Part shown: positions 1-64,000 of the stretch, piece after piece
Numbering within the stretch: the stretch's first letter is position 1
How the letters are laid out: the number at the start of each line of letters is the position of its first letter
From: Candidatus Kapaibacterium sp.
Lineage (GTDB): Bacteria > Bacteroidota > Ignavibacteria > Kapaibacteriales > JAEUSM01
Assembly: GCA_016788785.1 (NCBI GenBank)
Contig: JAEUSM010000013.1
Coordinates: 56,771 to 120,770 of the forward strand
Reading direction: 5' to 3'
DNA: 64,000 nucleotides
Made by a program: the position numbers and the translations under genes
Notes under the pieces: generated by a model
What the model saw: the letters and a program-made list of their open reading frames with translations, nothing else
Told to the model about the DNA's origin: nothing
Database searches by the model: none

Positions 1-176
1 ATTGCAACTGATGCAATGAAAAAACAAAGGAGGAAGTAGCGATACATAGCTATTCTTTTTTGAATGATTTGTTGTTATAGTATTGACGTCTCTTTTTTCA
101 CTGTATTATTGATGATAAAACACTCATCAACTATAAAAGTTACAACTGAAACTATTACATCCATACTATACGTTTT

Positions 177-2531
177 TTAGTATAACGCTGATTTTACAAA
201 GAAGGTTTCCATTTCCCCTTTGCCTTTAATATAAATCATTCCTCGAGAAACAAATTCGAACTCTCCTTCATATTGTTCTAAAGCAGATTTCATTTCTTTA
301 GAAATATGAATTTTACCTGGTGAACCATGTGATTCCATTCTCGAAGCAGTATTAACGACATCTCCCCAAACATCATAGGCAATTTTCTTAGTTCCAATAA
401 CTCCGGCTACCGTTTCACCAGTATGAATGCCTATTCTCATTAAGAGATTAAGTCCCTCTTTTTCTATGAATTTTTTAATCCATTGTGAACAATCGATAGC
501 AAATTTTGTAATTAAATATGCATGATGTTCTTGATATTCTGGCACTCCTGATGCAACCATATAAGCATCACCAATGGTTTTGATTTTCTCTAAACCATAC
601 CGTTCTGCTATTGTATCAAATTCTGTAAAAATAGTAGAAAGTAGCTGCACAATTTTGACAGGATCAGAACTTTTTGCATATTCGGTAAAACCTGCTAAAT
701 CTGCAAAAAGGATGGTTGTATGAGGAAATTTTTCCGCAATGAGTTTTTCACCTTCTTTAAGCCGTTGAGAAATACTCTTTGGCAAAATGGTATCTAAAAG
801 TCGCTCTGTCTCACGATTTGCAAGTATCAACTCATCATTTTTTATAGCCAATTCTTGTGTTTGTTTTGCTACTTCATCTCGCAAGGATTGATTATAATTT
901 TTGAGTAACTCTTCTGCTTGTTTTTGTTCTGATATATCGCGAATGAATGCTGAAAAAGAATACGTATTTTCTGTTTTAATTGGCAAAATTGTTAACTCTA
1001 CTGGAATTATAACTCCATCTTTTCGAATTGCTGTTATTTCAATTCTAGAATGAAGCACCTTGTATTCTCCAGTAGTCATGAAACGTTGCAATCCTTTTTC
1101 ATGAGCTATTCGATATTCAGGTGGTATAATAAAATCAGAAAGCTTATTGCCAAGTACTTCTTCTGAAGTCCAACCAAATATTTTTTCTGCTTGTGGATTC
1201 CAAGTAGTAACATTACCATTTTGATCCATTGAAATAACTCCGTCAAGTGCAGAATCCAAAATTTGTTTCATACGTTCATTGGAAAGCTGTTGTTCAGACA
1301 TCTTCACATTTGCCAAATCCAATTGAATTACCATTGATTGTAACTTAGAATTTTTTTCTTTACTTTCAGATTCAATTTGAATTTCATCATACCGTTTGAA
1401 ATACACCAATGCATCTTTATAGTTACCTTGCAGTTCCAATAACTGAGAATGCATCTTATATGCTTGCAATCTCATTACAGGATTATCTTCAATATCTAAC
1501 AGTGAATAGGTTGCTTCTAATATTTCTTCTGTTTTTTCATAGTTTTTCAATTCAAAATACAAAAAACCAATGAGTAAATTGTTTGAGATTCTTTGACTAA
1601 ACAATGGCAGTTTGTCTAAATACAATTGTGTCTCTTGAGCAAATTTTAGAGCTTGTTCAAACTTTTTTTGTGAATAGAAAACAGTTGCTTTTGAATGCAA
1701 TACACTTGCCAAATACCGTTTTTCTTCAATATTTGATGTAAGACTTATTGCCTCATCAAGTAGTTCATCGATTTCTTGATAATATTCTAAATCCCTATAA
1801 ACTTCAACTAAATTTTTTATTCCATTACAATATCCATCAATGATAGATAGATGTTTACATATCTCTATAGACTCTTTGAAATACTCTATTGCACGCTTTA
1901 TATTATCAAATTTGTAGCTTAATGTTCCCAAGTTGTGAAGCAACTGTGCTTTTAAATGTGCGTCTTTCGATTTATGAGTATATTCTAAACTTTTGTGATA
2001 GTATTTGAATGATTCTTGATATTCCTTTTTCGTATCATGAATCATTCCTAATAACATAAATGAATATGCCAATCCTTTATCATCATTTCGATGATTTTTA
2101 ATTTGTATGCTTTTAAATGAAGTTTCAATTGCTTCATCAAATAGTTTTACTTGAAAATAAGCACGTGAAAGGTTACTATAGACTATTGCTAAATCTCGAG
2201 AGGAATCATTCACATCAAAAATCGAAATTGCTTTTTGAAAACAAGGAATTGCTTCTTGGAAGTATTCTAAATTTATTAGCAGTTTCCCAACTTGAATTGA
2301 ATATTCCTTGACTATTTCATGGTCGTTTTGAGCTTCAGCTAACGCAATTATTTCGTAATAACATGAAATAGCTTGTTCATAATCGTGAACTGCACTAAAC
2401 TCTTCAATAGTAGTTTGAAGTGTTTGTAATTGTTTTTGATAATTTTTCTGTTCCAATGTTTTTATTTCAATTATTGGGGTGTTTTTTAGGCGTTTGATTA
2501 CTAATTTACTACTATTTATTGCCGTGAACAA
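177..2531 (-). CDS. TPR-repeat / PAS-domain / class III adenylate (nucleotidyl) cyclase
   Basis: 784-aa ORF. The N-terminus has TPR-like repeats and a central PAS-like segment ('LDSALDGVISMDQNGNVTTWNPQAEKIFGW...'). The C-terminal class III cyclase catalytic domain carries the diagnostic motifs 'ILFADLAGFTEY', 'IKTIGDAYMVASG' and 'RIGIHTGETVAGVIG...YDVWGDVVNTASRMES'. Confidence 0.85.
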   Translation of the reverse strand: MFTAINSSKLVIKRLKNTPIIEIKTLEQKNYQKQLQTLQTTIEEFSAVHDYEQAISCYYEIIALAEAQNDHEIVKEYSIQVGKLLINLEYFQEAIPCFQKAISIFDVNDSSRDLAIVYSNLSRAYFQVKLFDEAIETSFKSIQIKNHRNDDKGLAYSFMLLGMIHDTKKEYQESFKYYHKSLEYTHKSKDAHLKAQLLHNLGTLSYKFDNIKRAIEYFKESIEICKHLSIIDGYCNGIKNLVEVYRDLEYYQEIDELLDEAISLTSNIEEKRYLASVLHSKATVFYSQKKFEQALKFAQETQLYLDKLPLFSQRISNNLLIGFLYFELKNYEKTEEILEATYSLLDIEDNPVMRLQAYKMHSQLLELQGNYKDALVYFKRYDEIQIESESKEKNSKLQSMVIQLDLANVKMSEQQLSNERMKQILDSALDGVISMDQNGNVTTWNPQAEKIFGWTSEEVLGNKLSDFIIPPEYRIAHEKGLQRFMTTGEYKVLHSRIEITAIRKDGVIIPVELTILPIKTENTYSFSAFIRDISEQKQAEELLKNYNQSLRDEVAKQTQELAIKNDELILANRETERLLDTILPKSISQRLKEGEKLIAEKFPHTTILFADLAGFTEYAKSSDPVKIVQLLSTIFTEFDTIAERYGLEKIKTIGDAYMVASGVPEYQEHHAYLITKFAIDCSQWIKKFIEKEGLNLLMRIGIHTGETVAGVIGTKKIAYDVWGDVVNTASRMESHGSPGKIHISKEMKSALEQYEGEFEFVSRGMIYIKGKGEMETFFVKSALY

Positions 2532-2643
2532 AATTTCTTAGCAATACTTTGTAGCCAATCTTGGCTATATGTGTTATAATAGTTGAAAATTGATTATTTT
2601 AAAAATTAAATTCAGTAATTCTACCACTAATTTCAACATTGTT

Positions 2644-4098
2644 ATGAGAACTATCTTTTCTACACTCGTTATTTTTTTAATTCTGCTTACAAATGCAATT
2701 TCTTCTAATTTGGAAGTTGGTGCAGGAAAACTATATACAACAATTCCTCAGGCATTAAATGTCGTTCAACCGGGTGATACCGTCGTTGTATATTCAGGAA
2801 CGTATAGTGGTGGTATTTTCAAAGAAAATTTGAAAGGAACTGCTGATAAATGGATTGTTCTTAAAACTGCTCCAGGAGAAGAAGTTATCATCAATGGTGG
2901 TTCGAATGCAATGCAGTTAAGTTCGTTTGCATATTTACTCATTGATGGTTTTACCATTCAAGGACAAACTGCTAATGGTCTTAATTTAGATGACGGAGGT
3001 ACTCTTGTTACTCCTTCTCATCATTTGATTCTGCAAAATTGTACGTTTTTGGGACTTAATGCTACTGGAAACAATGATCAGTTAAAAATGTCTGGCATTG
3101 ATACATTCACTGTTACAAAATGTAAATTCTTCAATGGCTCACCAGGTGGTTCGAGCATAGATATGGTGGGATGTCATGTTGGTAATTTTGTTGAAAATTA
3201 TTTTGAGAATGCAGGGTCAAATTGTATTCAAAATAAAGGTGGAACCAGCAATATTTTCATTCAACGAAATTATATGAATCGTGGTGGTGAACGAGCATTG
3301 AATATTGGAGGGTCAACTGGGCTTCAATTCTTTCGACCACCAGGAGCATTGTACGAAGCTAAACAAATTTATGTTCATTCAAATGTATTCGTTGGATCTA
3401 CAGGTCCCATTTCATTTGTTGGTGCCGTTGATTGTGAAGTCGTCAATAATACTATCATCAATCCAACACGATGGGCTATACGAATTTTACAGGAAAATAA
3501 CGAACCTGGGTTTGTGCAATGTAGCAACAATAAGTTCATCAATAATATAGTATATTTTACCCCAACTGGTCAACCAGTTATCAATATTGGCGGGAACACT
3601 TTACCTGAAACATTCCAGTTTTCCCACAATTTGTGGTATAATCCTGAAAATGCTCAATGGACACCAAATACTCCTGTGAATGAACCAGGTCGCATTATTG
3701 CAAATCCTCTTTTTTTAGATTCAATGGGGAGAATTGGTATGGAGTCTCCTGCCGCTTATGCTGGTTTTTTAGTGAATTTACCGAATATGGATTTTACTGG
3801 AAACACATTTTGGAAAATTGAACATCCAATTGGTGCATTTCAACCACCTCATCATTTGTCTGTAAAAGAAGAACGTGAATTGGGGCTATGCTATCCCAAC
3901 CCAACAAATGCAGCGCTTACAATAGAGTCTCTGCATTTACAAGATGAATATGTGGAAATAATCTCCATTACAGGTGAAAAAGTATACTCTGTAAACGTAA
4001 AAAGTGGCTCAACAATTTCTGTGAACCACCTTTCAAATGGAGTGTATACGATTAGAAATAAAGAAGGAAAACTTCTGAGTAGATTTGTTAAATACTAA
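2644..4098 (+). CDS. secreted right-handed beta-helix (pectate-lyase-like) protein with T9SS C-terminal sorting domain
   Basis: The ORF spans 2590..4098, and the start at 2644 ('MRTIFSTLVIFLILLTNAIS') gives a plausible signal peptide. The sequence has repetitive Asn/Gly-rich beta-helix-like segments ('NNTIINPTRWAIRILQENNEPGF...'). The C-terminal ~80 aa ('LCYPNPTNAALTIE...VYTIRNKEGKLLSRFVKY') resembles the Por/T9SS secretion tail. Confidence 0.65.
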   Translation: MRTIFSTLVIFLILLTNAISSNLEVGAGKLYTTIPQALNVVQPGDTVVVYSGTYSGGIFKENLKGTADKWIVLKTAPGEEVIINGGSNAMQLSSFAYLLIDGFTIQGQTANGLNLDDGGTLVTPSHHLILQNCTFLGLNATGNNDQLKMSGIDTFTVTKCKFFNGSPGGSSIDMVGCHVGNFVENYFENAGSNCIQNKGGTSNIFIQRNYMNRGGERALNIGGSTGLQFFRPPGALYEAKQIYVHSNVFVGSTGPISFVGAVDCEVVNNTIINPTRWAIRILQENNEPGFVQCSNNKFINNIVYFTPTGQPVINIGGNTLPETFQFSHNLWYNPENAQWTPNTPVNEPGRIIANPLFLDSMGRIGMESPAAYAGFLVNLPNMDFTGNTFWKIEHPIGAFQPPHHLSVKEERELGLCYPNPTNAALTIESLHLQDEYVEIISITGEKVYSVNVKSGSTISVNHLSNGVYTIRNKEGKLLSRFVKY

Positions 4099-4100
4099 TA

Positions 4101-5045
4101 TTAAACACCAAGTAATGTGTCTTTTCGAACATCAAATGGGGTTTTACCAAATTGGTTTTTGAACAACCTGCTCAATGAAGATTGATCTTCATATCCCACT
4201 GACATTGCCACATCAAAGATAGAAAGCGATGTAGTTTGTAATAACTGCAACGCTTTTTTCATTTTACGTTGCAACACATCTTGATATGGACTTCTACCGT
4301 ACATTTTTTTGTATAAACGAATAAAATGGAATTCGGAAAGTGACGATTTTTTTGCTAAATTACTGACTGTTAACTGTGATGGGTCAGAAAATTGAATGAG
4401 TTCATTTGCAATTTCCATTCTTCTGATTAATTCTTCTTTCGTTGATTTCTTTTTTACATCCGAAAGTGAGGCGAAATATCCACCATATCGTGCATTTTCT
4501 TGGAAATACCATTCAAAAATATCCGCTAAAAAGTCATCTTTTTCTTCAACTTTTGATGCATCATTTTTAGTCAACATTGTTTTTAATTTGTTACTAAATT
4601 CTGATGCTTTTTGGGTAAAATTCCAAATGTGAGAAATTGGTTTAAAATGTTCATTTATTAATTCAGGGTTGTCTAACAGTCTCTCATTCGTTTCTGTATA
4701 TGCAGCAGCTGCTGAACGTAATTGATGAGGATTAACAGCCACTCCCACTTGCAAAACATCATTAGATTGCAATGGCACTTTCAATGAATAATCTGAATAT
4801 TCATTAAACAATGCAACAGTTGGAGTATAAATTTGGTATTGATTTCGGTCAATGGTGTATGTCATAGAACCACCCAAAATAAACCGAACACCAAATCGCG
4901 AGACATGGGCTCCAGAATCAAAACCAGACCCACTAATAGGGAATATCCCAGTTTTCAGAGTATCAAAAGATGTCATATGTCGTGAGCAATATACCTCACC
5001 TTTGGTTACATCTAAACCATTACTGCAATAATGACAATGACTCAT
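4101..5045 (-). CDS. AraC-family transcriptional regulator
   Basis: The C-terminal 100 aa form an AraC-type helix-turn-helix (HTH) domain ('FHFIRLYKKMYGRSPYQDVLQRKMKKALQLLQTTSLSIFDVAMSVGYEDQSSLSRLFKNQFGKTPFDVRK'). The gene converges on the preceding beta-helix gene with a 2-nt gap. Confidence 0.8.
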   Translation of the reverse strand: MSHCHYCSNGLDVTKGEVYCSRHMTSFDTLKTGIFPISGSGFDSGAHVSRFGVRFILGGSMTYTIDRNQYQIYTPTVALFNEYSDYSLKVPLQSNDVLQVGVAVNPHQLRSAAAAYTETNERLLDNPELINEHFKPISHIWNFTQKASEFSNKLKTMLTKNDASKVEEKDDFLADIFEWYFQENARYGGYFASLSDVKKKSTKEELIRRMEIANELIQFSDPSQLTVSNLAKKSSLSEFHFIRLYKKMYGRSPYQDVLQRKMKKALQLLQTTSLSIFDVAMSVGYEDQSSLSRLFKNQFGKTPFDVRKDTLLGV

Positions 5046-5169
5046 AACAATTCCAAATTAAAATCACGTTGTTGAATTAGAACTAAAAACGAAGAACACC
5101 TAAATTCTAATAGAAAATAAACCTATTTTTTTTCAAAATTAGCAACAATTGTCAAAAAATGAAGAAATA

Positions 5170-5295
5170 CAATTTCCTCCAAAGGAGGGGAATTTGACCG
5201 ATAAACTGTAGAAACAAGGCATGCCCTGTCCCTACAAAAACACGATAACACCCTCGCCCCTATGGGGAGAGGGATGGGGAGAGGGGTCATTTACA
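5170..5295. repeat. GC-rich mosaic hairpin array 1, comprising a short CCTCC-AAA-GGAGG hairpin, a degenerate 30-bp palindrome and the 'CCCTCGCCCC-N-GGGGAGAGGG-TGGGGAGAGGGG' module
   Basis: The span 5251-5290 'ccctcgcccctatggggagagggatggggagaggggtcat' recurs at 13863, 16005 (reverse complement), 32938, 34806 and 53013 (reverse complement). The span 5206-5240 is a degenerate copy of the perfect palindrome at 34973. Local GC is far above the flanking AT-rich DNA. Confidence 0.8.
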
Positions 5296-5303
5296 ATGAT
5301 ACC

Positions 5304-5867
5304 TTACATCTTTATAATAGCTTGTTTGATTTTTTTGATTAGTCTGGTGTGTTGTTTGCGGACTGAGAGAATGTTCTTATTGAGAGAAACTGCTACTTCC
5401 TGAAGTCTCATTCCGTGATCATAATACAGCTGAATTAACTGTTGATCTTTGACTGTGAAGGTACGAACAATTTCGTTGATTTTTTCCTGTGTATCAGAAA
5501 TTTCTTTTGAATCTAACTGATCATCAGTATGTACAAATTCATCAAATTCTACAGAAGCAGATAGTGGATTTTTTACTGATTCTTTATATTTATTCTTACA
5601 CAGCTTTTGACAGATACCACAAAGAAAGGAATAGAAGTTATTCACTTCCATTCCTTTCTTTAGTTTCACAATCAACACAATAAGACCTTCTTGATAAATA
5701 TCCTGAATATCCTCACTACATTTCAACTTTGTTTTAAGAAAAGAATGTAAACGATGCTTGTATCTACGCTCTAATTCCTTTGTTGCATTTTCTCGTTCGT
5801 ACGTTGTATCGCTTTGTAAAAAGCGACACAACATCGAGTCAGGTAATTCAGAATATTCTTTGTTCAT
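5304..5867 (-). CDS. sigma-70 family RNA polymerase sigma factor (ECF-like)
   Basis: This 187-aa protein has a sigma region 2-like segment ('DIQDIYQEGLIVLIVKL') and a region 4 HTH ('LQEVAVSLNKNILSVRKQHTRLIKKI'). Its size is typical of ECF sigma factors. Confidence 0.7.
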   Translation of the reverse strand: MNKEYSELPDSMLCRFLQSDTTYERENATKELERRYKHRLHSFLKTKLKCSEDIQDIYQEGLIVLIVKLKKGMEVNNFYSFLCGICQKLCKNKYKESVKNPLSASVEFDEFVHTDDQLDSKEISDTQEKINEIVRTFTVKDQQLIQLYYDHGMRLQEVAVSLNKNILSVRKQHTRLIKKIKQAIIKM

Positions 5868-5908
5868 AAAATCTTGTGAAAAAAAAGAATCATCATCATT
5901 TCAAATTC

Positions 5909-6607
5909 CTAACAATCATCACCACATGGAACTAAATTACCTCTTCGCCAATCCCTAAATTGATTCTGTAAAGTACAAGAACCAATTCTTTTTCGATTTA
6001 TCTCTTTAATTTTAATATTTTTACCAAAGAAAGGACTTGAAGAACTAGATAAACATATTGTATAAGTTCTTTCACAACAAGTTCTTCCACATTCATGCCA
6101 TCTGTAATGATCTACCCACCAATCACCATCTTTAAAGTAATGTGGCATTGGAGGAGAAAAACCGGAATCGCAAATAACTGTTGTAGGATTTACTTTATAG
6201 CTACATTTTACCCATACTCCACACATCGCAGTATAAAATTGAACCGTTATTAATGAATCAACTGAACAATTAGGTATAGTTGAGCTATCTTTAGTAATCT
6301 TTCTCATTAAACCTAATTCTAATAAATTTCTAAATGTACTAAAGTCATAATGATAAATTCTAAAGGTATCTAAAAAATTTCCATTTTCTATTGCTATAGC
6401 AGAATCAATAATAAATCTAACTACTCCATTGCAATTTTGTACTCTGTAGAAAACTAAACCAGAAACATCACTAAAGTATGTAAGTTTAATGGTGTCTGCA
6501 TGTGAAGTCCATGTAGTACAAGAATCATCAGGTGGACATGTTTGAGATAATAAACTTAAATTACAAATCCCTGCTAAGCAGAATATAACAATTACTAAAT
6601 ATTTCAT
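5909..6607 (-). CDS. secreted cysteine-rich protein, paralogue B (unknown family)
   Basis: It has a signal peptide 'MKYLVIVIFCLAGICNLSLLSQ' and about 16 Cys residues. It is a clear paralogue of the 8705..9442 protein, sharing the motifs 'CNG..F..DSA', 'YH..FS.FR.L', 'NC..S..T......A.CGVWV.C.Y', 'CDSGF..P.P.Y', 'CG..CCE.TYT.C' and 'CTLQNQFRD.R......C.D.C'. Confidence 0.6.
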   Translation of the reverse strand: MKYLVIVIFCLAGICNLSLLSQTCPPDDSCTTWTSHADTIKLTYFSDVSGLVFYRVQNCNGVVRFIIDSAIAIENGNFLDTFRIYHYDFSTFRNLLELGLMRKITKDSSTIPNCSVDSLITVQFYTAMCGVWVKCSYKVNPTTVICDSGFSPPMPHYFKDGDWWVDHYRWHECGRTCCERTYTICLSSSSSPFFGKNIKIKEINRKRIGSCTLQNQFRDWRRGNLVPCGDDC

Positions 6608-6623
6608 ATTATTCTTCCTGATT

Positions 6624-7205
6624 TCAAAATGTTTGTATATTTCTTATAATTGTTTGATTATTTTTGGTCATAATCAAATAATAATTTCTATATTTAATGT
6701 TTTGGATATTAATGCTTAACTTATTTTCTCCTTGATGAATAAATGCATCACCAAGTTTAATACAATTTTTTTCTAACAAATGTAATAAATAAAAACTTGC
6801 GTTACTTTCAACTTTACTAGTACATTCAACTTCAAGTATATTAGTAATTTCATTGAAATTAACTGACAAAATTGTGTTCGAAGAATTATTTATGCTTTTT
6901 AGATGTAATGGTGATTTATTTGTCCAAGTATATTTATCTACCGAAAAAAGCGAACTTCCATCTAAAAACGAAGCATCAATTTGAATAGACTGTTCAATTG
7001 TACCATGTAAAGATAATTTTCCATCTTTTTTTGATAATTTCCATCTTTCAAAACCAAGTTTATTGTATTTTTCTCCATTTAATAATTCAAATTCAAACTG
7101 CTTAAAATTTTTAGTTAAAGAACTTTGAGATTGAATAGTATTTTGTGCCTGAACTATTAATGCAGAAAAAATACAGCAAAAAACAAATGTTAAAGTAGTT
7201 TTCAT
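6624..7205 (-). CDS. secreted hypothetical protein
   Basis: The 193-aa protein begins with an N-terminal signal peptide 'MKTTLTFVFCCIFSALIVQAQ'. It lies between the two Cys-rich paralogue genes in the same orientation with short gaps. Confidence 0.55.
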   Translation of the reverse strand: MKTTLTFVFCCIFSALIVQAQNTIQSQSSLTKNFKQFEFELLNGEKYNKLGFERWKLSKKDGKLSLHGTIEQSIQIDASFLDGSSLFSVDKYTWTNKSPLHLKSINNSSNTILSVNFNEITNILEVECTSKVESNASFYLLHLLEKNCIKLGDAFIHQGENKLSINIQNIKYRNYYLIMTKNNQTIIRNIQTF

Positions 7206-7230
7206 ATAAACCTTATATAAATCATGATTT

Positions 7231-8715
7231 TCAATTAAGAATTATAAATTGTTTTGTGTATTGCTCTTTTCCAATAGTAAGGACTGCTTGATATGTACCT
7301 GAAGGAAATTCGATAACATCAATTGGAATTACTATTTTGCCAGTTGCTTGTTCAATTCTCATTGTTTTATGTGTAACACCTGAAACATCGACTATTGAGA
7401 GTGATGCTCCATTCAGAAAACCATAGTAATGTATCGAAAGTGTTACATTCTCTTGAACGCTTGGAATAGGATATACTTCCATTTGAATTGGTTTTTCATT
7501 TGATTTTCTCGAATCAACTGAAGATACTATTTTTGGATTTGTATAAATCAATAAAGCAAGAGGGTTTGCAAAATAAATAGTATCACCAATGTAAGCAATA
7601 TCTGTAATTGTAAAAGGATGATCAAAAAAACCACCATACCTTAATAATTTGTATCTGCTATCAATACTATCACGGGTATAAAACGTTATTTGTTCTTTTT
7701 TTGGTTTATTTTCATCAATTGTAAAAAAACCAAAATCTGTTCCACACATTTTTAATCCATTTTCTCGATTTAGTAAAATGTTATGAACTCCTAACGTAGC
7801 AGGGTATCTGTTTTTCATAAATAAACGTCCTGCTATTCCATCTGCAGAATCCCATTTCGTAATTATTCCCTCTGGTGTTATTTTATAAACACCATTATAA
7901 ACTCCTCTTATAGAATAACTATCACCGCTATTAGAAGTAAACCACATATTATTATTACCATCAAATGCCATTGATGATATTCTTCTATAAATACCGTCTA
8001 AAGAAAAAGGAATATCTGTAAAGTCAATTTTTCCATTTGAAAATGTCATTAGATTATTTATACCAGAAGCAATAATACAGACTATTGAATTATCATCTCT
8101 CTTCGCCATTGCTTGAATAGCTCCATTATCAAACCGAGGATCATAAGCAAATTTATAAATTACTTCAAATGATACTTCTTGCTTACTTGTAAATAATTTT
8201 AATAATTCATTATTAGTACTATCGTAAACAACATACTCTGTACCATTGATTGTCTCACGAAATCGTTCAAATCCAATTAAAACACTAACAAACATGTCGT
8301 TATTATTGTCAAAGCAAAAATCTCGGAATTGTCTTGTTGGCAATAAATCTGCAGGTATAGGTACTGAGTCCCATTGACCTTGTTCATATTTCCAAAGATT
8401 ATTTCTTCCGAATGTCCATATGACACCATAGTTGTCAAAATGAACTTTTGAGTTGACATTTAAACCTAAATCAATACCTTCTGTTATATTTATAAAAACC
8501 GTGTCAGCATTGGTTTTTAAATAAACTGACAAAACTCCAGTTGTTTGAAGATCTTTACCCATAATTAATACCTTATCTTGAAATGTATCTATTACCTTAG
8601 GAGCTAAGCCATCTTTGAATAAATCATCTGTTTGAGAATAAATTAAAGTATTCAAAAGAAAAAAAATTGAAATTTTAAAAGAATAAGAGAATAAATGTTT
8701 CATATTAGCAACCAT
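7231..8715 (-). CDS. secreted protein with T9SS C-terminal sorting domain (possible beta-propeller-like body)
   Basis: The 494-aa protein has a hydrophobic N-terminal signal ('ISIFFLLNTLIYSQ'). Its C-terminal ~80 aa ('LSIVDVSGVTHKTMRIEQATGKIVIPIDVIEFPSGTYQAVLTIGKEQYTKQFIILN') resemble the Por secretion tail. The 3' end overlaps the next gene by 11 nt. Confidence 0.65.
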   Translation of the reverse strand: MVANMKHLFSYSFKISIFFLLNTLIYSQTDDLFKDGLAPKVIDTFQDKVLIMGKDLQTTGVLSVYLKTNADTVFINITEGIDLGLNVNSKVHFDNYGVIWTFGRNNLWKYEQGQWDSVPIPADLLPTRQFRDFCFDNNNDMFVSVLIGFERFRETINGTEYVVYDSTNNELLKLFTSKQEVSFEVIYKFAYDPRFDNGAIQAMAKRDDNSIVCIIASGINNLMTFSNGKIDFTDIPFSLDGIYRRISSMAFDGNNNMWFTSNSGDSYSIRGVYNGVYKITPEGIITKWDSADGIAGRLFMKNRYPATLGVHNILLNRENGLKMCGTDFGFFTIDENKPKKEQITFYTRDSIDSRYKLLRYGGFFDHPFTITDIAYIGDTIYFANPLALLIYTNPKIVSSVDSRKSNEKPIQMEVYPIPSVQENVTLSIHYYGFLNGASLSIVDVSGVTHKTMRIEQATGKIVIPIDVIEFPSGTYQAVLTIGKEQYTKQFIILN

Positions 8716-9442
8716 CCTGACATTGAATTAATTGATTAGTTCTACCGTCGCGAAACTGATTTTGTAACGTACAATTTGGAGTTTCTTGATGCCGTTGTTT
8801 TTGAATTTGTTTAACAAAAGTAATTGGTTCTAGACCTGTAAAATTGTTTTTTACACAAACAGTATAAGTTTTTTCACAACAAATCTCTCCACAAGATTCA
8901 TATTTCAATATATCTACATATTTAATTCCATTAAAAGTATAATCTGGAAATGGAGCAGCAAAACCACTATCACACATCCTACTATTTGTATCGATCTCGT
9001 ATCTACATCGTACCCATACGCCACATGCAGCTGAATATATTTTTGTAATTGTATTACTATCTGGACAATTTGGCATATTCATAATACCAATACTTTCTTC
9101 AACTATATATAAATCTATTAAGTCTCTAAAAGCTGAAAAATTATGATGGTAAATCATCAAAGAATCTAAGAATTTTGAATTATCAAACATTACCGCACTA
9201 TCTAACAAAAACTCCCATCGACCATTACATATCCTTGCTCTATAATATATAATACCATTAAGGCCAATGGTAGTATCTTGATCAAAATTATCTATTTGTA
9301 TGTTTTCTACTTGTTCCCACCATTGAGAAGTGTCACAAGGGAAATCACATCCTGTAGATTGTGCTTTTATAGATATAGTAGAAAGTACAAAGAGGCAAAT
9401 TATTACAATCCAAGGTACTTTCAAATAAAAACGTTTTTTCAT
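8705..9442 (-). CDS. secreted cysteine-rich protein, paralogue A (unknown family)
   Basis: The 245-aa protein has a signal peptide ('IVIICLFVLSTISIKAQS'). Its Cys framework is conserved with the 5909..6607 protein, and the two C-termini are nearly identical ('CTLQNQFRDGRTNQLIQCQDGC' versus 'CTLQNQFRDWRRGNLVPCGDDC'). Confidence 0.6.
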   Translation of the reverse strand: MKKRFYLKVPWIVIICLFVLSTISIKAQSTGCDFPCDTSQWWEQVENIQIDNFDQDTTIGLNGIIYYRARICNGRWEFLLDSAVMFDNSKFLDSLMIYHHNFSAFRDLIDLYIVEESIGIMNMPNCPDSNTITKIYSAACGVWVRCRYEIDTNSRMCDSGFAAPFPDYTFNGIKYVDILKYESCGEICCEKTYTVCVKNNFTGLEPITFVKQIQKQRHQETPNCTLQNQFRDGRTNQLIQCQDGC

Positions 9443-9465
9443 TTATACATCCTTTATAAAATAGA

Positions 9466-10149
9466 TTATTTGCTCATGATGGTTATTGGAATTAGAGACT
9501 TTTTGAGATAGGTTGAGCCAGAATACTGTAATTCAACAGTACCAATATAATTACCCTTAGATTTTGTTATTACTTCAATTTGCACTAAGGAAGTGTTATT
9601 TGCTTTGATGGTTTTTCCGCCAAAGAAATGAAGCTTTGCTTCACATCCATTGAGGGTAATAGATTCAGAGCTAATCGTAATGTCCTTGTTGCTTTCGTTC
9701 ACGAGCATTACCTCTGAAAATACCGTTGTACCACTATCAGCGATAATATACGGAAATTTTTCTGGTTCGACGATTATCTCCCGCATTACTATCCCTTGCA
9801 AATACATCGAGGCAGTAGATCGCATGGGATCATTGGAGACAAAATCCACCCTGCTTGCACGTTCACCAGTATATTTACTCACATCAAATTTCAATTCAAT
9901 TTGTACTGAATCTTGTGGTATAATGGTTTTATTCGTAAGAGGAACGAAGGTACATCCACACGATGCAGAAATATCCGATATCTCCAATTCTGCATTTCCA
10001 TTATTATAGACTGTAACTGGAACTATATGAACCGTCGGTGCAATTTTTCCCAAAAACAACACACTATCCACAGACAGATGTAATTTGGGTTGTGATACTA
10101 AACAACAGAATGTTGTGAGAAAAATTACTGTAAATATAACCGTTTTCAT
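9466..10149 (-). CDS. DUF1573-domain secreted protein
   Basis: It has a signal peptide ('MKTVIFTVIFLTTFCCLVSQ') and the hallmark DUF1573 motif 'ISASCGCT' that is common in Bacteroidota and Chlorobi. It is the first gene of the minus-strand secreted-protein operon. Confidence 0.7.
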   Translation of the reverse strand: MKTVIFTVIFLTTFCCLVSQPKLHLSVDSVLFLGKIAPTVHIVPVTVYNNGNAELEISDISASCGCTFVPLTNKTIIPQDSVQIELKFDVSKYTGERASRVDFVSNDPMRSTASMYLQGIVMREIIVEPEKFPYIIADSGTTVFSEVMLVNESNKDITISSESITLNGCEAKLHFFGGKTIKANNTSLVQIEVITKSKGNYIGTVELQYSGSTYLKKSLIPITIMSK

Positions 10150-10436
10150 TAGCGAAGCAAGAGTGTAAAAAGAATGATAAGTAGGTCTCTTTATTGGTAA
10201 GTGTCATTTTTTAGCAAAAAAGTGACATTTGAAGAAAAAATATTTCATTTTTCTGTATTTTGTTGAATATGTTGACCACACAAAACTATCAAAAATCAAT
10301 TCTATATCGTAATAACAATTGAAAAAAATAAAAATCCCAACTATTTTCAAATTTTGTTTGAAAGTGTGGGATTATGGGTTATGTTATTTTTGATATTTTT
10401 TCGATTTCGTGAAATTGGATTTTTTTTGATTCAGAA

Positions 10437-10610
10437 TGCCCCCTCACCCCAGCCCTCACCCTCGTAGGGGAGAGGGAGTTGATTTTTGGTGGAAAGTTGT
10501 TCTATAAATATGTGACCACTCCGTGTCAAGAGAAGCCACCCCGCCACACTTCGACTTCGCTCAGTGACCAGTGGCACCCCTCCTAATTTAGGAGGGGAGT
10601 TTGACCCCAC
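10437..10610. repeat. GC-rich mosaic hairpin array 2
   Basis: The span 10437-10488 'cccctcaccccagccctcaccctcgtaggggagagggag' matches module A-prime at 34726 and the reverse complement at 53146. The span 10535-10581 'gccaccccgccacacttcgacttcgctcagtgaccagtggcacccc' matches module D, with reverse-complement copies at 32882 and 34914 and a variant at 53246. The span 10575-10597 holds the perfect hairpin 'cccctcctaatttaggagggg'. Confidence 0.8.
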
Positions 10611-10627
10611 TAATTTGAATTTACTTC

Positions 10628-12994
10628 CTAAAACTCTACTCTTACTCCACCAATTGGGAATACGCCTAATTGGTATGCAGTAGAGACATTGTCGTTGCGA
10701 GGGCTATATAAACGGAATGATACATTTTGTGTGTTGAGCATATTTTCAACGGAAACAAAGCTGATGAGTGACCAACCGTTGAAATTTTGGCGGAAATCTA
10801 TTCGTCCGTCGAACCTTGAGAAATTTGGGTTGCGTTCGGTATTCACCAAATTGTTATTCAAACGTGTGGCATTGAAGGCACGAGATTGTTCCAAATCTAC
10901 TGGTGTATATGGTGCTCCACCAGCAACGGTGAATTTTCCGGAAAACTCGATAGAAAATGTTTCGTCAATTTTCCATTCATACCCTGCAAGTAAATTACCA
11001 ATAAATTGATTATCAAATGCTCCCCATCTCCAAACACCATCAGAGCCAGTAAATTCTTGGCGTACTATTGAACCAGTTGCAGTTATATAATACCCATCTG
11101 AGAAGTTTTTTTGGAATGTAAGTTCAGCACCATACGTACGACCTTTCCCACCATTGAAATAGGTGTCTTCTATTGCAATGGAACCGAATTGAGCACCTGC
11201 ATTTAAAAATGATACGCCATTAATTTGGTTTTTCATTACAGGAGCATTAGAATAGTCTTTATAATATCCTTCCACTTTAACAAGCATATCAGATGCTAAT
11301 TGAACAGAGTACCCAGTTACATAATGAATTGCTTGGGTAAAATCTAATTGAGCATTGTCTTGGGTGGCAAAATACATTTGCAACGATTGAGATTGACGAT
11401 ATATTCCCGTTCCAAAACTGAAGTTTTGTCCCTCAAATGGCGACCAATTAAGGGAAAAACGAGGTTCAACTGACCATTTTTTCGAAATATCCAGATACTG
11501 AGTATGAACACCTGTATTGATTCTCAAATTATCAGTGATTCGCCAATTCCAATTCACATAGTTCAGTGATTGAAAAGCGGTACCTTCATTGCCAATTTTC
11601 GAAATTGGTTGTGTCCCAATATAAAAGAATGGATAGGTAAAACGTTCAATCGCAATATCAAAATATCGGTAACGACCTTCGATTCCAGCTGAAAACACAT
11701 TCGAAGCGTCTGGTGCCCAAACGTATCGTAATTTTGCAGTATGGTATCCTTCAGTAGAGTTGTTTTTCAACCAAGGATCTATGGAAGTAACATTTTCTTT
11801 TGAAGTCGCGGTGATGGAATCCACTTGTACAAAATACTTGTTGTAAACCGTTCCAACAGTAAGAATAGCATACGAACGTTCTGTCAGAAGTCGTTGCCAA
11901 TTTACTGCAGTTACGAAAATATCTGTTCCATTGATGATATTTTGATCACCGGTGAAAACTGTGTCGACAGTTGTTTGATCGATATTGATATTACTTGTTC
12001 CATACAAAGTAGTAATGGAAATTTTATCGTCTTTTGAAGGAGCCAAATCAACCTTTGCAGAAAAATCTTGAAATTCTGGTACACCTGCCCAACCAAAATT
12101 AATGCCCATTGCTTTGAGTAATCCCAAATACGAGTATCGATAATTCGCCATAAACGAACCATTCAATGCTTTAAGAGGTCCTTCTATACCTAATTCAAGA
12201 CCATTAAAACCAAATTGACCAATGTATTCAAATTTTTCTTCGTTTCCTTTACGTGTTCTCAAATCGAACACACCAGAAAGTCTGTCTCCATATTCCGAAG
12301 GAAATGAGCCTGTTAAAAAGTCACTATTTGCTAACAAGTTAATGTTGATAGCAGAAATTGGTCCACCAGTTGCACCTTGTGTCGCAAAGTGATTTGGATT
12401 TGGAATATCCAAACCGTCTAATCTCCACAATAACTCCGTAGGTGAACCGCCACGAATGATGATATCATTACGCTGGTCAGAAGCACCCAAAACACCTGCA
12501 AAGTTTTGAGCCATACGAGCTGGATCTCCACGTGAACCTGCGAATCTATACGCATCATCAACCGTAAATACATTCGAACTAACTATAGCAGCTTCATTTA
12601 TTGCTTTGAATTGCGAACGAGCATCGTCTACGACAACTTCCTCAATTTTCACAATTTTTTCCAAAAGTTCTATACTGACGACCAATTCCTTGCCTGATGT
12701 TACAACAATTTGGGAAGAATATGGTTCAAACCCTACACCAGTCGCCATCAAAACATAGCGACCTGTAGGAACATTTTTGATGCGGAAATCACCATTGGCA
12801 GTACTAATAGCACCATTTTTTGTATCCACAATTCCGACACGAATACCTTTCAACGGTTGCTTAGTACTACTTGAAACCACAGTCCCTCGCACTATTTGTG
12901 TAGGAGTTTTTTCTTCTTGAGCAGAAGAAGTTTGGAAATCACAAAAAAAGAGCAATCCCAATAGAACAACAAGTAAAAAACGATACGTTTTCAT
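10628..12994 (-). CDS. TonB-dependent receptor with N-terminal carboxypeptidase-regulatory-like domain
   Basis: The 788-aa protein has a signal peptide followed by a CarbopepD_reg-like segment ('IVRGTVVSSSTKQPLKGIRVGIVDTKNGAISTANGDFRIKNVPTGRYVLMA'). A plug region and a long beta-barrel follow, ending in the aromatic C-terminus '...GGVRVEF'. Confidence 0.85.
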   Translation of the reverse strand: MKTYRFLLVVLLGLLFFCDFQTSSAQEEKTPTQIVRGTVVSSSTKQPLKGIRVGIVDTKNGAISTANGDFRIKNVPTGRYVLMATGVGFEPYSSQIVVTSGKELVVSIELLEKIVKIEEVVVDDARSQFKAINEAAIVSSNVFTVDDAYRFAGSRGDPARMAQNFAGVLGASDQRNDIIIRGGSPTELLWRLDGLDIPNPNHFATQGATGGPISAININLLANSDFLTGSFPSEYGDRLSGVFDLRTRKGNEEKFEYIGQFGFNGLELGIEGPLKALNGSFMANYRYSYLGLLKAMGINFGWAGVPEFQDFSAKVDLAPSKDDKISITTLYGTSNINIDQTTVDTVFTGDQNIINGTDIFVTAVNWQRLLTERSYAILTVGTVYNKYFVQVDSITATSKENVTSIDPWLKNNSTEGYHTAKLRYVWAPDASNVFSAGIEGRYRYFDIAIERFTYPFFYIGTQPISKIGNEGTAFQSLNYVNWNWRITDNLRINTGVHTQYLDISKKWSVEPRFSLNWSPFEGQNFSFGTGIYRQSQSLQMYFATQDNAQLDFTQAIHYVTGYSVQLASDMLVKVEGYYKDYSNAPVMKNQINGVSFLNAGAQFGSIAIEDTYFNGGKGRTYGAELTFQKNFSDGYYITATGSIVRQEFTGSDGVWRWGAFDNQFIGNLLAGYEWKIDETFSIEFSGKFTVAGGAPYTPVDLEQSRAFNATRLNNNLVNTERNPNFSRFDGRIDFRQNFNGWSLISFVSVENMLNTQNVSFRLYSPRNDNVSTAYQLGVFPIGGVRVEF

Positions 12995-13052
12995 AAAAAA
13001 TAAATGTTAATTAGAAATTGAACATTGTTCATTAATAAATCAAAAAAAACTG

Positions 13053-13655
13053 TTATTGCATTTGCAAAAACATTGCCTCCACTGCAGCAAGGCTATTGGA
13101 CACTTCAGCACCTTCATCACAAAACATTCGTTTCGATTGAATGAGTGTAACAATCCCATGGACAGTACCCCAGATATACAACGAAGCAGCATACACATCG
13201 GTTTTCGCCAAATATCCATCATCCATACATTGTTGCACACTGGATACCAAGGCTTGAAACGAAGCAGCACTCACAGGAATATCATTATCCTTTTCTACGT
13301 GCTTCATTGGAGATTTTAGTACAAACATAATCTCATACATTGCTGGATTTTCAAATGCAAATTCGATATATTCTCTGGCATGCTGTTTCATTCGTTCTAA
13401 CGAATCTTCAATGGTCGCAAGTTTTTGCTGACGATGATAAAACAATTCGAACCCTTGTTTGAACAGTGAGAAAAATATCTCGTCTTTATCTTTGAAATAA
13501 AGGTACAATGTACCAACACTGTATTCAATAGCATCTGCAATGGTACGCATCGACACGTTCTCGAAGCCTAATTGCACAAATAATTTGAGGGAAGTTTCCA
13601 AAATGAGTTTCCTCATTTCTTCCTTTTCACGCTCTCTTCTTTCTACGATACCCAT
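13053..13655 (-). CDS. TetR/AcrR-family transcriptional regulator
   Basis: The N-terminus carries a TetR HTH ('ETSLKLFVQLGFENVSMRTIADAIEYSVGTLYLYFKDKDEIF'), and the protein is 200 aa long. Confidence 0.85.
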   Translation of the reverse strand: MGIVERREREKEEMRKLILETSLKLFVQLGFENVSMRTIADAIEYSVGTLYLYFKDKDEIFFSLFKQGFELFYHRQQKLATIEDSLERMKQHAREYIEFAFENPAMYEIMFVLKSPMKHVEKDNDIPVSAASFQALVSSVQQCMDDGYLAKTDVYAASLYIWGTVHGIVTLIQSKRMFCDEGAEVSNSLAAVEAMFLQMQ

Positions 13656-13749
13656 TGAATACCACTCACTTACTAAACACTGTTTAGTGTATGAACGTAC
13701 ATTATTTTTGATTATTGTTGTAAGGTGAATTTTTTTTTAAAATTTAGAT

Positions 13750-13905
13750 TCCACCCTTGTGTAGCGGAGTCATCATCGCAAACCGTAGAGACGCAAAATT
13801 TTGCGTCTCTACAAAAAGTACATCCAATACTCTTCCAAAGGAGGAAATCAAAAAAAAACATCTCCCTCGCCCCTTTGGGGAGAGGGTCGGGGAGAGGGGT
13901 TTCTC
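13750..13905. repeat. GC-rich mosaic hairpin array 3
   Basis: The span 13785-13811 is the perfect palindrome 'tagagacgcaaaattttgcgtctcta' (module C). The span 13830-13850 reads 'ctcttccaaaggaggaaatc', and 13863-13900 is module A ('ccctcgcccctttggggagagggtcggggagaggggt'). The array lies between the TetR gene start and the 3' end of adenylate cyclase gene 2. Confidence 0.8.
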
Positions 13906-13924
13906 TGCATTAAAAGTATTTAAC

Positions 13925-15898
13925 TTACTTCCCTTTCTCCAACCAAAATGTGTTCATTGTTCCTTTTCCTTTAATGGAAATTTCTCCACGTGGAATGAGT
14001 GAAAATTCTTGGTGTGATTCGATGGATTTTGCGAATTGTTCACTGATGTGGATGCGACCGGCCTCTGAGTTTGATTCCATTCGTGAGGCTACATTTACTG
14101 CATCGCCCCATAGGTCATAGGTGTATTTGTTTTTGCCAATGATACCTGCAACGACTTCACCAGTGTGAATACCGATGCGAATTTCGATGTTGTTCATATT
14201 CTTTATCCATTCAGTAGCACCCAAATCTGATGGAATATTGACTACAAAATCTTTCATAGTTTCGAGAAGTTGCAGCGCAGCAAGTGCGGTTGCTTTTTGG
14301 TGTTCTTTGAGCGGAGTAGTCACATTCGCTACAGCCAAATACCCATCACCAATGGTTTTTATTTTTTCTAAACCAAAGGTTTCCACCACTTCATCTGCTT
14401 TTTGGAAAATTGCATCGAGTAAGAAGACAAGTTGTTTTGGTGGTGCAATGGATGCGAGTGTTGTAAACCCAACCAAATCCATAAAAAGTACAGAAGCAGT
14501 TTCAAAGTGGTCGGCAATAGGATTTTCACCCTTTACCAAACGATCTGTTACAGAATCAGGAAGTATATTTCGAAGGATACTTTCTCGCCCTAATAATTTT
14601 CCTCGTTCTTCAGCTATTTTAATTTCTTGTTCCGCTAATTTACGTTGGAGGTGAAAATTATCTGCTTGTTTTTTTGCTTCGATAGTTTGGATTTCTTTTT
14701 CTAAGGAAACGAATTTTTTGTGATATTCTAAAGATTCTTCAAATCTCATTTCATTTTGTCGTAACGTATGAATATGTTCATATGCATCTTTAATTATATC
14801 TTTTGCACCGATTTCTTCTGCAAGTAGTAGCGACTTTTGCAAATATTCTTCTGCTTTTTTTGTATCATAGTACGCTGATTCTTTTGTTGAGTATACACTT
14901 CCGATATTTCCGAGATTTTTTGCAATAGTATTTTTTCTCCCAATTACTTGGGAGATTTGTAAAGCTTTTGAGTAAAATTCCAAGGCTTGTGAGTCATCAG
15001 AAAGTTCCTTGTATACATTACCAATATTTCCAAGATTTGTAGCAATACCATCATTGTTTCTACTTTCTTCATTGATGTGTAAAGCTTTTGAATAATACTC
15101 TAACGCTTTGGGGTAGTCTGAAAGTTTTTTGTAAATAACTCCAATATTACCAAGGTTAGATGCAATACCATTTTTGTTTCCAATTTCTTTATTTATATGT
15201 AAAGTTTGATGAAAATACTCTAAGGCTTTTTGGTAATCAGAAAGATTTGCGTAAACAGTCCCAATATTACCAAGCGCATTTGCTTGAAATTGCTTATGTC
15301 CTATTTCTTCTGTGATTAATAATGCCTTTCCATAGAACTCTAATGCTTTCTGATAGTCAGAAAGTTCCTTGAAAACATTACCAATATTCACCAAATTTCC
15401 ACTAATTTCACCTTTATTTCCAATTTCTTCATTAATAAGTAGTGCTTTTGAATAAAACTCTAATGCATTTGGATATTCTGATAGATACCATTTAACACTC
15501 CCAATATTCCCAAAGTTTCTAGCAATTCCATTTTTGTTGCCAATTTCTTCAAAAATTTTTAACGCTTTTGAAAAATACTCTAAAGCTTTAGGGTAGTCTG
15601 AAAGAATCTGGTAAACTATACCAATATTCCCAAGATTATTTGCAATTTCACCTTTGTTTCCTCTTTTTTCATAGATGTGTAGTGATTTTTCATAATATTC
15701 TATTGCTTTGAAACAGTCTGAAAGATAACTGTATATAGCCCCAAGATAACTACAGACCTTTGCAAGTGAATTAGGGTCTTCTTGGATTGCTTTATTCTCT
15801 ATGAGTTCTTCAGCAAATGATTTTGCTTCTTGATTTTGTGATTTATTCACCAAATCTTTTAATTTTTCAATTGAGGCATTTATATCTTCGGGAGTCAT
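13925..15898 (-). CDS. TPR-repeat class III adenylate cyclase (paralogue 2)
   Basis: The 657-aa protein has about eight 40-aa TPR-like units ('NLGNIG.VY..LSDYPKALEYYSKAL.I.EEIGNK.GIA.'), then a coiled-coil and a cyclase catalytic domain ('VLFMDLVGFT', 'IKTIGDGYLAV', 'RIGIHTGEVVAGIIGKNKYTYDLWGDAVNVASRMES'). It is roughly 88% identical at the DNA level to 50935..52974 in the C-terminal half. Confidence 0.85.
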   Translation of the reverse strand: MTPEDINASIEKLKDLVNKSQNQEAKSFAEELIENKAIQEDPNSLAKVCSYLGAIYSYLSDCFKAIEYYEKSLHIYEKRGNKGEIANNLGNIGIVYQILSDYPKALEYFSKALKIFEEIGNKNGIARNFGNIGSVKWYLSEYPNALEFYSKALLINEEIGNKGEISGNLVNIGNVFKELSDYQKALEFYGKALLITEEIGHKQFQANALGNIGTVYANLSDYQKALEYFHQTLHINKEIGNKNGIASNLGNIGVIYKKLSDYPKALEYYSKALHINEESRNNDGIATNLGNIGNVYKELSDDSQALEFYSKALQISQVIGRKNTIAKNLGNIGSVYSTKESAYYDTKKAEEYLQKSLLLAEEIGAKDIIKDAYEHIHTLRQNEMRFEESLEYHKKFVSLEKEIQTIEAKKQADNFHLQRKLAEQEIKIAEERGKLLGRESILRNILPDSVTDRLVKGENPIADHFETASVLFMDLVGFTTLASIAPPKQLVFLLDAIFQKADEVVETFGLEKIKTIGDGYLAVANVTTPLKEHQKATALAALQLLETMKDFVVNIPSDLGATEWIKNMNNIEIRIGIHTGEVVAGIIGKNKYTYDLWGDAVNVASRMESNSEAGRIHISEQFAKSIESHQEFSLIPRGEISIKGKGTMNTFWLEKGK

Positions 15899-15929
15899 AG
15901 TTTTGTTGGAAGGTTGTATTGGTTTTTTG

Positions 15930-16245
15930 TCGTACGAATATACGAAAATAAGGGCATTCAGCCACTATCTAAAGATAGTGGAAATTCAAAACATTAGAAC
16001 ATGTACCCCCTCTCCCCGTACCCTCTCCCCAAAGGGGCGAGGGAGTTATCGTGTTTTTTGTAGTGACGCACAATTTGCATCTCTGAAGAAACCACCCCGA
16101 CCTTCGGTCACCCTTCCAAAGGAGGGGAATAGACCAACAACCCACAATTTCCAACATAGGGCTTACACTCTATGCAGTGATAGTACGCCCCTTCAGGGCT
16201 TGACCTCTCTGATTTTTGAGACGCCCATATAGGGCGTCTCTACGA
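15930..16245. repeat. GC-rich mosaic hairpin array 4, in the divergent intergenic region between adenylate cyclase 2 and nnr
   Basis: Module B 'gccactatctaaagatagtgg' is at 15961-15981 and module A (reverse complement) at 16005-16045. A degenerate module C is at 16058-16090, followed by 'ccttccaaaggaggggaa' and module G 'gccccttcagggcttgacc' at 16194-16214. The module C palindrome 'gagacgcccatatagggcgtctc' sits at 16217-16241. The first ~130 bp are collinear with array 7 (52950-53100). Confidence 0.8.
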
Positions 16246-16302
16246 TTGCATTGTTATGATTGAATATATGGAATAAATAATACCCATATTCTTTGTGCGT
16301 TT

Positions 16303-17841
16303 ATGAAGTTGAACCATTATGAGAATACTATGATACCAATTAGGTCAGTACAAGAATGCAAGGAATTTGAACAATTGATTATGGAGAAATACCATATTTC
16401 ATCGCTTATGTTGATGGAAATGGTAACAACAAATATAATCGATGAACATTTGCATTTTTTTGGGTGTACAACTATTTCAATTTTTTGTGGGACTGGGAAA
16501 AATGGTGGCGATGGGTTTTCTCTTGCTCGAAAACTCTCCAACAGATATACTGTAACAGTGTTTTGGTACGGTGACGAAAGCAAAATGACCCCAGAAACAG
16601 CCTATCAATATCAATGTACTTCTCAAATTGTAAAGGTGATTCACTTACAAACTCAAGAAGATTTGGAACGATATATTCACTCTGCTGATGTGGCAATAGA
16701 TTGTTTTATTGGGTTGCAATCGACGCACGAATTGCGAGGTTTTGTTGTGAATATTATACAGCATCTTCGTACCATTAATTTCCGATATCTCTTTGCTATT
16801 GATGTTCCAACTGGAGTGAATTCAACTACTGGAGATGCACACGAATTCGCCATTGAACCAACAGATGTATTAACTATAGGCAGTGTAAAACCGGGATTAG
16901 TTAGTGGAGAAGTTGGAAACACACTCCCATTTCCACAAGTTGTTACGCTAACTGATTTCAAAACATCTATCGAACAAAAAAGCAATAGATCAATGTTTGA
17001 ATTTGATGATGTACGCCAAATACTCCCGGATAGAAAATCGAATGTTTGGAAATTCGATATGGGTCATGCGGTTGTTGTTGCAGGTTCATCGTCGATGTTG
17101 GGTGCAGGTGTTTTTGTTGCGAATACCGCCATCAGCGTAGGTGCAGGACTCGTAACGTTGCTCACAACTTCACGACATCCAAGTATCAAACCGGAAGTTA
17201 TGGTGCATACTATAACTTCACAAGAGCATGGTAATATGACGATTCTGAGTTTTGACGAAATGAAGCCGTTTTTGGACAAAGCGACCGTCATTGCCATAGG
17301 ACCTGGTTTAGGCAATTCGTATGAATCTATCAAATTAACGGAACGTATTATCGAAGAATATCATACCAAAGTGCCAATTGTTGTTGATGCAGATGGCCTT
17401 TTGGCAATTGATACAGAGAAAGTATATAGTTCTAATGTTGTTTTGACGCCTCATTTAGGGGAATTCAAACGACTTGCTTCTATTGATTTTGATATTGCAA
17501 AAAAAGAATACATTGATAGAACTTCTTCTTTAGCGTCTACAATGAATTGTATCATTCATACCAAATCTGCTCCATCGATTACCAGCAATGGCATTGAAGA
17601 ATTTTGGTTACCGGCAGATGCACCGAGTTTGGCAACTGCAGGAAGTGGCGATGTATTAACAGGAATTATTACTGGGATGATAGCACAAGGAGTAGATACA
17701 TTTCGTGCTACAGGTTTGGGAGCATTTCTCCATCGAGAAGCTGCAAAACGATTTGAGAAATCAAATGCAGAAGAACTATTAACTGCGTCAAAACTGATTG
17801 ACTATATCGATTTTAAACCACACGATGATAACTGGCACTAA
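16303..17841 (+). CDS. nnr: bifunctional NAD(P)H-hydrate repair enzyme (epimerase + ADP-dependent dehydratase)
   Basis: The N-terminal YjeF-N epimerase domain and C-terminal carbohydrate-kinase-like dehydratase domain are both present. The motifs 'VVVAGSSSMLGAGVFVANTAISVGAGLVTLLT', 'TPHLGEFKRL' and 'AGSGDVLTGIITGM' support the call, as does the length of about 510 aa. Confidence 0.85.
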   Translation: MKLNHYENTMIPIRSVQECKEFEQLIMEKYHISSLMLMEMVTTNIIDEHLHFFGCTTISIFCGTGKNGGDGFSLARKLSNRYTVTVFWYGDESKMTPETAYQYQCTSQIVKVIHLQTQEDLERYIHSADVAIDCFIGLQSTHELRGFVVNIIQHLRTINFRYLFAIDVPTGVNSTTGDAHEFAIEPTDVLTIGSVKPGLVSGEVGNTLPFPQVVTLTDFKTSIEQKSNRSMFEFDDVRQILPDRKSNVWKFDMGHAVVVAGSSSMLGAGVFVANTAISVGAGLVTLLTTSRHPSIKPEVMVHTITSQEHGNMTILSFDEMKPFLDKATVIAIGPGLGNSYESIKLTERIIEEYHTKVPIVVDADGLLAIDTEKVYSSNVVLTPHLGEFKRLASIDFDIAKKEYIDRTSSLASTMNCIIHTKSAPSITSNGIEEFWLPADAPSLATAGSGDVLTGIITGMIAQGVDTFRATGLGAFLHREAAKRFEKSNAEELLTASKLIDYIDFKPHDDNWH

Positions 17842-18614
17842 TCATCTTCGAATGGGTCAGACTCTGAGGGTTGTTCAATAGCTTCATCGTCAATTTCTCT
17901 GCGAAATCGGGTATAGAATAATGCATAGACTTGTCTGATACCACTGAGAAAAATGTACAGCAATAGTACCGGAAATATGTATTCACCTTTACTGACGACA
18001 ATCACCACAAAGGAAAGAGTGAAAAAGAGAAAGAAAAATGGGCGTAATTTGAAATCTTTTCGTGTTGGTTTTGGTATATGATCAAAACGAATCGTTGAAA
18101 CCATTGCTAAAGAGGTGAGAATAGAAACTCCAATAGCAGTATGCAACCTAAATTCAGTTGGAATGATTGCATTATTTCCATAGAAAACGATATAGGAACA
18201 AATAGTCAATGCACCTGCAGGAATTGGCATACCACGAAAATACACCTTATCCTCAAATCCGGATACTTGTATGTTGAATCTTGCTAAACGATACACACCT
18301 GCCAAAGCAGGAAATGATGCTAATAACACTCCCCAATCTCCCATTTGGTGGAGAATAGACATATAGAGCATAAAAGATGGAGCAACTCCAAAGGACACTG
18401 CATCACACAACGAATCTAACTCAACTCCAAGTTCGGAAGTGGAATTTATCAACCGAGCAACCATTCCGTCAAGCATATCAAAAATAGCTGCAAGAACTAT
18501 GAAGAGACCTGCTTCGTAAAAATTGTGATGTGTTGACTGAATAAGTGAAGCAAATCCGCAAAAAAGATTTGCTAATGTCAACAAGTTTGGAATAATCGAG
18601 CGTGTTACTATCAT
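17838..18614 (-). CDS. pssA: CDP-diacylglycerol--serine O-phosphatidyltransferase (CDP-alcohol phosphatidyltransferase family)
   Basis: The N-terminus 'IIPNLLTLANLFCGFASLI' and the CDP-OH phosphatidyltransferase motif 'DMLDGMVARLINSTSELGVELDSLCDAVSFGVAP' closely parallel Bacillus-type PssA. Confidence 0.7.
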   Translation of the reverse strand: MIVTRSIIPNLLTLANLFCGFASLIQSTHHNFYEAGLFIVLAAIFDMLDGMVARLINSTSELGVELDSLCDAVSFGVAPSFMLYMSILHQMGDWGVLLASFPALAGVYRLARFNIQVSGFEDKVYFRGMPIPAGALTICSYIVFYGNNAIIPTEFRLHTAIGVSILTSLAMVSTIRFDHIPKPTRKDFKLRPFFFLFFTLSFVVIVVSKGEYIFPVLLLYIFLSGIRQVYALFYTRFRREIDDEAIEQPSESDPFEDD

Positions 18615-18620
18615 TCTATC

Positions 18621-20822
18621 TTATGCCACATCTATAAATGTATCCTTACCAAAACGGAGTTGAAGCTCCTTGCGAATAATTTCGTGTTCAGGTTTGCGAA
18701 GATGTGGGTCGTTTTCTAATAATGTAAATGCAAAGTTACGAACAGTTTCGATATATTGAACATCTTTTACCAAATCGGTAATACGAAAATGTGGCGAACC
18801 GGACTGTCGAGTTCCCAAAATATCGCCCGGACCACGAAGTTCCAAATCAATTTCCGAGATTTTAAAACCATCTGTTGTGTCAACCATTGCTTCAAGACGA
18901 ATTTCTAACGATTTCTTTGCTGAAAATTCCATTTCCGTCATATTTGTTGCATACGAAATGTCTTTTGTTGCCAGAAAACAGTATGATTGTTCGGAACCTC
19001 TTCCAACACGACCACGAAGCTGATGCAATTGCGATAATCCAAACCGTTCGGCATTGTTAATCAGCATCACAGACGCATTAGGTACATCGATTCCAACTTC
19101 AATGACGGTTGTACATACCAATATATCATATTCATTAGTTGCAAATGCCTTCATTGTTGCTTCTTTTTCATTCCATTTCATTTGTCCATGAAGCAATCCA
19201 CACCGCAAATCAGCAAATTCGGTTTCTTGTAACAATTCGAAGTACTCTTCTACCGATTTTGCTCTAATTTTTTCCGATTTTTCTACTAAGGGGAACACAA
19301 TGTATGCTTGTCGACCTTTAGCGATTTCAGCACGAATAAATTCATAACTAAATTGTAAATTGGATTCATACACAATTTTAGTTACGATAGGTTTTCGATT
19401 TCGAGGAGGATTTTGTAAAATGGAAACATCCAAATCTCCAAAAACTGTCAACGACAAGGTGCGTGGAATTGGCGTTGCAGACATCACCAACATGTGTGGT
19501 ACAATCTGTTTATTATTTTCCACTACTAAACATTTTTGACGTAAGGTAGCACGTTGTTCAACACCAAAACGATGTTGTTCATCGATGACAATCAATCCGA
19601 CATTTGGGAATGTATACTCAACCTCAAAGAGAGCGTGAGTACCAATGAGAATCGCAGGAGTACCAGATGAAAAAATATCTTGGATTTCTTTCCGTTTTTT
19701 GGTTTTTGACGACCCTGTCAAAAGAGCCAACGTAACACCAAATTGAGAACAATACTTTTCAAAATAATGATATTGCTGTTCAGCGAGTATTTCCGTTGGA
19801 GCCATAAAAATGGACTGACAACCATTATCAAGTACGCACAAAACGCACAATAACGCTACAATAGTTTTACCAGAACCAACATCGCCTTGCAACAAACGGT
19901 TCATTGGATGCCCAGTTCCCAAATCTGCAACTATTTCGTTGAGAACTTTCTTTTGAGAAGAAGTTAATTCAAAAGGAAGTGAATTGACAACTATTCTTGC
20001 CGTTGGACTTTTAGGATTCATTACACGTCCGAAAGACTGTTTGGTTATTAATCGTTTGCGAAGTGCAATCATCAACTCAAAATAGAAAATTTCTTCAAAT
20101 TTGATTGAGCGAAACCCAAGTTCAACATCCGCAAAAGAAGAGGGTGTATGGATTTTTTGCCAAACGTTTTTTTGTGGTAGTAGCTCCCAAAGTTCTTGTA
20201 TATACTCTGGTATCGTTTCTTTTTCTGCCTCAATGGAGTACGATACAGTTTCTTCAATAATTGCCCTTACTGTCCGCATTGTCATTCCTATTTGTCGCAT
20301 TACCATCGACAGAGAATAATTTGGCAACAAGGCATTTTTTGCATACAATTCTTGGTCTGAGTCTACTTTTTCAATTTCGGGATGGGTGAATTGAATTTGA
20401 TGGAAGCGTTTATCGAAAGTAGGTTTTCCGATGATTAGGATGGTTTGACCCTCGGAATAAACCTTTTTGTAGTATTCTAATCTATTCCAGAATATCAAAT
20501 CAACAGTGTATCCAGAACCATCAGCAATGGTAAACACCAACATTGATTTGTTTTTGCCAACAATTGTTTCTTTCTTTTTGGCTATTTTGCCTTGCAGTAC
20601 TGCTTGTGCTTGAAAAGATTGAGAAGCTGATTGAGAACTTTCGTAACTTTTAAACCGTTCTTTAGCATAAAAAGCCGCAATTGATTGAAGTGAATCTCTA
20701 CTTGAATACGAATGGGGAAGATAGTAGAGCAAATCCTCGATGGTTTTGACACCAACTGCGTCAAAAAGTTCGATTCGTTTTAGAAGTCGGTTTTTTTTTG
20801 AAGAACCGCTTTCGCTTTTCAT
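18621..20822 (-). CDS. recG: ATP-dependent DNA helicase RecG
   Basis: The 733-aa protein has the Walker A motif 'LQGDVGSGKTIVAL', the DEQH box 'VIDEQHRFGVEQR' and helicase motifs 'MSATPIPRTL' and 'QLRGRVGRG', preceded by an N-terminal wedge-like region. Confidence 0.9.
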   Translation of the reverse strand: MKSESGSSKKNRLLKRIELFDAVGVKTIEDLLYYLPHSYSSRDSLQSIAAFYAKERFKSYESSQSASQSFQAQAVLQGKIAKKKETIVGKNKSMLVFTIADGSGYTVDLIFWNRLEYYKKVYSEGQTILIIGKPTFDKRFHQIQFTHPEIEKVDSDQELYAKNALLPNYSLSMVMRQIGMTMRTVRAIIEETVSYSIEAEKETIPEYIQELWELLPQKNVWQKIHTPSSFADVELGFRSIKFEEIFYFELMIALRKRLITKQSFGRVMNPKSPTARIVVNSLPFELTSSQKKVLNEIVADLGTGHPMNRLLQGDVGSGKTIVALLCVLCVLDNGCQSIFMAPTEILAEQQYHYFEKYCSQFGVTLALLTGSSKTKKRKEIQDIFSSGTPAILIGTHALFEVEYTFPNVGLIVIDEQHRFGVEQRATLRQKCLVVENNKQIVPHMLVMSATPIPRTLSLTVFGDLDVSILQNPPRNRKPIVTKIVYESNLQFSYEFIRAEIAKGRQAYIVFPLVEKSEKIRAKSVEEYFELLQETEFADLRCGLLHGQMKWNEKEATMKAFATNEYDILVCTTVIEVGIDVPNASVMLINNAERFGLSQLHQLRGRVGRGSEQSYCFLATKDISYATNMTEMEFSAKKSLEIRLEAMVDTTDGFKISEIDLELRGPGDILGTRQSGSPHFRITDLVKDVQYIETVRNFAFTLLENDPHLRKPEHEIIRKELQLRFGKDTFIDVA

Positions 20823-21952
20823 TTACTCGAATTGATGGGAACGGTAAAGAAAAATGATGTTCCTTGACCTAATGAACTTTTCACCCAAAATGTTCCACCA
20901 TTTCTCTGAATGAGATCTTTGCATAGCAACAAACCAAGACCCGTACCTAATTCACCAGATGTTCCAGCTGTTGTTTCAGTAGAATCTGTGAAAAATAGTT
21001 TCTTGATTTGATCTTCGGCAATACCAATCCCTGTATCAGAAATTGAAATCGTAACACTATTTTCCGACGGTTTATTTTCTGCCGTTATCGTAATTTTCCC
21101 ATATTCTGGAGTAAATTTCATTGCATTATTCATTATATTTCGAATAACAGAACTTACCATATTGGTATCACAAAATACCTGAATACTATCATCAATTTCG
21201 CTAATTACATCTTGAGATTTTTTAAAACTCATTGGATACAACAGTGAAACATTTTGGTCAATTATTTCTTTCAATGATGACTGTTTGAATTTAAGAACAC
21301 TTTGACCAGATTGAAGTTTTGACCACTCTAATAGGTTTATCAAGAGTAAATATCCTTGATCAATGCCTGACTCTAACAACGAAAAATATTCGATAGTATC
21401 CTCGTCCAATCCTTCAGTCATTAATGTGAGATTTTTCGACAGTCCTTGCAGACCAACAAACACATTTTTCAAATCATGGGCAATGATAGCCAGTACTTGG
21501 TCTTTTAATATGATTACTTCATTTCTGAATTGAAGTGATTTATATTCTCTTATTGATTTTGCAATTCTGAATTGAATTTCTGTTATAGAATCTGTTGCAA
21601 AAACAATTTCCACATTTCGAATGGAAGTATTCGTACTAATCGCCTCATAATCTGAAATTTGAATATCCTTTGGATTGGAGATGACAGCAACAAAAGGATA
21701 AGGCAAAGGATTGGTAAGTGGAGTAGATAGGAAATGTTGTATAAACGTTACTTCACCTTCTAAGAGCAAAACAGAAGCATGACGAAAATCTTGCTGGTTT
21801 TCCCTAAAATTTTCTACAGAAGTTTGTAGTATTTCCCCAATTCCCGATTTTGATAATATATCAAAAAAACTGGAATTTGATGTTGAATTTGTAAGAAAAA
21901 CTATTTTCAACGTATATTCTTTGCTATGACTGATTTTGCACCAATGATACAA
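20819..21952 (-). CDS. sensor histidine kinase (cytoplasmic; HisKA + HATPase_c)
   Basis: The H-box is 'IAHDLKNVFVGLQG' and the ATPase G-boxes are 'ISDTGIGIAEDQIKKLF' and 'GTGLGLLLCKDLIQRNGGTFWVKSSLGQGTSFFFTVP'. No transmembrane segment is present, and the gene overlaps the recG start by 4 nt. Confidence 0.8.
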   Translation of the reverse strand: MYHWCKISHSKEYTLKIVFLTNSTSNSSFFDILSKSGIGEILQTSVENFRENQQDFRHASVLLLEGEVTFIQHFLSTPLTNPLPYPFVAVISNPKDIQISDYEAISTNTSIRNVEIVFATDSITEIQFRIAKSIREYKSLQFRNEVIILKDQVLAIIAHDLKNVFVGLQGLSKNLTLMTEGLDEDTIEYFSLLESGIDQGYLLLINLLEWSKLQSGQSVLKFKQSSLKEIIDQNVSLLYPMSFKKSQDVISEIDDSIQVFCDTNMVSSVIRNIMNNAMKFTPEYGKITITAENKPSENSVTISISDTGIGIAEDQIKKLFFTDSTETTAGTSGELGTGLGLLLCKDLIQRNGGTFWVKSSLGQGTSFFFTVPINSSK

Positions 21953-22022
21953 ATATACAATAAATATTAAACCTACAAAGAAAATAGTGTGAATTTTCTG
22001 TTCTTGTAGGTACTATGGTGAA

Positions 22023-23192
22023 TTAATTTTGCTTTGTCTTCTCAATTGCTAAAAAATATGCTTCAACATCATCATAGGCACCAATCTGCTTAGCAATTGA
22101 TAATGCAATTCCCCTGTATTGTGCAACTGAATGCAAGTCTTCTTTTTCTTTACTGTTATTATAGAGAATTGTTGCACAGGAAATATAGATTGGAAATGTT
22201 TCTTTTTTGATTGATTCAGAATCATCGAATTGTTCACCATACAAATCCATTCGAAGATAATCTAAACGGAATTTGCTCCAATTATTGCGTATAATTTTTG
22301 CATTATCAATTACTTGCGTTGAATATTGATAGACTGTACCGATAACGTACAAAGAGTCTTTTACCATTGCCAATAACTTGCCGCTAAAATTCCCCGCAAA
22401 ACAAATTGGTTTTTGGGAATATTTTACTAAAACTGCTAATGTGTTAAAGAAAGGTTCTGATAAATTTTTTGCAGAATTGATATTGTTATAAAAAACGGAA
22501 AAATTCTGAAAGGAATTTTTGCCAAATACCGTTGTTCGACAATTGTTTTCGGCTAATGTTTTTTGGTTGAGAATTTGAACTTCTTTGCGAATATTTTTAG
22601 TGTATTGGAGTACAACCAATGCTTCAAATAACAAATCTGAATCTACGACAACAATACCGTTTGCTGGAGTTGAAATAAGAGTATTATAAGCAAAATTCAT
22701 CATTTGTGATGGTATAACTGCCGTAGCATAAATTCTTTTTGCAGCATTCGTGATTGCAGAATCGTTGTTTGTCATCAATGCAACATACAAACCTCCAATA
22801 ACAATAGCAGGGTCATTGGGTTGTAATTTTTGAGCTTGCAAAAAGAATGGAACCTTTTCAGTAGAAAGTAGTACAGAATTCCATTGACAAAGGTTATAGA
22901 CAAAGGAATTTGGAATGGCACTGTTCATTTCAGTTAAAATGCTATCTAAAGACCGTTGTTGGTTTTGTAAACTTCTATCTGAAGCACTACCGAACAACTG
23001 TTTTGAAACTTCATAATACTTTCTCCAAAGTTGCTCCGACTTCTTATTTTTCTTTAATTCACTTTTTACTGTAGAGATTTGAGCCCGTAGCGAATCCAAG
23101 GAAGTTTTAGACTGAATACCTTGTGAGTAGAGAGAAGAAGTTGTTACTAAAGCAAGAACGACAAACAAGTATAAACTGAGTTTTTTCATCAT
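22023..23192 (-). CDS. secreted hypothetical protein
   Basis: The six-frame ORF runs 22023..23249, but the likely start is 'MMKKLSLYLFVVLALVTTSSLYSQG' (a signal peptide), which abuts the upstream gene's stop at 23189. There are no recognisable catalytic motifs. Confidence 0.5.
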   Translation of the reverse strand: MMKKLSLYLFVVLALVTTSSLYSQGIQSKTSLDSLRAQISTVKSELKKNKKSEQLWRKYYEVSKQLFGSASDRSLQNQQRSLDSILTEMNSAIPNSFVYNLCQWNSVLLSTEKVPFFLQAQKLQPNDPAIVIGGLYVALMTNNDSAITNAAKRIYATAVIPSQMMNFAYNTLISTPANGIVVVDSDLLFEALVVLQYTKNIRKEVQILNQKTLAENNCRTTVFGKNSFQNFSVFYNNINSAKNLSEPFFNTLAVLVKYSQKPICFAGNFSGKLLAMVKDSLYVIGTVYQYSTQVIDNAKIIRNNWSKFRLDYLRMDLYGEQFDDSESIKKETFPIYISCATILYNNSKEKEDLHSVAQYRGIALSIAKQIGAYDDVEAYFLAIEKTKQN

Positions 23193-24241
23193 AGTGTTTT
23201 CGTAGAATTTACTTGTAATAAAGGTACTTTTAAAAAAGGAAGAATCCATTTCTGTTGTAATGTTTGTGCATCCATATATTCTGCAATCCCAACAAAATCA
23301 TTGTAAATTTCGGACTCAAAATGTACTTCTGCAGTAATTGCAAACCGTAAATAAAACGGACCTTGTTCTTTTATTCTTTTTGTTGAAATGAGAATCTTAA
23401 CATTTTTACCACTTTTTGTTGTACACAAAAACAAGTATTTGGTAGCATATCGAATTCCCATGAATGAAATTTTATAGCAAGAATATTTTACATCAACAAC
23501 GGTTAATTCCTCAAAAGAATCATCGGTGGACAAGGTAACGGTTGCTTCACAATTTCTATTTTGAAATGCTAAGACATCGTAAAAAACCAAAGAATATTTT
23601 TCTGACTGTAAATTCCCCCAATACCATTGAGAAAAGTGAAGATGCAAAGGTTCAACACCACAATTATGGTCATGATAAGCATAACCGTTGATTGATTCAT
23701 TCAATACGATTTGGTCATATTCAAATAGACTAAACGTAGCATTAAATCTTGCTCTTGGAGCAACTAAAGTCCATAGATGATCAATTAATTCACAACGAGT
23801 ATTATCTATTGGTGCGGTAATAGAAAGTTTGAAACTTCCCTTTAGTGTTGTTGGTATATTTTGGTTTGATGTATCAATAGTTACAGAATATGAATTAGAT
23901 TCTTCATCGAATGCGAAGCTATTAGCACCAAAAACTCCTTGACAATTAGAAATTGAAAAATCACTTTCATTACCCATTCCTTCTTGAAGAGTCGTAAAAA
24001 TGCGTTTATTTTTATGGTACACATTTACTGAAATCCCACAATTTTCGATAGGGTCTAAATGTTTTTCAGGATTTGTATACGATGAAATGTAGGTCGCCGA
24101 CATTGGAATGCCGACAAAAAAAATAATGACAAAGGAATAGTCCGAATCTGTGCTTATTCCATCAAAATACCACCACTCATAGGAACCATTCGTTCGAAGA
24201 TTGTGAAAAACATCATCAATATGACCAAAAGATACCTGCAT
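23189..24241 (-). CDS. CrtC/AttH-like lipocalin-fold protein (possible carotenoid 1,2-hydratase or secreted-hydrolase family)
   Basis: The N-terminal 'YEWWYFDGIS' matches the EWWY(F) signature that I recall for the hydroxyneurosporene synthase/AttH superfamily. The length of 350 aa fits. The assignment rests on motif recollection only. Confidence 0.4.
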   Translation of the reverse strand: MQVSFGHIDDVFHNLRTNGSYEWWYFDGISTDSDYSFVIIFFVGIPMSATYISSYTNPEKHLDPIENCGISVNVYHKNKRIFTTLQEGMGNESDFSISNCQGVFGANSFAFDEESNSYSVTIDTSNQNIPTTLKGSFKLSITAPIDNTRCELIDHLWTLVAPRARFNATFSLFEYDQIVLNESINGYAYHDHNCGVEPLHLHFSQWYWGNLQSEKYSLVFYDVLAFQNRNCEATVTLSTDDSFEELTVVDVKYSCYKISFMGIRYATKYLFLCTTKSGKNVKILISTKRIKEQGPFYLRFAITAEVHFESEIYNDFVGIAEYMDAQTLQQKWILPFLKVPLLQVNSTKTL

Positions 24242-24247
24242 TTGAAC

Positions 24248-25216
24248 CTATCGAATGAAGAAAAACCAAAGTAATATTGCAACAATAGTCGCTGCTGTTG
24301 TTCTGATTGCGACATCTTTTCCTAATGCTCGAAACGAAACTGCTGTTTCTAATTTTGCATCAAAGGAAAGAACAGTTGCATTTAATAAGACTGGATAAAA
24401 CAGCAATAACGTGTACCACATTCTATCAATTATTGAATGAGAATTATAGGATAATAATTGAGGAATAAGAGTGCTAATAGCAAGAATTACTATGAAACTT
24501 AGGATGTAGAGTGCTGTTTTTATCGTTGGTTTGGTTGTAATGTACAAAAAGTAATTGCATAACAAAAATATCATCAGCAATTTTGTTGAAGAACTAACAG
24601 AAAACGGAAATTGTACTTCGAAAGATGATATTAAGGGTATATTTTGAAATACCAAGACAGCAATAATAACCGAAATTGCAACAGGAACAATCGCTTGGAG
24701 TCGATATTTCCACGGATTTTGTTTATAGATTGTCAGTGATGATAGAACCAACAATACCAAAAGAATATGTGCTTGAGGCACTACTACTGATAATAATGAG
24801 ATAAGTACGCCAAGAAAAACTCCTTTTGTTGTAGTAGGAACTAACATATAATTGAACAAAAGGTGCAAATAGACTATTAAAGCAGCATACCAAGCAACCA
24901 AATGCCCACACTCTTGTAAAGAACGAATCAACGTAACGTTCGTGGAAAATCCAAGCGTTGTAAGTCCCAGAACAGAAAAGTATTTATATCGTAAACCTTT
25001 ACTAAAAGTCGCACTATAAAAAAACTTTGACGTCAATAACACTGTTATGATGAAAAGCCCTACATTTCCGGCAACCATCATCACCGAATAATCTTGCGAT
25101 GGCATTGTAGCAAAAGTAATGATACTTACTACAAGAAGAACTAATACAGAAAGTAGATAAAAACCTTTGACTAAAAGTTTTTTGGTTTTTTGACTTGCTG
25201 AACCTTTTATTGACAT
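24248..25216 (-). CDS. polytopic integral membrane protein (8-10 predicted TM helices), unknown function
   Basis: The 322-aa protein is hydrophobic throughout and lies immediately downstream of the CrtC-like gene and divergent from the GT2 gene. A CruF-like role is speculative. Confidence 0.55.
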   Translation of the reverse strand: MSIKGSASQKTKKLLVKGFYLLSVLVLLVVSIITFATMPSQDYSVMMVAGNVGLFIITVLLTSKFFYSATFSKGLRYKYFSVLGLTTLGFSTNVTLIRSLQECGHLVAWYAALIVYLHLLFNYMLVPTTTKGVFLGVLISLLSVVVPQAHILLVLLVLSSLTIYKQNPWKYRLQAIVPVAISVIIAVLVFQNIPLISSFEVQFPFSVSSSTKLLMIFLLCNYFLYITTKPTIKTALYILSFIVILAISTLIPQLLSYNSHSIIDRMWYTLLLFYPVLLNATVLSFDAKLETAVSFRALGKDVAIRTTAATIVAILLWFFFIR

Positions 25217-25287
25217 TTACTATATCCTTTTGAACACACACGAAAAAGAATGTGTTCGTCATTGGGTAAAATTTAATCTACGAAACT

Positions 25288-26442
25288 ATGATATTATACT
25301 ATCAATTAGCAATCACAGCCGCATTATTGATCTTTTTTGGAATTGCAATTCGGAATCTATTCTTATTCCCAAAAATAAAGAAATCCAATACGAATACAAA
25401 TATACGGACTTTCCCAAAGGTTTCCATCATGGTACCTGCCAGAAATGAGGAAAAATCAATTCAAGCATGTGTCGAATCATTACTTTCGATGGATTATCCA
25501 GATTTTGAAGTTATTGTCTTAAATGACAATTCTACTGATGCTACTGGGTCAATTTTAGAATCTATTGTAGAACGATATCCTGAAAAACTAACTGTCATCA
25601 ACGGAACTCCACTTCCACAAGGATGGGTAGGGAAACCATGGGCTTGCCATCAATTGTCGCAACATGCTAAAGGAGAATTATTGCTATTCACAGATGCAGA
25701 TACAGTCCATTCATCAGAATCTTTACGTGCCGTTGTAGAATACTTTCTGACAGAAAAAGTAGATTTTGTATCAATGATTCCATACGAAAAGATGGACACT
25801 TGGGGTGAGGCAACCATTATTCCTATGATACATTATTTATATTTTGCATATTTGCCGAATGATTGGATAGCAAAAAAACCGTCAGTGTCGGTTTCAGCGG
25901 CAAATGGGCAATATATGTTTTTCAAATCTGAGGTTTATCGAGCTATCGGTGGGCATACTGCCGTCAAAAACAATGTTGTTGAAGATGTTTTTTTAGCTCG
26001 AACAGTGAAAAAAGAAGGATACATAACAGGATTGATAAATGGATCGGAAATAGTTACATGCAAAATGTATTGGAATTTCAAAGAAACGTTTGAAGGATTT
26101 TCGAAAAACTTTTACCCTGGAATGTCCTACAGACCATTTGCAATGTTTACTTCTATTACACATTTTTTTCTGCTTTATATTGCTCCCGTAATTTTTCTAA
26201 TATTTGCTTTAGTAACTCAAAACTTCTCATTTGAACTATTTTGGTTGCCCTTACTACATTACACAATCTTTACAACTATTCGGGGGATAATAACCTATTC
26301 TTTTTCTATGCCAATCTATCAAATGTTTCTTCATCCATTATGTGCGGCTTTAGCCATTGGAATTGGCATCAATTCGGTTCGATGGTCTCGCTCCAAAATT
26401 CAATGGAAGGGAAGAAGTTATTCCAAAGAAGAAACGATTTAG
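25288..26442 (+). CDS. family 2 glycosyltransferase with C-terminal transmembrane extension (CrtQ/CruC-like architecture)
   Basis: The GT2 core is 'VSIMVPARNEEKSIQACVESLLSMDYPDFEVIVLNDNSTDATGSIL', with a 'DAD' motif in 'LLFTDADTVHSS'. The last ~100 aa form several TM helices, an architecture typical of carotenoid/diaponeurosporenoate glycosyltransferases. Confidence 0.75.
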   Translation: MILYYQLAITAALLIFFGIAIRNLFLFPKIKKSNTNTNIRTFPKVSIMVPARNEEKSIQACVESLLSMDYPDFEVIVLNDNSTDATGSILESIVERYPEKLTVINGTPLPQGWVGKPWACHQLSQHAKGELLLFTDADTVHSSESLRAVVEYFLTEKVDFVSMIPYEKMDTWGEATIIPMIHYLYFAYLPNDWIAKKPSVSVSAANGQYMFFKSEVYRAIGGHTAVKNNVVEDVFLARTVKKEGYITGLINGSEIVTCKMYWNFKETFEGFSKNFYPGMSYRPFAMFTSITHFFLLYIAPVIFLIFALVTQNFSFELFWLPLLHYTIFTTIRGIITYSFSMPIYQMFLHPLCAALAIGIGINSVRWSRSKIQWKGRSYSKEETI

Positions 26443-27671
26443 TGCAAAAATGATCGAATAATTTCGCCAATACGTTGCGATTCGCCAATGGATGGTTGAA
26501 AAATTTCTTCAATTCGATTTCTATTTAATTCTATCCATTCCTTTTCTGTCAAAACTTTTAGCAACATTGTTTCAACTTCTACTTTATTACGAACGATGCA
26601 AAGAACACCTGCTCTTTGAAACGTGGTAGCATCAGGAGAAGAGCTGACATTTGGTCCACAAAACGTTGGTATGCCATACGCAATTGCCTCAGCTGTTGAA
26701 TGCACGCATCTTCCAAATCCTCCCCCCACAAAAGCAACACTTGCAATGCTATATAACGAAAGCAATTTTCCTACAGTATCGACAATTACTATTTGATTAT
26801 CAACTATTTCCTCTTGCCGAAGTTGAGAAAGGAGTACTGAGTTAGGAAATACTCCTTGTAAACGCTCAATTGTTGCATTGTCTGGTTTATGGGGTACAAT
26901 GATACAATGAAATTTATCTAACAAATCAGAAGAAATTGAATGAAGGAGCATCTCTTCATCTTTCCACGAACTTCCCAATACTAACGTTGGTTTTTGTGGT
27001 AAAGTGTACCAACGTTCTACCTCATATGTTCGAACTTTTTCAATAATTCTATCAATGCGTGTGTCAGCAGATCGATGTACATTGGAACTTTCAATCAATT
27101 GAGTGAATTTATCGAAGTTTTGCTCATTGACAGCATAAATTCCTTCAGCATTTGACAGTAGTTTTTTCAAAAATGAACGTCCGATTGACTCCCAAAACCA
27201 ACTATTGGGAAATGTTGCATTCACATAAAAGTATGGAATTGATTTTGCAGAGAGTAGTTGTAGTAGATTAGGCCATATTTCATAGCGAATAAATACAACG
27301 ACGTCAGGATGAACCTTTAAAATAAATTGTTCCATTCCACAGATAGTATCTATAGGAATATAGGTGATAACATCCGCAAATGGATAGTTTTTTTGGTTAT
27401 CGTACCCAGAAGGTGAAAAAAACGTTACGAGAATGGAAAGTTGCTTCTCTTTTGAACGAATGTATTCTATAATAGGTTTAGCTTGTTCAAATTCCCCCAT
27501 TGAAGCAGCATGAACCCATAGAACTTTTTGATTGGCTGGAATTATAGATTTTTTTTTCGCAAATTCAAAGATTACTTTTTCACGAGATTTGAATTCTGCA
27601 AAAAACAAAGCCCCAATTTTGAACAAAAGCCAAAGTATTGGAGCAATGAAATATGTATAGAAAAAACCCAT
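26439..27671 (-). CDS. waaA: 3-deoxy-D-manno-octulosonic acid (Kdo) transferase
   Basis: The N-terminal membrane anchor is followed by the KdtA signature 'LWVHAASMGEFEQAKPIIEYIR' (compare E. coli 'IWLHAVSVGE'). The length of 410 aa fits, as does the GT-B C-terminal half ('VDTVGKLLSLYSIASVAFVGGGF'). Confidence 0.8.
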   Translation of the reverse strand: MGFFYTYFIAPILWLLFKIGALFFAEFKSREKVIFEFAKKKSIIPANQKVLWVHAASMGEFEQAKPIIEYIRSKEKQLSILVTFFSPSGYDNQKNYPFADVITYIPIDTICGMEQFILKVHPDVVVFIRYEIWPNLLQLLSAKSIPYFYVNATFPNSWFWESIGRSFLKKLLSNAEGIYAVNEQNFDKFTQLIESSNVHRSADTRIDRIIEKVRTYEVERWYTLPQKPTLVLGSSWKDEEMLLHSISSDLLDKFHCIIVPHKPDNATIERLQGVFPNSVLLSQLRQEEIVDNQIVIVDTVGKLLSLYSIASVAFVGGGFGRCVHSTAEAIAYGIPTFCGPNVSSSPDATTFQRAGVLCIVRNKVEVETMLLKVLTEKEWIELNRNRIEEIFQPSIGESQRIGEIIRSFLH

Positions 27672-27672
27672 T

Positions 27673-28455
27673 TTATCGAGAAGTGAATTCTGGGCTACGT
27701 TTTTCTAAAAACGCTTTTGTACCTTCTTTGAAATCTTCGGTAGCACATAACGAACCAAAAATTGTCGCCTCTACATCCATTCCATCAGTACTTGGATTTG
27801 TGGAGGCTCTAATCGCATCCAAAGAAGCTCGAACTGCTAATTGTCCTTTTGAAGAAACAATATCTATGAAAGATTCAACCTTCATCATCAATTCTTCCAT
27901 TGGACAAACGGCATTTACCAAACCAAGTGACAGTGCCTCATTTGCTGAGATCATCACACCAGAAATAGTAAGTTCTATTGCTTTTGCAACTCCTACTAAT
28001 TTCGGTAAACGTTGAGTACCACCGTATCCCGGTATAATGCCTAAGGAAACTTCCGGCTGTGCGAACTTTGCATTTTCCGAAGCATATCGAATGTGTGCCG
28101 ACATTGCAAGTTCACATCCACCACCAAGTGCAAAGCCATTGACTGCCGCTATAACAGGAATCGAAAAGTTTTCAATACGTGAAAATACTTTCTGACCAAA
28201 TTCAGCAAATGATTTTCCCGTTGAACCGTTTTGTTCATGGAGTTGTGCAATGTCAGCTCCTGCTGCAAATGATTTTGGACCACTACCTGTTAGAACCAAA
28301 CAACAAGTATTGGCACTATCTTGTTCAACAATTGTTAATGCAGCATCAAGTTCTTGCAAGACTGTGGCATTCAATGCATTGAGTTTATCAGGTCGGTTCA
28401 ATGTCAGTAGATAATGTGTCGCTTTCTTTTCTAATAGTATTGTCGTAAATTCCAT
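27673..28455 (-). CDS. enoyl-CoA hydratase/isomerase (crotonase family)
   Basis: Crotonase-fold motifs include 'CLVLTGSGPKSFAAGADIAQL', 'PVIAAVNGFALGGGCELAMSAHIRYASENAKFAQPEVSLGIIPGYGGTQRL'. The start is placed at 'MEFTTILLEK' (28455) rather than the ORF maximum at 28575. Confidence 0.8.
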   Translation of the reverse strand: MEFTTILLEKKATHYLLTLNRPDKLNALNATVLQELDAALTIVEQDSANTCCLVLTGSGPKSFAAGADIAQLHEQNGSTGKSFAEFGQKVFSRIENFSIPVIAAVNGFALGGGCELAMSAHIRYASENAKFAQPEVSLGIIPGYGGTQRLPKLVGVAKAIELTISGVMISANEALSLGLVNAVCPMEELMMKVESFIDIVSSKGQLAVRASLDAIRASTNPSTDGMDVEATIFGSLCATEDFKEGTKAFLEKRSPEFTSR

Positions 28456-28507
28456 TATTAATTTCCTAAATGGTAACAAAATCAATTCTTGAGACAAATG
28501 TACCACT

Positions 28508-29026
28508 TTGTTCGGTATTTTCATAATGGAACAAGATTTTTTCTTCGTAAAAAAACTGCTGTACCGTAAAGCCAAACGACGAAATTTGGAGTATTTGTTT
28601 ATTCTTTTGGCTATGGGTACGTCAACATTTTTGTTTAGTTCCTATTTGGAATTAATCCCCATTTTATTGATATCTGCAGGAGTTTCGGGCGTTGGGTATG
28701 GCATAACAATACTTCGAGAATTTCGTCGGTTTTTACCCATTGATGATAAAAAACGAATTCTTCACTCAATGATAGAATCCATTGTTTTAACAAGTATCGT
28801 CCTCATAATTGGTCTCATTTCCTTCTTGGAAGTTTTTGATTCATTGCTCTTTCATGGTTATACTTCCTTGGGAATGTTTATATTTGTATTTTCGAATGTG
28901 TGGGGAGAAAATAGTTTTCGAAAAAAATATCTGACGTCAATTTCGTTTGAACAATTACAGACATTTTTTGAAAATACGCCTTCTTCGCTATTTCAACAAT
29001 TTTCTATAAAAAAAACAAACCGATAA
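28508..29026 (+). CDS. small membrane protein, hypothetical
   Basis: The 172-aa ORF has 3-4 hydrophobic helices and no recognisable motifs. The start is uncertain. Confidence 0.35.
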   Translation: MFGIFIMEQDFFFVKKLLYRKAKRRNLEYLFILLAMGTSTFLFSSYLELIPILLISAGVSGVGYGITILREFRRFLPIDDKKRILHSMIESIVLTSIVLIIGLISFLEVFDSLLFHGYTSLGMFIFVFSNVWGENSFRKKYLTSISFEQLQTFFENTPSSLFQQFSIKKTNR

Positions 29027-29028
29027 CG

Positions 29029-30648
29029 ATGATGAATCAACATACATTTCTTTTTAGACCATTCAAAATTGTCTTGCTAATGATTTTATCATTAGCTATG
29101 ATGATACCGATACATATTGAACTTTCAGCATCATCTGTCAAAACATTCTTACTGAAAAAAAAGCCCAAAAAAGGGAAAAGTAAGGGAAAAGCCACTTCAA
29201 AAAAAAGTAAATCCTCAAAAAAATCCCGTTCTTCAAAAAAAGGGAAAAAAGGACGTAGAAGTAGTTCTAGATCCTCAAGAACAGCTCCAGCACCTCAAAA
29301 ACCCACAATTCAAACGACATCTGGTTTGGAGGATATTCGTTCAACTCCTCAAAGTTCATCCTTGACTTCGTTTGAATTAGTAACGGAAGAACGAATCACT
29401 TCTGGATTATCCTATAAAGTCTATCAGGCTACCGTAGGAACCAATGTTCACATTGCTCACGTTTTAGCAATGGACTGTGCAAACAAAGCAAATGACATAA
29501 AAATTGTCAAAGGGAAAGATCTTGTCGACGGATTAGAAAAACTTTCGACAATGGTTTCAAGAGTTAATTCAACCAGTAAAATCGATAAACTAATTGGTGC
29601 TGTCAATGCTAATTTTTGGCGAGCTGAAGACGATACTCCCATTGGTCCCACTGTTATCAACGGTGAAATTGTTGAAATGAATTCCTATAAAAAATGGACG
29701 AGTGGTTTTTTTGACAAGGACAATCGACTCTACATTGGTAATTTCGATATGACTGGTAAATTGGACTGTTCTAATGGAAACAAATATCAAATAAGTGATG
29801 TGAATTTCCGAAAAGATTCCATCGGAATCGTTTTATACAATGAATATGCTGGGAAAGAAATACCTTTTGTCAAAGAAACGGATGTCACAAAAGAATTAGA
29901 ACAACGACTCAAAAGTGATTCAATACTTCGATTAGTTGGTGATGATACTGAAGACGTTCGATCTATTGAAGAACTCAAACGCGATATTTTGCTCTCTCGT
30001 CAAGCTCGAAAAATAGATATTTCTACTCCAAAAATATTACTTCGATACTTGAAATCACCTGCAGTCAATCAAGAAACGAAATGTTTAGTGATAGATGCAG
30101 TATCCGAAGGTTCCGTTCCAATGCCAATTCATGGATGTGTTGTAACATTTGGAAAACAATATGATATCTCAGAATTACCAAAGGTAGGAGATACCGTTGT
30201 AGTGAAATTCTCCACTTCCGCAACTGCAAAAGTTCCCTTTTATAACGCAGTATGCGGAACTCCTCGTTTGGTTCGCAATGGTATACCAAAACATGAAGCT
30301 CGCGAGGAAGGTTCTCGTTCTACACGGTTTATCGATCACCAGCTTCCAAGAACAGCAATTGGAACGGATAAAAAACAAACCGTTGTTTACATTGCAGCGA
30401 TTGAACCCACAAAAACTACCACTGGTACAAAAGGGGTATCATTATCGACACTATCCTCAATAATGTCAGAGATTGGTTGTTATAATGCGATGAATTTGGA
30501 TGGTGGTGGTTCAACTGGAATGATTGTACAAAATAAAAACGTTCTTTTTCCTAACGCAGCGTCTACTGGCAGAAGTATTTCCGTTGGGTTAGGAATATCT
30601 ATAAAAAACAGAGTCTATTCTCCGAAAAAAACAGCCTCAAACAAATAA
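29029..30648 (+). CDS. secreted phosphodiester glycosidase (NAGPA/DUF2233) domain protein with polybasic Lys/Ser-rich linker
   Basis: A signal peptide is followed by the low-complexity segment 'KKKPKKGKSKGKATSKKSKSSKKSRSSKKGKKGRRSSSRSSR'. The C-terminal domain has the 'AMNLDGGGSTGM' signature of the phosphodiester glycosidase family. Confidence 0.7.
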   Translation: MMNQHTFLFRPFKIVLLMILSLAMMIPIHIELSASSVKTFLLKKKPKKGKSKGKATSKKSKSSKKSRSSKKGKKGRRSSSRSSRTAPAPQKPTIQTTSGLEDIRSTPQSSSLTSFELVTEERITSGLSYKVYQATVGTNVHIAHVLAMDCANKANDIKIVKGKDLVDGLEKLSTMVSRVNSTSKIDKLIGAVNANFWRAEDDTPIGPTVINGEIVEMNSYKKWTSGFFDKDNRLYIGNFDMTGKLDCSNGNKYQISDVNFRKDSIGIVLYNEYAGKEIPFVKETDVTKELEQRLKSDSILRLVGDDTEDVRSIEELKRDILLSRQARKIDISTPKILLRYLKSPAVNQETKCLVIDAVSEGSVPMPIHGCVVTFGKQYDISELPKVGDTVVVKFSTSATAKVPFYNAVCGTPRLVRNGIPKHEAREEGSRSTRFIDHQLPRTAIGTDKKQTVVYIAAIEPTKTTTGTKGVSLSTLSSIMSEIGCYNAMNLDGGGSTGMIVQNKNVLFPNAASTGRSISVGLGISIKNRVYSPKKTASNK

Positions 30649-30662
30649 TTTGAAAAAAAGTT

Positions 30663-31301
30663 ATGCTATACATTTATGGTTTCTTCTTTGCAGTTGGTGC
30701 TGTACTGTTAGCATTCTCATTATTTACTGGGAAAGATGCTGATGCTGATACCGATGTCCACGTTGGTGGAGACGCTGACATTAATGGAATTGGTAAATTA
30801 GATGCTGGAGCATTAGCAAAAGCGGATATTTCGCTACATGCTGATTCATCTATTACAACTACAGATGCAAGTGTCAGCGAGTCCATTCTCAGTTTCCTTT
30901 CCATTAGAAATTTGATGTTCTTTGGAACATTTTTTGGTGCAACTGGAATTACACTTACCTTTCTAAGCTATCCTTCCTTTCTTACCTTTCTTTCCTCTAT
31001 CGGTGTTGGTTCTATCTTAGGACTAAGTTCACATTATATATTTAAATTTCTCAAAACAAATGAAATCTTAGAAGAAACTACGTTTTCTGATTTTATTGGA
31101 ATGACCGCCAAAGTTAAAGTACCTGTTGCAAAAGGTCGTTCTGGTAAAATTATCGTAACACAAAAAGGAAGAACCGTAGAAATTTTGGCAAAATTAGATG
31201 AAGATGCTGAAGAAGAAATAGCAAATGTTGGAGAAATGGTGTATATTGTATCAATGAATTCTAATATAGCAACAATTATTGTCAATAGTGATATTTCCTA
31301 A
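30663..31301 (+). CDS. NfeD-like membrane protein (short form, OB-fold C-terminus)
   Basis: The N-terminal TM helices and C-terminal beta-rich segment 'MTAKVKVPVAKGRSGKIIVTQKGRTVEILAKLDEDAEEEIANVGEMVYIVSMN' are typical of YuaF/NfeD. The gene lies immediately upstream of the flotillin gene. Confidence 0.6.
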   Translation: MLYIYGFFFAVGAVLLAFSLFTGKDADADTDVHVGGDADINGIGKLDAGALAKADISLHADSSITTTDASVSESILSFLSIRNLMFFGTFFGATGITLTFLSYPSFLTFLSSIGVGSILGLSSHYIFKFLKTNEILEETTFSDFIGMTAKVKVPVAKGRSGKIIVTQKGRTVEILAKLDEDAEEEIANVGEMVYIVSMNSNIATIIVNSDIS

Positions 31302-31322
31302 ACCCCATAAAGTGAGTATTGT

Positions 31323-32678
31323 ATGGAAGAATTTGTAAGTTTTTTGTTTTCCGTAGGTGGAATTACCTTTGTTGGATTTTTTTTCTTACTTATTTTCATT
31401 AAAAAGTTATTGATTATTTGCCATCCAAATGAAATTGTCATTTTATCTGGAAGGAAAAGATCTTTACCTGATGGTAGTATAGTTGGGTACCGTATCATTC
31501 GTGGTGGCAGAGCATTGCGTATCCCTATCATAGAAAAAGCTGCTCGAATGTCGTTGGAAGTGATTCCAATCGAATTGCACGTTTCGAATTGTTATTCAAA
31601 GGGTGGTATTCCTTTGACTGTCAACGCTATTGCAAACATTAAAATTGACTCCAAAGAGCCGACCTTAGGTAATTCCGTTGAACGATTTTTGGGTATGAAA
31701 CGTGAAGAAATCTTACAAATTGCCAAAGATACTTTAGAAGGAAATTTACGTGGTGTTTTAGCTTCTCTTACTCCCGAAGAGGTGAATGAGGATCGACTCA
31801 AATTTGCTCATACCCTTATTGATGAGGCAGAAGACGATTTGAAACAATTGGGTCTACAACTTGATACGTTAAAAATCCAAAATGTTGTTGATGAAGCAGG
31901 ATATTTGGACTCTATCGGTCGGAGAAAAACTGCTGAAGTATTAGCTCAAGCTCGTACAGCTGAGGCGGAACGTCAGTCTGAAGCAGAACGTGCTGAGGCA
32001 GTTTCTCGTCAAGAGGCAGAAGTTGCAAAAGCAAAATCTGAACTTGCTATCAAAAACGCACAAATTGATAAAGATCGTGAAATACGTGTCAATCAAACCC
32101 TTGCTCAACAACAAATTGAGATAGAAAACAACAATCTTCGTGTGAAAAAAGCGGAATTAGAGAAAATTTCCATCATCAAAGAAAATGAAGCTCAAATTGC
32201 CGGTGAAATTACGAAAGTAAAATACGAACAAGAAATGGAACAAGAACGTATTGCACTTCAACAACGTCGATTGATGGCTGATGTTATCGAACCTGCTCGT
32301 GCGAAAAAAGAGGCAACAGAATTAGAAGCAAAAGCTCAAGCAGCATTGATTTTGGAAAGTGGAAATGCGAATTTGGAAATCTTTAAACGAACTACTGAGT
32401 TATTCCAAAAAGCTGGATCCGATGCAGAACGCATTATGATTTTGAATATGTTTCCGAAAATTTTGGAACAATTAACTTCAGTTGTGCAAGATGTGAATAT
32501 AGATAGAATTTCTGTGATAGATAATGGCGGTCAAGGAAGTGATGGAAGTGGACTTTCAAAAGTCATTAACCAATTGCCATCTGCTGTTGTGAATTTCGGT
32601 GAAGTTGTCAAAAACGCCACTGGAATTGACATTTTTAAACAACTTCAGGATTCAAAGACTCCTGATACTAAGGAATAA
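31323..32678 (+). CDS. flotillin-like SPFH/band-7 protein (FloT/YqiK-type)
   Basis: An N-terminal TM segment is followed by the SPFH domain ('PNEIVILSGRK...RIIRGGRALRIPIIEKAARMSLEVIPIELHV') and a long Ala/Glu-rich coiled coil ('AEAERQSEAERAEAVSRQEAEVAKAKSELAIKNAQID'). Confidence 0.85.
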   Translation: MEEFVSFLFSVGGITFVGFFFLLIFIKKLLIICHPNEIVILSGRKRSLPDGSIVGYRIIRGGRALRIPIIEKAARMSLEVIPIELHVSNCYSKGGIPLTVNAIANIKIDSKEPTLGNSVERFLGMKREEILQIAKDTLEGNLRGVLASLTPEEVNEDRLKFAHTLIDEAEDDLKQLGLQLDTLKIQNVVDEAGYLDSIGRRKTAEVLAQARTAEAERQSEAERAEAVSRQEAEVAKAKSELAIKNAQIDKDREIRVNQTLAQQQIEIENNNLRVKKAELEKISIIKENEAQIAGEITKVKYEQEMEQERIALQQRRLMADVIEPARAKKEATELEAKAQAALILESGNANLEIFKRTTELFQKAGSDAERIMILNMFPKILEQLTSVVQDVNIDRISVIDNGGQGSDGSGLSKVINQLPSAVVNFGEVVKNATGIDIFKQLQDSKTPDTKE

Positions 32679-32737
32679 TATTGCTTAATTAACACTGTTA
32701 CTTTTCCAAATTTTTATCATTTTCAAGCAATTTTTAT

Positions 32738-32768
32738 GGGGCGAAAGAAATTTCGCCCCTTTTTTTTG
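32738..32768 (+). terminator. intrinsic terminator (module F hairpin GGGGCGAAA-GAAA-TTTCGCCCC followed by a T8 run)
   Basis: The sequence 'ggggcgaaagaaatttcgcccctttttttt' lies 60 nt after the flotillin stop. The identical element recurs at 34690. Confidence 0.8.
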
Positions 32769-33024
32769 TGTTCGGTCTTTCACGATGGGTTAAAACCCAT
32801 CGCTACAAAAGGAAGCCCCTTCAGGGCTTGACCGGAAAACAGTAAAGACAGTGTCAGAAGATAAGTTCCCCGCTTGAGGGGTGCCACCGGTCACTGAGCG
32901 TAGTCGAAGTGTGGCGGGGTGGAATCTGAAGAAAATCTTCCTCTCCCCTTTGAGGGAGAGGGATGGGGTTAGGGGGTATTCGGAATAAAACGGGCAACCG
33001 TAAATGTTGCCCGTACTTTTTTTG
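32738..33024. repeat. GC-rich mosaic hairpin array 5
   Basis: Terminator module F is followed by the hairpin 'gatgggttaaaacccatc' (32783-32800) and module G 'gccccttcagggcttgacc' (32813-32834). Module E 'ccccgcttgagggg' is at 32869-32882 and module D (reverse complement) at 32882-32925. Module A 'cctctcccctttgagggagagggatggggttaggggg' is at 32938-32975, and the terminator-like 'acgggcaaccgtaaatgttgcccgt' plus a T7 run is at 32990-33024. Confidence 0.8.
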
Positions 33025-33116
33025 TTAAAAAGATTCCAACACATCGTAAAAGTCACCTATTTCATTTGATATTTTTGAATTTTAATTTTTTTTTCCTATA
33101 TTAGAAGTTATTAATT

Positions 33117-34661
33117 GTGGTCCATCAAAATAAGGAGAAAATCATGAAATACTTCTTTCTTTTATTATGTGCAACATCGTTATCCATTGCACAAGGAATA
33201 AATCAAAAACCTCCGTTTCTATGGGAAAACATATACACCGAAGGAATAATGAGAAGAGGAACTTTTAGGTTCTTTCATCCATTTGACCAACAATCTGTTT
33301 TAGTTATTAGTGAGCAATTAACTGATACTTCTTTTTCGCTTAGATTTTTTCAAAAGTATAATATACTTTCTGGCGAAATTGAGTGGACAAAACCCGGAGA
33401 AGTTGAAGGAAAGCCATTAGACATTCCAATCGCCCCAACTTTTTATTATCAACCGACAAAAGTTGACAATAAAATTTTGATTTCCTCATTAGCTAAACCT
33501 GCAGGTGATCTTGGCTCTACTTTTAGCTTTAGAAGGCAATTTTCTATTGATTCCGATGGAAACACTAAGTTTGAGAGGCTTTATGAAAACAACAGAGAGA
33601 TATTTAAGTCAAAACATCTTAAAGTTGTTGACCAGAATGAGTATATTTATCTTTCGGAGCTTATAAGTTCTGAACAAAATTTTTCAGATAGTACTCTTTT
33701 TAATTACGAGAAAGATGGTATAATTTCTTCTTACCCATTGAAACGCTTTTCTATGATGCATAGTTCACAATGGAATTTGTCAAATGCATGGAAAAGAGCT
33801 GATGGAAAAATTGATTTTATATTAGCGTCTTACAATGAAGATACTAATTGTATTTCATTTAGAACTCTTGATGTAGAAAAGGAAACAATATCAGATGTTA
33901 GTATTATGGGAGAAGAACTTGGTTTAACACCTGATGCATTTCTGACAGTGAGAGATTCTAAGAAAATTGACCACTATTATTATGTTGTTGTTGATGTAGG
34001 TTACTATTACGCTCCTGATAATATACTTTTAAAATTAGACCAAAATGGTAATGTGCTCAAACAAACTGGTTTTAGTGGTTACTCATCTACATGGGGTATG
34101 GAAAAAGGTCCAAATAACTCTATCATCTTGTATGGAGGTACATTTATACCAAATGAAAATCCTAACACCAAAACTAACCAATGGATTGCTCAATTTGATA
34201 CCGAATTGAATAAAATGAATGAGTTTATTTGGGGTACAAACGAAGTTGACATTACAACAGTTGCTACTTATTTTGACGGTGTAGGGTTACTTACCGGTGG
34301 TTTTTATAATAAAAACGATAAAAATTATACATGTACACCTCAAATTGGTCTCATCCCTGAATCTGTGTTTTTGGATGTGTCTTCTGTTGCTGAAAAAAAA
34401 TCAGAAACACTTACAATGCAAATTGTAGAAGATGCTTCTGCAAATTCCTCTTTAGTAGTGAATTCTAAACATCAGCAAACAGTTACTATTAATTTACTTG
34501 ATGCTAATGGAAGATTGGTATCTGTTGTTTCAACAGGAATTCTTTCAGAAGGTGAAAACCGATTTACCTTACCAACATCACTCTCGAATGGAATGTATCT
34601 GGTGAGTTGTGAGCAAAATGGTACTATACTTAGCTCTGAAAAATTCATTATCAAAAAATAG
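33117..34661 (+). CDS. secreted protein with T9SS C-terminal sorting domain, unknown function
   Basis: It has a signal peptide ('MKYFFLLLCATSLSIAQG'). The C-terminal ~90 aa ('...VVNSKHQQTVTINLLDANGRLVSVVSTGILSEGENRFTLPTSLSNGMYLVSCEQNGTILSSEKFIIKK') resemble the Por secretion tail. An ATG at 33144 is an alternative start. Confidence 0.6.
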   Translation: MVHQNKEKIMKYFFLLLCATSLSIAQGINQKPPFLWENIYTEGIMRRGTFRFFHPFDQQSVLVISEQLTDTSFSLRFFQKYNILSGEIEWTKPGEVEGKPLDIPIAPTFYYQPTKVDNKILISSLAKPAGDLGSTFSFRRQFSIDSDGNTKFERLYENNREIFKSKHLKVVDQNEYIYLSELISSEQNFSDSTLFNYEKDGIISSYPLKRFSMMHSSQWNLSNAWKRADGKIDFILASYNEDTNCISFRTLDVEKETISDVSIMGEELGLTPDAFLTVRDSKKIDHYYYVVVDVGYYYAPDNILLKLDQNGNVLKQTGFSGYSSTWGMEKGPNNSIILYGGTFIPNENPNTKTNQWIAQFDTELNKMNEFIWGTNEVDITTVATYFDGVGLLTGGFYNKNDKNYTCTPQIGLIPESVFLDVSSVAEKKSETLTMQIVEDASANSSLVVNSKHQQTVTINLLDANGRLVSVVSTGILSEGENRFTLPTSLSNGMYLVSCEQNGTILSSEKFIIKK

Positions 34662-34689
34662 TTTTTTTTCTAATCAGTGTCATATCTTA

Positions 34690-34720
34690 GGGGCGAAAGA
34701 AATTTCGCCCCTTTTTTTTA
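34690..34720 (+). terminator. intrinsic terminator (second copy of module F)
   Basis: The sequence 'ggggcgaaagaaatttcgcccctttttttt' begins 29 nt after the stop of 33117..34661. Confidence 0.8.
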
Positions 34721-35005
34721 TATTACCCCTCACCCCAGCCCTCTCCCTCAAAGGGAGAGGGAGTTTACTAATAACATTCTCTAATATTTCAAAATATAGG
34801 TTGTTCCCTCGCCCCATTGGGGAGAGGGTTAGGGAGAGGGGGTTTTTCTTCATAAATGGGCGTAAGCAATACGCCCCTACAATACCAATAAACGATAAGT
34901 TCCCCTCTTGAGGGGTGTCACCGGTCACTGATCGTAGTCGAAGTGTGGCGGGGTGGAATCGTCATCGAAACGTGTAGAGACAGGGCATGCCCTGTCTCTA
35001 CAAAA
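34690..35005. repeat. GC-rich mosaic hairpin array 6
   Basis: Module F is followed by module A-prime (34726-34765) and module A (34806-34845). The hairpin 'gggcgtaagcaatacgccc' is at 34858-34877, module E 'cccctcttgagggg' at 34902-34915 and module D (reverse complement) at 34914-34958. A perfect 30-bp palindrome 'tgtagagacagggcatgccctgtctctaca' occupies 34973-35002. Confidence 0.8.
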
Positions 35006-35030
35006 CCAAACGAAAGTTAGTAGGCTTTTT

Positions 35031-35393
35031 TTATGATTTGGAAAGCATTTGTAATTCAATTTGTTGTGCTTTTTTCAATTTAGAAATGACTAAATTGTAC
35101 GAGTTATCAATAATTTCTCGTAAGAATGCATCAGAAAGACATTCCTCCAATGGTATAGTAGCCCAATGTTGTTTATTCATATGATAACCCGGTTTTACGC
35201 ATGGAAATTCACTTTGTAATTCGGCATTACGTTCTGGTTCTATTTTCACATTCATCGAAACGGCATCCGGAACATCAACAAGTAAAAACATTTTTCCCAT
35301 TACTTTGAAAACGAGTGTATCCTCTCCAAAAGGGAATTCTGCTACAACCCCATTTTTTTGACTGCAGATTGCCTCAAGTTCTTGAAACGTCAT
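35031..35393 (-). CDS. MmcQ/YjbR-family DNA-binding protein
   Basis: The 120-aa N-terminus 'MTFQELEAICSQKNGVVAEFPFGEDTLVFKVMGKMFLLV' matches the YjbR/MmcQ family pattern. Confidence 0.7.
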   Translation of the reverse strand: MTFQELEAICSQKNGVVAEFPFGEDTLVFKVMGKMFLLVDVPDAVSMNVKIEPERNAELQSEFPCVKPGYHMNKQHWATIPLEECLSDAFLREIIDNSYNLVISKLKKAQQIELQMLSKS

Positions 35394-35629
35394 TTATTAC
35401 TCCTACATTAAATATGTCTATGAATCGTTTACAATGGTATGCGTACTAAAACAATCACAGCGACATCTTCGTTAGTCAAAGGCACCATCAAAGGCGGTTC
35501 GTTTTTGAGTGTTGCTTTAGTTCGTTTTGCCAATCTTCACCCTCTTACAAACACCATTCCCGAATCCTACTGATTCAAATTTCCATTCATTGGTGTTTTT
35601 TCTATACTAATTTACTAAAATTTTAATTA

Positions 35630-36979
35630 TTGGAGCAATATACTATGTATACCCCTACATATTCTATACAATCAAAAGATGTACATTCAACGCTGTCGAA
35701 CTATATGTTAGCCGATGGATTTGACTATGTACTTGACGATAAAAACAGCAAAGACGGTTATTTTGTTGATGCACGTTCAGGGAAAAAATATCTCGATTTC
35801 TTTTCTTGTTTTGCATCAGTTCCTATTGCACTTAATCACCCAAAATTACTTCAAAATGATTTTGCTACATATTTGGGTTCAATTGCCTTACACAAACCCT
35901 CGAATTCTGATGTATATTCAGAAGTAATGGCAACATTTGTCAAAACTCTTTTTGAACTTTGTTTGCCATCAGATTTTAAATACAGTTTTTTCATCGAAGG
36001 GGGAGCATTGGCAAATGAAAACGCACTAAAAACCGCTTTCGATTGGAAAATTCGTCAAAATTTCCGCAAAGGGTACACCTACGAAAAAGGTACAAAAGTA
36101 CTTCATTTTCAACAAGCCTTTCACGGTCGTTCAGGATACACAATGTCATTGACCAATACTGACCCAACCAAAGTGAAATATTTTCCTAAATTCGACTGGC
36201 CTCGTGTAGAAAATCCGTTTATTCATTTTCCTCTTACTGAAGAAAGTTTGCAAAATGTAATTGAGGCTGAAAAGCGCTCTCTTGCACAAATTAAAATGGC
36301 TTTCCGTGAACATACCGATGAGATTGCTGCGATTATCATTGAACCAATTCAAGGCGAAGGTGGAGATAACCACTTTAGACCAGAATTTTTACAGCAACTT
36401 CGCACTATTGCTGATGAAGAACAAGCATTATTGATATTCGATGAAGTGCAAACTGGAGTAGGAATTACTGGTACAATGTGGGCATTTCAACAATTAGGTG
36501 TAGTTCCTGATATCGTTACATTTGGTAAAAAGATGCAAGTGTGTGGTATGGCTGTAACTAATCGCGTTGATTCAGAGCCTGAAAATGTTTTCAAAGTTTC
36601 TTCTCGAATTAATTCAACTTGGGGTGGGAACTTAGTAGATATGGCTCGTGTAACACGCTATTTGGAAATTATTGATGAGGATAATCTCGTTAATAATGCA
36701 AAAGTACAAGGCGAAGAATTGTTAAAACAGTTAAATTCTTTACAACAGGAATTTCCAGAGGTTGTTTCTTCTCCACGTGGGCGTGGTCTTTATTGTGCAT
36801 TTACACTTTCAACGCCTGAATTACGCTCCAAATTGGTGAATAAAACATTTGACAACGGATTGTTTGTTATCGGTTCTGGAACACGCTCAATGCGTTTTAG
36901 ACCAACCTTGGATATCACCACTGAACATATCACAAAAGGTATTGATATCATTAGAACTTCTTTGAAAGAAATTCTCTAA
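35630..36979 (+). CDS. lat: L-lysine 6-transaminase (class III PLP aminotransferase)
   Basis: The segment 'KPSNSDVYSEVMATFVKTLFELCLPSDFKYSFFIEGGALANENALKTAFDWKIRQN' closely parallels lysine epsilon-aminotransferases such as M. tuberculosis Rv3290c. Further matches are 'FDEVQTGVGITGTMWAFQQLGVVPDIVTFGKK' and 'SRINSTWGGNL'. Confidence 0.8.
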   Translation: MEQYTMYTPTYSIQSKDVHSTLSNYMLADGFDYVLDDKNSKDGYFVDARSGKKYLDFFSCFASVPIALNHPKLLQNDFATYLGSIALHKPSNSDVYSEVMATFVKTLFELCLPSDFKYSFFIEGGALANENALKTAFDWKIRQNFRKGYTYEKGTKVLHFQQAFHGRSGYTMSLTNTDPTKVKYFPKFDWPRVENPFIHFPLTEESLQNVIEAEKRSLAQIKMAFREHTDEIAAIIIEPIQGEGGDNHFRPEFLQQLRTIADEEQALLIFDEVQTGVGITGTMWAFQQLGVVPDIVTFGKKMQVCGMAVTNRVDSEPENVFKVSSRINSTWGGNLVDMARVTRYLEIIDEDNLVNNAKVQGEELLKQLNSLQQEFPEVVSSPRGRGLYCAFTLSTPELRSKLVNKTFDNGLFVIGSGTRSMRFRPTLDITTEHITKGIDIIRTSLKEIL

Positions 36980-37003
36980 TATCATTTCAATTTGATACAA
37001 AAA

Positions 37004-37042
37004 GAAACCCTCGTTTACTGACGTGAACGAGGGTTTATTTTT
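37004..37042. terminator. bidirectional intrinsic terminator between the convergent lat and desaturase genes
   Basis: The sequence 'aaaccctcgtt-tactgacgtg-aacgagggttt' is flanked by an A-run upstream and 'atttttat' downstream. Confidence 0.7.
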
Positions 37043-37064
37043 ATATAAATATGTTAACAATTCT

Positions 37065-37973
37065 TTAAGAAAGTACTGTTTCTGGTTGTTTTTCTGAAAT
37101 TACTTTTGGAACTTCTTCAACAGGTACCTGATTTTTTATCCATGTTTTGTTGTTTGGATCCATTAAATCTTTCGGTACCGGACGAAGTTTCCAAATCAAA
37201 CCTAACCAAGATAACACCTTCAGACCATAATAGGTGATGTCAATTTCATACCAAAAGAATCCATTTCGAGCGGAAGCTTGAAAACGGTGGTGATTGTTGT
37301 GCCATCCTTCACCTAATGTAACCAATGATAGAATGAAGTTGTTTCGGCTTGTATCAGTGGTTGAATAACGACGTTTACCCCATGTATGTGATAACGAGTT
37401 AATAGTAAAAGTCCCATGCCACAAAAACGTAGTAGCAATAGCAAAACCCCAAAGTAATCCTGGCCATCCGAAAATGAGCGTAATTGCAATCGCATAGGTG
37501 ACAGGTGCAATTTGCCAGTATTTATTCAAAAATACTAACTCTGGAAACTTCATAAAATCACGAATCAACGCTTCATTATGTTGTTTGTAATCTGGAGATA
37601 GAACCCAACCTGCATGAGAATGCCAAAAACCACCATATTTAGGAGAATGGATATCACCTTCTAAATCAGAATGAGCATGATGATGACGATGATGTGATGC
37701 CCACCATAACACTCCTTTTTGGGAAGATGTCATCGCCATAAACGCCAAGAAAAACTGAAACCAACGTGAGGTTTCATAGGTTTTATGGGAAAAATAACGG
37801 TGATAAGCACCAGTAATAAAAAACATACGTAAATAATACGAACCAACTGCCAAACCAACATACCACCAGTGAAAGTCGATAAAAAAGGCTATAAAACATG
37901 ATAAATGAATTCCCCAAAATAACAAGGTGCTATTTTGAGTTAGTTGGTACGGAATGTACTTTTTGAGTGACAT
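37065..37973 (-). CDS. acyl-CoA (stearoyl-CoA-type) delta-9 fatty acid desaturase
   Basis: The three His boxes are present: 'HRYFSH', 'HHRHHHAHSD' and 'HNNHHRF'. The protein has four TM helices and is 302 aa long. Confidence 0.85.
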   Translation of the reverse strand: MSLKKYIPYQLTQNSTLLFWGIHLSCFIAFFIDFHWWYVGLAVGSYYLRMFFITGAYHRYFSHKTYETSRWFQFFLAFMAMTSSQKGVLWWASHHRHHHAHSDLEGDIHSPKYGGFWHSHAGWVLSPDYKQHNEALIRDFMKFPELVFLNKYWQIAPVTYAIAITLIFGWPGLLWGFAIATTFLWHGTFTINSLSHTWGKRRYSTTDTSRNNFILSLVTLGEGWHNNHHRFQASARNGFFWYEIDITYYGLKVLSWLGLIWKLRPVPKDLMDPNNKTWIKNQVPVEEVPKVISEKQPETVLS

Positions 37974-38180
37974 AATTTTTTTTACAGAAAAATGTAAAAG
38001 TAAGTAGCTTGTGTTTTACAAATATACAATCTTCATTTGAATTTTAGTAATAATTTCATGAATTTATTGCGTTGTATTTTGATAAATAGTAGACGTTTCA
38101 ACTGTGAGATAATTATCCCTTAAAACACTAAAGACCAATATATTCGTTATATTTTGTTGTTTCAAATCAAGAACCGTTGA

Positions 38181-39659
38181 ATGAATTCAAATACAGAACA
38201 ACCGAAACTAATTACCAAACTTCAATTTGTTGATCTTGATGGCACTTTGATCACTTCAGACTGCCTTTGGGAAACCTTTTTACTATTTCTTAAAAAGAAC
38301 CCTTTTAATGGTCTAATTGCTATTTGGTGGTTAATTTCTGGTGGAAAAGCTCATTTGAAACATTCAATTGCAAAAAATGTCACTTTACAACCTTCACTTC
38401 TTCCATACAATCAAGATGTAATAGAATTTATAAAGGTTCAAAAAAGTTTGGGAGCTACCATTGTTTTGGCTACTGCAACGAATAAAAGCATTGCTAATCA
38501 AATTGCTGAGCATATTGGCTTATTTGACGATGTGATTGCTTCAGATGAAACAACGAATGTTCGTGGTTCAACCAAGAAGGAACTCCTTACAACCTACGCA
38601 AATGGTCAAGAGTATGTCTATTATGGAAATAGTACGGTAGATCTTCCAGTTTGGTCAGGATGTAACCATGCTATAGTTGTTTCTTCATCACAAAATTTGG
38701 TTCAGAAAGCATCTTTAGATGGAAAAGAAATATATCATATCCCAATCAACTCTTCATTTTTTCCAGCATTAGTAAAACAAATGCGAATATATCAATGGGT
38801 GAAAAACAGCTTAATTTTTATTCCGTTGTTTTTAGCACATAAGGTTAGTATTGATTTGTGGATTGATGGTTTGTTAGCGTTTTTTGCTTTCGGTTTTGCT
38901 GCATCAAGTGTTTATGTTGTCAATGATTTATTGGATTTAGAATCTGACCGACAACATCACCGCAAAAAAAATCGTCCATTTGCTTCTGGTGTGTTATCTA
39001 TTCCATTCGGAATTGCATTATTTCCTTTACTATTGGTGATTGCATTTTCAATTTCTGCAGTGTTGTTGCCACCATTATTTACGTTATTCTTGGGTATTTA
39101 TCTTGTCATTACAACCCTGTATTCCTTTGTGTTAAAAAAGATTGTAATGATAGATGTGCTGACTCTTTCATGGCTCTATACCCATAGAGTATTTGCAGGA
39201 GCAGTTGCAACAGATACTCCTATTTCTCCATGGTTACTACTTTTTGCTATCTTTCTATTTCTTTCTTTAGCATTTGTAAAACGTTACTCTGAACTTTTAG
39301 TCGCAGTTGAACAAAATAAAACGAAAGCATCAGGCAGAGGGTATTTCACGTCCGACTCACCGTTGATTGCAAGTGTTGGACCGGTGAGTGGATATTTGGG
39401 AGTTTTTGTCTTCTTTTTGTATATTAACTCCCCAGAAGTAGTTGCTCTGTATTCTTTTCCAATGCTCTTGTGGCTGGTAGGACCATTGTTACTGTATTGG
39501 ATTTCGCGAATTTGGGTAATAACCATTCGTGGCAATATGCACGATGACCCAATTGTTTTTACTATGAAAGATCCTGTGAGCTATTTCATTGGTTTTTGTA
39601 CATTTCTCATAGTTACTTTAGCAAGCATTCTTCCTAAACTTACTTTTTTTACACGATGA
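38181..39659 (+). CDS. fusion protein: N-terminal HAD-superfamily phosphatase + C-terminal UbiA-family polyprenyl-phosphate phosphoribosyltransferase (Rv3806c-like)
   Basis: The N-terminus carries HAD motif I 'LQFVDLDGTLITSD'. The C-terminal ~300 aa are polytopic and carry the UbiA motif 'VVNDLLDLESDRQHHRKKNRPFASG' after 'QWVKNSLIFIPLFLA'. The gene is operonic with a DprE1 orthologue. Confidence 0.7.
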   Translation: MNSNTEQPKLITKLQFVDLDGTLITSDCLWETFLLFLKKNPFNGLIAIWWLISGGKAHLKHSIAKNVTLQPSLLPYNQDVIEFIKVQKSLGATIVLATATNKSIANQIAEHIGLFDDVIASDETTNVRGSTKKELLTTYANGQEYVYYGNSTVDLPVWSGCNHAIVVSSSQNLVQKASLDGKEIYHIPINSSFFPALVKQMRIYQWVKNSLIFIPLFLAHKVSIDLWIDGLLAFFAFGFAASSVYVVNDLLDLESDRQHHRKKNRPFASGVLSIPFGIALFPLLLVIAFSISAVLLPPLFTLFLGIYLVITTLYSFVLKKIVMIDVLTLSWLYTHRVFAGAVATDTPISPWLLLFAIFLFLSLAFVKRYSELLVAVEQNKTKASGRGYFTSDSPLIASVGPVSGYLGVFVFFLYINSPEVVALYSFPMLLWLVGPLLLYWISRIWVITIRGNMHDDPIVFTMKDPVSYFIGFCTFLIVTLASILPKLTFFTR

Positions 39660-40216
39660 ACCAAGTATATTCATCCATTGAAGCAGGATTGGAACAACCA
39701 CAATTGGTTTCTTCCTTGCAGTTGTCAAAACAACGATTAGAAATTTTGCCTACTTCCATTGGTGCATTTACAAATCTGACACTGCTCAATCTTTGGCTTA
39801 ATAATCTAACAACATTACCCGAGGAGATAGCTCAGCTGCACTATCTTATAACCATTGATATAAGTAATAATAATTTTTTGACATTTCCAGAAGTATTATT
39901 TTCTGAAGGTCTTCAAAATCTAAAAAACATCAATGCCCGATTTTTACAATTAGAATCACTTCCGTTAGATATACAAAAGATTACAAAATTGGAAAGTTTA
40001 GACCTTACGGGAAATAAATTAACATCTTTACCTGAGGAAATTGGGAATCTGGAACATCTTTCGATGCTTCGATTAAATCAAAACCAAATACAAACACTTC
40101 CAAAGTCATTACAACATTGTAAGAAGTTGAAAGTTTTACATATTCAGAATAATCCCATTGTAAGTAAAGAAGAAATTCAGTCATGTGTTCCTGAAACGTG
40201 CGTAATCGTATTTTAA
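39656..40216 (+). CDS. small leucine-rich-repeat (LRR) protein
   Basis: The 186-aa protein has about six LRRs ('LTLLNLWLNNLTTLPEEI', 'LESLDLTGNKLTSLPEEIGNLEHLSMLRLNQNQIQTLPKSL'). Its start overlaps the upstream stop (ATGA at 39656) and its 3' end overlaps the DprE1 gene start by 19 nt. Confidence 0.6.
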   Translation: MNQVYSSIEAGLEQPQLVSSLQLSKQRLEILPTSIGAFTNLTLLNLWLNNLTTLPEEIAQLHYLITIDISNNNFLTFPEVLFSEGLQNLKNINARFLQLESLPLDIQKITKLESLDLTGNKLTSLPEEIGNLEHLSMLRLNQNQIQTLPKSLQHCKKLKVLHIQNNPIVSKEEIQSCVPETCVIVF

Positions 40217-41523
40217 CAATGTCGCATCAATCGTGGGGAAGAATTCCCAAAGTTCAACAAGAAGTCGAAACAATTCTTTGGAAAGAAGAGATAGCACATG
40301 TTATCGTTTCTCATTCCAATATCTTGCCGTATGGTAAGGGAAGAAGTTACGGAGATTCCTGTCTCAATGACGGCAATACTATTGCAGATTTGTCAAATCT
40401 TAATCGGTTTATCGCTTTTGATGCAGAACAAGGAATTTTGCAGTGTGAAGCCGGAGTAACCTTTGCTGAAATAATTGACACATTTCTTCCTAAGGGTTGG
40501 TTTTTACCTGTTACGCCGGGAACAAAATATGTTACCGTTGGAGGAGCAATCGCCAATGATGTTCATGGGAAAAATCATCATGTGGAAGGCACAATTGGAC
40601 ATCATATTCAATCGTTGTCCTTGCTTCGATCTGATGGTCAAATAAAAACCTGTTCAAAAACAGAAAATGAAGAATTGTTTCGAGCAACTATTGGTGGGTT
40701 GGGTCTCACAGGATTTATACTCACTGCTACTATCAAGCTCAAAAAAGTAACCAACGAATATTTTGCATTCGAAAGTATCAAATTCAAAGGAATAGACGAC
40801 TTTTTTACCATCAATGAAGAGTCAGAAAAAAACTTCGACTATACTGTTTCTTGGATAGATTGTAGTTCCACCGGAAAAAAACTAGGTCGTGGGATTTATA
40901 TGCGTGGAAATCACTCGACTACCCAACATCCTCCACTACCATTCAAAAAACCATCGCTCAAATTTCCCATAGAAGCTCCAACATGGCTTTTGAATGAAAC
41001 GGCTATAAAAGCATTTAACTTCCTCTATTATCACAAACAACTTTCAACATTTGTCAAAAAAGAAGTGCCGTATAATCCATTTTTCTACCCTTTGGATTTT
41101 ATTTTAGAATGGAATAAAATGTATGGTAGCGTTGGGTTTTATCAGTTCCAATGCGTCATTCCATTCGGTGACGAACGCAGTGGAATTAAAAAACTTCTCT
41201 CCACAATAGCCGAATCGGGAAAAGCTTCGTTTTTAGCAGTACTAAAAACCTTTGGCACTAAACCGTCAGTGGGTATGATGTCCTTCCCATCACCAGGGGT
41301 TACCTTAGCTCTTGACTTCCGCAATGATGGCGAATCTACTGTTCAATTACTGCACCAATTAGAGGAGATAGTTGCCTCATACAATGGCAAAATGTATCCT
41401 GCGAAAGATGCAACCATGAGACCAAAATTTTTCCAACAATTTTACCCACAATGGGAAGAATTTTCACGATTCAAAGACCCAAAAATTAGCTCTTCATTTT
41501 GGCGTAGAGTAACAAACCAATAA
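40198..41523 (+). CDS. dprE1: decaprenylphosphoryl-beta-D-ribose 2'-oxidase-like FAD-dependent oxidoreductase (DprE1 orthologue)
   Basis: Strong collinear motif matches to M. tuberculosis DprE1 run along the whole protein. They include 'SWGRIP', 'YGKGRSYGD', 'LPVTPGTKYVTVGGAIANDVHGKNHH', 'ATIGGLGLTGFILTATIKL', 'FYPLDFILEWNKMYGSVGFYQFQCVIP', 'GKASFLAVLKTFG' and 'NGKMYPAKD'. Confidence 0.85.
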   Translation: MRNRILTMSHQSWGRIPKVQQEVETILWKEEIAHVIVSHSNILPYGKGRSYGDSCLNDGNTIADLSNLNRFIAFDAEQGILQCEAGVTFAEIIDTFLPKGWFLPVTPGTKYVTVGGAIANDVHGKNHHVEGTIGHHIQSLSLLRSDGQIKTCSKTENEELFRATIGGLGLTGFILTATIKLKKVTNEYFAFESIKFKGIDDFFTINEESEKNFDYTVSWIDCSSTGKKLGRGIYMRGNHSTTQHPPLPFKKPSLKFPIEAPTWLLNETAIKAFNFLYYHKQLSTFVKKEVPYNPFFYPLDFILEWNKMYGSVGFYQFQCVIPFGDERSGIKKLLSTIAESGKASFLAVLKTFGTKPSVGMMSFPSPGVTLALDFRNDGESTVQLLHQLEEIVASYNGKMYPAKDATMRPKFFQQFYPQWEEFSRFKDPKISSSFWRRVTNQ

Positions 41524-41546
41524 TATCTTATACTTTTTGTAGTATT

Positions 41547-42395
41547 TTGAAAATTATTTCGTATATTTGTAAAACATTTATTACGAAAGATGGAAATATG
41601 GGAAACAATTTTAATCCTGATGCGTTCAAACGACTCAATGATTTGGCAGTGATGCTCTATGGTGGTTTACCGGAAATAGCTCGTCATATGGGTAAAGCAC
41701 ATACGTATTTCTATACGTATAAGAACAAAAATGCAAGTTTTGGAAGTAAATTCTATGCTGAATTGGAAAACAAGGCTGGGATTAGTGCAAAATATATTCA
41801 ATATGGAATAGGAACTCCATTTGCCGAAACGGAAATGGGCTCAATGTTGCGTGCAAAATACGAAGAAGAAATTAAAAATATGATTGACCTTGACGAAGAA
41901 GCTTCATATTCTGTTCGTAAAGACAATTCCTCTCAAAATAATTTTTCTGCTGCATCACTGAAAGAACTCTTTGAAGCAACTCCACCGCCATTTTATGTTC
42001 CTGAAATGTTATTTAGTTTGCGAGCAGGATCGCCTACTATAAATCTTTCTACGGAAGTATCTGGTTATAGAAATATGTCTGGTACCTTCATTGCTACAAT
42101 TTCTGGTGACAGTATGGCAGATTATGGAATGTCTGATGGTGACCAAATTTTGCTAAAACGTACCTCTCAGTTTCGTAATGGTGATGTGATTGCTGCTCGC
42201 ATCAATGACTCATTGACATTAAAACGTGCAAAACAAAACAACTCTGAGCTAATTCTTGTACCGGGAAATAAAAATTACGAACCTATTCCTGTTTTACCGA
42301 CTGATGACTTTGAATGCTTAGGAATTTGGGAAGGTGGAATATTTCCTTATGAAGTGGTAAAAAAACTACGTCGTTGGGAAGAAAATCCTTCTTAA
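41547..42395 (+). CDS. S24-peptidase (LexA/CI-like) repressor with non-LexA N-terminal domain
   Basis: The C-terminal catalytic domain 'ISGDSMADYGMSDGDQILLKRTSQFRNGDVIAARINDSLTLKRAKQ' has the Ser-Lys dyad spacing of LexA ('VSGDSM...VKRLKK'). The N-terminal ~180 aa are unrelated to the LexA winged helix. An alternative start is 'MGNNFNPD' at 41598. Confidence 0.7.
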   Translation: MKIISYICKTFITKDGNMGNNFNPDAFKRLNDLAVMLYGGLPEIARHMGKAHTYFYTYKNKNASFGSKFYAELENKAGISAKYIQYGIGTPFAETEMGSMLRAKYEEEIKNMIDLDEEASYSVRKDNSSQNNFSAASLKELFEATPPPFYVPEMLFSLRAGSPTINLSTEVSGYRNMSGTFIATISGDSMADYGMSDGDQILLKRTSQFRNGDVIAARINDSLTLKRAKQNNSELILVPGNKNYEPIPVLPTDDFECLGIWEGGIFPYEVVKKLRRWEENPS

Positions 42396-42455
42396 GACAC
42401 GTTTCTTTTTTCTAAACCGTTCTTATAACATACTATATACGACACACCATCAAAA

Positions 42456-43772
42456 GTGTGTCGTAATTTTTTCTATTCTTTTTTTCATTTTCGAATGGGC
42501 GATACTTTTTCACAGTTTGTTAAGACATTTTCCTCAAAAGTTGATGAACAAGAAAAAATATCCTACATTGTTTCTATAACAAATAATCAAGATGATTTTT
42601 CACCATCCGGTGAATTGGAAATGTCTATTTGTAAATTTTATCTCAATAACACAAAACAGTTTTCACCTTCACTCGAACATCTCAAATTTTTACTTCGAAT
42701 TGCTAACATTTATTATCATTACAAACAGTTTAATGATAGTTTCACATTGTTGAAGAAAATTGAAAATCTTGCTAAAAAAAATTCTTTGCAAGAGATTGTA
42801 AATCTATCGTATTCTCTTCATGCCTTGCTTGCAATTGAACGAGGAGATTATCCTTTTGCTTTGCAATCTATGTTACAGTCAAAACCGATAATTGAAGCGA
42901 GTAATAATCCTTTGCGAATTTCTACTCTTAATAACAGTTTGGGAGTTATCTACTATCATTTGGGTGATCTCAATCAAGCGTTAGAGTATTATAAGCAATC
43001 TCTTTACAATAAGGAGGAACAAAACTATTCCTCTCAAGATTGCATCACCTTGATGAATATTGCTACAATATATATTCAACAATCTGATTTAAACTGTGCA
43101 AAAGATTATGCACTAAAATCACTTTCTGTTGCAGAAAAATTAGATATTGGCAATCTAATAGCGTTGACAAAGAACAAACTTTCTACTATTGTATCGCTTC
43201 AAAAAGACTTTCAATTAGGTCTTCAATTAGCCAATGATACGATAACATATTACGAAAAAAATGGACCACTGTTAGATTTATCTTTTTCATATATTCTTCG
43301 TGCAGACATTACTCGTGAATTGAAGGCACCATTAGAGGCACTTTCTGATTTGAATAAAGCTTTGGATATTGCATTACAATTGAACAATCTTAATTTAGAA
43401 GGTTCCATTATGCGATCTATGGCAATGGTGTTTTTAAATGATTTACAAAAATTTGAATCCGCTTTACGATACATTCAACGGTATTACGAGATTTACAAAG
43501 ATTCTGAGTTCAAAGAACATTGGTTGCAATCTCATTTTTTGTATGCGTTGTATTATTCAAAATCTCAACAACCAAAAAAAGCACTTCAATTTATTTCCAT
43601 TGCATTAGAAGATAAAGATATCGATCAATGGATTTCTTGTAAAATTGATTTTTTAGAGTTAAAATTGCAACTGAATCATTTTTTGTCTTTAAGTGAACGC
43701 AAAAAAACTGAAGAAGTTTTGACGCAAAGTAAAGAAATCTACAAAAATTCGTATAAACCACAAACAATCTAA
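42456..43772 (+). CDS. TPR-repeat protein
   Basis: There are multiple TPR-like units ('LNNSLGVIYYHLGDLNQALEYYKQSL', 'LMNIATIYIQQSDLNCAKDYALKSL'). The start is uncertain because several in-frame ATGs occur. Confidence 0.5.
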   Translation: MCRNFFYSFFHFRMGDTFSQFVKTFSSKVDEQEKISYIVSITNNQDDFSPSGELEMSICKFYLNNTKQFSPSLEHLKFLLRIANIYYHYKQFNDSFTLLKKIENLAKKNSLQEIVNLSYSLHALLAIERGDYPFALQSMLQSKPIIEASNNPLRISTLNNSLGVIYYHLGDLNQALEYYKQSLYNKEEQNYSSQDCITLMNIATIYIQQSDLNCAKDYALKSLSVAEKLDIGNLIALTKNKLSTIVSLQKDFQLGLQLANDTITYYEKNGPLLDLSFSYILRADITRELKAPLEALSDLNKALDIALQLNNLNLEGSIMRSMAMVFLNDLQKFESALRYIQRYYEIYKDSEFKEHWLQSHFLYALYYSKSQQPKKALQFISIALEDKDIDQWISCKIDFLELKLQLNHFLSLSERKKTEEVLTQSKEIYKNSYKPQTI

Positions 43773-43778
43773 CCAATA

Positions 43779-46700
43779 ATGAATCAGAAAACATATTCCC
43801 ATCGTTCTATGAAATCCTTTTTATTTCTTTTTGTTGCACTTAGCCTGTTGCTTTTTGTTGATACCCAAGCACTTACTCCCAAATGGGTTCGCAGTCCTGC
43901 CATTTCGCATGATGGTTCAACAATAGCATTTTGTTATAAAGGTGATATTTTTGTTGCGAAAACTTCCAATACTATTTCTACAACAAAACAGTTAACCACT
44001 CATTCTGCTGATGATATAGCACCTATTTTCTCTCGAGATGGAAAAACTCTTGTTTTTGCTTCAAATCGATACGGAAATTTTGACATATATTCTGTTTCTA
44101 TTGATGGTGGCACTCCTCAAAGGTTGACCTTTCACTCTGCAAATGAAATTCCAACAGATGTAACTTACGATGGTCAATTAGTTCTTTTCTCTTCTTCTCA
44201 ACTTGATTCGAAAGAAAATATTCTGTTTCCAACTCCTGCACTTTCAGAGTTATATTCAGTCCCATTAAAAGGAGGAAGAACGTCCTTAGTTTTGACAACT
44301 CCTGCAGAAGCATGCAAAGTAAATACAAATGGAAGTCTTTGGCTCTATCAAAATCGTAAGGGATATGAAAATGAATGGAGAAAACATCAAACATCCTCCA
44401 TTGCAAGAGATATTTATTCCTATAACTCTCAAACAAAGAAACATACAAAATTATTGGCAGGTAGATTCGAACAGCGAGATCCAAACTTTTATTCTTCCAA
44501 TGGTACTTCGTTTGTCGCTTTCCTTTCTGAATCTGATGGAGTTTTCAATATTTGGTCAGGACAATTGAATGCTCAAGGTGCAATCCAAGGTGATGTAAAG
44601 CAAAGAACTATATTCAAACAACATCCTACAAGAAATTTATCAGTTTCTGACAATGGATTAGCAATTTTCTCATGGGATGGAGAATTGTATACTCTCGACC
44701 TATCAAAAGAAAACACTTCTCCTACAAAGGTCGCCTTAGATATCAAGGTTGATGCGAAAGTAAACGAGCAATCGTACAAAGTATATACAAGCGATGCAAC
44801 TGAATTTGAAATTTCTCCAACGGAAAAAGAAGCAGCCTTTATTGTTAGAGGAGATGTGTTTGTCGTATCATTAGAGTTCAAAACAACAAAACGCATCACA
44901 AATACTCCTGAACAAGAACGCAATATTTCGTTTTCTCCTGATGGTAGAAGTTTGCTTTATTCTTCTGAGCGAAATGGGTCTTGGGATGTCTATACTTCCT
45001 CATTACCCGATACTTCAGATAAGTTTTTCTATGCAGCTGCAGCAATAGAAGAAAAAGCTGTGATATCAACTCCTGTGGAAGAATTTCAACCACTTTTTTC
45101 TCCAGATGGGAAATACATTGCCTATTTAGAAGAACGAGTGAAATTACGTTTATATAATCTCGAGACCAAAACTTCATCATTATTAGTCGATAGTACACAT
45201 AATTATTCCTACTCCGATGGTGATCAGTATTTTTCTTGGTCACCCGATAGTAAATGGATTGCTTTAGAGTTTATTGACAAAAAACGTTGGGTCGGTGAAG
45301 TAGGAATTGTCAATATTGAATCGAAAAAACTCCATAATCTTTCTCAAAGTGGCTACAATGATTTTGCACCACGATTTATGGGTAATGGTACTATTTTTGT
45401 TTGGTTTTCAGACCGAAATGGAATGCGTTCGCATGGTTCTTGGGGATCTCAATCCGATGCGTATGCACTGTTTTTAACCAATAAATCTTGGGAACAATTC
45501 AAACTTTCTGATGTTGATTATGAACTTCGAAAAGATGAATTTAATGACAAAGATGATGACGATGACGATGATTGGAAAAGCAAACGCAAAAAGAAATCGG
45601 AACTTATCAAAAAGAAAAAAGTTGTCAAATTAGTTCCTGAATTTGAAAATTTAGACCGTCGATATGCACGATTAACGAAATTCTCTTCAGCATTAGGTGA
45701 TGCTATACTCACTGATGATGGCGAGAAGATGTATTATCTTACTCGTTTTGAAGAAGGGTATGATTTGTGGGTAACTAATTTCAAAAAAAATGAAAACAAA
45801 CTTCTCGCTAAACTCAAAACATCGTCTGGTTCATTAAAGCTATCCTCTGACAACAAAACAATTTTTGTTTTAGCTAATGGACAATTGCAATCGGTGAATG
45901 CCGAAAGTGGGACAGTAAAACCAATTCCATTTCGTGCTGAAGTCGTTTTACAACCAGCCAAAGAACGTGAATTTTTGTTTGAACATGTGTGGCGTCAAAC
46001 ATTGAAAAAGTTCTATCTTTCTTCAATGCATGGCGTTGATTGGAATTTTTACAAAAATGAGTACAAAAAGTTTCTTCCGGAAATTGCAACAACCTTCGAT
46101 TTTTCGATATTGCTTTCAGAATTACTTGGTGAATTGAATGCCTCTCACACTGGATGTAACTTCCGTCCTCAATTTGACGCAGAAATTAATGATGTAACTG
46201 CATCGTTGGGTTGTATCTTTGACAGAAACTATCAAGGTGAAGGGTATAAAATTGACGAAATTGTCACTGGTTCTCCAATTGATATTACAGCAAAAGAAAT
46301 TCGTTCTGGTGATATTATCACCCATATAGACGGTGTTTCTTTGACTGCTTCGACTGATATTGCTTCTTTGCTCAACAAAAAGGCAGGAATCAGAACGACA
46401 ATAACTGTTGTTACCAAAGGAACAAAGAAAAATTACATTGTTAGCCCTATTTCCCTTGGTGAGTTTTCGCAATTACTGTATCAACGTTGGATAGACAATT
46501 GTGAAAAAACTGTTTTGCAAGTATCAAACAATACTATCGGTTATGTTCATGTTCGTGGTATGAACGACGCATCATTTCGTGAGACCTTTGACCGTGCATT
46601 GGGTCGACATGCAGATAAAAAAGCACTTATCGTCGATACGAGGTTCAATGGCGGTGGATGGTTACACGATGATTTGGCAACCTTTCTTTCTGGCAAACAA

Positions 46701-47075
46701 TATGTTTCTTTAGTTCCAAGAGGTCAACAGATAGGTTCTGAACCTCAAAATAAATGGCAACGAAAATCAATTGTGTTAATGTCAGAAGGCAATTATTCGG
46801 ACGCACATTTTTTCCCATATACCTACAAAGCATTAGGTTTGGGTACACTCATTGGTATGCCAGTACCAGGTACAGCAACGGCAGTGTGGTGGGAAACACT
46901 TCAAGACCCAAGTTTGGTCTTTGGTATTCCGCAAATTGGCGTTGTAGGAACTGACGGCAAATACCTTGAAAATCAAGAATTATTTCCAGATATTGAAGTT
47001 CCTATTACTCCTGAAGATGCCTCGAACGGTAAAGACACACAATTGCTCCGAGCAATTGAAGAAGCGATTAAATAA
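43779..47075 (+). CDS. tricorn-protease-like protein (TolB-like beta-propellers + PDZ + S41 peptidase)
   Basis: The 1098-aa protein has a signal peptide and TolB-type repeats ('FSRDGKTLVFASNRYGNFDIYSVSIDGG', 'FSPDGRSLLYSSERNGSWDVYT'). An acidic/basic linker 'DDDDDDDWKSKRKKK' is followed by a C-terminal S41-like region ('LIVDTRFNGGGW'). Confidence 0.65.
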   Translation: MNQKTYSHRSMKSFLFLFVALSLLLFVDTQALTPKWVRSPAISHDGSTIAFCYKGDIFVAKTSNTISTTKQLTTHSADDIAPIFSRDGKTLVFASNRYGNFDIYSVSIDGGTPQRLTFHSANEIPTDVTYDGQLVLFSSSQLDSKENILFPTPALSELYSVPLKGGRTSLVLTTPAEACKVNTNGSLWLYQNRKGYENEWRKHQTSSIARDIYSYNSQTKKHTKLLAGRFEQRDPNFYSSNGTSFVAFLSESDGVFNIWSGQLNAQGAIQGDVKQRTIFKQHPTRNLSVSDNGLAIFSWDGELYTLDLSKENTSPTKVALDIKVDAKVNEQSYKVYTSDATEFEISPTEKEAAFIVRGDVFVVSLEFKTTKRITNTPEQERNISFSPDGRSLLYSSERNGSWDVYTSSLPDTSDKFFYAAAAIEEKAVISTPVEEFQPLFSPDGKYIAYLEERVKLRLYNLETKTSSLLVDSTHNYSYSDGDQYFSWSPDSKWIALEFIDKKRWVGEVGIVNIESKKLHNLSQSGYNDFAPRFMGNGTIFVWFSDRNGMRSHGSWGSQSDAYALFLTNKSWEQFKLSDVDYELRKDEFNDKDDDDDDDWKSKRKKKSELIKKKKVVKLVPEFENLDRRYARLTKFSSALGDAILTDDGEKMYYLTRFEEGYDLWVTNFKKNENKLLAKLKTSSGSLKLSSDNKTIFVLANGQLQSVNAESGTVKPIPFRAEVVLQPAKEREFLFEHVWRQTLKKFYLSSMHGVDWNFYKNEYKKFLPEIATTFDFSILLSELLGELNASHTGCNFRPQFDAEINDVTASLGCIFDRNYQGEGYKIDEIVTGSPIDITAKEIRSGDIITHIDGVSLTASTDIASLLNKKAGIRTTITVVTKGTKKNYIVSPISLGEFSQLLYQRWIDNCEKTVLQVSNNTIGYVHVRGMNDASFRETFDRALGRHADKKALIVDTRFNGGGWLHDDLATFLSGKQYVSLVPRGQQIGSEPQNKWQRKSIVLMSEGNYSDAHFFPYTYKALGLGTLIGMPVPGTATAVWWETLQDPSLVFGIPQIGVVGTDGKYLENQELFPDIEVPITPEDASNGKDTQLLRAIEEAIK

Positions 47076-47082
47076 ATAGATT

Positions 47083-47646
47083 TTATTTATTTGGATTTAC
47101 CCACTGAACATCTTGAACATTATTTTTGAAATTGACATATCGGGCTGCTGTAAATAAGTAGTCCGAAAGTCTATTCAAAAATGGAATGATTGACTCTCCA
47201 ATATCTTCTTGCTCGGACAAATATACCGCCAAACGTTCTGCTCTTCGGCAAACCGTTCGTGCCAAATGAAGATAAGCAGCGGCTTTAGTTCCACCGGGAA
47301 GAATGAAATTTTTGAGAGGTTCTAACTCTTCATCATATTGGTCGATGAATTGCTCCAACCAAATGCTATGTGATTGGTCAATTCGTGGTATTGGGTATTT
47401 TGGCTCAGGATCAAGTGGCGTTGCTAGGTCTGCACCAACAGAAAATAACAATGAAGAGAGTTGCAATAACGTCGTTTGTACAGCCGGTGGTACATTTTCT
47501 TCTGTTAATGCAAGACCAATTGTAGCGTTCAATTCGTCTACTGTACCGTAGGTTTCGATGCGAATGGAATGTTTTGATACACGCGTTCCGCCAAAAAGTG
47601 CAGTCGTACCCTTATCCCCAGTTTTCGTATATATTTTAAATGACAT
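47083..47646 (-). CDS. PduO-type ATP:cob(I)alamin adenosyltransferase
   Basis: The N-terminus 'MSFKIYTKTGDKGTTALFGGTRVSKHSIRIETYGTVDELNATIG' is the canonical PduO/MMAB signature, and the protein is 187 aa long. Confidence 0.8.
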   Translation of the reverse strand: MSFKIYTKTGDKGTTALFGGTRVSKHSIRIETYGTVDELNATIGLALTEENVPPAVQTTLLQLSSLLFSVGADLATPLDPEPKYPIPRIDQSHSIWLEQFIDQYDEELEPLKNFILPGGTKAAAYLHLARTVCRRAERLAVYLSEQEDIGESIIPFLNRLSDYLFTAARYVNFKNNVQDVQWVNPNK

Positions 47647-47769
47647 ATTGATTGGTTTTCTGAAAAAAACTATAGACGTTTATGTATACAAGAAAATATA
47701 CAACTAATTTTTTGTATATTTGTACATTGGAAATTAAATTTATTAATATCTATCACTATTTTAAGGGCA

Positions 47770-48771
47770 TTGCTCATGAAATTTCAAAAACGAATTCTTG
47801 CTTCCTTAGTATTAGCAAGTACAGTATTCTTCGTATCGTGCGAAGAAAATTCTCTTATCGATCCGCCATCTGGAACCCCAATGGCACCAACAAATGTATT
47901 GGTTTCTACTAGATCAGAAACATCAATTGCTGTTCGTTGGTCACGTCCCTCTGCTGACACAGTTACTGCAACTGGTTATGATGTTATTGCAACTCCAGCA
48001 TCTGGATCTCCAATTACTGTTTCTGCATCTGGAACAGACTCAATTGCTACTGTAACCGGTCTAACGGAAGGAACTATATACACATTTACTGTCCGTGCAA
48101 AAGCTGGTAGCAATATGTCTGCTGCCTCATCTGGTGTAATGTGGGCTCCTGCTAAACGTACAACTGTTGCAGGAAGAATGTATGTATCAGCATCTTCTCA
48201 AGGAAGTGGTTTAAATCTTGCAACTGGTGCAAATCTTACAATTGCAAATGGTGGTCAATGGGATTTATGTTTAGATGACAAAGATGGAAATATTCTTGTT
48301 GGTTCTCCAGGGGTTTCTGGATATGTAACTGAAGCTCCTAATGGTGATTATGTTTTTTCAAATGGTCAATTAGCTAAAATCGTTCGTTTAAGAGGTGCTA
48401 CTTATAGAGCAACTTCTTTAAATGATATTTGGGAATCTTCTAGTTTAGGTGACGGTAATATTTCTGGTGATGGAGCAAATCAATTCAAAGAGCGTCTATT
48501 TGACTTAGGAACAATTAATGCTGCTCAGGGTGGCTTAGGATTTGTTGCTGCAGTTTTCTCTGGGGCAAACACTACTACTCCAATAAATTATGCTAAAGTC
48601 TTAGTTAAATCTGTTGGAGGTTCTTTTGTTCAAGGCACTGGTAGTGGTCGTTATGTCGAGGTTGAAGTTTCTTACCAAACTGCTCAAAACACTCCATACG
48701 CAATTTCTAAAATTGTTGATTTTGGTGGTGCTAGATCTACTTCTAATATGATTCTTAAAGCAAGCAACTAA
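47770..48771 (+). CDS. lipoprotein with fibronectin type III domain
   Basis: The lipobox reads 'LVLASTVFFVSCEEN'. An FN3-like segment follows ('PTNVLVSTRSETSIAVRWSRP...GTIYTFTVRAKAG'). Confidence 0.6.
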   Translation: MLMKFQKRILASLVLASTVFFVSCEENSLIDPPSGTPMAPTNVLVSTRSETSIAVRWSRPSADTVTATGYDVIATPASGSPITVSASGTDSIATVTGLTEGTIYTFTVRAKAGSNMSAASSGVMWAPAKRTTVAGRMYVSASSQGSGLNLATGANLTIANGGQWDLCLDDKDGNILVGSPGVSGYVTEAPNGDYVFSNGQLAKIVRLRGATYRATSLNDIWESSSLGDGNISGDGANQFKERLFDLGTINAAQGGLGFVAAVFSGANTTTPINYAKVLVKSVGGSFVQGTGSGRYVEVEVSYQTAQNTPYAISKIVDFGGARSTSNMILKASN

Positions 48772-48795
48772 TTTGTTTTCTTAAAAGAACAATAA

Positions 48796-48823
48796 AAGGC
48801 GACCTTTGGTCGCCTTTTTTATT
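48796..48823. terminator. intrinsic terminator between convergent lipoprotein genes
   Basis: The sequence 'aggcgacctttggtcgcctttttta' is a GC stem with a T6 run. Confidence 0.7.
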
Positions 48824-48842
48824 TAAAATTATAGCAAAGGAA

Positions 48843-49235
48843 TTATCTGCCTTGTCTTTTTTGTACAGATGCTGGTTCTGATGGAGTAGCAGGTGCAGGA
48901 GTTTCTCCGCGACCTTCACGTTTTTGAACTGATGCTGGATTTGTACCATCACCACCTGTTGATTTTGGCTTTTCAGTAGCTTTAGCTTTTGTTGCTGGAG
49001 CTTTTTTCGCTGCAGCTTCTGCTTTTGCGATTGAATCAGCTACTGCTGCTGCTTTTGCAATTGAGTCTTTGATTGCAGCCGAATCAACAACTGGCGTCGG
49101 TGCTGGTTGTTCTACAGGTGCAGGAGTTGGAGGTGGCATTGGAACTGGCTCTTCTGCCTTTTTTTGGCAAGAAACGCTAAGTACTGCAACACCGATTCCT
49201 AAAAGGAATGTTTTTGTAAGAAATGAGAATTTCAT
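48843..49235 (-). CDS. Pro/Ala-rich lipoprotein
   Basis: It has a signal plus lipobox 'LLGIGVAVLSVSCQKK', a 'PVPMPPPTPAPVEQPAPTPVV' tract and a repeated 'DSIAKAAA' unit. Confidence 0.5.
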   Translation of the reverse strand: MKFSFLTKTFLLGIGVAVLSVSCQKKAEEPVPMPPPTPAPVEQPAPTPVVDSAAIKDSIAKAAAVADSIAKAEAAAKKAPATKAKATEKPKSTGGDGTNPASVQKREGRGETPAPATPSEPASVQKRQGR

Positions 49236-49279
49236 GGAAAGTAACCTTGAAATTAATGATAAAATAGAATAGAAAAAAT

Positions 49280-49825
49280 TTATTTAACTAATTGCGAAAT
49301 TGCCTTAAATTGTTCTGTTCCTGCTATTCGAAGCAATTCGAACAGAATCGATTCTTTTGTTGTTATGATTGCACCTTCAGCTCGTAAACGCTCTACTGCA
49401 ACGTTATGGTCATTTTCGGAACGTGAACCCACACAATCGATCGGTACAACCGGTGTATATCCACGCTCTACCAAATCTAAAGCTGTTTGTAAAACACATA
49501 CATGCGTTTCAATTCCACACAGAATTACACGTTTTTTGTTCGTATCGCGAAGCAATTTCACATTTGCGTCATCGCCCAATACGGAAAAGCATATTTTCTC
49601 TGTTGGTTGATACGCCTCACCAAGTGTTTGTTTAATGGAAGGGATTGTCGTTCCCAAACCTTTTGTGTATTGCTCAAATACAAATGTTTGAACTTCTAAT
49701 GCTTTCAATCCCAATAACAACGTATTAATGGAAGTTTCTAATGGAGAGTGATTGTTAATATGTGGAAACAAACGTTCTTGGACATCAACAACGAAAGCTA
49801 TGGTATTCGAACAAGTTATTAGCAT
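49280..49825 (-). CDS. isochorismatase-family hydrolase
   Basis: Matching segments are 'IAFVVDVQERLF' and 'VILCGIETHVCVLQTALDLVERGYTPVVPIDCVGSRSENDHNVAVERLRAEGAIITT'. The start is taken at 'MLITCSN', while the ORF maximum is 49882. Confidence 0.75.
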   Translation of the reverse strand: MLITCSNTIAFVVDVQERLFPHINNHSPLETSINTLLLGLKALEVQTFVFEQYTKGLGTTIPSIKQTLGEAYQPTEKICFSVLGDDANVKLLRDTNKKRVILCGIETHVCVLQTALDLVERGYTPVVPIDCVGSRSENDHNVAVERLRAEGAIITTKESILFELLRIAGTEQFKAISQLVK

Positions 49826-49961
49826 GCAACAGGTAGATTTTAGATTATTATTTAGAAACCATTTCTCTAAATTTGGTACCAAAATACAACGTTTCTTTAT
49901 AATTTCAAAATTTAAACTATATTTGAAAATATTTCCTACTTTTTAGCTTCTACCTATATCC

Positions 49962-50855
49962 ATGAATTCTTTTTTAACTTCTCTTTTCTTGTTCGTAACT
50001 ATTTGTTCATTGACATTAAGCAATTTATACGCTCAAGATAGTTTGTATACTATCAAAGCCTATGAATATTCGTTACTTTCTAATCCTATAACGAAGCTTA
50101 AAGTACAATGGAATATACCTCAATTGTTTCCAACGAACAACTCAAAACTTCCGAAAGACTCTCCCATCTTAAGGAATTTTTTATCAATAAACAGACAGAT
50201 TCTCCAACAAACAATTCTCTTGGTAACTGATTATAAAGAACAGGCAAAGGTTCAAAAAAACATCAAAAACTATCCGTTTGAGGAATTGGATACTACCTTA
50301 CAAGTATTAGCAACCATCATAAGTCAATCTCAAGCGAATATTACCGAAGACTCCCTTATCAAAAAAGGTGGCTCAGTGATGGAATATGAAGTTTTGCATA
50401 AAGACAGCAAATTAGTATCAATTAATCAATTCTATTCACCTACTTCGGAGGACTTGGCAACGTTTTTTGTATCCTTTGCAAGTTATTATCTTCCAACTGG
50501 CGAGAAATTGGATATCAGCACTATGCTCGATGAGAAAAAAACATACTTCCTTGTTGAGGCAATTTCCTCACGCGTGAGTGACATTTCTAACAATGAAACT
50601 ACATGGCAACAATATGCAGAAGCTGTTCGAGATATTTATACCTACTGTAAATCAAAAACGAAAAATCAACAACAACTGTCATCTATGTTTTGGAAAGAAT
50701 TACAACTGGATCATTACTTCACCCCAACCCATTTAGTTTTGTGGACACCATTAGAAAACTCAACATCTATCCTCGAATCTGATGTATTGGAAGTCCCATT
50801 GTCATTATTTTCAAAAGCCATGAAGCCAAAGTATCAGAAGATGTTTGTGAAATAA
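49962..50855 (+). CDS. secreted hypothetical protein
   Basis: The 297-aa protein has a signal peptide ('MNSFLTSLFLFVTICSLTLSNLYAQ') and no recognisable motifs. Confidence 0.5.
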   Translation: MNSFLTSLFLFVTICSLTLSNLYAQDSLYTIKAYEYSLLSNPITKLKVQWNIPQLFPTNNSKLPKDSPILRNFLSINRQILQQTILLVTDYKEQAKVQKNIKNYPFEELDTTLQVLATIISQSQANITEDSLIKKGGSVMEYEVLHKDSKLVSINQFYSPTSEDLATFFVSFASYYLPTGEKLDISTMLDEKKTYFLVEAISSRVSDISNNETTWQQYAEAVRDIYTYCKSKTKNQQQLSSMFWKELQLDHYFTPTHLVLWTPLENSTSILESDVLEVPLSLFSKAMKPKYQKMFVK

Positions 50856-50934
50856 ACATAACATTTCTATAAACGGCTGAGGTTCTCGAAGCCATTGTAA
50901 TTATAACGGTGGTTTCGAGTGCCTCAACCACCCT

Positions 50935-52974
50935 TTACTTCCCCTTTTCCAACCAAAAGGTATTCATTGTTCCTTTGCCTTTTATGGAAATTTCTCCTCT
51001 GGGTATGAGTGAGAATTCTGGGTATGATTCGATTGATTTTGCAAATTGTTCGCTGATGTGGATACGACCAGCTTCTGAGTTAGATTCCATACGTGAGGCT
51101 ACGTTTACTGCATCTCCCCAGAGGTCATAGGTGTATTTGTTTTTGCCGATGATACCTGCAACGACTTCACCTGTGTGGATTCCAATGCGAATTTCGATAT
51201 CGTTCATATCCTTTATCCAATTGGTATCACCCAAATCTGATGGAATATTGACGACAAAGTCTCGCATTGTTATGAGAAGTTGGAGTGCAGCTTGGGCAGT
51301 TGCTTTTTGGTGATTTTCGAGGGGAGTTGTTACATTGCCTACTGCCAAATACCCATCACCAATGGTTTTGATTTTTTCTAAACCGAATGTTTCAACCACT
51401 TCATCCGCTTTTTGGAAGATAGCGTCAAGAAGATAAACAATTTGCTTTGGTGGTGCAATCGAGGCAAGTGACGTAAACCCAACCAAATCCATAAAAAGAA
51501 CAGAAGCAGTTTCAAAGTGGTCGGCAATAGGATTTTCGCCCTTTACTAAGCGATCAGTTACAGAATCAGGAAGTATATTTCGAAGAATACTTTCACGTTC
51601 TTCGTATCTTGCTCTTTCAACAGCTATTTGTTTTTCACGTTCAGCTGTTTTACGTTCATTGTCAAATCGATCTGCTTGTTTTTTTGCTTCGATGGATTGA
51701 ATTTCTTTTTCGAGTGCTATAGATTTAGTTTGAAATTCTAAAGCTTCTTTATAATGTTCTTCGTTTAGTCTAAGCTTATGTAATTGTTCATAAGCTTCTT
51801 TTCTTACAACTTTTGCACCTATTTCCTCAGCTAAAACTAACGATTTTTGAAGATACACTTCTGCTTTTTTTACATCATAGTATGTTGATTCTTTGGTTGC
51901 ATAAACAGACCCAATATTCCCAAGGTTACTTGCAATACCGACTTTATTCCCAATTTCTTCATTGATGTGAAATGCTTTTGAGTAATACTCTATAGCTTTG
52001 GGGTAGTCCGAAAGACTCTTGTAAACAATCCCAATATTCCCAAGGTTTATTGCAATCCCAACTTTGTTTCCAATTTCTTCATTGATATGTAATGCTTTTG
52101 TATAATACTCTAATGCTTTGGGGTAGTCTGAAAGATTCCAGTAAACAATCCCAATATTCATAAGGTTAGTTGCAATTCCAACTTTATTCCCAATTTCTTC
52201 AAAAATAGGTAATGCTTTTGAGTAATACTCTAATGCTTTTGGGTAGTCCGATAGATTAGAATAAACATTCCCAATACTCACAAGGTTACTTACAATTCCT
52301 AATTTGTTTCCAATTTCTTCAAAAATAAGTAATGCTTTTGAATAATACTCTAATGCTTTGGGGTAGTCCGAAAGATCTGAGTAAACAAGCCCAATATTCC
52401 CAAGGTTAGCTGCATTACCATATTTACTTCCAATTTCTTCACCGATGTGTAATGCTTTTGAGTAATACTCTAATGCTTTGGGGTAGTCCGAAAGATAATT
52501 ATAAACATTCCCAATATTCCCAAGGTTACTTGCAATACCAACCTTGTTTCCAATTTCTTCTAATATGAGTAATGCTTTTGAATAATACTCTAATGCTTTG
52601 GGGTAGTCCGAAAGATCTGAGTAAACAAGCCCAATATTCCCAAGGACACTAGCAATACCTCTTTTGTTTTCAATTTCTTCAGAGATAAGCAATGACTTTG
52701 AAAGATACTCTAATGCTTTGGGGTAGTCCGAAAGATTCCAGTAAACAATCCCAAGTGAATTATAGACCTCTGCAAGAGATTTGGCATCGTCTTGGATTGC
52801 TTGTTGTTCCAAGAGTTCGTAAGCAAATACCTTTGCTTCTTGATTTTGAGAAGTTCTCCAAAGATTATCTAATTTTTCTTTTGCTTGTTGTATTTCTTCG
52901 GGTGTCATTACGGTTTTGGAAGGTTGCATTGGATTTTGTCGTACGAATATACAAAAATAACGACATTCAGCCAC
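50935..52974 (-). CDS. TPR-repeat class III adenylate cyclase (paralogue 3)
   Basis: The 679-aa protein has a catalytic domain almost identical to that of 13925..15898 ('ILPDSVTDRLVKGENPIADHFETASVLFMDLVGFT...IKTIGDGYLAV...RIGIHTGEVVAGIIGKNKYTYDLWGDAVNVASRMES'). It contains about seven near-identical 40-aa TPR units. Confidence 0.85.
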   Translation of the reverse strand: MAECRYFCIFVRQNPMQPSKTVMTPEEIQQAKEKLDNLWRTSQNQEAKVFAYELLEQQAIQDDAKSLAEVYNSLGIVYWNLSDYPKALEYLSKSLLISEEIENKRGIASVLGNIGLVYSDLSDYPKALEYYSKALLILEEIGNKVGIASNLGNIGNVYNYLSDYPKALEYYSKALHIGEEIGSKYGNAANLGNIGLVYSDLSDYPKALEYYSKALLIFEEIGNKLGIVSNLVSIGNVYSNLSDYPKALEYYSKALPIFEEIGNKVGIATNLMNIGIVYWNLSDYPKALEYYTKALHINEEIGNKVGIAINLGNIGIVYKSLSDYPKAIEYYSKAFHINEEIGNKVGIASNLGNIGSVYATKESTYYDVKKAEVYLQKSLVLAEEIGAKVVRKEAYEQLHKLRLNEEHYKEALEFQTKSIALEKEIQSIEAKKQADRFDNERKTAEREKQIAVERARYEERESILRNILPDSVTDRLVKGENPIADHFETASVLFMDLVGFTSLASIAPPKQIVYLLDAIFQKADEVVETFGLEKIKTIGDGYLAVGNVTTPLENHQKATAQAALQLLITMRDFVVNIPSDLGDTNWIKDMNDIEIRIGIHTGEVVAGIIGKNKYTYDLWGDAVNVASRMESNSEAGRIHISEQFAKSIESYPEFSLIPRGEISIKGKGTMNTFWLEKGK
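51895..52765 (-). repeat. about seven tandem copies of a 120-bp (40-codon) repeat inside the adenylate cyclase 3 coding sequence
   Basis: The 120-bp unit 'caatttcttc...aatgcttttgagtaatactctaatgctttggggtagtccgaaagat...gtaaacaa.cccaatattcccaaggtta.ttgcaat.cc.a.tttgtttc' recurs with roughly 85-95% identity. Each copy encodes one 'NLGNIG.VY.(N/D)LSDYPKALEYYSKAL' unit. Confidence 0.85.
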
Positions 52975-53300
52975 TATCTAAAGATAGTGGCACTTCGTAT
53001 ATGGAAATTTGTCCCCCCTCTCCCCGTACCCTCTCCCCAAAGGGGCGAGGGAGTTGTTTTGTTCTTGTAGAGACGCACGGACGTGCGTCTCTGAAGATTC
53101 CACCCCGCCATTTAATGGCACCCCTCAAGAGGGGAACCCAAAGATATCTCCCTCTCCCCTTGAGGGAGAGGGTTGGGGTGAGGGGTCATTCTGAATCAAT
53201 GGGCAGACTCGTAGGTCTGCCCCTATAAAATTTCAAAAAAGTTCGACCTCGCCACATTACGACTACGCTCAGTGACCATGGCAGTCCTTAAGAGGGGAAC
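52950..53300. repeat. GC-rich mosaic hairpin array 7
   Basis: Module B 'gccactatctaaagatagtggc' is at 52970-52991 and module A (reverse complement) at 53013-53053. Module C 'gagacgcacggacgtgcgtctc' is at 53070-53091 and the hairpin 'gccatttaatggc' at 53107-53119. Module E 'cccctcaagagggg' is at 53122-53135 and module A-prime (reverse complement) at 53146-53190. The hairpin 'gggcagactcgtaggtctgccc' is at 53200-53222, module D at 53246-53283 and module E 'ccttaagagggg' at 53286-53297. Confidence 0.8.
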
Positions 53301-53345
53301 CAACATTTTTACAATCATTTGATGACTTATGTTGTCGAAATTGAC

Positions 53346-53380
53346 CAAAAAAAAACCTACTGTTTTCAGTAGGTTTTTTC
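53346..53380. terminator. bidirectional intrinsic terminator downstream of the SDR gene
   Basis: The sequence 'aaaaaaaaacctactgttttcagtaggttttttc' is a stem flanked by an A9 run and a T6 run. Confidence 0.7.
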
Positions 53381-53404
53381 ATTTTGAAGCCATGATAAAA
53401 CAAC

Positions 53405-54217
53405 TTATTGTTGTTCCCACCATGTAAGGTCGATAGAATCTTCACCTCCGTCAACACCAAGTACTGTTCCATTGATCCAGGCAGCTTCTTTTTGAGAAAG
53501 AAGTACTAACACATTGGCAACATCTTCTGGAGTTGTCAATTTGTGGAAAGGATTGCGGTTGTATGCATTAGCTATCAATTTGTCATTTCCTGGAATTTTG
53601 CGAAGTGCCGGTGTGTCAGTTACTCCTGCTCGAATAGTATTGCAGGTTACATTGTATGGAGCTAATTCTAACGCCAATTGTCGTGTGTACGACTCCAAAG
53701 CCGCTTTTGCTGCAGAAACCGCACCATAGGTAGGTATTGCACGATTAGAGCCAGAACTTGTAAGAGATGCTACACGCCCACCTTGAGAGAACAGACCTGC
53801 AGAAATGAGATCTTGTGTCCAATAGATAAGCGAATTAGCCATCACATCCATTGTCATTTCAATACTTTTTTGGGTAATAGAATCAGTTGGTTTTTCAGCA
53901 ATGAATGGTTTCAATGTTCCAAACGCTAATGAATGTAACATAAACCAAACTGCTCCACCAGTTTGATTGCAACGATTTTTGATTGCTTCCACAACGGTTG
54001 CACGGTTAGTAGCATCAGCAGCATTCACATTGAAAAATTCAGCTGTAACACCTTTTGCAGTTATTTCTGTTTTTAATTCTTCGACCGCTGCCAAACCTGC
54101 CGCTCTATCTAAATGAACACCAATGATGTGATATCCTTTTTCCGCCAATGCCAAACAAGCCGCTTTACCAAAACCGCTTGAGGCTCCTAAAATGACCGCA
54201 TATAATGGTGTACTCAT
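53405..54217 (-). CDS. short-chain dehydrogenase/reductase (SDR) family oxidoreductase, enoyl-ACP-reductase-like
   Basis: The dinucleotide-binding motif is 'AVILGASSGFGKAACLALAEKGYHIIGV', and the catalytic region contains '...YGAVSAAKAALES'. The start is taken at 'MSTPLY', while the ORF maximum is 54265. Confidence 0.7.
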   Translation of the reverse strand: MSTPLYAVILGASSGFGKAACLALAEKGYHIIGVHLDRAAGLAAVEELKTEITAKGVTAEFFNVNAADATNRATVVEAIKNRCNQTGGAVWFMLHSLAFGTLKPFIAEKPTDSITQKSIEMTMDVMANSLIYWTQDLISAGLFSQGGRVASLTSSGSNRAIPTYGAVSAAKAALESYTRQLALELAPYNVTCNTIRAGVTDTPALRKIPGNDKLIANAYNRNPFHKLTTPEDVANVLVLLSQKEAAWINGTVLGVDGGEDSIDLTWWEQQ

Positions 54218-54305
54218 TCTCAATCTTTCTATGTCTAAAGGTATAATTTTGAAATATATATACAAAAATACAAAGATTCTATCAAAATAGAAAGTTTATA
54301 GAAAT

Positions 54306-56048
54306 TCACGCCCCAAACCACACATATTTGTATTTAAGTAAGTTCATTGCGTTCATAGGGTTGTCCTTTACGTATGGTTGCAATAAACGGTAGTGCATTT
54401 CATAGAACAGGATTATCGAAGGGACATCATTGGTGGCAAGTTGTTCTGCTTCTCGGTACAAAGCGTATTGTTTGGTAGGGTCAGTTGTTTGCACTGCTTG
54501 TTGCAACAAGTTATTGACAGTTGGGTTGTTGTAGCGAGTATTGTTTGGATACGATGGTAAGGTCGTGTCCGACGGAACAGTTGTACCATCCCAAAGCATA
54601 ATATAATTTTCTGGGTCTGGGTAATCTCCATACCAACGAGAACCCCAAAAAGGAAGTTTCCCCAAATCTGTGAATTGCAAAAATTCTGAAAACTGAATGA
54701 TTTGCAATCGAACTTTTATATTGAGTGTTTCTGTGAGCATTTGCTGAATGGCTTCTGCAACCTGCACTAATTTCGGTTCTTGGTAAATAAAGAGTGTAAT
54801 TTCTGGGAAATTACTTCCATTGGGATATCCAGCTTTTGCCATATTTTCTAAGGCTAAAGTAGGATTATAATTCATTCCCTTGATAGAATCAATTGGATAG
54901 GCAGGTATAACTGGTGGGGTGATACCATGGTTTCCGGGTTTATAAGGAGAATTTCGCAATACATACCGAACTATTTTTTCTTTATCAATTGCATAGGCAA
55001 AAGCTCGACGTACATACACATTATTGTAAGGATATTTTTGGGTGTTAAAATGAAACATCCACGTTAAAAGTGCTGGTTCTGCTTGTAAGGTAACAGAACG
55101 ATAGGCTTTTGTTGTTTTAGTTTTTGATGGGTCAACAACATTGTCGAAAAATTCCGTTGGAATAGTATATGACTCCTCAAAAGAGCCTTTCATAAATTCA
55201 GAAAATTGAATTTTATCATCTTTGATAAAGGAAAATTCTATTTCATTAAGAAAAGGTAATCGATTATTGTGGTTGTCATATTCCCAGTAATTTGGATTGC
55301 GTTTGAGAAGAATATGCATATCGTCTTTCCATTCTGAAAACACGAATGGACCTGAACCAACGGGATTACGAAAATACATATCTTTGTAATACTCAACTGC
55401 TTCTTTCGGCAACACCATTGCAAACGAATTACCGAGTAACATCAACAATGGTGAATACGGCTGAATAAGTGTGATAGTGAACGTAGAGTCGTTCAGAGCC
55501 TTCAGTCCAGTTAATTCCTTAATAGGTGTTCCACCATTTGTTCGAGAAGTATAATATTCTGTGGCACCGACAACCTTATCTTTGAATGCCCAAAAATGAG
55601 CTGTTTTCGTCGTTGGGTCACACGAACGAGATAAAGAATAGACAACATCAGAGGCGATTACTTTTCGACCTTTACCATTTGGAAAGCATTTGTTGTCGTG
55701 AAAAAATGCGTCCGTACGAAGATGAAAGGTATACAGTAAGCCATCAGGACTTATTTCCCAAGATTTGGCAAGTTCTGGTTTGACAACCATATTCGAGTCA
55801 AAGGTCAAAAGATGGTCATAAATCTGCGAAGAGATATCGGATGCTAATTTGCTGGTTATCAAAACAGGATCTAAAGCATTGGGATTACCTCGCACCATAT
55901 TAACCCTATAAATTCCACCGAAATTTTTTCCACCATTCGCTGGTTTTAGATTCGCAACAATTTGCTCCTCAGAACTTCCATTGTTACAAGAACTTATAGT
56001 GGAAATTAGACAAATAATTGCAAATAAATATGTATATTTGGGAAACAT
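54306..56048 (-). CDS. ABC transporter substrate-binding lipoprotein, family 5 (oligopeptide/dipeptide-type)
   Basis: The 580-aa protein has a lipobox 'LISTISSCNNG'. Its overall SBP_bac_5-like organisation rests on the length and conserved Trp/Tyr-rich segments ('NPNYWEYD', 'WGSRWYGDYPDPENY'). Confidence 0.7.
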   Translation of the reverse strand: MFPKYTYLFAIICLISTISSCNNGSSEEQIVANLKPANGGKNFGGIYRVNMVRGNPNALDPVLITSKLASDISSQIYDHLLTFDSNMVVKPELAKSWEISPDGLLYTFHLRTDAFFHDNKCFPNGKGRKVIASDVVYSLSRSCDPTTKTAHFWAFKDKVVGATEYYTSRTNGGTPIKELTGLKALNDSTFTITLIQPYSPLLMLLGNSFAMVLPKEAVEYYKDMYFRNPVGSGPFVFSEWKDDMHILLKRNPNYWEYDNHNNRLPFLNEIEFSFIKDDKIQFSEFMKGSFEESYTIPTEFFDNVVDPSKTKTTKAYRSVTLQAEPALLTWMFHFNTQKYPYNNVYVRRAFAYAIDKEKIVRYVLRNSPYKPGNHGITPPVIPAYPIDSIKGMNYNPTLALENMAKAGYPNGSNFPEITLFIYQEPKLVQVAEAIQQMLTETLNIKVRLQIIQFSEFLQFTDLGKLPFWGSRWYGDYPDPENYIMLWDGTTVPSDTTLPSYPNNTRYNNPTVNNLLQQAVQTTDPTKQYALYREAEQLATNDVPSIILFYEMHYRLLQPYVKDNPMNAMNLLKYKYVWFGA

Positions 56049-56136
56049 TGTAAATTCTTTTTGTAATTGTAAAAAGCAATTTTTCGTAAGAAACGAACAA
56101 AAAATACGAATTTTTCTTCAGTAAGCACTAAAAAAT

Positions 56137-58722
56137 ATGATACCATTCAAAACATTTGTCGTAACACCAGTACTACCACAGCGTATTGCAAGTTTGAAAG
56201 AATTGGCATTTAACTATTGGTGGACATGGCAATCCGATGCAAAAGACCTCTTTAAACAAATAGATAAAAAAATATGGGAAGAAGTCAATCACAACCCAGT
56301 TGCATTGATTAATCGTTTATCACAACAACAACTCATTGAACTATCAGAACGCGAAGCATTTGTGAGCTATTTGGATTACGTATATCAACGTTTTTCAACC
56401 TATATGAATGATACAACTTGGCACAAAACTGAACATAGTGAACAATCTGATACGATTGCCTATTTTTCCTTAGAATTTGGTATCAACGAAAGTTTCCCAA
56501 TTTATTCTGGTGGTTTGGGAATTTTGGCTGGTGATCATATGAAAAGTGCAAGTGATCTAGGGTTGCCATTAGTAGGAGTTGGTTTACTGTATCAACAAGG
56601 GTATTTCCATCAGTATCTTTCACAAAGCGGGTACCAAAAAGAGCGTTATTCATTTAATGACTTCAATTCAATGCCTTTGGTACTTATGAGAAACGAGCAA
56701 GGAACACCAATCACCATTTCCGTACAATTACCAACCGGGGATGCGTATGCACAAATATGGCGAGCTCAAATTGGACGAGTTCCATTGTACTTATTGGATA
56801 CCAATATTGAACAAAATTTGCACAACACTGATTTACGCGATATCACAGACCAACTGTACGGTGGTGATCGTGATAGAAGAATTCAACAAGAGATTGTCTT
56901 GGGAATTGGTGGTATTCGTGCATTACAAGCAATTGGCGTAACACCATCTGTTGTGCATATCAATGAAGGACACGCAGGATTTGCATTAATGGAACGCACT
57001 CGAAATATAATGGTCGAAAAAGGAATTACCTTTCAAGAAGCGAAAGAACTTTCTCGTTCTGGTTCTATTTTTACGACCCACACACCTGTTCCGGCAGGGA
57101 ATGAAGTTTTTACCTTAGACATTATTCAACGATATATGACTTCCTATGCTCAACAATTAGGAATTTCCATGTATGAATTTTTGGAAATGGGAAGAATTTA
57201 TTCAAATGATGAGCAAGAAAAATTCTCCATGACTGTTTTGGGATTAAAACTATCAACTTACCATAATGGTGTTAGTAAATTACACGGTGCTGTTGCAAGA
57301 AATATGTGGAAAGAAATATGGACTGATTTTCCCGAAAAAGAAGTTCCAATTGACCATATTACAAATGGTATTCACACAAAAACGTGGATTTCTAAAGACT
57401 TTGCAGAATTATACGATCGTTATCTTGGAACTAAATGGCGATATGAAGCTGACAATCAACAATTTTGGGATTTGGTCGATTCTATTCCGGATGAAGACCT
57501 TTGGCGAACAAAACAAAAGGTTCGTGCAGATTTGGTGTTGTATGCACGAGATCATTTATTAAAAAAACGTGGACTGTATTTAGAACCAGAAGAATTAAAT
57601 CGCACAGGAGAATATTTAGATTCTAATACTCTAACCATTGGTTTCGCACGACGTTTTGCCACCTACAAACGAGCAATGTTACTTTTTTCTGATATTGAAC
57701 GTTTAACTAAATTGCTGACGAACAAAACTCATCCAGTTCAAATCGTTATTGCAGGAAAGGCTCATCCTCGTGATACTCAAGGGAAAGAAGTATTACAAGA
57801 AATTATCCATAAAGTGAAAACGCATAAATTACAACGCTATGTTGTGTTTTTGGAAGATTATGATATGGAAGTTTCGTCTGTTATGTTGGCAGGGTCTGAT
57901 ATTTGGCTCAATACTCCTATTCGTCCTTTGGAAGCAAGTGCTACATCAGGTATGAAAGCAGTATTGAATGGAACTGTCCATATGTCCATTTTAGATGGTT
58001 GGTGGGACGAAGCTTATAATGGAAACAATGGTTTTGCTATCGGAAAAGGTGAGGAGTATCCTACCGAACAAGAATCGTATGAAGCAGAAGCTGAAACGCT
58101 GTATTCGCTCTTAGAAGATTTTGTTGTTCCATTATTCTACAGAAAGGATGACTCATTTTATTCCAAAAAATGGGTTCAATATATGAAAAACTCCATTCGG
58201 ACAAATAGTGGCGTTTATTCAACTCAACGAATGGTTCGAGAGTATGCGACTAAATACTATTATCCTGCAATGAAAACATATAACGCTATCAATACCTCTT
58301 CCGAGGATATTGTTGCTTTTAGAAGATGGAAAGAAAAAATCTGGTCTAATTGGCATAATGTAGAGGTGAAAGATTTGTATTTAGAAGGCACCAAAGATGC
58401 GTATGTTGGAAAAGAATTTGAGGCAACAGCTGTAATTTATTTGAATGGATTAGCTCCAACAGACATAAAAGCAGAATTGCTTTATGGCTCAGTCAATGCT
58501 ATGGGTAAATTCCAAAACGCAACGTACACATCCTTGCAATTAGTAGAATCTAACGATGAAACGAAAACACATAAATACAAAGGTACAGCTATTTGCGTGG
58601 ACTCAGGAATGCAAGGATGTACTGTTCGTGTTGTACCAAAACATCAATTTCTTTCCAACCCAGCTGAGATGTATGTATGCTCTTGGTCAAATGATATTAA
58701 GGGCGAAAACGAGCTTTCCTAA
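56137..58722 (+). CDS. glgP: alpha-glucan (glycogen/maltodextrin) phosphorylase, GT35
   Basis: The 861-aa protein matches GT35 in 'GGLGILAGDHMKSASDLGLPLVGVGLLYQQGYF' and 'GTKWRYEADNQQFWDLVDSIPDEDLWRTKQKVRADLV'. A pyridoxal-phosphate region reads 'EASATSGMKAVLNG' (compare the GT35 consensus 'EASGTSNMK'). Confidence 0.9.
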   Translation: MIPFKTFVVTPVLPQRIASLKELAFNYWWTWQSDAKDLFKQIDKKIWEEVNHNPVALINRLSQQQLIELSEREAFVSYLDYVYQRFSTYMNDTTWHKTEHSEQSDTIAYFSLEFGINESFPIYSGGLGILAGDHMKSASDLGLPLVGVGLLYQQGYFHQYLSQSGYQKERYSFNDFNSMPLVLMRNEQGTPITISVQLPTGDAYAQIWRAQIGRVPLYLLDTNIEQNLHNTDLRDITDQLYGGDRDRRIQQEIVLGIGGIRALQAIGVTPSVVHINEGHAGFALMERTRNIMVEKGITFQEAKELSRSGSIFTTHTPVPAGNEVFTLDIIQRYMTSYAQQLGISMYEFLEMGRIYSNDEQEKFSMTVLGLKLSTYHNGVSKLHGAVARNMWKEIWTDFPEKEVPIDHITNGIHTKTWISKDFAELYDRYLGTKWRYEADNQQFWDLVDSIPDEDLWRTKQKVRADLVLYARDHLLKKRGLYLEPEELNRTGEYLDSNTLTIGFARRFATYKRAMLLFSDIERLTKLLTNKTHPVQIVIAGKAHPRDTQGKEVLQEIIHKVKTHKLQRYVVFLEDYDMEVSSVMLAGSDIWLNTPIRPLEASATSGMKAVLNGTVHMSILDGWWDEAYNGNNGFAIGKGEEYPTEQESYEAEAETLYSLLEDFVVPLFYRKDDSFYSKKWVQYMKNSIRTNSGVYSTQRMVREYATKYYYPAMKTYNAINTSSEDIVAFRRWKEKIWSNWHNVEVKDLYLEGTKDAYVGKEFEATAVIYLNGLAPTDIKAELLYGSVNAMGKFQNATYTSLQLVESNDETKTHKYKGTAICVDSGMQGCTVRVVPKHQFLSNPAEMYVCSWSNDIKGENELS

Positions 58723-58744
58723 AAATTCGCTTTTTCTATTTAAC

Positions 58745-58782
58745 AAAAAAGCTCTTCGAACCAAGTTCAAAGAGCTTTTTTT
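58745..58782. terminator. bidirectional intrinsic terminator between glgP and the heme-oxygenase-like gene
   Basis: The sequence 'aaaaaagctcttcgaaccaagttcaaagagcttttttt' is present. Confidence 0.7.
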
Positions 58783-58798
58783 ATGAAAGATATTATGT

Positions 58799-59413
58799 CT
58801 ACAGGCTGTGGAATTTGGTCATCCAATCATCTAAGCTTTGGAAGGTTTGCTTAGCTGATTCTACAATTTCATCATGTTCATCTGGTGTGCAAGAACGTTC
58901 TACCAGCATTGCAAAGTTCTTCCAATTAGGACCGGTCATTTCTCCATAAGGAAAATAAAATTGTGTACAATTTGCCACTGCATCACCGAGTTTAGATTTC
59001 AAATGTCGCGTTATAACAGAACCACCCAATGTTGAGCCTTCTAAAACGTACAAGATTCCTAATTTTTTCGCAGAACTGTTTGTTTCTGGTAAATTAGAAC
59101 AAACTGGAATTGATGCAATCGACTCTTCAGTATGTTTACCCATTGCAAGAAGGTCAGCTTTCAACAATGATAATTTTTCCCGTTGAGGAACATTAAATTC
59201 ACCTAACCATTGCTCTGTAGCATTTTCGAATAACTTCGGTTCTAGAGCTGCATAATACCCCCAAAATGCTTCTATTATTTTGTGATATTCTTCCATCGAT
59301 ATTGAATCAGATGTAACTTGTTCTAAATAAGGATTTTTTTCTATAGCGTCGTGCATTGGTCTGGTTTCTTCTTTTAGACGCTTCATTACTGATATTTGTT
59401 CTTGGATTTCCAT
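58799..59413 (-). CDS. heme-oxygenase-family protein (biliverdin-producing HO/BphO-like)
   Basis: The 204-aa protein has an N-terminal 'LKEETRPMHDAIEKNPYL' consistent with the HO family 'L+..T...H...E...F' pattern. The size fits, but there is no neighbouring phytochrome. Confidence 0.5.
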   Translation of the reverse strand: MEIQEQISVMKRLKEETRPMHDAIEKNPYLEQVTSDSISMEEYHKIIEAFWGYYAALEPKLFENATEQWLGEFNVPQREKLSLLKADLLAMGKHTEESIASIPVCSNLPETNSSAKKLGILYVLEGSTLGGSVITRHLKSKLGDAVANCTQFYFPYGEMTGPNWKNFAMLVERSCTPDEHDEIVESAKQTFQSLDDWMTKFHSL

Positions 59414-59434
59414 GTTGTTTTAATGATTTTAATG

Positions 59435-60952
59435 TTAAAATTTAGGGAAGATACTGATAGTAAATCTTGGAATTGCCAATATAGTGTTTACATCTAATAT
59501 TGCACGTTGTTCTGGTTCATTGCGGTAACATTCATAAATACTACTTTCACGTCCAATAGGATTTGACGTAAATCTTCTTGCACCAGTTGGAAAATTTACT
59601 CGAAATTCTGCGGAAGGAACAATAACACCCCACGAAAAATCAATATTACCCATTAGTCCAACATTCAATATTGGTCCAATGCGAGTTACAGTTTCGTTAT
59701 TAGCACCATAGGTAGCACTGGAAAAAGATACACCAGAACCTGCAAAAAAATTGATTCGTCCATATTGATTAGGAATTAATTTGAAAGCAAAATCAATGTT
59801 TCTATATGAATCAATTATAGGAGGCTCACCAGCATTTGTAAACAAACTAGATTGGTGCGATGACGTATTAAATCCAGCTTCCAATTGAATCCATTCGACG
59901 GGATAGTACATTATTTGTGCTCCGAACGCTGCTATTGCTGCCAAAGACACCCATTGATCTCTATCTTTTCGACAACCATTCAAGAACGTTAGATTATCTA
60001 CGATAGTATTGGAACCAATTAAAGCACCTATTCCGATTAATTTTGGATAAGGATGTTCTAAAATTTCAATATCCGTTTCTTTTTCATCTTCAAAATCAAT
60101 TCTTCCTCGTTGAGAAAAACTATCTGTTGCTATAAAAAATAGTACTAAAGAGAAAATTGCAAATAATGATGCCGCATTTTTTGTGGTTTGTTGAATCATG
60201 GTTTCTACAGTTGTTGAACGAATTTCTGCTATTTTATGTGCTATATATTGGACGTATGATGGTTCGTTTCGTTTTCCACGATAAGGAACTGGTGCCATAT
60301 AAGGGGAATCTGTTTCTATCATAATCCTCTCTTCTGGAATAAATTGAATACATTCTGCTAATGTGGATTTTTTATAGGTTACATTTCCTGTAAAGGAAAT
60401 ATGAAATCCTGCATCAAGTACTTTTTCTGCATATTCTGGAGATGACGAAAAGCAATGGAATACTCCACGGAGTTTTTCATCTTGATGTTCCTTCACGATG
60501 GATAAAACATCTTCATCAGAATCTCTATTGTGGATTATAACAGGCAAATTAAGCTCTTTTGCTAATTCTAATTGACGATGAAATACTGCTTGTTGTTGTG
60601 ATTTTGGAGCAAAATCATAGTAATAATCCAATCCAATTTCACCCAACGCTTTTACCGTTGAAGTATTTTCACCATACAATAGTTTTATCATATCTGCTGT
60701 ATCGCTTTCAAATTCACTCGCATTATGGGGGTGAACACCCAAACCACAAGAAAGATAAGGAGATTTGTTTGCAACGGAAAGTAAATGCTGAAAATCACTC
60801 GGACGTATTGCAGGAATGATAATGTGCTCAACGCCAGAGGATATTGCTCGAGCTAAGACCTCATCTCTGTCTTCATTGAATTGCTCTACATCTAAATGGC
60901 AATGAGTATCTATCATTAAGGGTGATTTGTCGGATAAATTAGAAATTTTCAA
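59435..60952 (-). CDS. TatD/YcfH-family metal-dependent hydrolase fused in-frame to a hydrophobic segment and a ~230-aa C-terminal putative beta-barrel domain
   Basis: The N-terminal ~270 aa are collinear with E. coli YcfH ('MIDTHCHLDV', 'IGLDYYYDFAPKSQQQAVFHRQLELAKELNLPVIIHNRDS', 'ETDSPYMAPVPYRGKRNEPSYV', and the canonical C-terminal end 'TTKNAASLF'). No stop codon follows. Instead the ORF continues through 'AIFSLVLFFIATDSFSQ' into a Gly/Ser/aromatic-rich domain ending in '...RFTISIFPKF'. Confidence 0.65.
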   Translation of the reverse strand: MKISNLSDKSPLMIDTHCHLDVEQFNEDRDEVLARAISSGVEHIIIPAIRPSDFQHLLSVANKSPYLSCGLGVHPHNASEFESDTADMIKLLYGENTSTVKALGEIGLDYYYDFAPKSQQQAVFHRQLELAKELNLPVIIHNRDSDEDVLSIVKEHQDEKLRGVFHCFSSSPEYAEKVLDAGFHISFTGNVTYKKSTLAECIQFIPEERIMIETDSPYMAPVPYRGKRNEPSYVQYIAHKIAEIRSTTVETMIQQTTKNAASLFAIFSLVLFFIATDSFSQRGRIDFEDEKETDIEILEHPYPKLIGIGALIGSNTIVDNLTFLNGCRKDRDQWVSLAAIAAFGAQIMYYPVEWIQLEAGFNTSSHQSSLFTNAGEPPIIDSYRNIDFAFKLIPNQYGRINFFAGSGVSFSSATYGANNETVTRIGPILNVGLMGNIDFSWGVIVPSAEFRVNFPTGARRFTSNPIGRESSIYECYRNEPEQRAILDVNTILAIPRFTISIFPKF

Positions 60953-60996
60953 TTGTTGCTATATACCGAACAACATCCTATTCTATTGTTTTTCTT

Positions 60997-62973
60997 TTAT
61001 TCAACTATTTCTTCGTGATTTTTGGGTAATGAACATAAAATTCTCCAACCCTCACGTATTAGTTTCATAGTCTTTTCAATTTCATTTTCTTCCAAAGGAT
61101 TATCTACCAAATCAATGGTTATATCTTTGTTCGTTCGTTGTTGTGCAAATTTTGGAAGTTTTCGAAGTTCATTTTTTGAAATATACACAAATTCCAATTT
61201 GGGAAAATTTTGTATTTCAATTAAACTAATCTGATTATTTGAGCAAATCAATCGTTGAAGCCGTGAAAATTTCTTTCCTTTGAGTTGCACCTCCTGAATT
61301 GAATTGGAGCTAATGTCTATGACTTCAAGAAGTTTACATTCTAAAAGTTCATTCGGAAAAAATTCTAAAGAACATGAACGCAATGAAATGGAATGCAACT
61401 GTTTACAATGGAGTAATGGTGCAACATTCGTAAGAACTTCATCAGTGATTTGTAATGATTTGAGAGATGGTAGTTTTTCAATACCATCAAGTAATTGAAT
61501 TCCTGTTGACCGCAACGCAAGTGAATGTAATTTTTTTGAGACCACTCCAATTTCTGTAATATTTGATAGTGCAAACCCTGCAATAGTTACTTCTTCTAAT
61601 GAGGTATTCGAAGAGAATTGAATGGAATGCAAAGACGAATTCAAATTGAAATTTTCCAAAGAAAGTTTTTTGAGAGAACGAATTTTCGTGATTTTTTTAT
61701 ACAAATCATTAGAAAATTCGTATTCTAATTGAGAAATCGAAATCGAACAACATTGAGGAAATTTCATTCGATACATTGGTGAGTTTTTCGAAGGAACGAT
61801 TTTTACATCTGAAATAAGAAGGAATTGCAATTTCGGCAGCGATTCTATCAAGGTACAAAAATCTTGTTCTGATATTTCGCAATGAAGTAAGGACAAATAT
61901 CTAACCGAAAGGAGTGTTGAAGCAGTAAACGAGAAAATTTCACAATGTTGTACGGACAGGTATTGCAATTCATTCAATGATTTCAAATTCTCAAGTTTCA
62001 GAGTCAATGCATCAATATTTTTCATCACAATTCCGGAAATTGTTTCGAAAAATTCTGGTCGAAATTGCTCCTCCACTAACGAAGCAACCACCATCGATGC
62101 TTGTTTGGAAGCTAATAATTCTTGTGTTGTTGGTATGGTTGTAAGCTGGTATGCAGTCTCTTGAAACAATTGACCATTCATAGACACTGTTTCTAAAAAA
62201 GCAGAAACATCGTGAAAAAACTTTGGATTGTAGCTGTATTTCGTGGGTTGTTTGAACCAATGCAATCGCAAAGCATCTTTTTGTTCATCATTGAGATATT
62301 CTTTCAAATATTCTCGAGCTTGTAATCGAATTGCTTTCGAGCTTCCGAAAAGTTCTAATGCAAAGAGTGATGTCGTGATTTCATCTATTGACAAATTGTT
62401 TTGTTGGTTGGATTGCTGAAGAACTGAATTGACAAATTCTTTGACAACCAGTACATTTGTTTGAATTTGTTGAATTGAATACCGTTCAAAATATCGTTTT
62501 AGATGATATTCAACCGTCATCGGGAGTCCAAGATGTGTACACAATGACAACTCTTTTTCATTTGGTCGAACACCTAAAAGAATATGAGAATAGCGTTCTT
62601 CATTCTTTTTGGAGAAATGCTCAATGTTCCAACCAAGAGATTGTACCATTTGTTGTATAGATGGTAAGGAAAAACACAAAAGATTCCCGCAGATACCAAT
62701 GAAAACAGTATCGTTGTTAGACAGATTTTTGAAAGGATTTTCTAAAAGAAAACTCAATGAATTGAGAGCATGTGTTGCATTTTGAGCATTCCCAATTGAT
62801 AAGATTTCCAATTGTTGTTCAACGGAGGTTACTGATTCGGTGTAAACTGGATTGTAAAATTCGTCGGAATTGAAAAACGGTTGGAACGATGAATGTTTGG
62901 AAACACCCCTTCTGTTTTTTTCTTTGTATTTTGAGCGATAATCGTTGACAAATGGGTCAGGAAACTTCGACAT
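60997..62973 (-). CDS. large cytoplasmic leucine-rich-repeat protein
   Basis: The C-terminal ~300 aa contain more than ten LRRs ('LKSLQITDEVLTNVAPLLHCKQLHSISLRSCSLEFFPNELLECKLLEVIDISSNSIQEV', 'LQRLICSNNQISLIEIQNFPKLEFVYISKNELRKLP'). The N-terminal ~350 aa have no recognised domain. Confidence 0.6.
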   Translation of the reverse strand: MSKFPDPFVNDYRSKYKEKNRRGVSKHSSFQPFFNSDEFYNPVYTESVTSVEQQLEILSIGNAQNATHALNSLSFLLENPFKNLSNNDTVFIGICGNLLCFSLPSIQQMVQSLGWNIEHFSKKNEERYSHILLGVRPNEKELSLCTHLGLPMTVEYHLKRYFERYSIQQIQTNVLVVKEFVNSVLQQSNQQNNLSIDEITTSLFALELFGSSKAIRLQAREYLKEYLNDEQKDALRLHWFKQPTKYSYNPKFFHDVSAFLETVSMNGQLFQETAYQLTTIPTTQELLASKQASMVVASLVEEQFRPEFFETISGIVMKNIDALTLKLENLKSLNELQYLSVQHCEIFSFTASTLLSVRYLSLLHCEISEQDFCTLIESLPKLQFLLISDVKIVPSKNSPMYRMKFPQCCSISISQLEYEFSNDLYKKITKIRSLKKLSLENFNLNSSLHSIQFSSNTSLEEVTIAGFALSNITEIGVVSKKLHSLALRSTGIQLLDGIEKLPSLKSLQITDEVLTNVAPLLHCKQLHSISLRSCSLEFFPNELLECKLLEVIDISSNSIQEVQLKGKKFSRLQRLICSNNQISLIEIQNFPKLEFVYISKNELRKLPKFAQQRTNKDITIDLVDNPLEENEIEKTMKLIREGWRILCSLPKNHEEIVE

Positions 62974-63112
62974 AATGTACGGTAATGTTGACTAATGTTC
63001 TACGATATTACCATCGTAGAACATTTATCGTACAGACACCTTTGGTGAAAGGTGAGAATAAATTGGGGTTCCTACATGGTATACTGTTTTTAGCAGAAAA
63101 AAGTTCCCATTT

Positions 63113-63151
63113 TCAAAAAAAAACCTTGAAATTTTTCAAGGTTTTTTTTCA
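63113..63151. terminator. bidirectional intrinsic terminator downstream of the acyl-CoA dehydrogenase gene
   Basis: The sequence 'aaaaaaaaaccttgaaatttttcaaggttttttttc' is present. Confidence 0.7.
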
Positions 63152-63170
63152 ATTTATCGATTTATGGGAG

Positions 63171-64000
63171 CTATTGAGCAATAATATTTCTTGCAATTAC
63201 TATTCGTTGTACTTCAGAAGTACCTTCGCCAATGGTCAGTAGCTTCGAATCTCTCCAAAGTTTTTCAACTGGGTAATCTTTGATATATCCATAACCACCA
63301 TGAATTTGAATTGCTTCTTCGGATACTTGTACTGCCACTTCTGAGGCAAATAGTTTCGCATGAGATGCAGCCAAAGAATAATCTTCACCATTGTCTCTTA
63401 ACATAGCTGCTTTGTAGGTCAAAAGTCGAGCCGCATCAATATTCATAGACATTTGTGCCAATTTGAATTGAATCGCTTGGAAACTTGCCAATGATTTATT
63501 GAATTGGTGACGCTCATTTGCATACTTCAATGCTGCTTCAAATGCACCTTGTGCTAAACCAACAGATAACGCAGCAATAGAAATTCTTCCACCATCAAGA
63601 ATTTGTAAGGCTTGAATAAATCCTTCGTTCTCATTTCCAATGAGATTTTCAGCTGGTACTCGAACATTTTCTAACGTTAAAGACGCTGTATCACTACAAC
63701 GCATTCCGACTTTATTTTCTTTTTTCGAACCATAAAATCCTGGCATAGATTTATCAACAACGAATGCTGAGATACCGCGGTTTTTCTTTTCTCTATCAGT
63801 AACCGCCATAATCACAGCAGTGTTACCGACATTTCCATGCGTAATGAAGTTTTTGGAACCATTGATTATCCAGCCATCACCATCACGAACAGCAACAGTT
63901 TGCATACCACCAGCATCAGAACCAGAATTTGGTTCAGTTAGTCCCCAAGCACCTAAAGCCCTTCCGGATGCAAGGTCAGCTACATATTTTTTTCTCAATG
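63171..64000 (-). CDS. acyl-CoA dehydrogenase (C-terminal ~275 aa; N-terminus lies beyond the window edge)
   Basis: Acyl-CoA dehydrogenase (ACAD) middle and C-terminal domain motifs are present: 'LGAWGLTEPNSGSDAGGMQTVA', 'GSKNFITHG', 'IHGGYGYIKDYPVEKLWRDSKLLTIGEGTSEVQRIVIARNIIAQ'. Confidence 0.8.
   Translation of the reverse strand, partial: LRKKYVADLASGRALGAWGLTEPNSGSDAGGMQTVAVRDGDGWIINGSKNFITHGNVGNTAVIMAVTDREKKNRGISAFVVDKSMPGFYGSKKENKVGMRCSDTASLTLENVRVPAENLIGNENEGFIQALQILDGGRISIAALSVGLAQGAFEAALKYANERHQFNKSLASFQAIQFKLAQMSMNIDAARLLTYKAAMLRDNGEDYSLAASHAKLFASEVAVQVSEEAIQIHGGYGYIKDYPVEKLWRDSKLLTIGEGTSEVQRIVIARNIIAQ

Follow-up and report, generated by a model that had tools for sequence, protein, structure and literature searches.

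A Predicted Intrinsic Terminator Repeated Behind Two Neighbouring Genes in Candidatus Kapabacteria, and Its Likeness to REP-type Palindromes

Known repeat systems and the present locus

Short intergenic modular repeats, such as pneumococcal BOX, RUP and SPRITE and the Correia elements of Neisseria, may carry promoter or terminator activity and break short-read assemblies; they are defined units of at least 100–150 nt with terminal inverted repeats (TIRs). The repeats considered here differ in being modules of 15–70 nt that are freely shuffled. The element of main interest, termed F, has a repeated unit of just 30–35 nt with no TIR beyond its hairpin and no target-site duplication (TSD), and therefore does not qualify as a MITE.

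REPs and BIMEs are repetitive extragenic palindromes tagged with GTAG (Nunvar 2010, PMC2817692; Di Nocera 2013, PMC3733652), and REPs have been linked to termination and mRNA stabilisation (bioRxiv 10.64898/2026.03.23.713779; PMC2817692). F is like them in being short, GC-rich, palindromic and extragenic, in having a GTAG head at orthologous sites, in its concerted evolution and in being clustered with small motifs in mosaic intergenic arrays by gene 3′ ends. It differs in carrying a T7–8 tract in place of the CTAC side, and tools of the RepRanger type would class such a T-tailed element as a Rho-independent terminator, not as a REP (PMC12306157). Further differences are the copy number (two F copies seen in the sampled 64 kb, against the tens to hundreds typical of REPs), the lack of a RAYT among the ORFs there, the absence of an evident alternating BIME orientation, and the host, Kapabacteria (Bacteroidota/Chlorobi group); CGTC-tagged repeats were recorded in Chlorobi and Bacteroidetes in a 2013 survey (PMC3733652).

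In Neisseria and the Pasteurellaceae, DNA uptake sequences (DUS/USS) fold into the hairpins of many intrinsic terminators (Kingsford 2007, PMC1852404), a precedent for co-option: as with F, a repeated sequence supplies the terminator stems, and an orientation bias puts the T-rich side downstream. DUS/USS are, however, 9–12 nt words present ∼1000 or more times per genome and selected via transformation, whereas F is a whole 30-nt hairpin plus tail at two sites, with no evidence for a role in uptake. Finally, F has the stem length, loop, U tract and free energy of the unique intrinsic terminators in the same DNA and is similarly placed relative to the stop; it differs from them in being duplicated exactly, in the REP-type head of its relatives and in being embedded in arrays.

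The duplicated hairpin and its surroundings

The window (i.e. the whole 64-kb stretch of DNA analysed) contains two copies of F, denoted F1 and F2, in the following setting. Strand is given where one was assigned.

31323–32678, plus strand: SPFH/Band 7 (flotillin) gene (Pfam Band_7, E = 6e-21), its 3′ end adjoining F1
32738–32767, plus strand: F1, a 9-bp GC-rich stem with GAAA loop (32738–32759) and T8 (32760–32767); predicted terminator of the flotillin gene
32768–33022: array A, a mosaic of GC-rich hairpin modules after F1
32783–32802: part of array A, CGATGGGTTAAAACCCATCG
32815–32827: part of array A, GCCCCTTCAGGGC
32860–32926: part of array A, module D7 (67 nt)
32939–32962: part of array A, CCCTCTCCCC/GGGGAGAGGG hairpin
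32990–33022, plus strand: part of array A, module K, a hairpin (ACGGGCAAC..GTTGCCCGT) followed by AC and T7, from the terminator scan (fold −15.6 kcal/mol)
33144–34661, plus strand: gene with a T9SS C-terminal sorting domain, the T9SS-tail gene (Por_Secre_tail, 25.8 bits against a cutoff of 27)
34690–34719, plus strand: F2, hairpin and T8 identical to F1; predicted terminator of the T9SS-tail gene
34720–35008: array B, GC-rich modules after F2
34726–34763 and 34806–34842: parts of array B, two modules of the CCCTC.CCCC/GGGGAGAGGG type
34857–34880: part of array B, GTAG-tagged palindrome GGGCGTAAGCAATACGCCCCTAC
34894–34960: part of array B, second copy of D7
34974–35001: part of array B, GTAG/CGTC-tagged palindrome GTAGAGACAGGGCATGCCCTGTCTCTAC
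35020–35032: GTAGGCTTTTTTT, from comparison with relatives L124–128, which carry AAAAGCCTAC..GTAGGCTTTTTTT
35031–35393, minus strand: yjbR-family gene (Pfam YjbR, E = 6e-26), convergent with the T9SS-tail gene

The 22-mer GGGGCGAAAGAAATTTCGCCCC is present exactly at 32738–32759 and 34690–34711 on the plus strand, followed each time by T8. These were its only two matches in the window, even when up to three mismatches were allowed, and no match of any kind was obtained in 100 shuffles of the sequence. The 22-mer is intergenic and, except for its loop, a perfect palindrome. The identical unit spans 30 nt, extending to 35 nt at 94% identity (repeat family D14), and the left flanks of the two copies are unrelated. 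The stem comprises 9–10 bp with six GC pairs and a GAAA loop, and both copies were flagged by a terminator scan; RNA folding gave −18.1 kcal/mol (z = −3.4) for F1 and −17.6 kcal/mol (z = −4.5) for F2. A covariance model run with filters off scored F1 at 57.3 bits and F2 at 57.2 bits; the next match in the 64 kb reached 18 bits, and no third copy was found there. No further F sites were found in ∼200 kb of related and metagenome loci, and the whole window gave no match to Rfam at gathering thresholds.

Both copies combine a hairpin with an abutting T tract at a coding-strand site soon after a stop codon, the gap between stop and hairpin being 59 nt for flotillin and 28 nt for the T9SS-tail gene. 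Beyond F, the next gene is either 377 nt away or convergent. Approximately 10 other gene ends in the window carry a unique hairpin and T run 21–42 nt past the stop, several of these sites being bidirectional and located between convergent genes. An earlier note on this DNA had described F as an identical module lying shortly past the plus-strand stops of the flotillin and T9SS genes, followed by further repeat modules and having the form of a canonical intrinsic terminator. This description holds for the shared 30-nt unit (the exact 22-mer and T8), its placement and the GC-rich arrays behind it, whose modules recur elsewhere in the window; stem, loop, U8, place and orientation all fit a terminator, and the function is predicted on that basis.

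The product of the flotillin gene is 100% identical to the NCBI-named flotillin of a Candidatus Kapabacteria MAG. The T9SS-tail ORF opens with GTG at 33117, the called start being ATG at 33144, and its 505-aa product is recorded in two Logan assemblies; only five homologues of this protein were found, at 43–99% identity. F1 with its flank was recovered in an independent Logan assembly (L121), and F2 with its flanks in two others (L155 and L156). Since independent assemblies reproduce both copies together with their flanks, the F pair is not an assembly artefact.

Seven arrays were found in the window, built of recurring modules that include GTAG- and CGTC-tagged palindromes. Tagged palindromes are interleaved in these extragenic arrays with other recurring short motifs, as in BIMEs; the order and orientation of modules are irregular, without the regular alternating spacing of REPs. 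Module order also differs between strains, and the modules of array A recur, reordered, in L129, L131 and L157. The module at 34857–34880 is another GTAGGGGCG... palindrome. Module K, which lies shortly before the T9SS-tail promoter region, is a second site resembling a terminator, and its counterpart in L129 has no T run. The two D7 copies are direct repeats of 67 nt with 96% identity, which also bracket the T9SS-tail gene. As a caution for annotation, the repeat arrays break short-read assemblies exactly at this locus, with L121 and L155 both ending inside module D7.

Orthologous hairpins and exchange between the two sites

The relatives used for comparison were Candidatus Kapabacteria metagenome contigs (L-numbered loci). 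In all related DNA fetched, F-like hairpins occurred only behind the flotillin or the T9SS-tail gene, with orthologues of F1 in L122, L123 and L129–131 and F2-type hairpins behind T9SS homologues in L139, L158/159 and L157. Nine copies from at least seven genomes were aligned. The stem is kept, with pairing in 97.5% of cells as against 51–65% when the partner columns were slid; in two sequences A-U replaces G-C as the outer pair. Variation is seen in the loop (GAAA, CATC, TATC, CATA, GATT). Each of the nine copies follows either the flotillin or the T9SS-tail gene and is oriented as a terminator, and the T tract always abuts the stem on the coding strand; it measures T7–8 in seven of the nine and is shorter (T5–6) in L122.

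Several variants are common to the two sites. The GAAA loop is found in both window copies and in F1 of L123, TATC in F1 of L131 and F2 of L139, and CATC in F1 of L129 and F2 of L158. Each of the right-flank types R1, R2 and R3 occurs behind both genes, and an RTRT motif after the T run is common to both sites in the relatives. The composite of F and the next modules in the flotillin flank (window and L129) recurs in the flank of the T9SS homologue of L157, which has a different neighbourhood, beside an asparaginase gene. That loop variants and right flanks found at one site in one genome turn up at the other site in another indicates that sequence has been exchanged between the F1 and F2 sites, presumably by recombination or gene conversion. 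L123 and L139 were taken as one genome, given that they come from the same metagenome and that each contig stops somewhere between flotillin and the T9SS gene; their adjacency is an assumption, and a comparison of the L123 tail with the L139 head for overlap gave just poly-T junk matches.

The T9SS-tail gene is missing between flotillin and yjbR in L122 and L124–131, and yjbR directly follows flotillin in the relatives without the insert. Flotillin is 94–98% identical between relatives with and without the gene. In L122, which lacks it, the 36 nt after the flotillin-linked F are those that come after the T9SS-linked F in L158. The comparison of L122 with L158, whose contig stops 45 nt past the T run, is the sole junction for a deletion at F, and a putative F1×F2 deletion is retained for this pair alone. 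The broader proposal, that every genome lacking the T9SS-tail gene is such a deletion product, was rejected for L129–131, which have an F1-type right flank and a mixed array.

The palindrome family and the origin of F

The stem of F is also that of a 28-nt palindrome, GTAGGGGCGAAA-N4-TTTCGCCCCTAC. The GTAG head of this palindrome is present at orthologous F copies in L122, L129–131 and L139; the window copies lack it, having TATG and TTAG at this position. Given the head in orthologues and the stem of a widespread palindrome, the most fitting reading of F is that of a REP-like palindrome carrying a T tract. The 9+9 nt stem with GTA..TAC flanks was found at 120 or more loci in genomes from many phyla, as well as at 21 viral loci, the genome scan having used a loop-degenerate pattern for which the matches listed were almost all the cross-phylum GTAG..CTAC palindrome. 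Among the matches listed, a T tail was present on 2 of 130 copies of this general family. A metagenome scan with a T6 tail gave 23 loci, 10 of them with a GTA head, and the T-tailed copies lie 16–100 nt past a same-strand ORF. The sole relative among them was L139, whose exact match is the F2 orthologue and the only such match in the metagenome holding a close relative. A-run/T-run terminators that are clearly unrelated, e.g. at enterobacterial loci, have the stem GGGGCGAAA/TTTCGCCCC too, and a convergent origin is therefore possible.

No recurrent neighbour gene was seen across 141 loci of the palindrome. Neither a Y1_Tnp/RAYT nor any other transposase was found among the 33 window ORFs, and no integrase or recombinase domain in the ORFs near F. 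A RAYT is a single-copy gene and so could lie elsewhere in the genome. One weak RAYT-like (Y1_Tnp) ORF (21.5 bits) was detected in L063, near a related palindrome; it was considered as a cognate of the cross-phylum palindrome and set aside, as the REP flanking it is a different one. Literal searches for the F sequence in the published literature returned just primers and unrelated matches, and neither the text nor the supplements of Di Nocera 2013 (PMC3733652) contain it.

Taken together, we favor, with a probability of about 0.65, the reading that F is a pair of intrinsic terminators from a REP-like palindrome, low in copy number, vertically inherited at two genes and homogenised by recombination. 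Transcription of the flotillin and T9SS-tail genes would enter the 9–10 bp hairpin with its GAAA tetraloop and then U8, whereupon RNA polymerase would release the transcript; we infer termination at F, and the release step in particular, from established knowledge of intrinsic termination. F appears to have arisen from the GTAG-tagged palindrome GTAGGGGCGAAA-N4-TTTCGCCCC by a T tract replacing the CTAC tail, and it opens the BIME-like mosaics of GC-rich modules as their element nearest the gene. It would constitute, in this lineage, a low-copy family behind two genes with vertical inheritance at both, in which recombination or gene conversion between sites keeps copies alike, the window pair now being identical over 30 nt. 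Homology at F is the probable means by which the intervening T9SS-tail gene is gained or lost, and any spread of F would occur with array blocks by recombination rather than as an autonomous, ready-made terminator.

Dispersal of such ready-made terminators as part of a repeat family was what the earlier note had proposed. The affiliation is partly borne out, as F shares its repeat background with the neighbouring modules (orthologues have the GTAG head, and 34857–34880 is a further palindrome) and the same hairpin lies behind two unrelated genes; wide dispersal is not, given two copies in 64 kb, and active spread as terminators finds no support in the related DNA, where F is confined to two genes, inherited and exchanging sequence. 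A mobile, genome-wide module copied to new gene ends is accordingly an unlikely explanation. It would account for the same 30–40 nt element behind unrelated genes, for the composite of F and next modules in the flotillin flank (window and L129) and T9SS-homologue flank (L157), and for a parent palindrome that turns up in unrelated contexts across many phyla and in viral contigs, yet even the covariance model finds only two copies in 64 kb, all related DNA obtained offers just two gene contexts, the metagenome with the close relative holds one exact T-tailed match, and neither a TSD, a TIR other than the hairpin itself nor a transposase or RAYT is found in the window. Quite unlikely, too, is a wider scenario in which the 28-nt palindrome would be a horizontally travelling element across phyla and phage-like contigs, repeatedly made into terminators by T-tract gain, with the Kapabacteria copies as crossover points that swap arrays and a surface-protein gene. 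That F1 and F2 are unrelated terminators alike by chance or convergence is effectively refuted: a generically good stem, also seen in unrelated bacteria, could recur, but not readily with 30/30 identity including loop and T8, with 0/100 shuffles matching, and with the GTAG head and RTRT motif common to both sites in relatives.

The two remaining explanations concern function. F could act mainly as a REP, i.e. as a 3′ hairpin against exonucleases or a protein/RAYT site, with the T run an incidental AT-rich flank and release Rho-dependent or absent. The GTAG head in orthologues and a stem identical to that of the GTAG..CTAC family would suit this role, as would E. coli REPs, described as stabilising mRNA and as partially Rho-dependent terminators (bioRxiv 10.64898/2026.03.23.713779; PMC2817692). 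We find it distinctly improbable, however, since the T tract abuts the stem and lies in every case on the coding strand, with T7–8 in 7/9 copies, such a tail is found in just 2/130 copies of the general palindrome among the matches listed, and a hairpin plus U tract is enough for intrinsic termination. Still less probable is that F is chiefly a recombination site, its direct copies bracketing an array and T9SS-tail cassette moved in and out, in the manner of integron attC hairpins. Presence and absence of the gene next to 94–98% identical flotillin, the L122 junction (F joined on its left to the flotillin flank and on its right to the flank that comes after T9SS-linked F in L158) and the loop variants and right flanks common to both sites all point in that direction. 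Against it, L129–131 lack the gene yet have an F1-type flank and a single array mixing A and B modules, and are not simple F1×F2 products; the D7 pair brackets the gene as well; no integrase or recombinase lies nearby; only one candidate cassette is known; and ordinary homologous recombination between 30-nt repeats accounts for the data.

Read as recombining terminators, F1 and F2 are a clear case, at sequence level and beyond the Proteobacteria, of a REP-type palindrome predicted to act as an intrinsic terminator. Duplicate terminators can offer each other short stretches of homology, through which they are homogenised and the gene between them may be lost or gained. Annotation tools in which the T tail separates terminators from REPs would overlook this kinship. 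Conceptually the gain is modest, as repeat co-option as terminators is already documented for REP/BIME and uptake sequences, and the F pair appears to be a fairly ordinary finding, a local pair kept alike by recombination. Lastly, to judge from the comparison with the array-less relatives, GTAGGCTTTTTTT at the far end of the locus is the surviving right arm and T run of an ancestral bidirectional flotillin/yjbR terminator.

A predicted terminator behind two genes

The data indicate that the hairpin F is a low-copy predicted terminator, probably REP-derived, inherited at two neighbouring gene ends, apparently homogenised by recombination and set in highly recombinogenic mosaic arrays. The features concerned are:

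31323-32678 (+), SPFH/Band 7 (flotillin) gene
32738-32767 (+), F1, first copy of F
32768-33022, array A, a module mosaic 3' of F1
33144-34661 (+), gene with a T9SS C-terminal sorting domain (T9SS-tail gene; domain 25.8 bits, just under the Pfam cutoff of 27)
34690-34719 (+), F2, second copy of F
34720-35008, array B, a module mosaic 3' of F2
35031-35393 (-), yjbR-family gene, convergent with the T9SS-tail gene

Pattern searching of the window recovered the exact 22-mer GGGGCGAAAGAAATTTCGCCCC followed by T8 at 32738 and 34690 on the plus strand, 59 and 28 nt past the stop codons of the flotillin and T9SS-tail genes, respectively, in agreement with the earlier note, which had described two identical copies 3' of plus-strand stops. 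Even at a tolerance of three mismatches the window had no further match, and 100 dinucleotide shuffles yielded none. The two copies have unrelated left flanks and share a unit of 30 nt, or of 35 nt at 94%. F1 was also found in one independent Logan assembly (L121), and F2 with its flanks in two others (L155, L156).

The F stem spans 9-10 bp, six of them G-C pairs, and is capped by a GAAA tetraloop; U8 follows the stem with no gap, and the hairpin has a predicted stability of -17.6 to -18.1 kcal/mol, well under shuffled controls. The reverse strand has no U tract after the hairpin, so F would be unidirectional. A survey of gene ends identified unique hairpin and T-run sites at about ten other genes of the window, 21-42 nt past the stop, several of them bidirectional between convergent genes; canonical intrinsic terminators are evidently in use by this organism, and the geometry of F matches theirs. 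Nearly all metagenome hairpins with the F stem and a T6 tail lay 16-100 nt 3' of an ORF on their own strand. The prediction that F is an intrinsic terminator, as the earlier note had proposed, is therefore well supported, with all sequence evidence (stem, loop, U8, stability and placement) in agreement; its predicted function is that of an ordinary intrinsic terminator.

Nine copies of F were aligned, in which the stem and T tract formed the sole conserved block. Paired cells amounted to 97.5%, versus 51-65% when partner columns were slid; two sequences had A-U in place of G-C as the outermost stem pair, and the loop was freely variable. A covariance model built from these copies and run on the window with filters off matched only F1 and F2 (57 bits each; next plus-strand match 18 bits), and it added no F sites to those already known in ∼200 kb of loci from relatives and metagenomes. 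A metagenome containing a close relative (contigs of 175 and 117 kb) held one exact T-tailed match, the F2 orthologue. Within the DNA sampled, the F family occupies two sites and is not widely dispersed. The proposal that F spread as ready-made terminators has only partial support: a predicted terminator does follow two genes, but wide dispersal was not seen in this DNA.

Inheritance and probable exchange at the two sites

The window flotillin protein is 100% identical to an NCBI-named flotillin from a Candidatus Kapabacteria MAG, and flotillin loci of relatives at 89-98% protein identity fell into two states. Five loci (L124-126, 89%; L127/128, 97%) had neither F nor arrays; their spacer, 57-60 nt long, held a single bidirectional terminator (AAAAGCCTAC..GTAGGCTTTTTTT; 11380-11420 in L124-L128, except ∼7045-7075 in L128) that also serves the convergent yjbR gene. 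The others carried, at the corresponding position, an F-like hairpin that in each case headed a module array: GTAGGGGCGAAACATCTTTCGCCCC-T7 in L129 (with L130), a TATC loop in L131, a CATA loop with one C missing in L122, and GGGACGAAAGAAATTTCGCCCC-T7 in L123. The sole remnant of the old flotillin/yjbR terminator in the window is its right arm (35020-35032). Other array-bearing genomes likewise keep only this arm, and the final flotillin codons differ too, which indicates that the entire 3' region was replaced.

In L122 and L124-131 no T9SS-tail gene lies between flotillin and yjbR, and only five homologues of it were found in the protein collection. Every homologue with a readable 3' flank was followed by an F-like hairpin and T7-8: L158/159 (81% amino acid identity), L139 (53%, same neighbourhood) and L157 (43%, different neighbourhood). 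A cysteine-rich ORF of ∼260 aa, with no Pfam match, lies 10-12 nt 5' of the T9SS-tail gene in L139 (reverse strand, first ∼850 nt) and L157 (2-796), where the two apparently form an operon; it is missing in the window and L158, in both of which the T9SS-tail gene instead follows a repeat array and an AT-rich region. Poly-G/poly-T junk at JGI contig ends (L123, 11960-12040; start of L139, reverse strand) probably arose as an artefact of assembly, where a repeat-rich gap separates the flotillin and T9SS contigs.

Left flanks of F clustered by gene; loops and right flanks did not.

Loops and right flanks shared between the two F sites
Loop GAAA: behind flotillin in the window and L123; behind T9SS in the window
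Loop TATC: behind flotillin in L131; behind T9SS in L139
Loop CATC: behind flotillin in L129; behind T9SS in L158
Right flanks, each behind both genes: R1, GTGTKCGGTCTTTCACGATGGG...; R2, GTGTTTGTTTACCCCTCAGTCC...; R3, ...CCCCTCACCCC...

The T9SS flank of L157 is collinear with the flotillin flank of L129 over ∼180 nt. Since three matching pairs of 4-nt loops would not arise at two loci by independent mutation, we infer that F copies have repeatedly undergone recombination or gene conversion with one another; such exchange would have made F1 and F2 identical over 30 nt in the window lineage. In L122, which is without the T9SS-tail gene, the 36 nt after the flotillin hairpin equal the 36 nt after the T9SS hairpin of L158, and the end points of at least one gene loss or gain appear to lie in F. 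A deletion or gain at F in every genome without the T9SS-tail gene was rejected, because L129-131 do not fit, their right flank being of the F1 type and their one array a mix of A and B modules. Judging by these comparisons, the arrays generally, and not F alone, are recombination-prone.

A palindrome shared across phyla and the likely origin of F

The 9+9 nt stem of F is the core of a 28-nt palindrome, GTAGGGGCGAAA-(AATT/AATC/GATT)-TTTCGCCCCTAC. Among the matches listed it occurred at at least 120 genome-contig loci (L001-L120), assigned by record title to Binatia, Desulfobacterota, Cyanobacteria, Chloroflexota, Planctomycetota, Omnitrophota, Bacteroidota and Gammaproteobacteria, and also at 21 IMG/VR viral loci (L160-L180), several with 2-3 copies. 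No conserved flanks or recurrent neighbouring gene were seen among the loci listed, and the palindrome was not found in a survey of REPs (PMC3733652). This cross-phylum palindrome is a more curious by-product than F itself. In a few unrelated loci (L059, L108, L138/L140/L141), tandem heptamers (e.g. CGTAATT, CAATTGT/AATTGAC, GGATGTT) directly adjoin the GGGGCGAAA palindrome.

Both GTA and TAC tags were present in 60 of 130 palindrome copies among the matches listed, and a T-rich tail in just 2 of the 130. The GTA head recurred in 10 of 23 T-tailed metagenome loci. Orthologous F sites carry the GTAG head, and array B has another GTAGGGGCG... palindrome (34857-34880); on both grounds F is likely a T-tailed derivative of this GTA..TAC-tagged, REP-like family. 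Alternatively, F may have converged on a stem that makes a generically good terminator, as the same stem also occurs in plainly unrelated A-run/T-run terminators.

REPs are characterized by a GT(A/G)G head, BIME mosaics, a link to RAYT transposases and an association with termination (PMC2817692; PMC3733652). F belongs to this class only partly: it is a palindrome, with the GTAG head in orthologues only, but high copy number was not seen in the sampled DNA, and no transposase or RAYT domains were found among the 33 window ORFs. A 2026 preprint reports that an E. coli REP is both a partially Rho-dependent terminator and an mRNA stabiliser (bioRxiv 10.64898/2026.03.23.713779), and uptake sequences provide the stems for a large share of intrinsic terminators in Neisseria and Pasteurellaceae (PMC1852404). 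Current REP finders discard T-tailed hairpins as Rho-independent terminators (PMC12306157), so an F-like element falls between categories.

Mosaic arrays of the window

The window (35% GC) contains seven intergenic arrays dense with GC-rich hairpin modules, including CCCTCTCCCC/GGGGAGAGGG hairpins (9 sites), GTAGAGAC..GTCTCTAC palindromes, GGGCGTAAGCAATACGCCCCTAC, and the 67-nt module D7, which flanks the T9SS-tail gene on either side. Several modules bear GTAG or CGTC tags, marks of REP super-families (PMC3733652); no Rfam matches were obtained in the window. The D7 copies (32860-32926 and 34894-34960, 96% identical) thus form another pair of direct repeats around the T9SS-tail gene, in addition to F1 and F2. 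Two short-read assemblies (L121, L155) end within D7, and its internal hairpin is swapped for shorter variants in relatives.

Module K (ACGGGCAACCGTAAATGTTGCCCGT; 32990-33022) is followed by AC and T7 and resembles a second terminator before the T9SS-tail gene; its copy in L129 is without a T run, which suggests that chance juxtaposition with a T tract makes array hairpins terminator-like. A third gene-terminator-array order occurs at a unique terminator (AAAACCTACTGAAAACAGTAGGTTTTTTTTT; 53346-53379) with an array at 52975-53340; arrays may simply prefer positions just past terminators. Two paralogous TPR and adenylate/guanylate cyclase genes, 37 kb apart (13925-15898 and 50935-52974, both minus strand), have internal 120-nt tandem repeats (14891-15833 and 51824-52843) and are preceded by near-identical (91-92%) module arrays at 15925-16058 and 52934-53066.

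What the first reader, a model, noticed from the sequence alone, without database searches (positions are those of the whole stretch)
34973..35002. Perfect 30-bp palindrome with a degenerate second copy
The sequence TGTAGAGACAGGGCATGCCCTGTCTCTACA at 34973-35002 is a perfect palindrome centred on GCATGC. A decayed copy (ctgtagaaacaaggcatgccctgtccctacaaaa) lies at 5206-5240, upstream of the AraC gene. The shorter module C palindromes (AGAGACGC...GCGTCTCT at 13786, 16217 and 53070) share its outer arms (TAGAGAC...GTCTCTA). Palindromes this long and perfect are usually protein-binding sites (for a dimeric regulator or restriction-like enzyme) or cruciform-forming recombination sites, rather than simple terminators.
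Basis: seen in the sequence. Interest (0 to 1): 0.5.

Follow-up and report, generated by a model that had tools for sequence, protein, structure and literature searches.

The report
Mobile REP hairpin, not a regulator site
The 30-bp perfect palindrome is a copy of a tiny, widely spread selfish DNA hairpin (a 'double-foot' REP element, linked to a known class of tyrosine transposases called RAYTs), so it is a real feature of an already described kind and not a gene-control site.

Summary
TGTAGAGACAGGGCATGCCCTGTCTCTACA is at 34973-35002, with a 3-mismatch copy at 5207-5236; none is expected by chance. The regulator-site reading does not hold.

The 28-bp core GTAGAGAC-N12-GTCTCTAC is a 'double-foot' REP: a 5' GTAG foot, a G+C-rich hairpin and a 3' CTAC foot. 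Exact copies of the core, or its AAGG..CCTT sister, occur in at least 125 places in 98 genomes from about 10 phyla. Their flanks are unrelated and they are mostly intergenic.

In 13 of the 120 sampled genome loci the 28-mer lies in frame inside a Y1/HUH transposase-like gene (RAYT/TnpA_REP), between the HuH and Tyr motifs. It is read as VET[R/G]HALSL or RD[K/R]AC[L/P]VST. Eighty of the 120 closest homologues carry such a peptide. This matches TnpA_REP subclass 2.4 described by Quentin et al. 2018.

At the orthologous site a 98%-related strain lacks 35 bp that include the palindrome. Relatives at 94% and 83% have only a 57-bp terminator spacer there.

It is not an intrinsic terminator. No RAYT gene lies in the 64-kb window, so trans-mobilisation in this genome is inferred.

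Verdict: new member of a known kind, low to moderate interest.

The parts
34973..35002 (.). Perfect 30-bp palindrome. The core 34974-35001 is a 28-bp double-foot REP, GTAG-AGAC-AGGGCATGCCCT-GTCT-CTAC, plus T at -1 and A at +1. It lies in the convergent spacer between the 514-aa gene (33117-34661, +) and the YjbR-family gene (35031-35393, -), 29 bp from the YjbR stop.
   Evidence: The identical 28-mer is found in other genomes. 35 bp that include it are absent from the orthologous site in L249.
5207..5236 (.). Decayed copy of the same REP, with 3 mismatches. Its left arm is the AAGG type and its right arm the CCCT type, and its hairpin is weak.
   Evidence: It is not present at the same place in the 95% (L250) and 89% (L252) relatives.
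13785..13812 (.). Sister double-foot REP, GTAGAGAC-GCAAAATTTTGC-GTCTCTAC, a perfect 28-bp palindrome. It lies between tandem minus-strand genes.
   Evidence: The identical 28-mer is in IMG/VR contigs L055 and L090. It is also present in Logan contigs from three samples.
16219..16243 (-). Single-foot REP of the same outer-arm type: GTAG-AGACGCCC-TATAT-GGGCGTCT(C).
53067..53092 (+). Single-foot REP: GTAG-AGACGCACG-GA-CGTGCGTCT-CT.
34858..34880 (-). 'Canonical long' REP: a GTAG foot, then a stem that opens with G-C pairs (GTAG-GGGCGTA-TTGCT-TACGCCC). It is in the same spacer, 93 bp from the palindrome.
   Evidence: The type is described in PMC6006769.
32783..32806 (-). GTAG-footed hairpin: GTAG-CGATGGGTT-TT-AACCCATCG.
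   Evidence: It is conserved in L249.
34662..35030 (.). The host spacer: a mosaic of G+C-rich modules in a 35% G+C genome. It holds the terminator 34689-34712, two CCCTC..GAGGG modules, a canonical REP, a 62-nt module with a nested 23-nt loop insert, and the palindrome.
   Evidence: The orthologous spacer in L245 and L246 is about 57 bp with one bidirectional terminator.

Best explanation
The palindrome is one copy of a 28-bp 'double-foot' REP (repetitive extragenic palindrome): a 5' GTAG foot, a G+C-rich hairpin and a 3' CTAC foot. It belongs to the GTAG-tagged REP superfamily, and specifically to the type associated with TnpA_REP/RAYT subclass 2.4 (RAYT group 4).

Shown here:
- It is a discrete 28-30 bp unit with unrelated flanks.
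- It is dispersed, mostly between genes, in many genomes.
- Presence or absence differs between near-identical strains at this very site.
- Every genome sampled more than once carries a single inner variant.
- The unit is embedded in frame in the HuH-Tyr linker of subclass-2.4-like Y1 transposase genes.

Inferred from the E. coli, S. maltophilia and Marinomonas enzymes: when the DNA is single-stranded, for example at a replication fork, the element folds into a hairpin. A monomeric HUH/Y1 enzyme encoded elsewhere in the genome binds the stem and the GTAG foot. It cleaves at a nearby dinucleotide chosen through the foot and rejoins strands, which copies or moves the unit.

Because the sequence is a perfect palindrome with a foot at both ends, either strand presents the same substrate. 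Any effect on neighbouring genes, such as a 3'-end hairpin on the YjbR transcript, would be secondary.
For: Anatomy: GTAG foot, 10-13 bp stem and CTAC foot. The window has 8 strand hits of GT[AG]G-footed G+C-rich hairpins against 1.2 expected, all in intergenic module mosaics.

Family:
- GTAGAGAC-N6-16-GTCTCTAC gave 134 matches in IMG/VR loci. Of these, 92 have exactly 12 inner bases, mostly perfect palindromes, and the same inner variants recur in unrelated contigs.

Placement: of 93 non-edge copies, 56 are clearly intergenic and 16 touch ORF ends. Most of the 21 'inside' cases are the RAYT gene itself or N-terminal over-extensions.

Within-genome homogeneity: 43 of 43 within-genome pairs carry the same variant (permutation p < 2e-4).

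Transposase link:
- Clustering of the ORFs near the 28-mer puts a Y1 transposase-like protein first. It is found in 13 of 120 loci by tblastn.
- Pfam Y1_Tnp scores 27.8 against a cutoff of 23. NCBIfam REP_Tyr_transpos gives E = 2.6e-17. The only PDB hit is E. coli TnpA_REP, 4ER8.
- The REP lies inside the ORF between FVVMPNHIHG and SSIIGSYKSAVTKH, read in two different frames.
- Eighty of the 120 closest homologues found with a linker-less query carry the REP-encoded peptide.
- More distant representatives carry peptides of other inner variants, such as VETLHATSL/RDVACNVST and VETQYFASL.

Literature: PMC6006769 describes exactly this for subclass 2.4. The motifs are NH[IFV]H, WQ and YIxNNP. 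The REPs are double-foot, and REPs are inserted in tnpAREP between HuH and Y without breaking the frame. The taxa are Cyanobacteria, Bacteroidetes and various other phyla.

Mobility at this locus: L249 (98% aa identity in the neighbouring gene) lacks 35 bp that include the palindrome. L245 (94%) and L246 (83%) have only a 57-bp terminator spacer.
Against: - No RAYT gene is present in the 64-kb window (tblastn), and the rest of the genome could not be searched. A cognate enzyme in this organism is therefore assumed.
- Only two copies of this inner variant are visible, so the copy number in the genome is unknown.
- The boundaries of the indel against L249 are ambiguous, because imperfect direct repeats (ATCGAAAC and CTACAAAAC) flank it. 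Insertion and deletion cannot be told apart from these two sequences alone.
- In the papers read here, in-vitro activity is reported only for the E. coli, S. maltophilia and Marinomonas enzymes. I found no biochemical test of a subclass 2.4 enzyme.
- The NCBIfam score (63 bits) is below that model's curated cutoff of 80.
Confidence: 0.8

Rival explanations
1. It is a very small mobile or self-propagating palindrome that spreads without a RAYT. Candidate routes are replication template switching or gene conversion at hairpins, or some unknown enzyme, in the manner proposed for cyanobacterial small dispersed repeats. The copy inside RAYT genes would then be just another permissive landing site.
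For: - Half-copies and tandem half-REP arrays lie next to full copies (L140, L144, L149, L200).
- Flanks extend the palindrome by at least 4 bp in 11 of 123 cases, against 1.1 expected.
- Nested 23-nt loop inserts occur in other modules of the same spacer.
- No RAYT gene is in the window.
- No target-site duplication was found.
Against: - The 28-mer is found inside or next to a Y1 transposase gene in 13 of 120 randomly sampled loci, and in most homologues of that gene. This is far more than a neutral landing site would give.
- The GTAG foot is the motif that characterised TnpA_REP enzymes recognise.
- Different inner variants track different RAYT sub-lineages.
Confidence: 0.1
2. Its main role here is a host function on RNA. 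The hairpin would act as a 3'-end stabiliser or a weak terminator for the YjbR-family transcript, or for the convergent 514-aa gene.
For: - It lies 29 bp past the YjbR stop in a convergent spacer.
- It forms a strong hairpin.
- The canonical bidirectional terminator seen in L245 and L246 (AAAAGCCTAC..GTAGGCTTTTTTT) has lost its left arm in the window.
- The literature attributes mRNA stabilisation and termination to REPs.
Against: - No T-run follows the stem on either strand, and the terminator scan reports only 34689-34712.
- The 98% relative manages without it at this site.
- The same 28-mer also occurs in divergent spacers and inside ORFs elsewhere.
Confidence: 0.07
3. It is an operator for a dimeric transcription factor or a site for a restriction-like enzyme, and it defines a regulon.
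For: The dyad symmetry is perfect. One decayed copy lies upstream of an AraC-family gene.
Against: - The neighbouring genes are unrelated across 98 genomes.
- Few copies are in divergent, promoter-bearing spacers.
- The sequence is absent at the orthologous sites of close relatives.
- The AraC-proximal copy is decayed and lies outside the conserved promoter block.
- Exact sequence identity across phyla is unlike co-evolving operator and regulator pairs.
Confidence: 0.02
4. It is an assembly or adapter artefact.
For: Short-read contigs break at or next to these palindromes. One locus, L153, looks like a fold-back contig end.
Against: The same sequence at the same place is in independent Logan assemblies of two runs. 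It is also in isolate genomes (Spirosoma, Flavobacterium, Hanamia, Massilibacteroides), and it is read in frame in conserved genes.
Confidence: 0.01

Closest known systems
'Double-foot' long REPs of TnpA_REP subclass 2.4 (= RAYT group 4 of Bertels et al. 2017), described by Quentin, Siguier, Chandler and Fichant, BMC Genomics 2018 (PMC6006769)
   Same: - A 5' GT[AG]G foot and a 3' C[TC]AC foot around a long G+C-rich stem.
- Found in Bacteroidetes, Cyanobacteria and scattered other phyla.
- Copies are inserted in frame inside the tnpAREP gene between the HuH and Tyr motifs, next to short tandem repeats.
- The associated protein has the NH[IFV]H, WQ and YIxNNP motifs.
   Different: The window copy is in a Kapabacteria/Chlorobi-like genome, named only by the homologues of neighbouring genes. 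No tnpAREP gene is visible in the 64 kb. The exact identity of the 28-mer across about 10 phyla and the one-variant-per-genome pattern are my observations and are not taken from that paper.
GTAG-tagged REP superfamily (Di Nocera et al., BMC Genomics 2013, PMC3733652) and E. coli REP/BIME with TnpA_REP (Messing et al. 2012, PMC3479197; Corneloup et al. 2021, PMC8266576)
   Same: - A GTAG tetranucleotide at the foot of a small palindrome.
- Mostly downstream of ORFs, between unidirectional or convergent genes.
- Some copies lie inside genes.
- Several modules combine into mosaics, like BIMEs.
- The enzymes studied bind the folded single strand and need the GTAG foot.
   Different: - In the classical families the GTAG is unpaired and at one end only. 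Here it is paired with a CTAC at the other end, which gives a loop-free perfect palindrome.
- Di Nocera et al. did not list GTAG REPs for Bacteroidetes or Chlorobi.
- Copy number per variant looks low.
REPINs (REP doublets forming hairpins; Bertels and Rainey 2011, PMC3116915)
   Same: They are non-autonomous, RAYT-dependent, hairpin-forming replicative units. [quoted passage not shown]
   Different: There is no spacer between two REPs. The whole unit is 28 bp, far shorter than a REPIN.
Small dispersed repeats (SDR) of Nostoc punctiforme (Elhai et al., Genome Res 2008). Recalled from memory; the paper is not held in the library.
   Same: They are 21-27-nt hairpin repeats. They are reported as mobile, as nested in other repeats and as lying next to tandem heptamers. 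The nested 23-nt loop insert and the tandem-repeat flanks seen here resemble that description.
   Different: I could not compare sequences, so membership is untested.
Subterminal hairpins of IS200/IS605 and their miniature derivatives
   Same: They are single-strand hairpins recognised by a Y1 HUH enzyme, with a 5' tetranucleotide guide and no target-site duplication.
   Different: Here there is no transposase gene between two ends, and the unit is a single hairpin.

Membership tests
REP, GTAG-tagged, double-foot type (TnpA_REP subclass 2.4) | A 5' GT[AG]G tetranucleotide directly at the foot of a G+C-rich stem-loop | tested here: met
   The core is GTAG followed by a stem. The 30-mer folds with a 13-bp stem at -13.1 kcal/mol, z = -6.3.
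REP, GTAG-tagged, double-foot type (TnpA_REP subclass 2.4) | The reverse-complement foot C[TC]AC at the 3' end ('double foot') | tested here: met
   The unit ends ..GTCTCTAC at 34994-35001. The definition is in PMC6006769.
REP, GTAG-tagged, double-foot type (TnpA_REP subclass 2.4) | Repeated and dispersed, predominantly extragenic | tested here: inconclusive
   Across other genomes the feature is met: 125 copies in 98 genomes, up to 5 sampled per genome, mostly intergenic. In the source genome only 64 kb is visible. That stretch holds 2 copies of this variant and 5 related GTAG hairpins, against 1.2 strand hits expected. The genome-wide copy number is unknown.
REP, GTAG-tagged, double-foot type (TnpA_REP subclass 2.4) | A cognate tnpAREP (RAYT) gene flanked by, or containing, the same REP | tested here: inconclusive
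   In other genomes the feature is met: 13 of 120 loci have the 28-mer inside a Y1_Tnp/REP_Tyr_transpos-like ORF, and 80 of 120 homologues encode it. In the source organism there is no such gene in the window, and the rest of the genome was not available.
REP, GTAG-tagged, double-foot type (TnpA_REP subclass 2.4) | Subclass 2.4 protein signature: NH[IFV]H, WQ and YIxNNP, with a variable insertion between beta3 (HuH) and alphaC | tested here: met
   The alignment of 9 REP-bearing ORFs shows PNH[IV]HG, an invariant WQ, and YI..NP with N-P invariant (the YIxNNP position). The linker between them is 25-115 aa and hypervariable. The signature is given in Table 1 of PMC6006769.
REP, GTAG-tagged, double-foot type (TnpA_REP subclass 2.4) | Cleavage and strand transfer of the single-stranded REP by the enzyme | not testable with these tools
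   This is a biochemical assay. In the papers read, it is published only for the E. coli, S. maltophilia and Marinomonas enzymes.
Mobile element (any) | Presence or absence at orthologous sites of close relatives | tested here: met
   The window has 35 bp, including the palindrome, that L249 (98% aa) lacks. L245 and L246 lack all modules. The direction of the event, insertion or deletion, is not resolved.
Intrinsic (Rho-independent) terminator | A G+C-rich hairpin followed by a T-run on the transcribed strand | tested here: not met
   The stem is followed by AAAACC on the + strand and ACGTTTCG on the - strand. The scan reports only 34689-34712.
Transcription-factor operator / regulon motif | A conserved position relative to promoters of functionally related genes, conserved at orthologous loci | tested here: not met
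   The neighbours are unrelated and few copies are in divergent spacers. The sequence is absent at orthologous loci.
MITE | 70-300 bp, with terminal inverted repeats and a target-site duplication | tested here: not met
   The unit is 28-30 bp. Direct repeats at the flanks are barely above the control (2 bp in 14 cases against 7 expected; 3 bp or longer in 4 cases against 3.7 expected).
Known RNA family (Rfam) | A match at the gathering score | tested here: not met
   There are 0 matches in the whole window.
Small dispersed repeats (Elhai 2008) | Sequence identity to SDR1-8 consensus sequences | not testable with these tools
   The paper is not held in the library.

The most novel reading that the evidence does not exclude
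The in-frame copy inside the RAYT gene is not an accidental, tolerated insertion. It is the element's master copy or cis-acting site, comparable to a rolling-circle origin that lies inside its own rep gene.

A single gene of about 600 bp would then carry both the enzyme and its substrate, and could seed a new REP family after transfer to a new host. That would explain three things seen here:
- One 28-mer is identical in about 10 phyla.
- Each genome holds a single inner variant.
- The nucleotide sequence is kept while it is translated in two different frames.

The copies seen in phage-like contigs would be a possible vehicle for the transfer.
Probability: 0.2. Interest if true: 0.6.

Novelty: new member of a known kind. 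Interest (0 to 1): 0.3.

Why it matters
For annotating this window, it removes a false regulatory lead. The palindrome and its 'module C' relatives are selfish or domesticated repeat units. The G+C-rich intergenic mosaics they sit in are fast-turnover regions that differ even between 95-98% related strains, and that break short-read assemblies.

More broadly, one exact 28-mer is shared by 98 species-level genomes from about 10 phyla. Each genome sampled more than once holds one variant. This offers a simple handle for tracing horizontal spread of RAYT subclass 2.4, and for asking whether the copy embedded in the gene is functional. Both questions can be addressed with existing genome data and a simple in-vitro assay.

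Tried and rejected
- Rfam at gathering thresholds over the whole window gave nothing.
- A full-text search for the sequence strings found only unrelated primer matches.
- The Elhai 2008 SDR paper could not be read.
- My first look-up of the aminotransferase used its TTG start, which is not on record. The ATG start worked.
- I suspected that a transposase lay between the paired REPs 1857 bp apart in IMG/VR contigs. The gene there is a phage capsid gene.
- Target-site duplication: no clear signal.
- Flank symmetry, that is insertion at the dyad of existing palindromes: real in only about 9% of copies.
- RAYT in the window: none by tblastn.
- No genome-scan locus comes from the window's own genome.
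- BLAST of the 30-mer against cultured phages and plasmids found nothing. The AAGG sister variant, searched in plasmids only, hits one Spirosoma plasmid.
- Independent contigs carrying the TetR-family gene next to the 13785 REP all contain the REP and end 2 nt beyond it, so they say nothing about polymorphism.
- I considered a Nextera/Tn5 mosaic-end artefact because of the shared AGAGACAG. I rejected it because other inner variants lack that string and because isolate genomes and coding sequences carry the element.
- I considered a 28-bp Xer/dif-like site or an integron attC. I rejected both on copy number, lack of cassettes and the RAYT link.

Full report
**Observation.** The window reads TGTAGAGACAGGGCATGCCCTGTCTCTACA at 34973-35002, a perfect 30-bp palindrome. 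The only other match with up to 3 mismatches is at 5207-5236, and shuffled sequence gives none. As single-stranded DNA the 30-mer forms a 13-bp stem at -13.1 kcal/mol (z = -6.3). The decayed copy barely folds, at -3.5 kcal/mol. 13785-13812 is a second perfect 28-mer, GTAGAGACGCAAAATTTTGCGTCTCTAC. 16219-16243 and 53067-53092 share the arms but keep the outermost GTAG/CTAC on one side only.

**Setting.** The window has 35% G+C. By the named homologues of its lysine 6-transaminase it comes from a Kapabacteria/Chlorobi-like bacterium. The same sequence is in two Logan metagenome assemblies.

The palindrome lies in the 369-bp convergent spacer between a 514-aa gene (33117-34661, +) and a YjbR-family gene (35031-35393, -). 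The spacer is a mosaic of G+C-rich modules:
- a canonical terminator at 34689-34712, the only terminator-like site found;
- two CCCTC..GAGGG modules;
- a GTAG-footed hairpin at 34858-34880;
- a 62-nt module at 34899-34960;
- the palindrome.

Similar mosaics occur at about 5170-5290, 13740-13900, 16020-16250, 32730-33015 and 53000-53300. Neither strand has a T-run after the palindrome, so it is not an intrinsic terminator. Rfam finds nothing in the window.

**The family elsewhere.** The pattern GTAGAGAC-N6-16-GTCTCTAC gave 134 matches in the IMG/VR loci returned. Of these, 92 had exactly 12 inner bases. A chance pattern would spread evenly over the eleven allowed gap lengths. Most inner 12-mers are themselves palindromic, and the same ones recur in unrelated contigs: GCGATTAATCGC, GCAAAATTTTGC, GTTGCATGCAAC, AAGGCATGCCTT and the window's AGGGCATGCCCT.

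That gave 125 copies in 98 genomes. By record title these are Bacteroidota (most), Ignavibacteriota, Desulfobacterota, alpha-, beta- and gamma-Proteobacteria, Campylobacterota, Deinococcota, Cyanobacteria, Gemmatimonadota, Aquificota and WOR-3. The flanks are unrelated, so the unit is the 28-mer. The -1 base is T in 46% of copies and the +1 base is A in 44%, which yields the 30-bp form seen here.

Of 93 copies not at a locus edge:
- 56 are clearly intergenic: 16 convergent, 34 tandem and 6 divergent.
- 16 touch ORF ends.
- 21 are 'inside' mechanically called ORFs.

Every one of the 16 genomes sampled more than once carries a single inner variant (43 of 43 concordant pairs, permutation p < 2e-4). 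No target-site duplication stands out. In 11 of 123 copies the flanks extend the palindrome by at least 4 bp, against 1.1 expected.

**The link to a transposase.** I clustered all ORFs within 3 kb of the 28-mer across the genome loci. The largest cross-locus cluster is a 190-275-aa protein, present in 13 loci by tblastn. It matches Pfam Y1_Tnp above threshold (27.8 against 23 bits) and NCBIfam 'REP-associated tyrosine transposase' (E = 2.6e-17, below that model's cutoff and split into two stretches). Its only PDB relative is E. coli TnpA_REP, 4ER8.

These are most of the 'inside ORF' cases. The palindrome lies inside the gene, in a hypervariable, low-complexity linker between the HuH strand (FVVMPNHIHG) and the catalytic-tyrosine helix (SSIIGSYKSAVTKH). 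The frame is not broken. The 28-mer is read as VETRHALSL or VETGHALSL in one frame and as RDKACLVST or RDRACPVST in another. What is conserved is therefore the DNA and not the peptide.

A query with the linker removed found 5876 homologues at E <= 1e-20. Eighty of the best 120 carry such a peptide, and many others carry degraded versions. Among 50%-identity representatives (26,262 at E <= 1e-3), more distant members encode other inner variants. Examples are VETLHATSL/RDVACNVST (GTTGCATGCAAC) and VETQYFASL or VEAQNLASL (the GCAATATTTTGC and GCAAAATCTTGC group, to which the window's 13785 copy belongs).

**What the literature says.** This matches a described system. Quentin et al. 2018 (PMC6006769) define TnpA_REP subclass 2.4, which equals RAYT group 4. 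Its motifs are NH[IFV]H, WQ and YIxNNP. [quoted passage not shown] Its REPs are either 'canonical long', with a GT[AG]G foot and a stem starting with three G-C pairs, or 'double foot', with a 5' GT[AG]G and a 3' C[TC]AC. It has the 'unique feature' that REPs are inserted within the tnpAREP gene between HuH and Y without disrupting the frame, next to short repeats.

The window holds both REP types. The palindrome and 13785-13812 are double-foot. 34858-34880 (GTAG-GGGCGTA..TACGCCC) is canonical long. Di Nocera et al. 2013 describe the wider GTAG-tagged superfamily, its preference for positions downstream of ORFs, and occasional intragenic copies.

The mechanism comes from other subclasses. E. 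coli TnpA_REP is a monomeric HUH/Y1 enzyme that binds the folded single-stranded REP and its GTAG (abstract of PMC3479197). Corneloup et al. report that the GTAG foot helps select the nearby CT or CA cleavage site (PMC8266576). For subclass 2.4 I infer this mechanism; it has not been shown.

**Evidence of turnover at this locus.**
- In relatives whose transaminase is 94% and 83% identical (L245, L246), the Band_7 and YjbR genes converge on a 57-bp spacer. It holds one bidirectional terminator and no modules.
- A 98% relative (L249) has a 495-bp module mosaic. At the orthologous place it reads GGAATCttctatGAAACCAATCGAAAGTTA. The window reads GGAATCgtcatcGAAAC[GTGTAGAGACAGGGCATGCCCTGTCTCTACAAAAC]CAAACGAAAGTTA, a 35-bp difference that contains the palindrome.
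- Imperfect direct repeats at the edges make the exact boundary and the direction (insertion or deletion) ambiguous.
- In the same alignment the window has a 23-nt segment in the loop of a module hairpin that L249 lacks.
- The decayed copy at 5207-5236 lies beyond the promoter-like block (ttgacaa..ttgctaatttt) that is conserved upstream of the AraC-family gene in relatives. It is not present at that place in the 95% and 89% relatives. A 78% relative has other GTAG REPs there.

**Conclusion.** The palindrome is a double-foot REP of the RAYT subclass 2.4 type: a small non-autonomous mobile or formerly mobile hairpin, not an operator. The main gap is that no RAYT gene lies in the 64 kb and the rest of the genome could not be searched. 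The element is a new member of a known kind.

My observations go beyond what I could read in the literature. They are the exact identity of one 28-mer across about 10 phyla, the one-variant-per-genome pattern, and conservation of the nucleotide sequence through two reading frames. They leave open a more interesting reading: that the gene-embedded copy is a functional master copy or cis site. I give that reading about 0.2.

Noticed in passing
window 34922-34944 and 32888-32910; short forms at window 53096-53137 (-) and L249 3857-3897: A 23-nt segment, CGGTCACTGA[T/G]CGTAGTCGAAGT, sits in the loop of the GCCAC..GTGGC hairpin of a 42-nt module (GTTCCCCTCTTGAGGGGTGCCAC-loop-GTGGCGGGGTGGAATC). Copies with and without it coexist, also between 98%-related strains. 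It looks like a nested very small insertion.
   Followed up: partly
window 5251-5273, 13864-13886, 16021-16043, 34806-34828, 53029-53051; also 32940-32961, 34740-34760, 53151-53171: A second repeated module family, CCCTC[G/T]CCCC-N3-GGGG[A/C]GAGGG, is often followed by T/A-GGGGAGAGGGG. It travels in the same intergenic mosaics as the REPs. It has no GTAG foot and its nature is undetermined.
   Followed up: no
window 32738-32759 and 34690-34711, bracketing 33117-34661: The terminator hairpin GGGGCGAAAGAAATTTCGCCCC is duplicated on both sides of a 514-aa gene. That gene's C-terminus resembles a Por/T9SS secretion tail, which I did not test. The gene is absent from the 98%-related contig L249, where the two mosaics are contiguous. 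This suggests gene gain or loss by recombination between repeat modules.
   Followed up: partly
L012 559-586 and 2416-2443 (same arrangement in L013, L022, L057, L077): Phage-like IMG/VR contigs carry two double-foot REPs (inner GCAATAGCTTGC and GCAATATTTTGC) 1857 bp apart. They bracket what looks, by inspection of the translation, like the major capsid gene of a portal-protease-capsid module. REPs therefore also live in phage genomes, which could carry them between hosts.
   Followed up: partly
L196 2209-3621; also L131, L162, L166, L224, L154, L160: The REP is read in frame inside a non-transposase ORF that looks amidohydrolase-like by eye (..SAFVETGHALSLQPTQ..). In at least six loci the TAG of the GTAG foot serves as the stop codon of the mechanically called neighbouring ORF.
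   Followed up: no
P0256, P0258, P0271, P0280, P0286, P0304, P0334, P0346 (linker regions): Some RAYT linkers encode VETRQCLVST or VETRHCLVST. These are the frame-1 left arm joined to the frame-3 right arm, as expected from 29-nt REP variants with one extra central base.
   Followed up: no
L144 about 235-307, L200 6635-6700, L140 5762-5806, L149 3364-3409: Half-REPs (one arm plus a few bases) are repeated in tandem next to full copies. Many copies abut short tandem repeats (L125, L126, L133, L170, L173, L189, L228, L229, L244). This suggests slippage or template switching at the hairpin.
   Followed up: no
L256/L257/L258 position 1 (= window 13814); L003 start (= window 34812); L004 start (= window 34956): Short-read contigs from independent samples end within or 2 nt beyond these repeat modules. 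The mosaics are systematic assembly break points.
   Followed up: partly
L254 2020-2400: A 78%-related strain has a 520-bp mosaic upstream of the AraC-family gene with different GTAG REPs (GTAGGGACAGGTCGCGACCTGTCC, GTAGGGGCAGACCTATGTGTCTGCCC). The 89% relative has none. Module content at one locus turns over completely between relatives.
   Followed up: partly

Follow-up and report, generated by a model that had tools for sequence, protein, structure and literature searches.

ORF15 of Citrobacter youngae O1, a protein of HAD-UbiA architecture, has been shown biochemically to make polyprenyl-P-ribofuranose, and its residues D18, N247, D248, D251, D255, R366 and E369 have been examined by mutagenesis (Kelly et al. 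2024, PNAS, PMC11127046). The three-component pentofuranose glycosylation systems described by the same authors encode, besides a polyprenyl-phosphoribose synthase, a flippase of the MATE, SMR or GtrA type and a GT-C glycosyltransferase (GT136 or other). In the same paper, DprE1/E2 homologues figure as add-on epimerases where these widespread systems make glycans with Araf (PMC11127046).

In mycobacteria the pathway comprises Rv3806c, Rv3807c, DprE1 (Rv3790) and DprE2 (Rv3791), the phosphatase being a separate PAP2 enzyme. Two Gram-negative systems, the pilin D-Araf cluster of Pseudomonas aeruginosa Pa5196/PA7 (PsPA7_6245-6251) and the rhizobial noeCHOP(+noeN) Nod-factor arabinosylation, use PPPRS and DprE1 chemistry for a lipid-linked D-Araf donor. 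Both of them include in the cluster an essential DprE2 and have a separate phosphatase gene, and a GtrA-like hub or flippase as well as a transferase (TfpW, NoeP) have been identified. A physical interaction between DprE1 and DprE2 is known from Pseudomonas and mycobacteria, where a small hub protein is also found. Finally, a widespread cassette of a HAD-UbiA gene, a FAD oxidoreductase gene and a PRK07102-type SDR gene is present for example in Calditrichia (L006), Xanthomonas arboricola (L084) and Ktedonobacter (L013).

A three-gene operon in Kapaibacteria

We analyzed an operon within a stretch of 64 kb, the whole of which is called the window here. Between positions 38181 and 41523 there are three ORFs on one shared strand (+), namely the PRP::PPPRS fusion gene (38181..39659, 492 aa), a leucine-rich-repeat (LRR) gene (39656..40216, 186 aa) and the gene of a DprE1-like oxidase (40219..41523, 434 aa). 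All three genes are real and their family resemblance is far beyond chance. The preliminary description had proposed an FCB-group host, which was borne out, as the host is of the Kapaibacteria type. The synteny fusion-LRR-DprE1 is identical across three Kapaibacteria lineages, and in these lineages both enzyme genes are under purifying selection (dN/dS of about 0.07-0.10 for the fusion and 0.03-0.11 for the oxidase).

The LRR gene starts on the stop codon of the fusion gene with a 4-nt ATGA overlap (39656-39659), exactly as had been described. An overlap of 19 nt had been given for the second junction; it hinges on the GTG at 40198 which opens the longest ORF, whereas in the orthologues and in public gene calls the start codon is the ATG at 40219, 2 nt past the LRR stop codon. 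The 434-aa product is the version called in public assemblies, where it is found only on contigs not longer than 16 kb, and no public record of the 441-aa product starting at the GTG was found. The three genes are still tightly packed with the ATG start. Of the proposed three translationally coupled pathway genes the tight packing can be retained, but the middle gene, on whose product the preliminary description was silent, codes for an LRR protein with no known pathway role. An Rfam scan of the whole 64-kb window gave zero matches, and a sigma-70 promoter scan returned fewer sites than in shuffled sequence, this consensus being uninformative for Bacteroidota-type promoters.

The fusion protein has the Pfam domains HAD (residues 17-157) and UbiA (residues 216-454) and matches the NCBIfam model NF006088/PRK08238 end to end with 595 bits (cut-off 351; residues 16-482 on profile positions 15-480 of 482). 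The next-best NCBIfam models are those for decaprenyl-phosphate phosphoribosyltransferase (117-145 bits), the UbiA, MenA and heme-o-synthase models score at most 44 bits, and the sole PDB match is the Rv3806c DPPRS (8j8j, E=4e-26). The NCBIfam scores and the single PDB match agree with the earlier assignment of the UbiA domain to the Rv3806c type and not to MenA, UbiA or chlorophyll synthase. The N-terminal part (about residues 1-190) is predicted to be a HAD-type phosphoribose 5'-phosphatase with D18 as nucleophile and D20, the C-terminal part (about residues 194-492) a UbiA-fold polyprenyl-phosphate 5-phosphoribosyltransferase. The HAD DxDGT motif reads F-V-D18-L-D20-G-T, with D18, D20 and G21 invariant across 39 homologues, and the UbiA motifs are N248-D249-x2-D252-x3-D256 and K367-R368-x2-E371. 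Every residue which is at least 95% invariant among these homologues is kept; N248, D249, D252, D256, K367 and R368 are conserved in the homologue alignment, and E371 was read from the fusion sequence. Multiple hydrophobic segments were seen in a crude hydropathy scan, all of them beyond residue 220. The domain order is that of ORF15, and the catalytic residues are the same with an offset of +1 or +2 beyond D18. The suggestion that the HAD domain is the 5'-phosphatase replacing PAP2 is right yet not new, because this has already been demonstrated experimentally for the homologous ORF15 (PMC11127046).

The oxidase contains the Pfam domain FAD_binding_4 and reaches 372.9 bits with the NCBIfam DprE1 model NF053785 (profile positions 6-429 of 449), about 300 bits ahead of the runner-up family with 64 bits. 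This score is under the equivalog cut-off of 500 bits. PDB entries of DprE1 are matched with 1e-75 (query residues 41-423 on chain residues 50-438), the next family with 5e-12. The bit scores and the PDB matches confirm that the enzyme is of the DprE1 type and not an alditol or gulonolactone oxidase. Eight catalytic or substrate-site residues of Mycobacterium tuberculosis (Mtb) DprE1 (Y60, H132, K134, W230, Q334, Q336, K367 and K418) are retained, and they are identical in 84/84 family members. With 36% identity to Mtb DprE1 and 53-59% to homologues from many phyla, the protein belongs to a large non-actinobacterial sister group of DprE1.

The LRR protein (39656..40216) matches LRR_14, LRR_8 and LRR_4. 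It has no hydrophobic segment, neither a signal peptide nor a TM segment, and is predicted to be cytoplasmic. At L001-L005, L170 and L171 the corresponding position is taken by orthologues of 185-186 aa. A search of 5.8 billion proteins yielded no more than two closely related sequences (89% and 59% identity), the remainder being generic LRR matches, and among the loci listed the gene was not found at any of 160 other DprE1 loci. Its dN is 0.29-0.38 and the ORF is intact at saturated dS. The gene is a lineage-specific insert with a probable accessory role, and the protein is perhaps a scaffold.

Comparison with the described systems and with homologous loci

The fusion protein matches the polyprenyl-phosphoribose synthase component of the three-component systems. 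Unlike C. youngae and these systems, however, the operon has a DprE1 without a DprE2, an LRR insert and an uncultured Bacteroidota/Kapaibacteria host, and the 64-kb window encodes neither the flippase nor the GT-C. The chemistry of the first three steps is probably homologous to that of the mycobacterial pathway, as judged from the sequences. In contrast to mycobacteria the phosphatase is of the HAD type and fused, the oxidase has an alanine at the Cys387 position and a score below the DprE1 equivalog cut-off, DprE2 is not adjacent, and the lipid carrier is presumably undecaprenyl instead of decaprenyl. The PPPRS and DprE1 chemistry would be the same as in the Pseudomonas and rhizobial systems, but the phosphatase is fused and neither DprE2 nor a counterpart of their hub or flippase and transferase is present in the window. 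The first two genes of the widespread cassette are orthologous to the two enzyme genes here (50-59% identity), and gene order and overlap style are alike. There the SDR gene directly follows the oxidase gene, whereas here the two enzyme genes are separated by the LRR gene, and the place expected for the SDR is taken by a LexA-like S24 gene. The Calditrichia locus L006 also carries genes for a PMT_2 GT-C and a flippase-like protein, both of which are missing from the window.

Neither the operon nor the rest of the 64-kb window was found to contain a DprE2-like SDR, and the relatives have none within +/-10 kb; the relatives of the window lineage with no DprE2 in the operon have 75-85% identity. 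At locus L040 of a second Kapaibacterium a DprE2-like SDR was likewise not found, and the gene following DprE1 there, considered as an alternative reductase, is a Peptidase_M15_4 protein. The only SDR of the window (53405-54265), 12 kb away from the operon and on the opposite strand, is FabL/FabG-like and has no match to the DprE2/PRK07102 models. A class-III aminotransferase (35630-36979) was rejected as keto-sugar aminotransferase, as it is an L-lysine 6-transaminase (634.7 bits, cut-off 520.8). With the Calditrichia DprE2 as query none of the best 120 homologues was named Kapaibacteria, a result uninformative on the content of this genome. A Pfam scan of all 48 ORFs of the window detected no flippase of the MATE, SMR or GtrA type and no GT-C family, PMT_2 included; the sole polytopic protein of the window without a family is that of 322 aa at 24248-25216.

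For the survey of 160 loci, genome contigs and metagenome contigs were scanned with a generic motif, the relatives having 47-55% identity among the matches listed. Close Kapaibacteria genomes were not among the matches listed in these contig scans. Among the loci listed a DprE2-like SDR lies directly downstream of DprE1 in about 130 of the 139 evaluable ones (about 94%), representing many phyla, and HAD-UbiA adjoins DprE1 in at least 31/69 and 43/64 loci. The cassette of HAD-UbiA, DprE1 and DprE2 is the norm in other phyla, and outside the DprE2-less loci the linkage of DprE1 and DprE2 is the tightest of all in the loci listed. The closest relatives outside the window lineage among the matches listed (Calditrichia L006 and L167-L169) have the cassette with DprE2; in L042 DprE2 is unlinked from DprE1. 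As in the window lineage, 6 of the 139 loci listed show tight linkage of HAD-UbiA and DprE1, in many cases with overlapping genes, and a reductase is not found nearby; no common alternative neighbour of these DprE2-less loci was found in the same set. Loci without DprE2 are L040, L055, L059/L144 and L164. The DprE2-less DprE1 proteins are no enzyme subclass of their own, because they are interspersed with DprE2-linked ones at 60-68% identity.

The flanks of the cassette are heterogeneous in a Pfam survey of 80 loci, with LPG_synthase_TM flippase-like genes in 6 of them and no recurring GT-C family. Since flippase genes are not consistently adjacent in other loci, nor GT-C genes in the 160 other loci listed, their absence at this locus is normal. 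The preliminary description had called the pathway sporadic outside the actinobacteria. This has to be corrected, as at least 8000 scored candidates at E<=1e-20 span many phyla, and the glycosylation system is already termed widespread in the literature.

Possible products of the operon

We think that the three-gene operon probably encodes the early, cytoplasmic part of the known pathway to a lipid-linked pentofuranose donor, with a DprE2-like or other reductase encoded elsewhere, an unlinked GT-C and the LRR protein as an accessory. In the second step the fused HAD domain would strip off the 5'-phosphate and yield polyprenyl-P-beta-D-ribofuranose, as suggested by the biochemistry of ORF15 and the conserved D18. 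In the third step the DprE1-like flavoenzyme would oxidize the 2'-OH to the 2'-keto intermediate, consistent with the conserved DprE1 catalytic residues. The fourth step is not encoded here; a reductase elsewhere in the genome, either DprE2-like (a PRK07102-type SDR) or another, might then form polyprenyl-P-D-arabinofuranose, and we could imagine that, after flipping, this product serves an unlinked GT-C glycosyltransferase acting on an envelope glycan. Because DprE2, GT-C and flippase are absent from the window, the arabinose end product is inferred only and not encoded here. The earlier statement that the operon implies a lipid-linked D-arabinofuranose (or 2-keto-ribose) donor was overstated as regards arabinose: the route to polyprenyl-P-arabinose is not encoded in full, with DprE2 found neither in the operon nor anywhere in the 64 kb.

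It is possible, but seems unlikely to us, that the module of HAD-UbiA and DprE1 is complete without DprE2 in this and a few other low-GC lineages, the end product being either a 2-keto-pentofuranose on a lipid or what an unrelated enzyme makes from it, and that the LRR protein replaces DprE2 as partner of DprE1. The 6/139 loci and the window lineage with tight HAD-UbiA-DprE1 linkage and no reductase nearby would fit this reading, as would the lack of a shared alternative neighbour where elsewhere DprE1-DprE2 linkage is the tightest. Translational coupling of the LRR gene and its conservation across three diverged lineages would fit as well, and a physical partner and a small hub protein of DprE1 have precedents in Pseudomonas and mycobacteria. 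However, the DprE2-less DprE1 proteins are no distinct clade and their active site is unchanged, LRR domains have no redox function, and the absence of DprE2 covers 64 kb at most and not the genome. We also know of no keto-pentofuranose glycan. The more specific version, namely a DprE2-independent pathway in Kapaibacteria and the few lineages with HAD-UbiA and DprE1 only, in which the 2-keto-pentofuranose lipid is itself the donor or the substrate of a non-SDR enzyme and the co-translated LRR protein substitutes for DprE2 structurally, is in our opinion quite unlikely.

The donor might also be polyprenyl-P-ribofuranose as in C. youngae O1, with the DprE1-like oxidase acting on another substrate or having a salvage or regulatory function. 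Fusions of the ORF15 type alone suffice for Ribf side-chain systems (PMC11127046), and the window locus encodes no reductase. We nevertheless regard this as very doubtful: DprE1-like genes adjoin HAD-UbiA in a large share of the loci listed and nearly always together with DprE2, the residues that line the active site of DprE1 are conserved without exception, and within the operon the oxidase gene experiences strong purifying selection. That the families were misassigned, so that the flavoenzyme would oxidize alditols or gulonolactone and the UbiA domain would be a prenyltransferase for quinones or chlorophyll, is hardly conceivable. There are weak secondary matches to sugar-lactone oxidase and UbiA/heme-o-synthase models, but these amount to 37-64 bits against 373 (DprE1) and 595 (PRK08238), and together with the PDB matches (1e-75 against 5e-12 for the oxidase, DPPRS alone for the UbiA domain) the profile scores refute this reading.

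The operon is ordinary for this known pathway, and its organisation is specific to the lineage. Publications already cover the fusion of HAD and UbiA, DprE1/E2 as add-on epimerases and how widely the system occurs; what is new concerns gene organisation alone, with DprE2 missing from the cassette and an LRR gene inserted. The pathway for a PRPP-derived lipid-linked pentofuranose donor is now placed in Kapaibacteria, an uncultured FCB lineage, whose envelope is predicted to carry a glycan containing ribo- or arabinofuranose. If DprE2 were truly absent from the genome, the operon would be a natural test case for DprE1 alone and might provide a keto-sugar on a lipid carrier that is new.

Cys387 of Mtb DprE1 is the target of the benzothiazinones and a marker of drug sensitivity, not a family-defining residue. 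A check of the equivalent position, recommended in the preliminary description, revealed an alanine in the window oxidase; likewise N385 is replaced by threonine, both as in most of the non-actinobacterial family, and alanine is found at the Cys387 position in 77/84 homologues. Because of this alanine, covalent inhibitors of the benzothiazinone type are predicted to be inactive on the window oxidase, and the predicted insensitivity extends to most of the non-actinobacterial DprE1 family.

Architecture and predicted activities of the operon

Three open reading frames follow one another head to tail on the + strand (38181-41523): the HAD-UbiA fusion gene (38181-39659, 492 aa), a gene for a leucine-rich-repeat (LRR) protein of 186 aa (39656-40216) and a DprE1 homologue of 434 aa (40219-41523). 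A three-gene operon had been recognized in the preliminary description, which our analysis bears out, but what the middle gene encodes had not been said. Of the two overlaps claimed there, the one of 4 nt is real, an ATGA at 39656-39659 where the first two genes meet, whereas the one of 19 nt has to be dropped, as the GTG at 40198 from which it derives is merely the start of the longest ORF. The ATG at 40219 comes after the LRR stop codon (40214-40216), the oxidase orthologues have 434-435 aa and public assemblies record a 434-aa product, on short contigs; on look-up no public record of the 441-aa product starting at the GTG was found. The packing is tight enough for one transcript of all three genes. 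A terminator-like hairpin is found only at 42438-42465, after a gene for a LexA-like S24 peptidase/repressor which follows DprE1 after a short gap (41547-42395, +; probably 265 aa with the start near 41598 as in the relatives). Since this gene lies upstream of the only terminator-like hairpin, its transcript may be shared with the operon.

The fusion protein (Pfam HAD at residues 17-157, UbiA at 216-454) is matched over its full length by the NCBIfam equivalog NF006088 (PRK08238), scoring 595 bits where the cut-off is 351. Next come three models for decaprenyl-phosphate phosphoribosyltransferase with 117-145 bits, and the 4-hydroxybenzoate, heme-o and other prenyltransferase models of NCBIfam reach at most 44 bits. 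The sole matching PDB structure is Rv3806c of M. tuberculosis (8j8j, E=4e-26). The UbiA domain is thus of the Rv3806c type, as had been proposed, and not of the MenA, UbiA or chlorophyll synthase type. The alignment columns that are at least 95% invariant among 39 HAD-UbiA homologues are all kept, including D18, D20 and G21 (HAD motif I), N248, D249, D252, D256, K367 and R368. The Citrobacter youngae fusion ORF15, built in the same way, converts PRPP to polyprenyl-P-ribofuranose; its UbiA part acts as the phosphoribosyltransferase and its HAD part as the 5′-phosphatase (Kelly et al., PNAS 2024, PMC11127046). Mutagenesis has probed the ORF15 residues D18, N247, D248, D251, D255 and R366 (PMC11127046), and these are the counterparts of the residues kept here, offset by one or two residues. 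In mycobacteria the phosphatase step is catalyzed by the PAP2 enzyme Rv3807c, which is unrelated to HAD (PMC11127046). The suggestion that the fused HAD domain replaces the PAP2 step is correct, yet it had already been published for ORF15 (PMC11127046).

The oxidase scores 372.9 bits over nearly the whole NCBIfam DprE1 profile, the next model being sugar-1,4-lactone oxidase with 64 bits, and over residues 41-423 it matches the PDB DprE1 entries at about 1e-75 (next match 5e-12), which agrees with its earlier assignment to DprE1 rather than to the alditol or gulonolactone oxidases. An alignment of Mtb DprE1 with 84 DprE1-like proteins shows that it retains Y60, H132, K134, W230, Q334, Q336, K367 and K418, while the N385 position is Thr. 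The Cys387 equivalent, to which attention had been drawn, turned out to be Ala, which occupies this position in 77 of the 84 proteins, and this oxidase should therefore be insensitive to covalent benzothiazinones.

On the grounds of homology, conserved active sites and the biochemistry published for ORF15 and DprE1, it is well supported that the operon would carry out phosphoribosyl transfer to polyprenyl phosphate, 5′-dephosphorylation and 2′-oxidation. The fourth step, reduction to arabinofuranose, has no gene in the window. Of the arabinose donor pathway put forward earlier the first three steps thus stand; with DprE2 absent locally, the arabinose end product is an inference.

Distribution of the pathway and the place of the reductase

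The pathway had been called sporadic outside the actinobacteria. We find at least 8000 oxidase homologues at E<=1e-20 in many phyla, with the best matches (53-57% identity) in Calditrichia, Chloroflexota, Omnitrophota, Nitrospinota, Verrucomicrobiota, Bdellovibrionota and others; the operon is a member of a known pathway that is widespread and not sporadic. The pilin system of Pseudomonas and the Nod-factor system of rhizobia, named as examples, are documented, but differ in that DprE2 lies within the cluster, where it is essential in Pseudomonas.

We surveyed 80 loci from species-representative genomes and 80 from metagenomes among the matches listed, a sample that missed close relatives; the queries against their ORFs were the proteins of the window and a Calditrichia DprE2. 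A DprE2-like SDR directly follows DprE1 in about 130 of the 139 loci with enough downstream sequence (including four high-GC loci seen by direct search and missed by the greedy gene picker); it is present anywhere in the locus in 133 and absent from six (L040, L048, L055, L059, L144, L164). This SDR belongs to NCBIfam PRK07102 (290 bits, cut-off 267), the DprE2 model ranking second. The fusion lies directly upstream in at least 31/69 loci and in 43/64 loci. Among the matches listed, the nearest relatives outside the window's lineage all have the SDR (Calditrichia locus L006, 56-59% identity; L167-L169, 56-57%).

In the window a Pfam scan of all 48 ORFs revealed no DprE2-like SDR, no GT-C and no MATE/SMR/GtrA flippase. 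The sole SDR (53405-54265, -), 12 kb away, is FabL/FabG-like and unmatched by the DprE2 query. DprE2 is also missing from L040, the locus of a second Kapaibacterium, where the gene after DprE1 encodes an M15 peptidase. No Kapaibacteria names appear among the matches listed for the DprE2 homologue search, which has no bearing on whether DprE2 occurs in the genome. That fusion and DprE1 are tightly linked without a reductase in several independent genomic contexts, the opposite of the linkage elsewhere, could mean that the module is truly independent of DprE2 and has a new partner in the LRR protein; we consider this rather unlikely. DprE1 proteins from loci without DprE2 fall among those linked to it (L055 and L164 are 66-68% identical to the SDR-bearing L169), all with the same active site, and in L042 the SDR is unlinked from DprE1. 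We therefore favor, with some confidence, an unlinked reductase encoded elsewhere as the most likely reading. A genome-wide absence of DprE2, if shown, would raise the significance of the operon.

The three-component system has been defined as synthase, flippase and GT-C, with add-on epimerases, SDR or DprE1/E2, converting the ribose donor to xylose or arabinose (PMC11127046). A GT-C of the PMT_2 family and a flippase-like gene are also found in L006. Outside the two or three cassette genes the neighbors are heterogeneous, and in the surveyed loci the two genes flanking the cassette on each side show no recurrent GT-C family; the lack of a GT-C beside the window's cassette is thus normal.

Some of the DprE2-less loci are organized differently. 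In an Opitutales MAG (L048:9974-12632) the genes after DprE1 are convergent with it and encode a UbiA protein lacking HAD and a DUF212 'divergent PAP2' protein, which is a split, mycobacterium-like synthase and PAP2 phosphatase in a Verrucomicrobiota genome. The related low-GC loci L059:281-1742 and L144:4521-5998 have HAD (184-192 aa) and UbiA (300-301 aa) as separate adjacent genes followed by DprE1. The fusion-DprE1 pair of L164:3801-8401 (metagenome contig Ga0068705_10000001, 32% GC) is flanked by ORFs whose N-termini by eye resemble KdsB (CMP-Kdo synthetase) and LpxB (lipid-A disaccharide synthase), which hints at a connection with LPS assembly.

The LRR gene and the genomic surroundings

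The LRR gene was found in none of the 160 other DprE1 loci surveyed, and a search of 5.8 billion clustered proteins gave just two close homologues, at 89% and 59% identity, the rest being generic LRR similarity. No hydrophobic segment was found in its product. The ORF is intact at 185-186 aa in the relatives (dN 0.29-0.38, dS saturated), dN/dS is about 0.03-0.11 for fusion and oxidase, and all three genes are maintained. A larger LRR protein (658 aa, LRR_4) is encoded at 60997-62973 (-); LRR proteins appear expanded in this genome.

The order desaturase (divergent), fusion, LRR, DprE1 and S24 regulator is common to the window, L001-L005, which are relatives with protein identities of 75% and 85%, and two near-identical contigs (L170, L171). 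Just upstream of the operon, 35630-36979 (+) encodes an L-lysine 6-transaminase (634.7 bits with TIGR03251, which exceeds the cut-off) and 37065-37973 (-) a membrane fatty-acid desaturase. Their synteny is kept in the Kapaibacteria relatives; no evidence for a functional link to the sugar pathway was found. The FCB-group host is confirmed: relatives of the oxidase at 90% identity or more include MBL8005068.1 ('Candidatus Kapabacteria bacterium'), Kapaibacterium is placed in the FCB group within Bacteroidota, and T9SS sorting domains elsewhere in the window are consistent with this.

The gene at 24248-25216 (-) is divergent from that of a GT2 glycosyltransferase (25288-26442), with a Kdo transferase gene (26439-27671) close by. 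Its product of 322 aa, with about eight predicted TM segments and no Pfam or NCBIfam family, may be an uncharacterized envelope-glycan membrane protein. Two copies of a composite intergenic repeat (32738-33026 and 34690-34960) flank a T9SS-cargo gene (33117-34661). The repeat comprises a 67-nt core (96% identity), palindromes (CCCTCTCCC/GGGAGAGGG) and GC-rich hairpins that have T-runs; two spurious ORFs, 32790-33056 and 34609-34928, arise from its translation. Three paralogous adenylate/guanylate cyclase genes with TPR, with or without PAS, occur in the 64 kb (177-2531, 13925-15898 and 50935-52974, all -). Where the window has the third, no gene is called in L001 and L004 in the gap of about 65-270 nt between a 297-aa gene and the SDR, and this copy therefore looks like a recent insertion or duplication.
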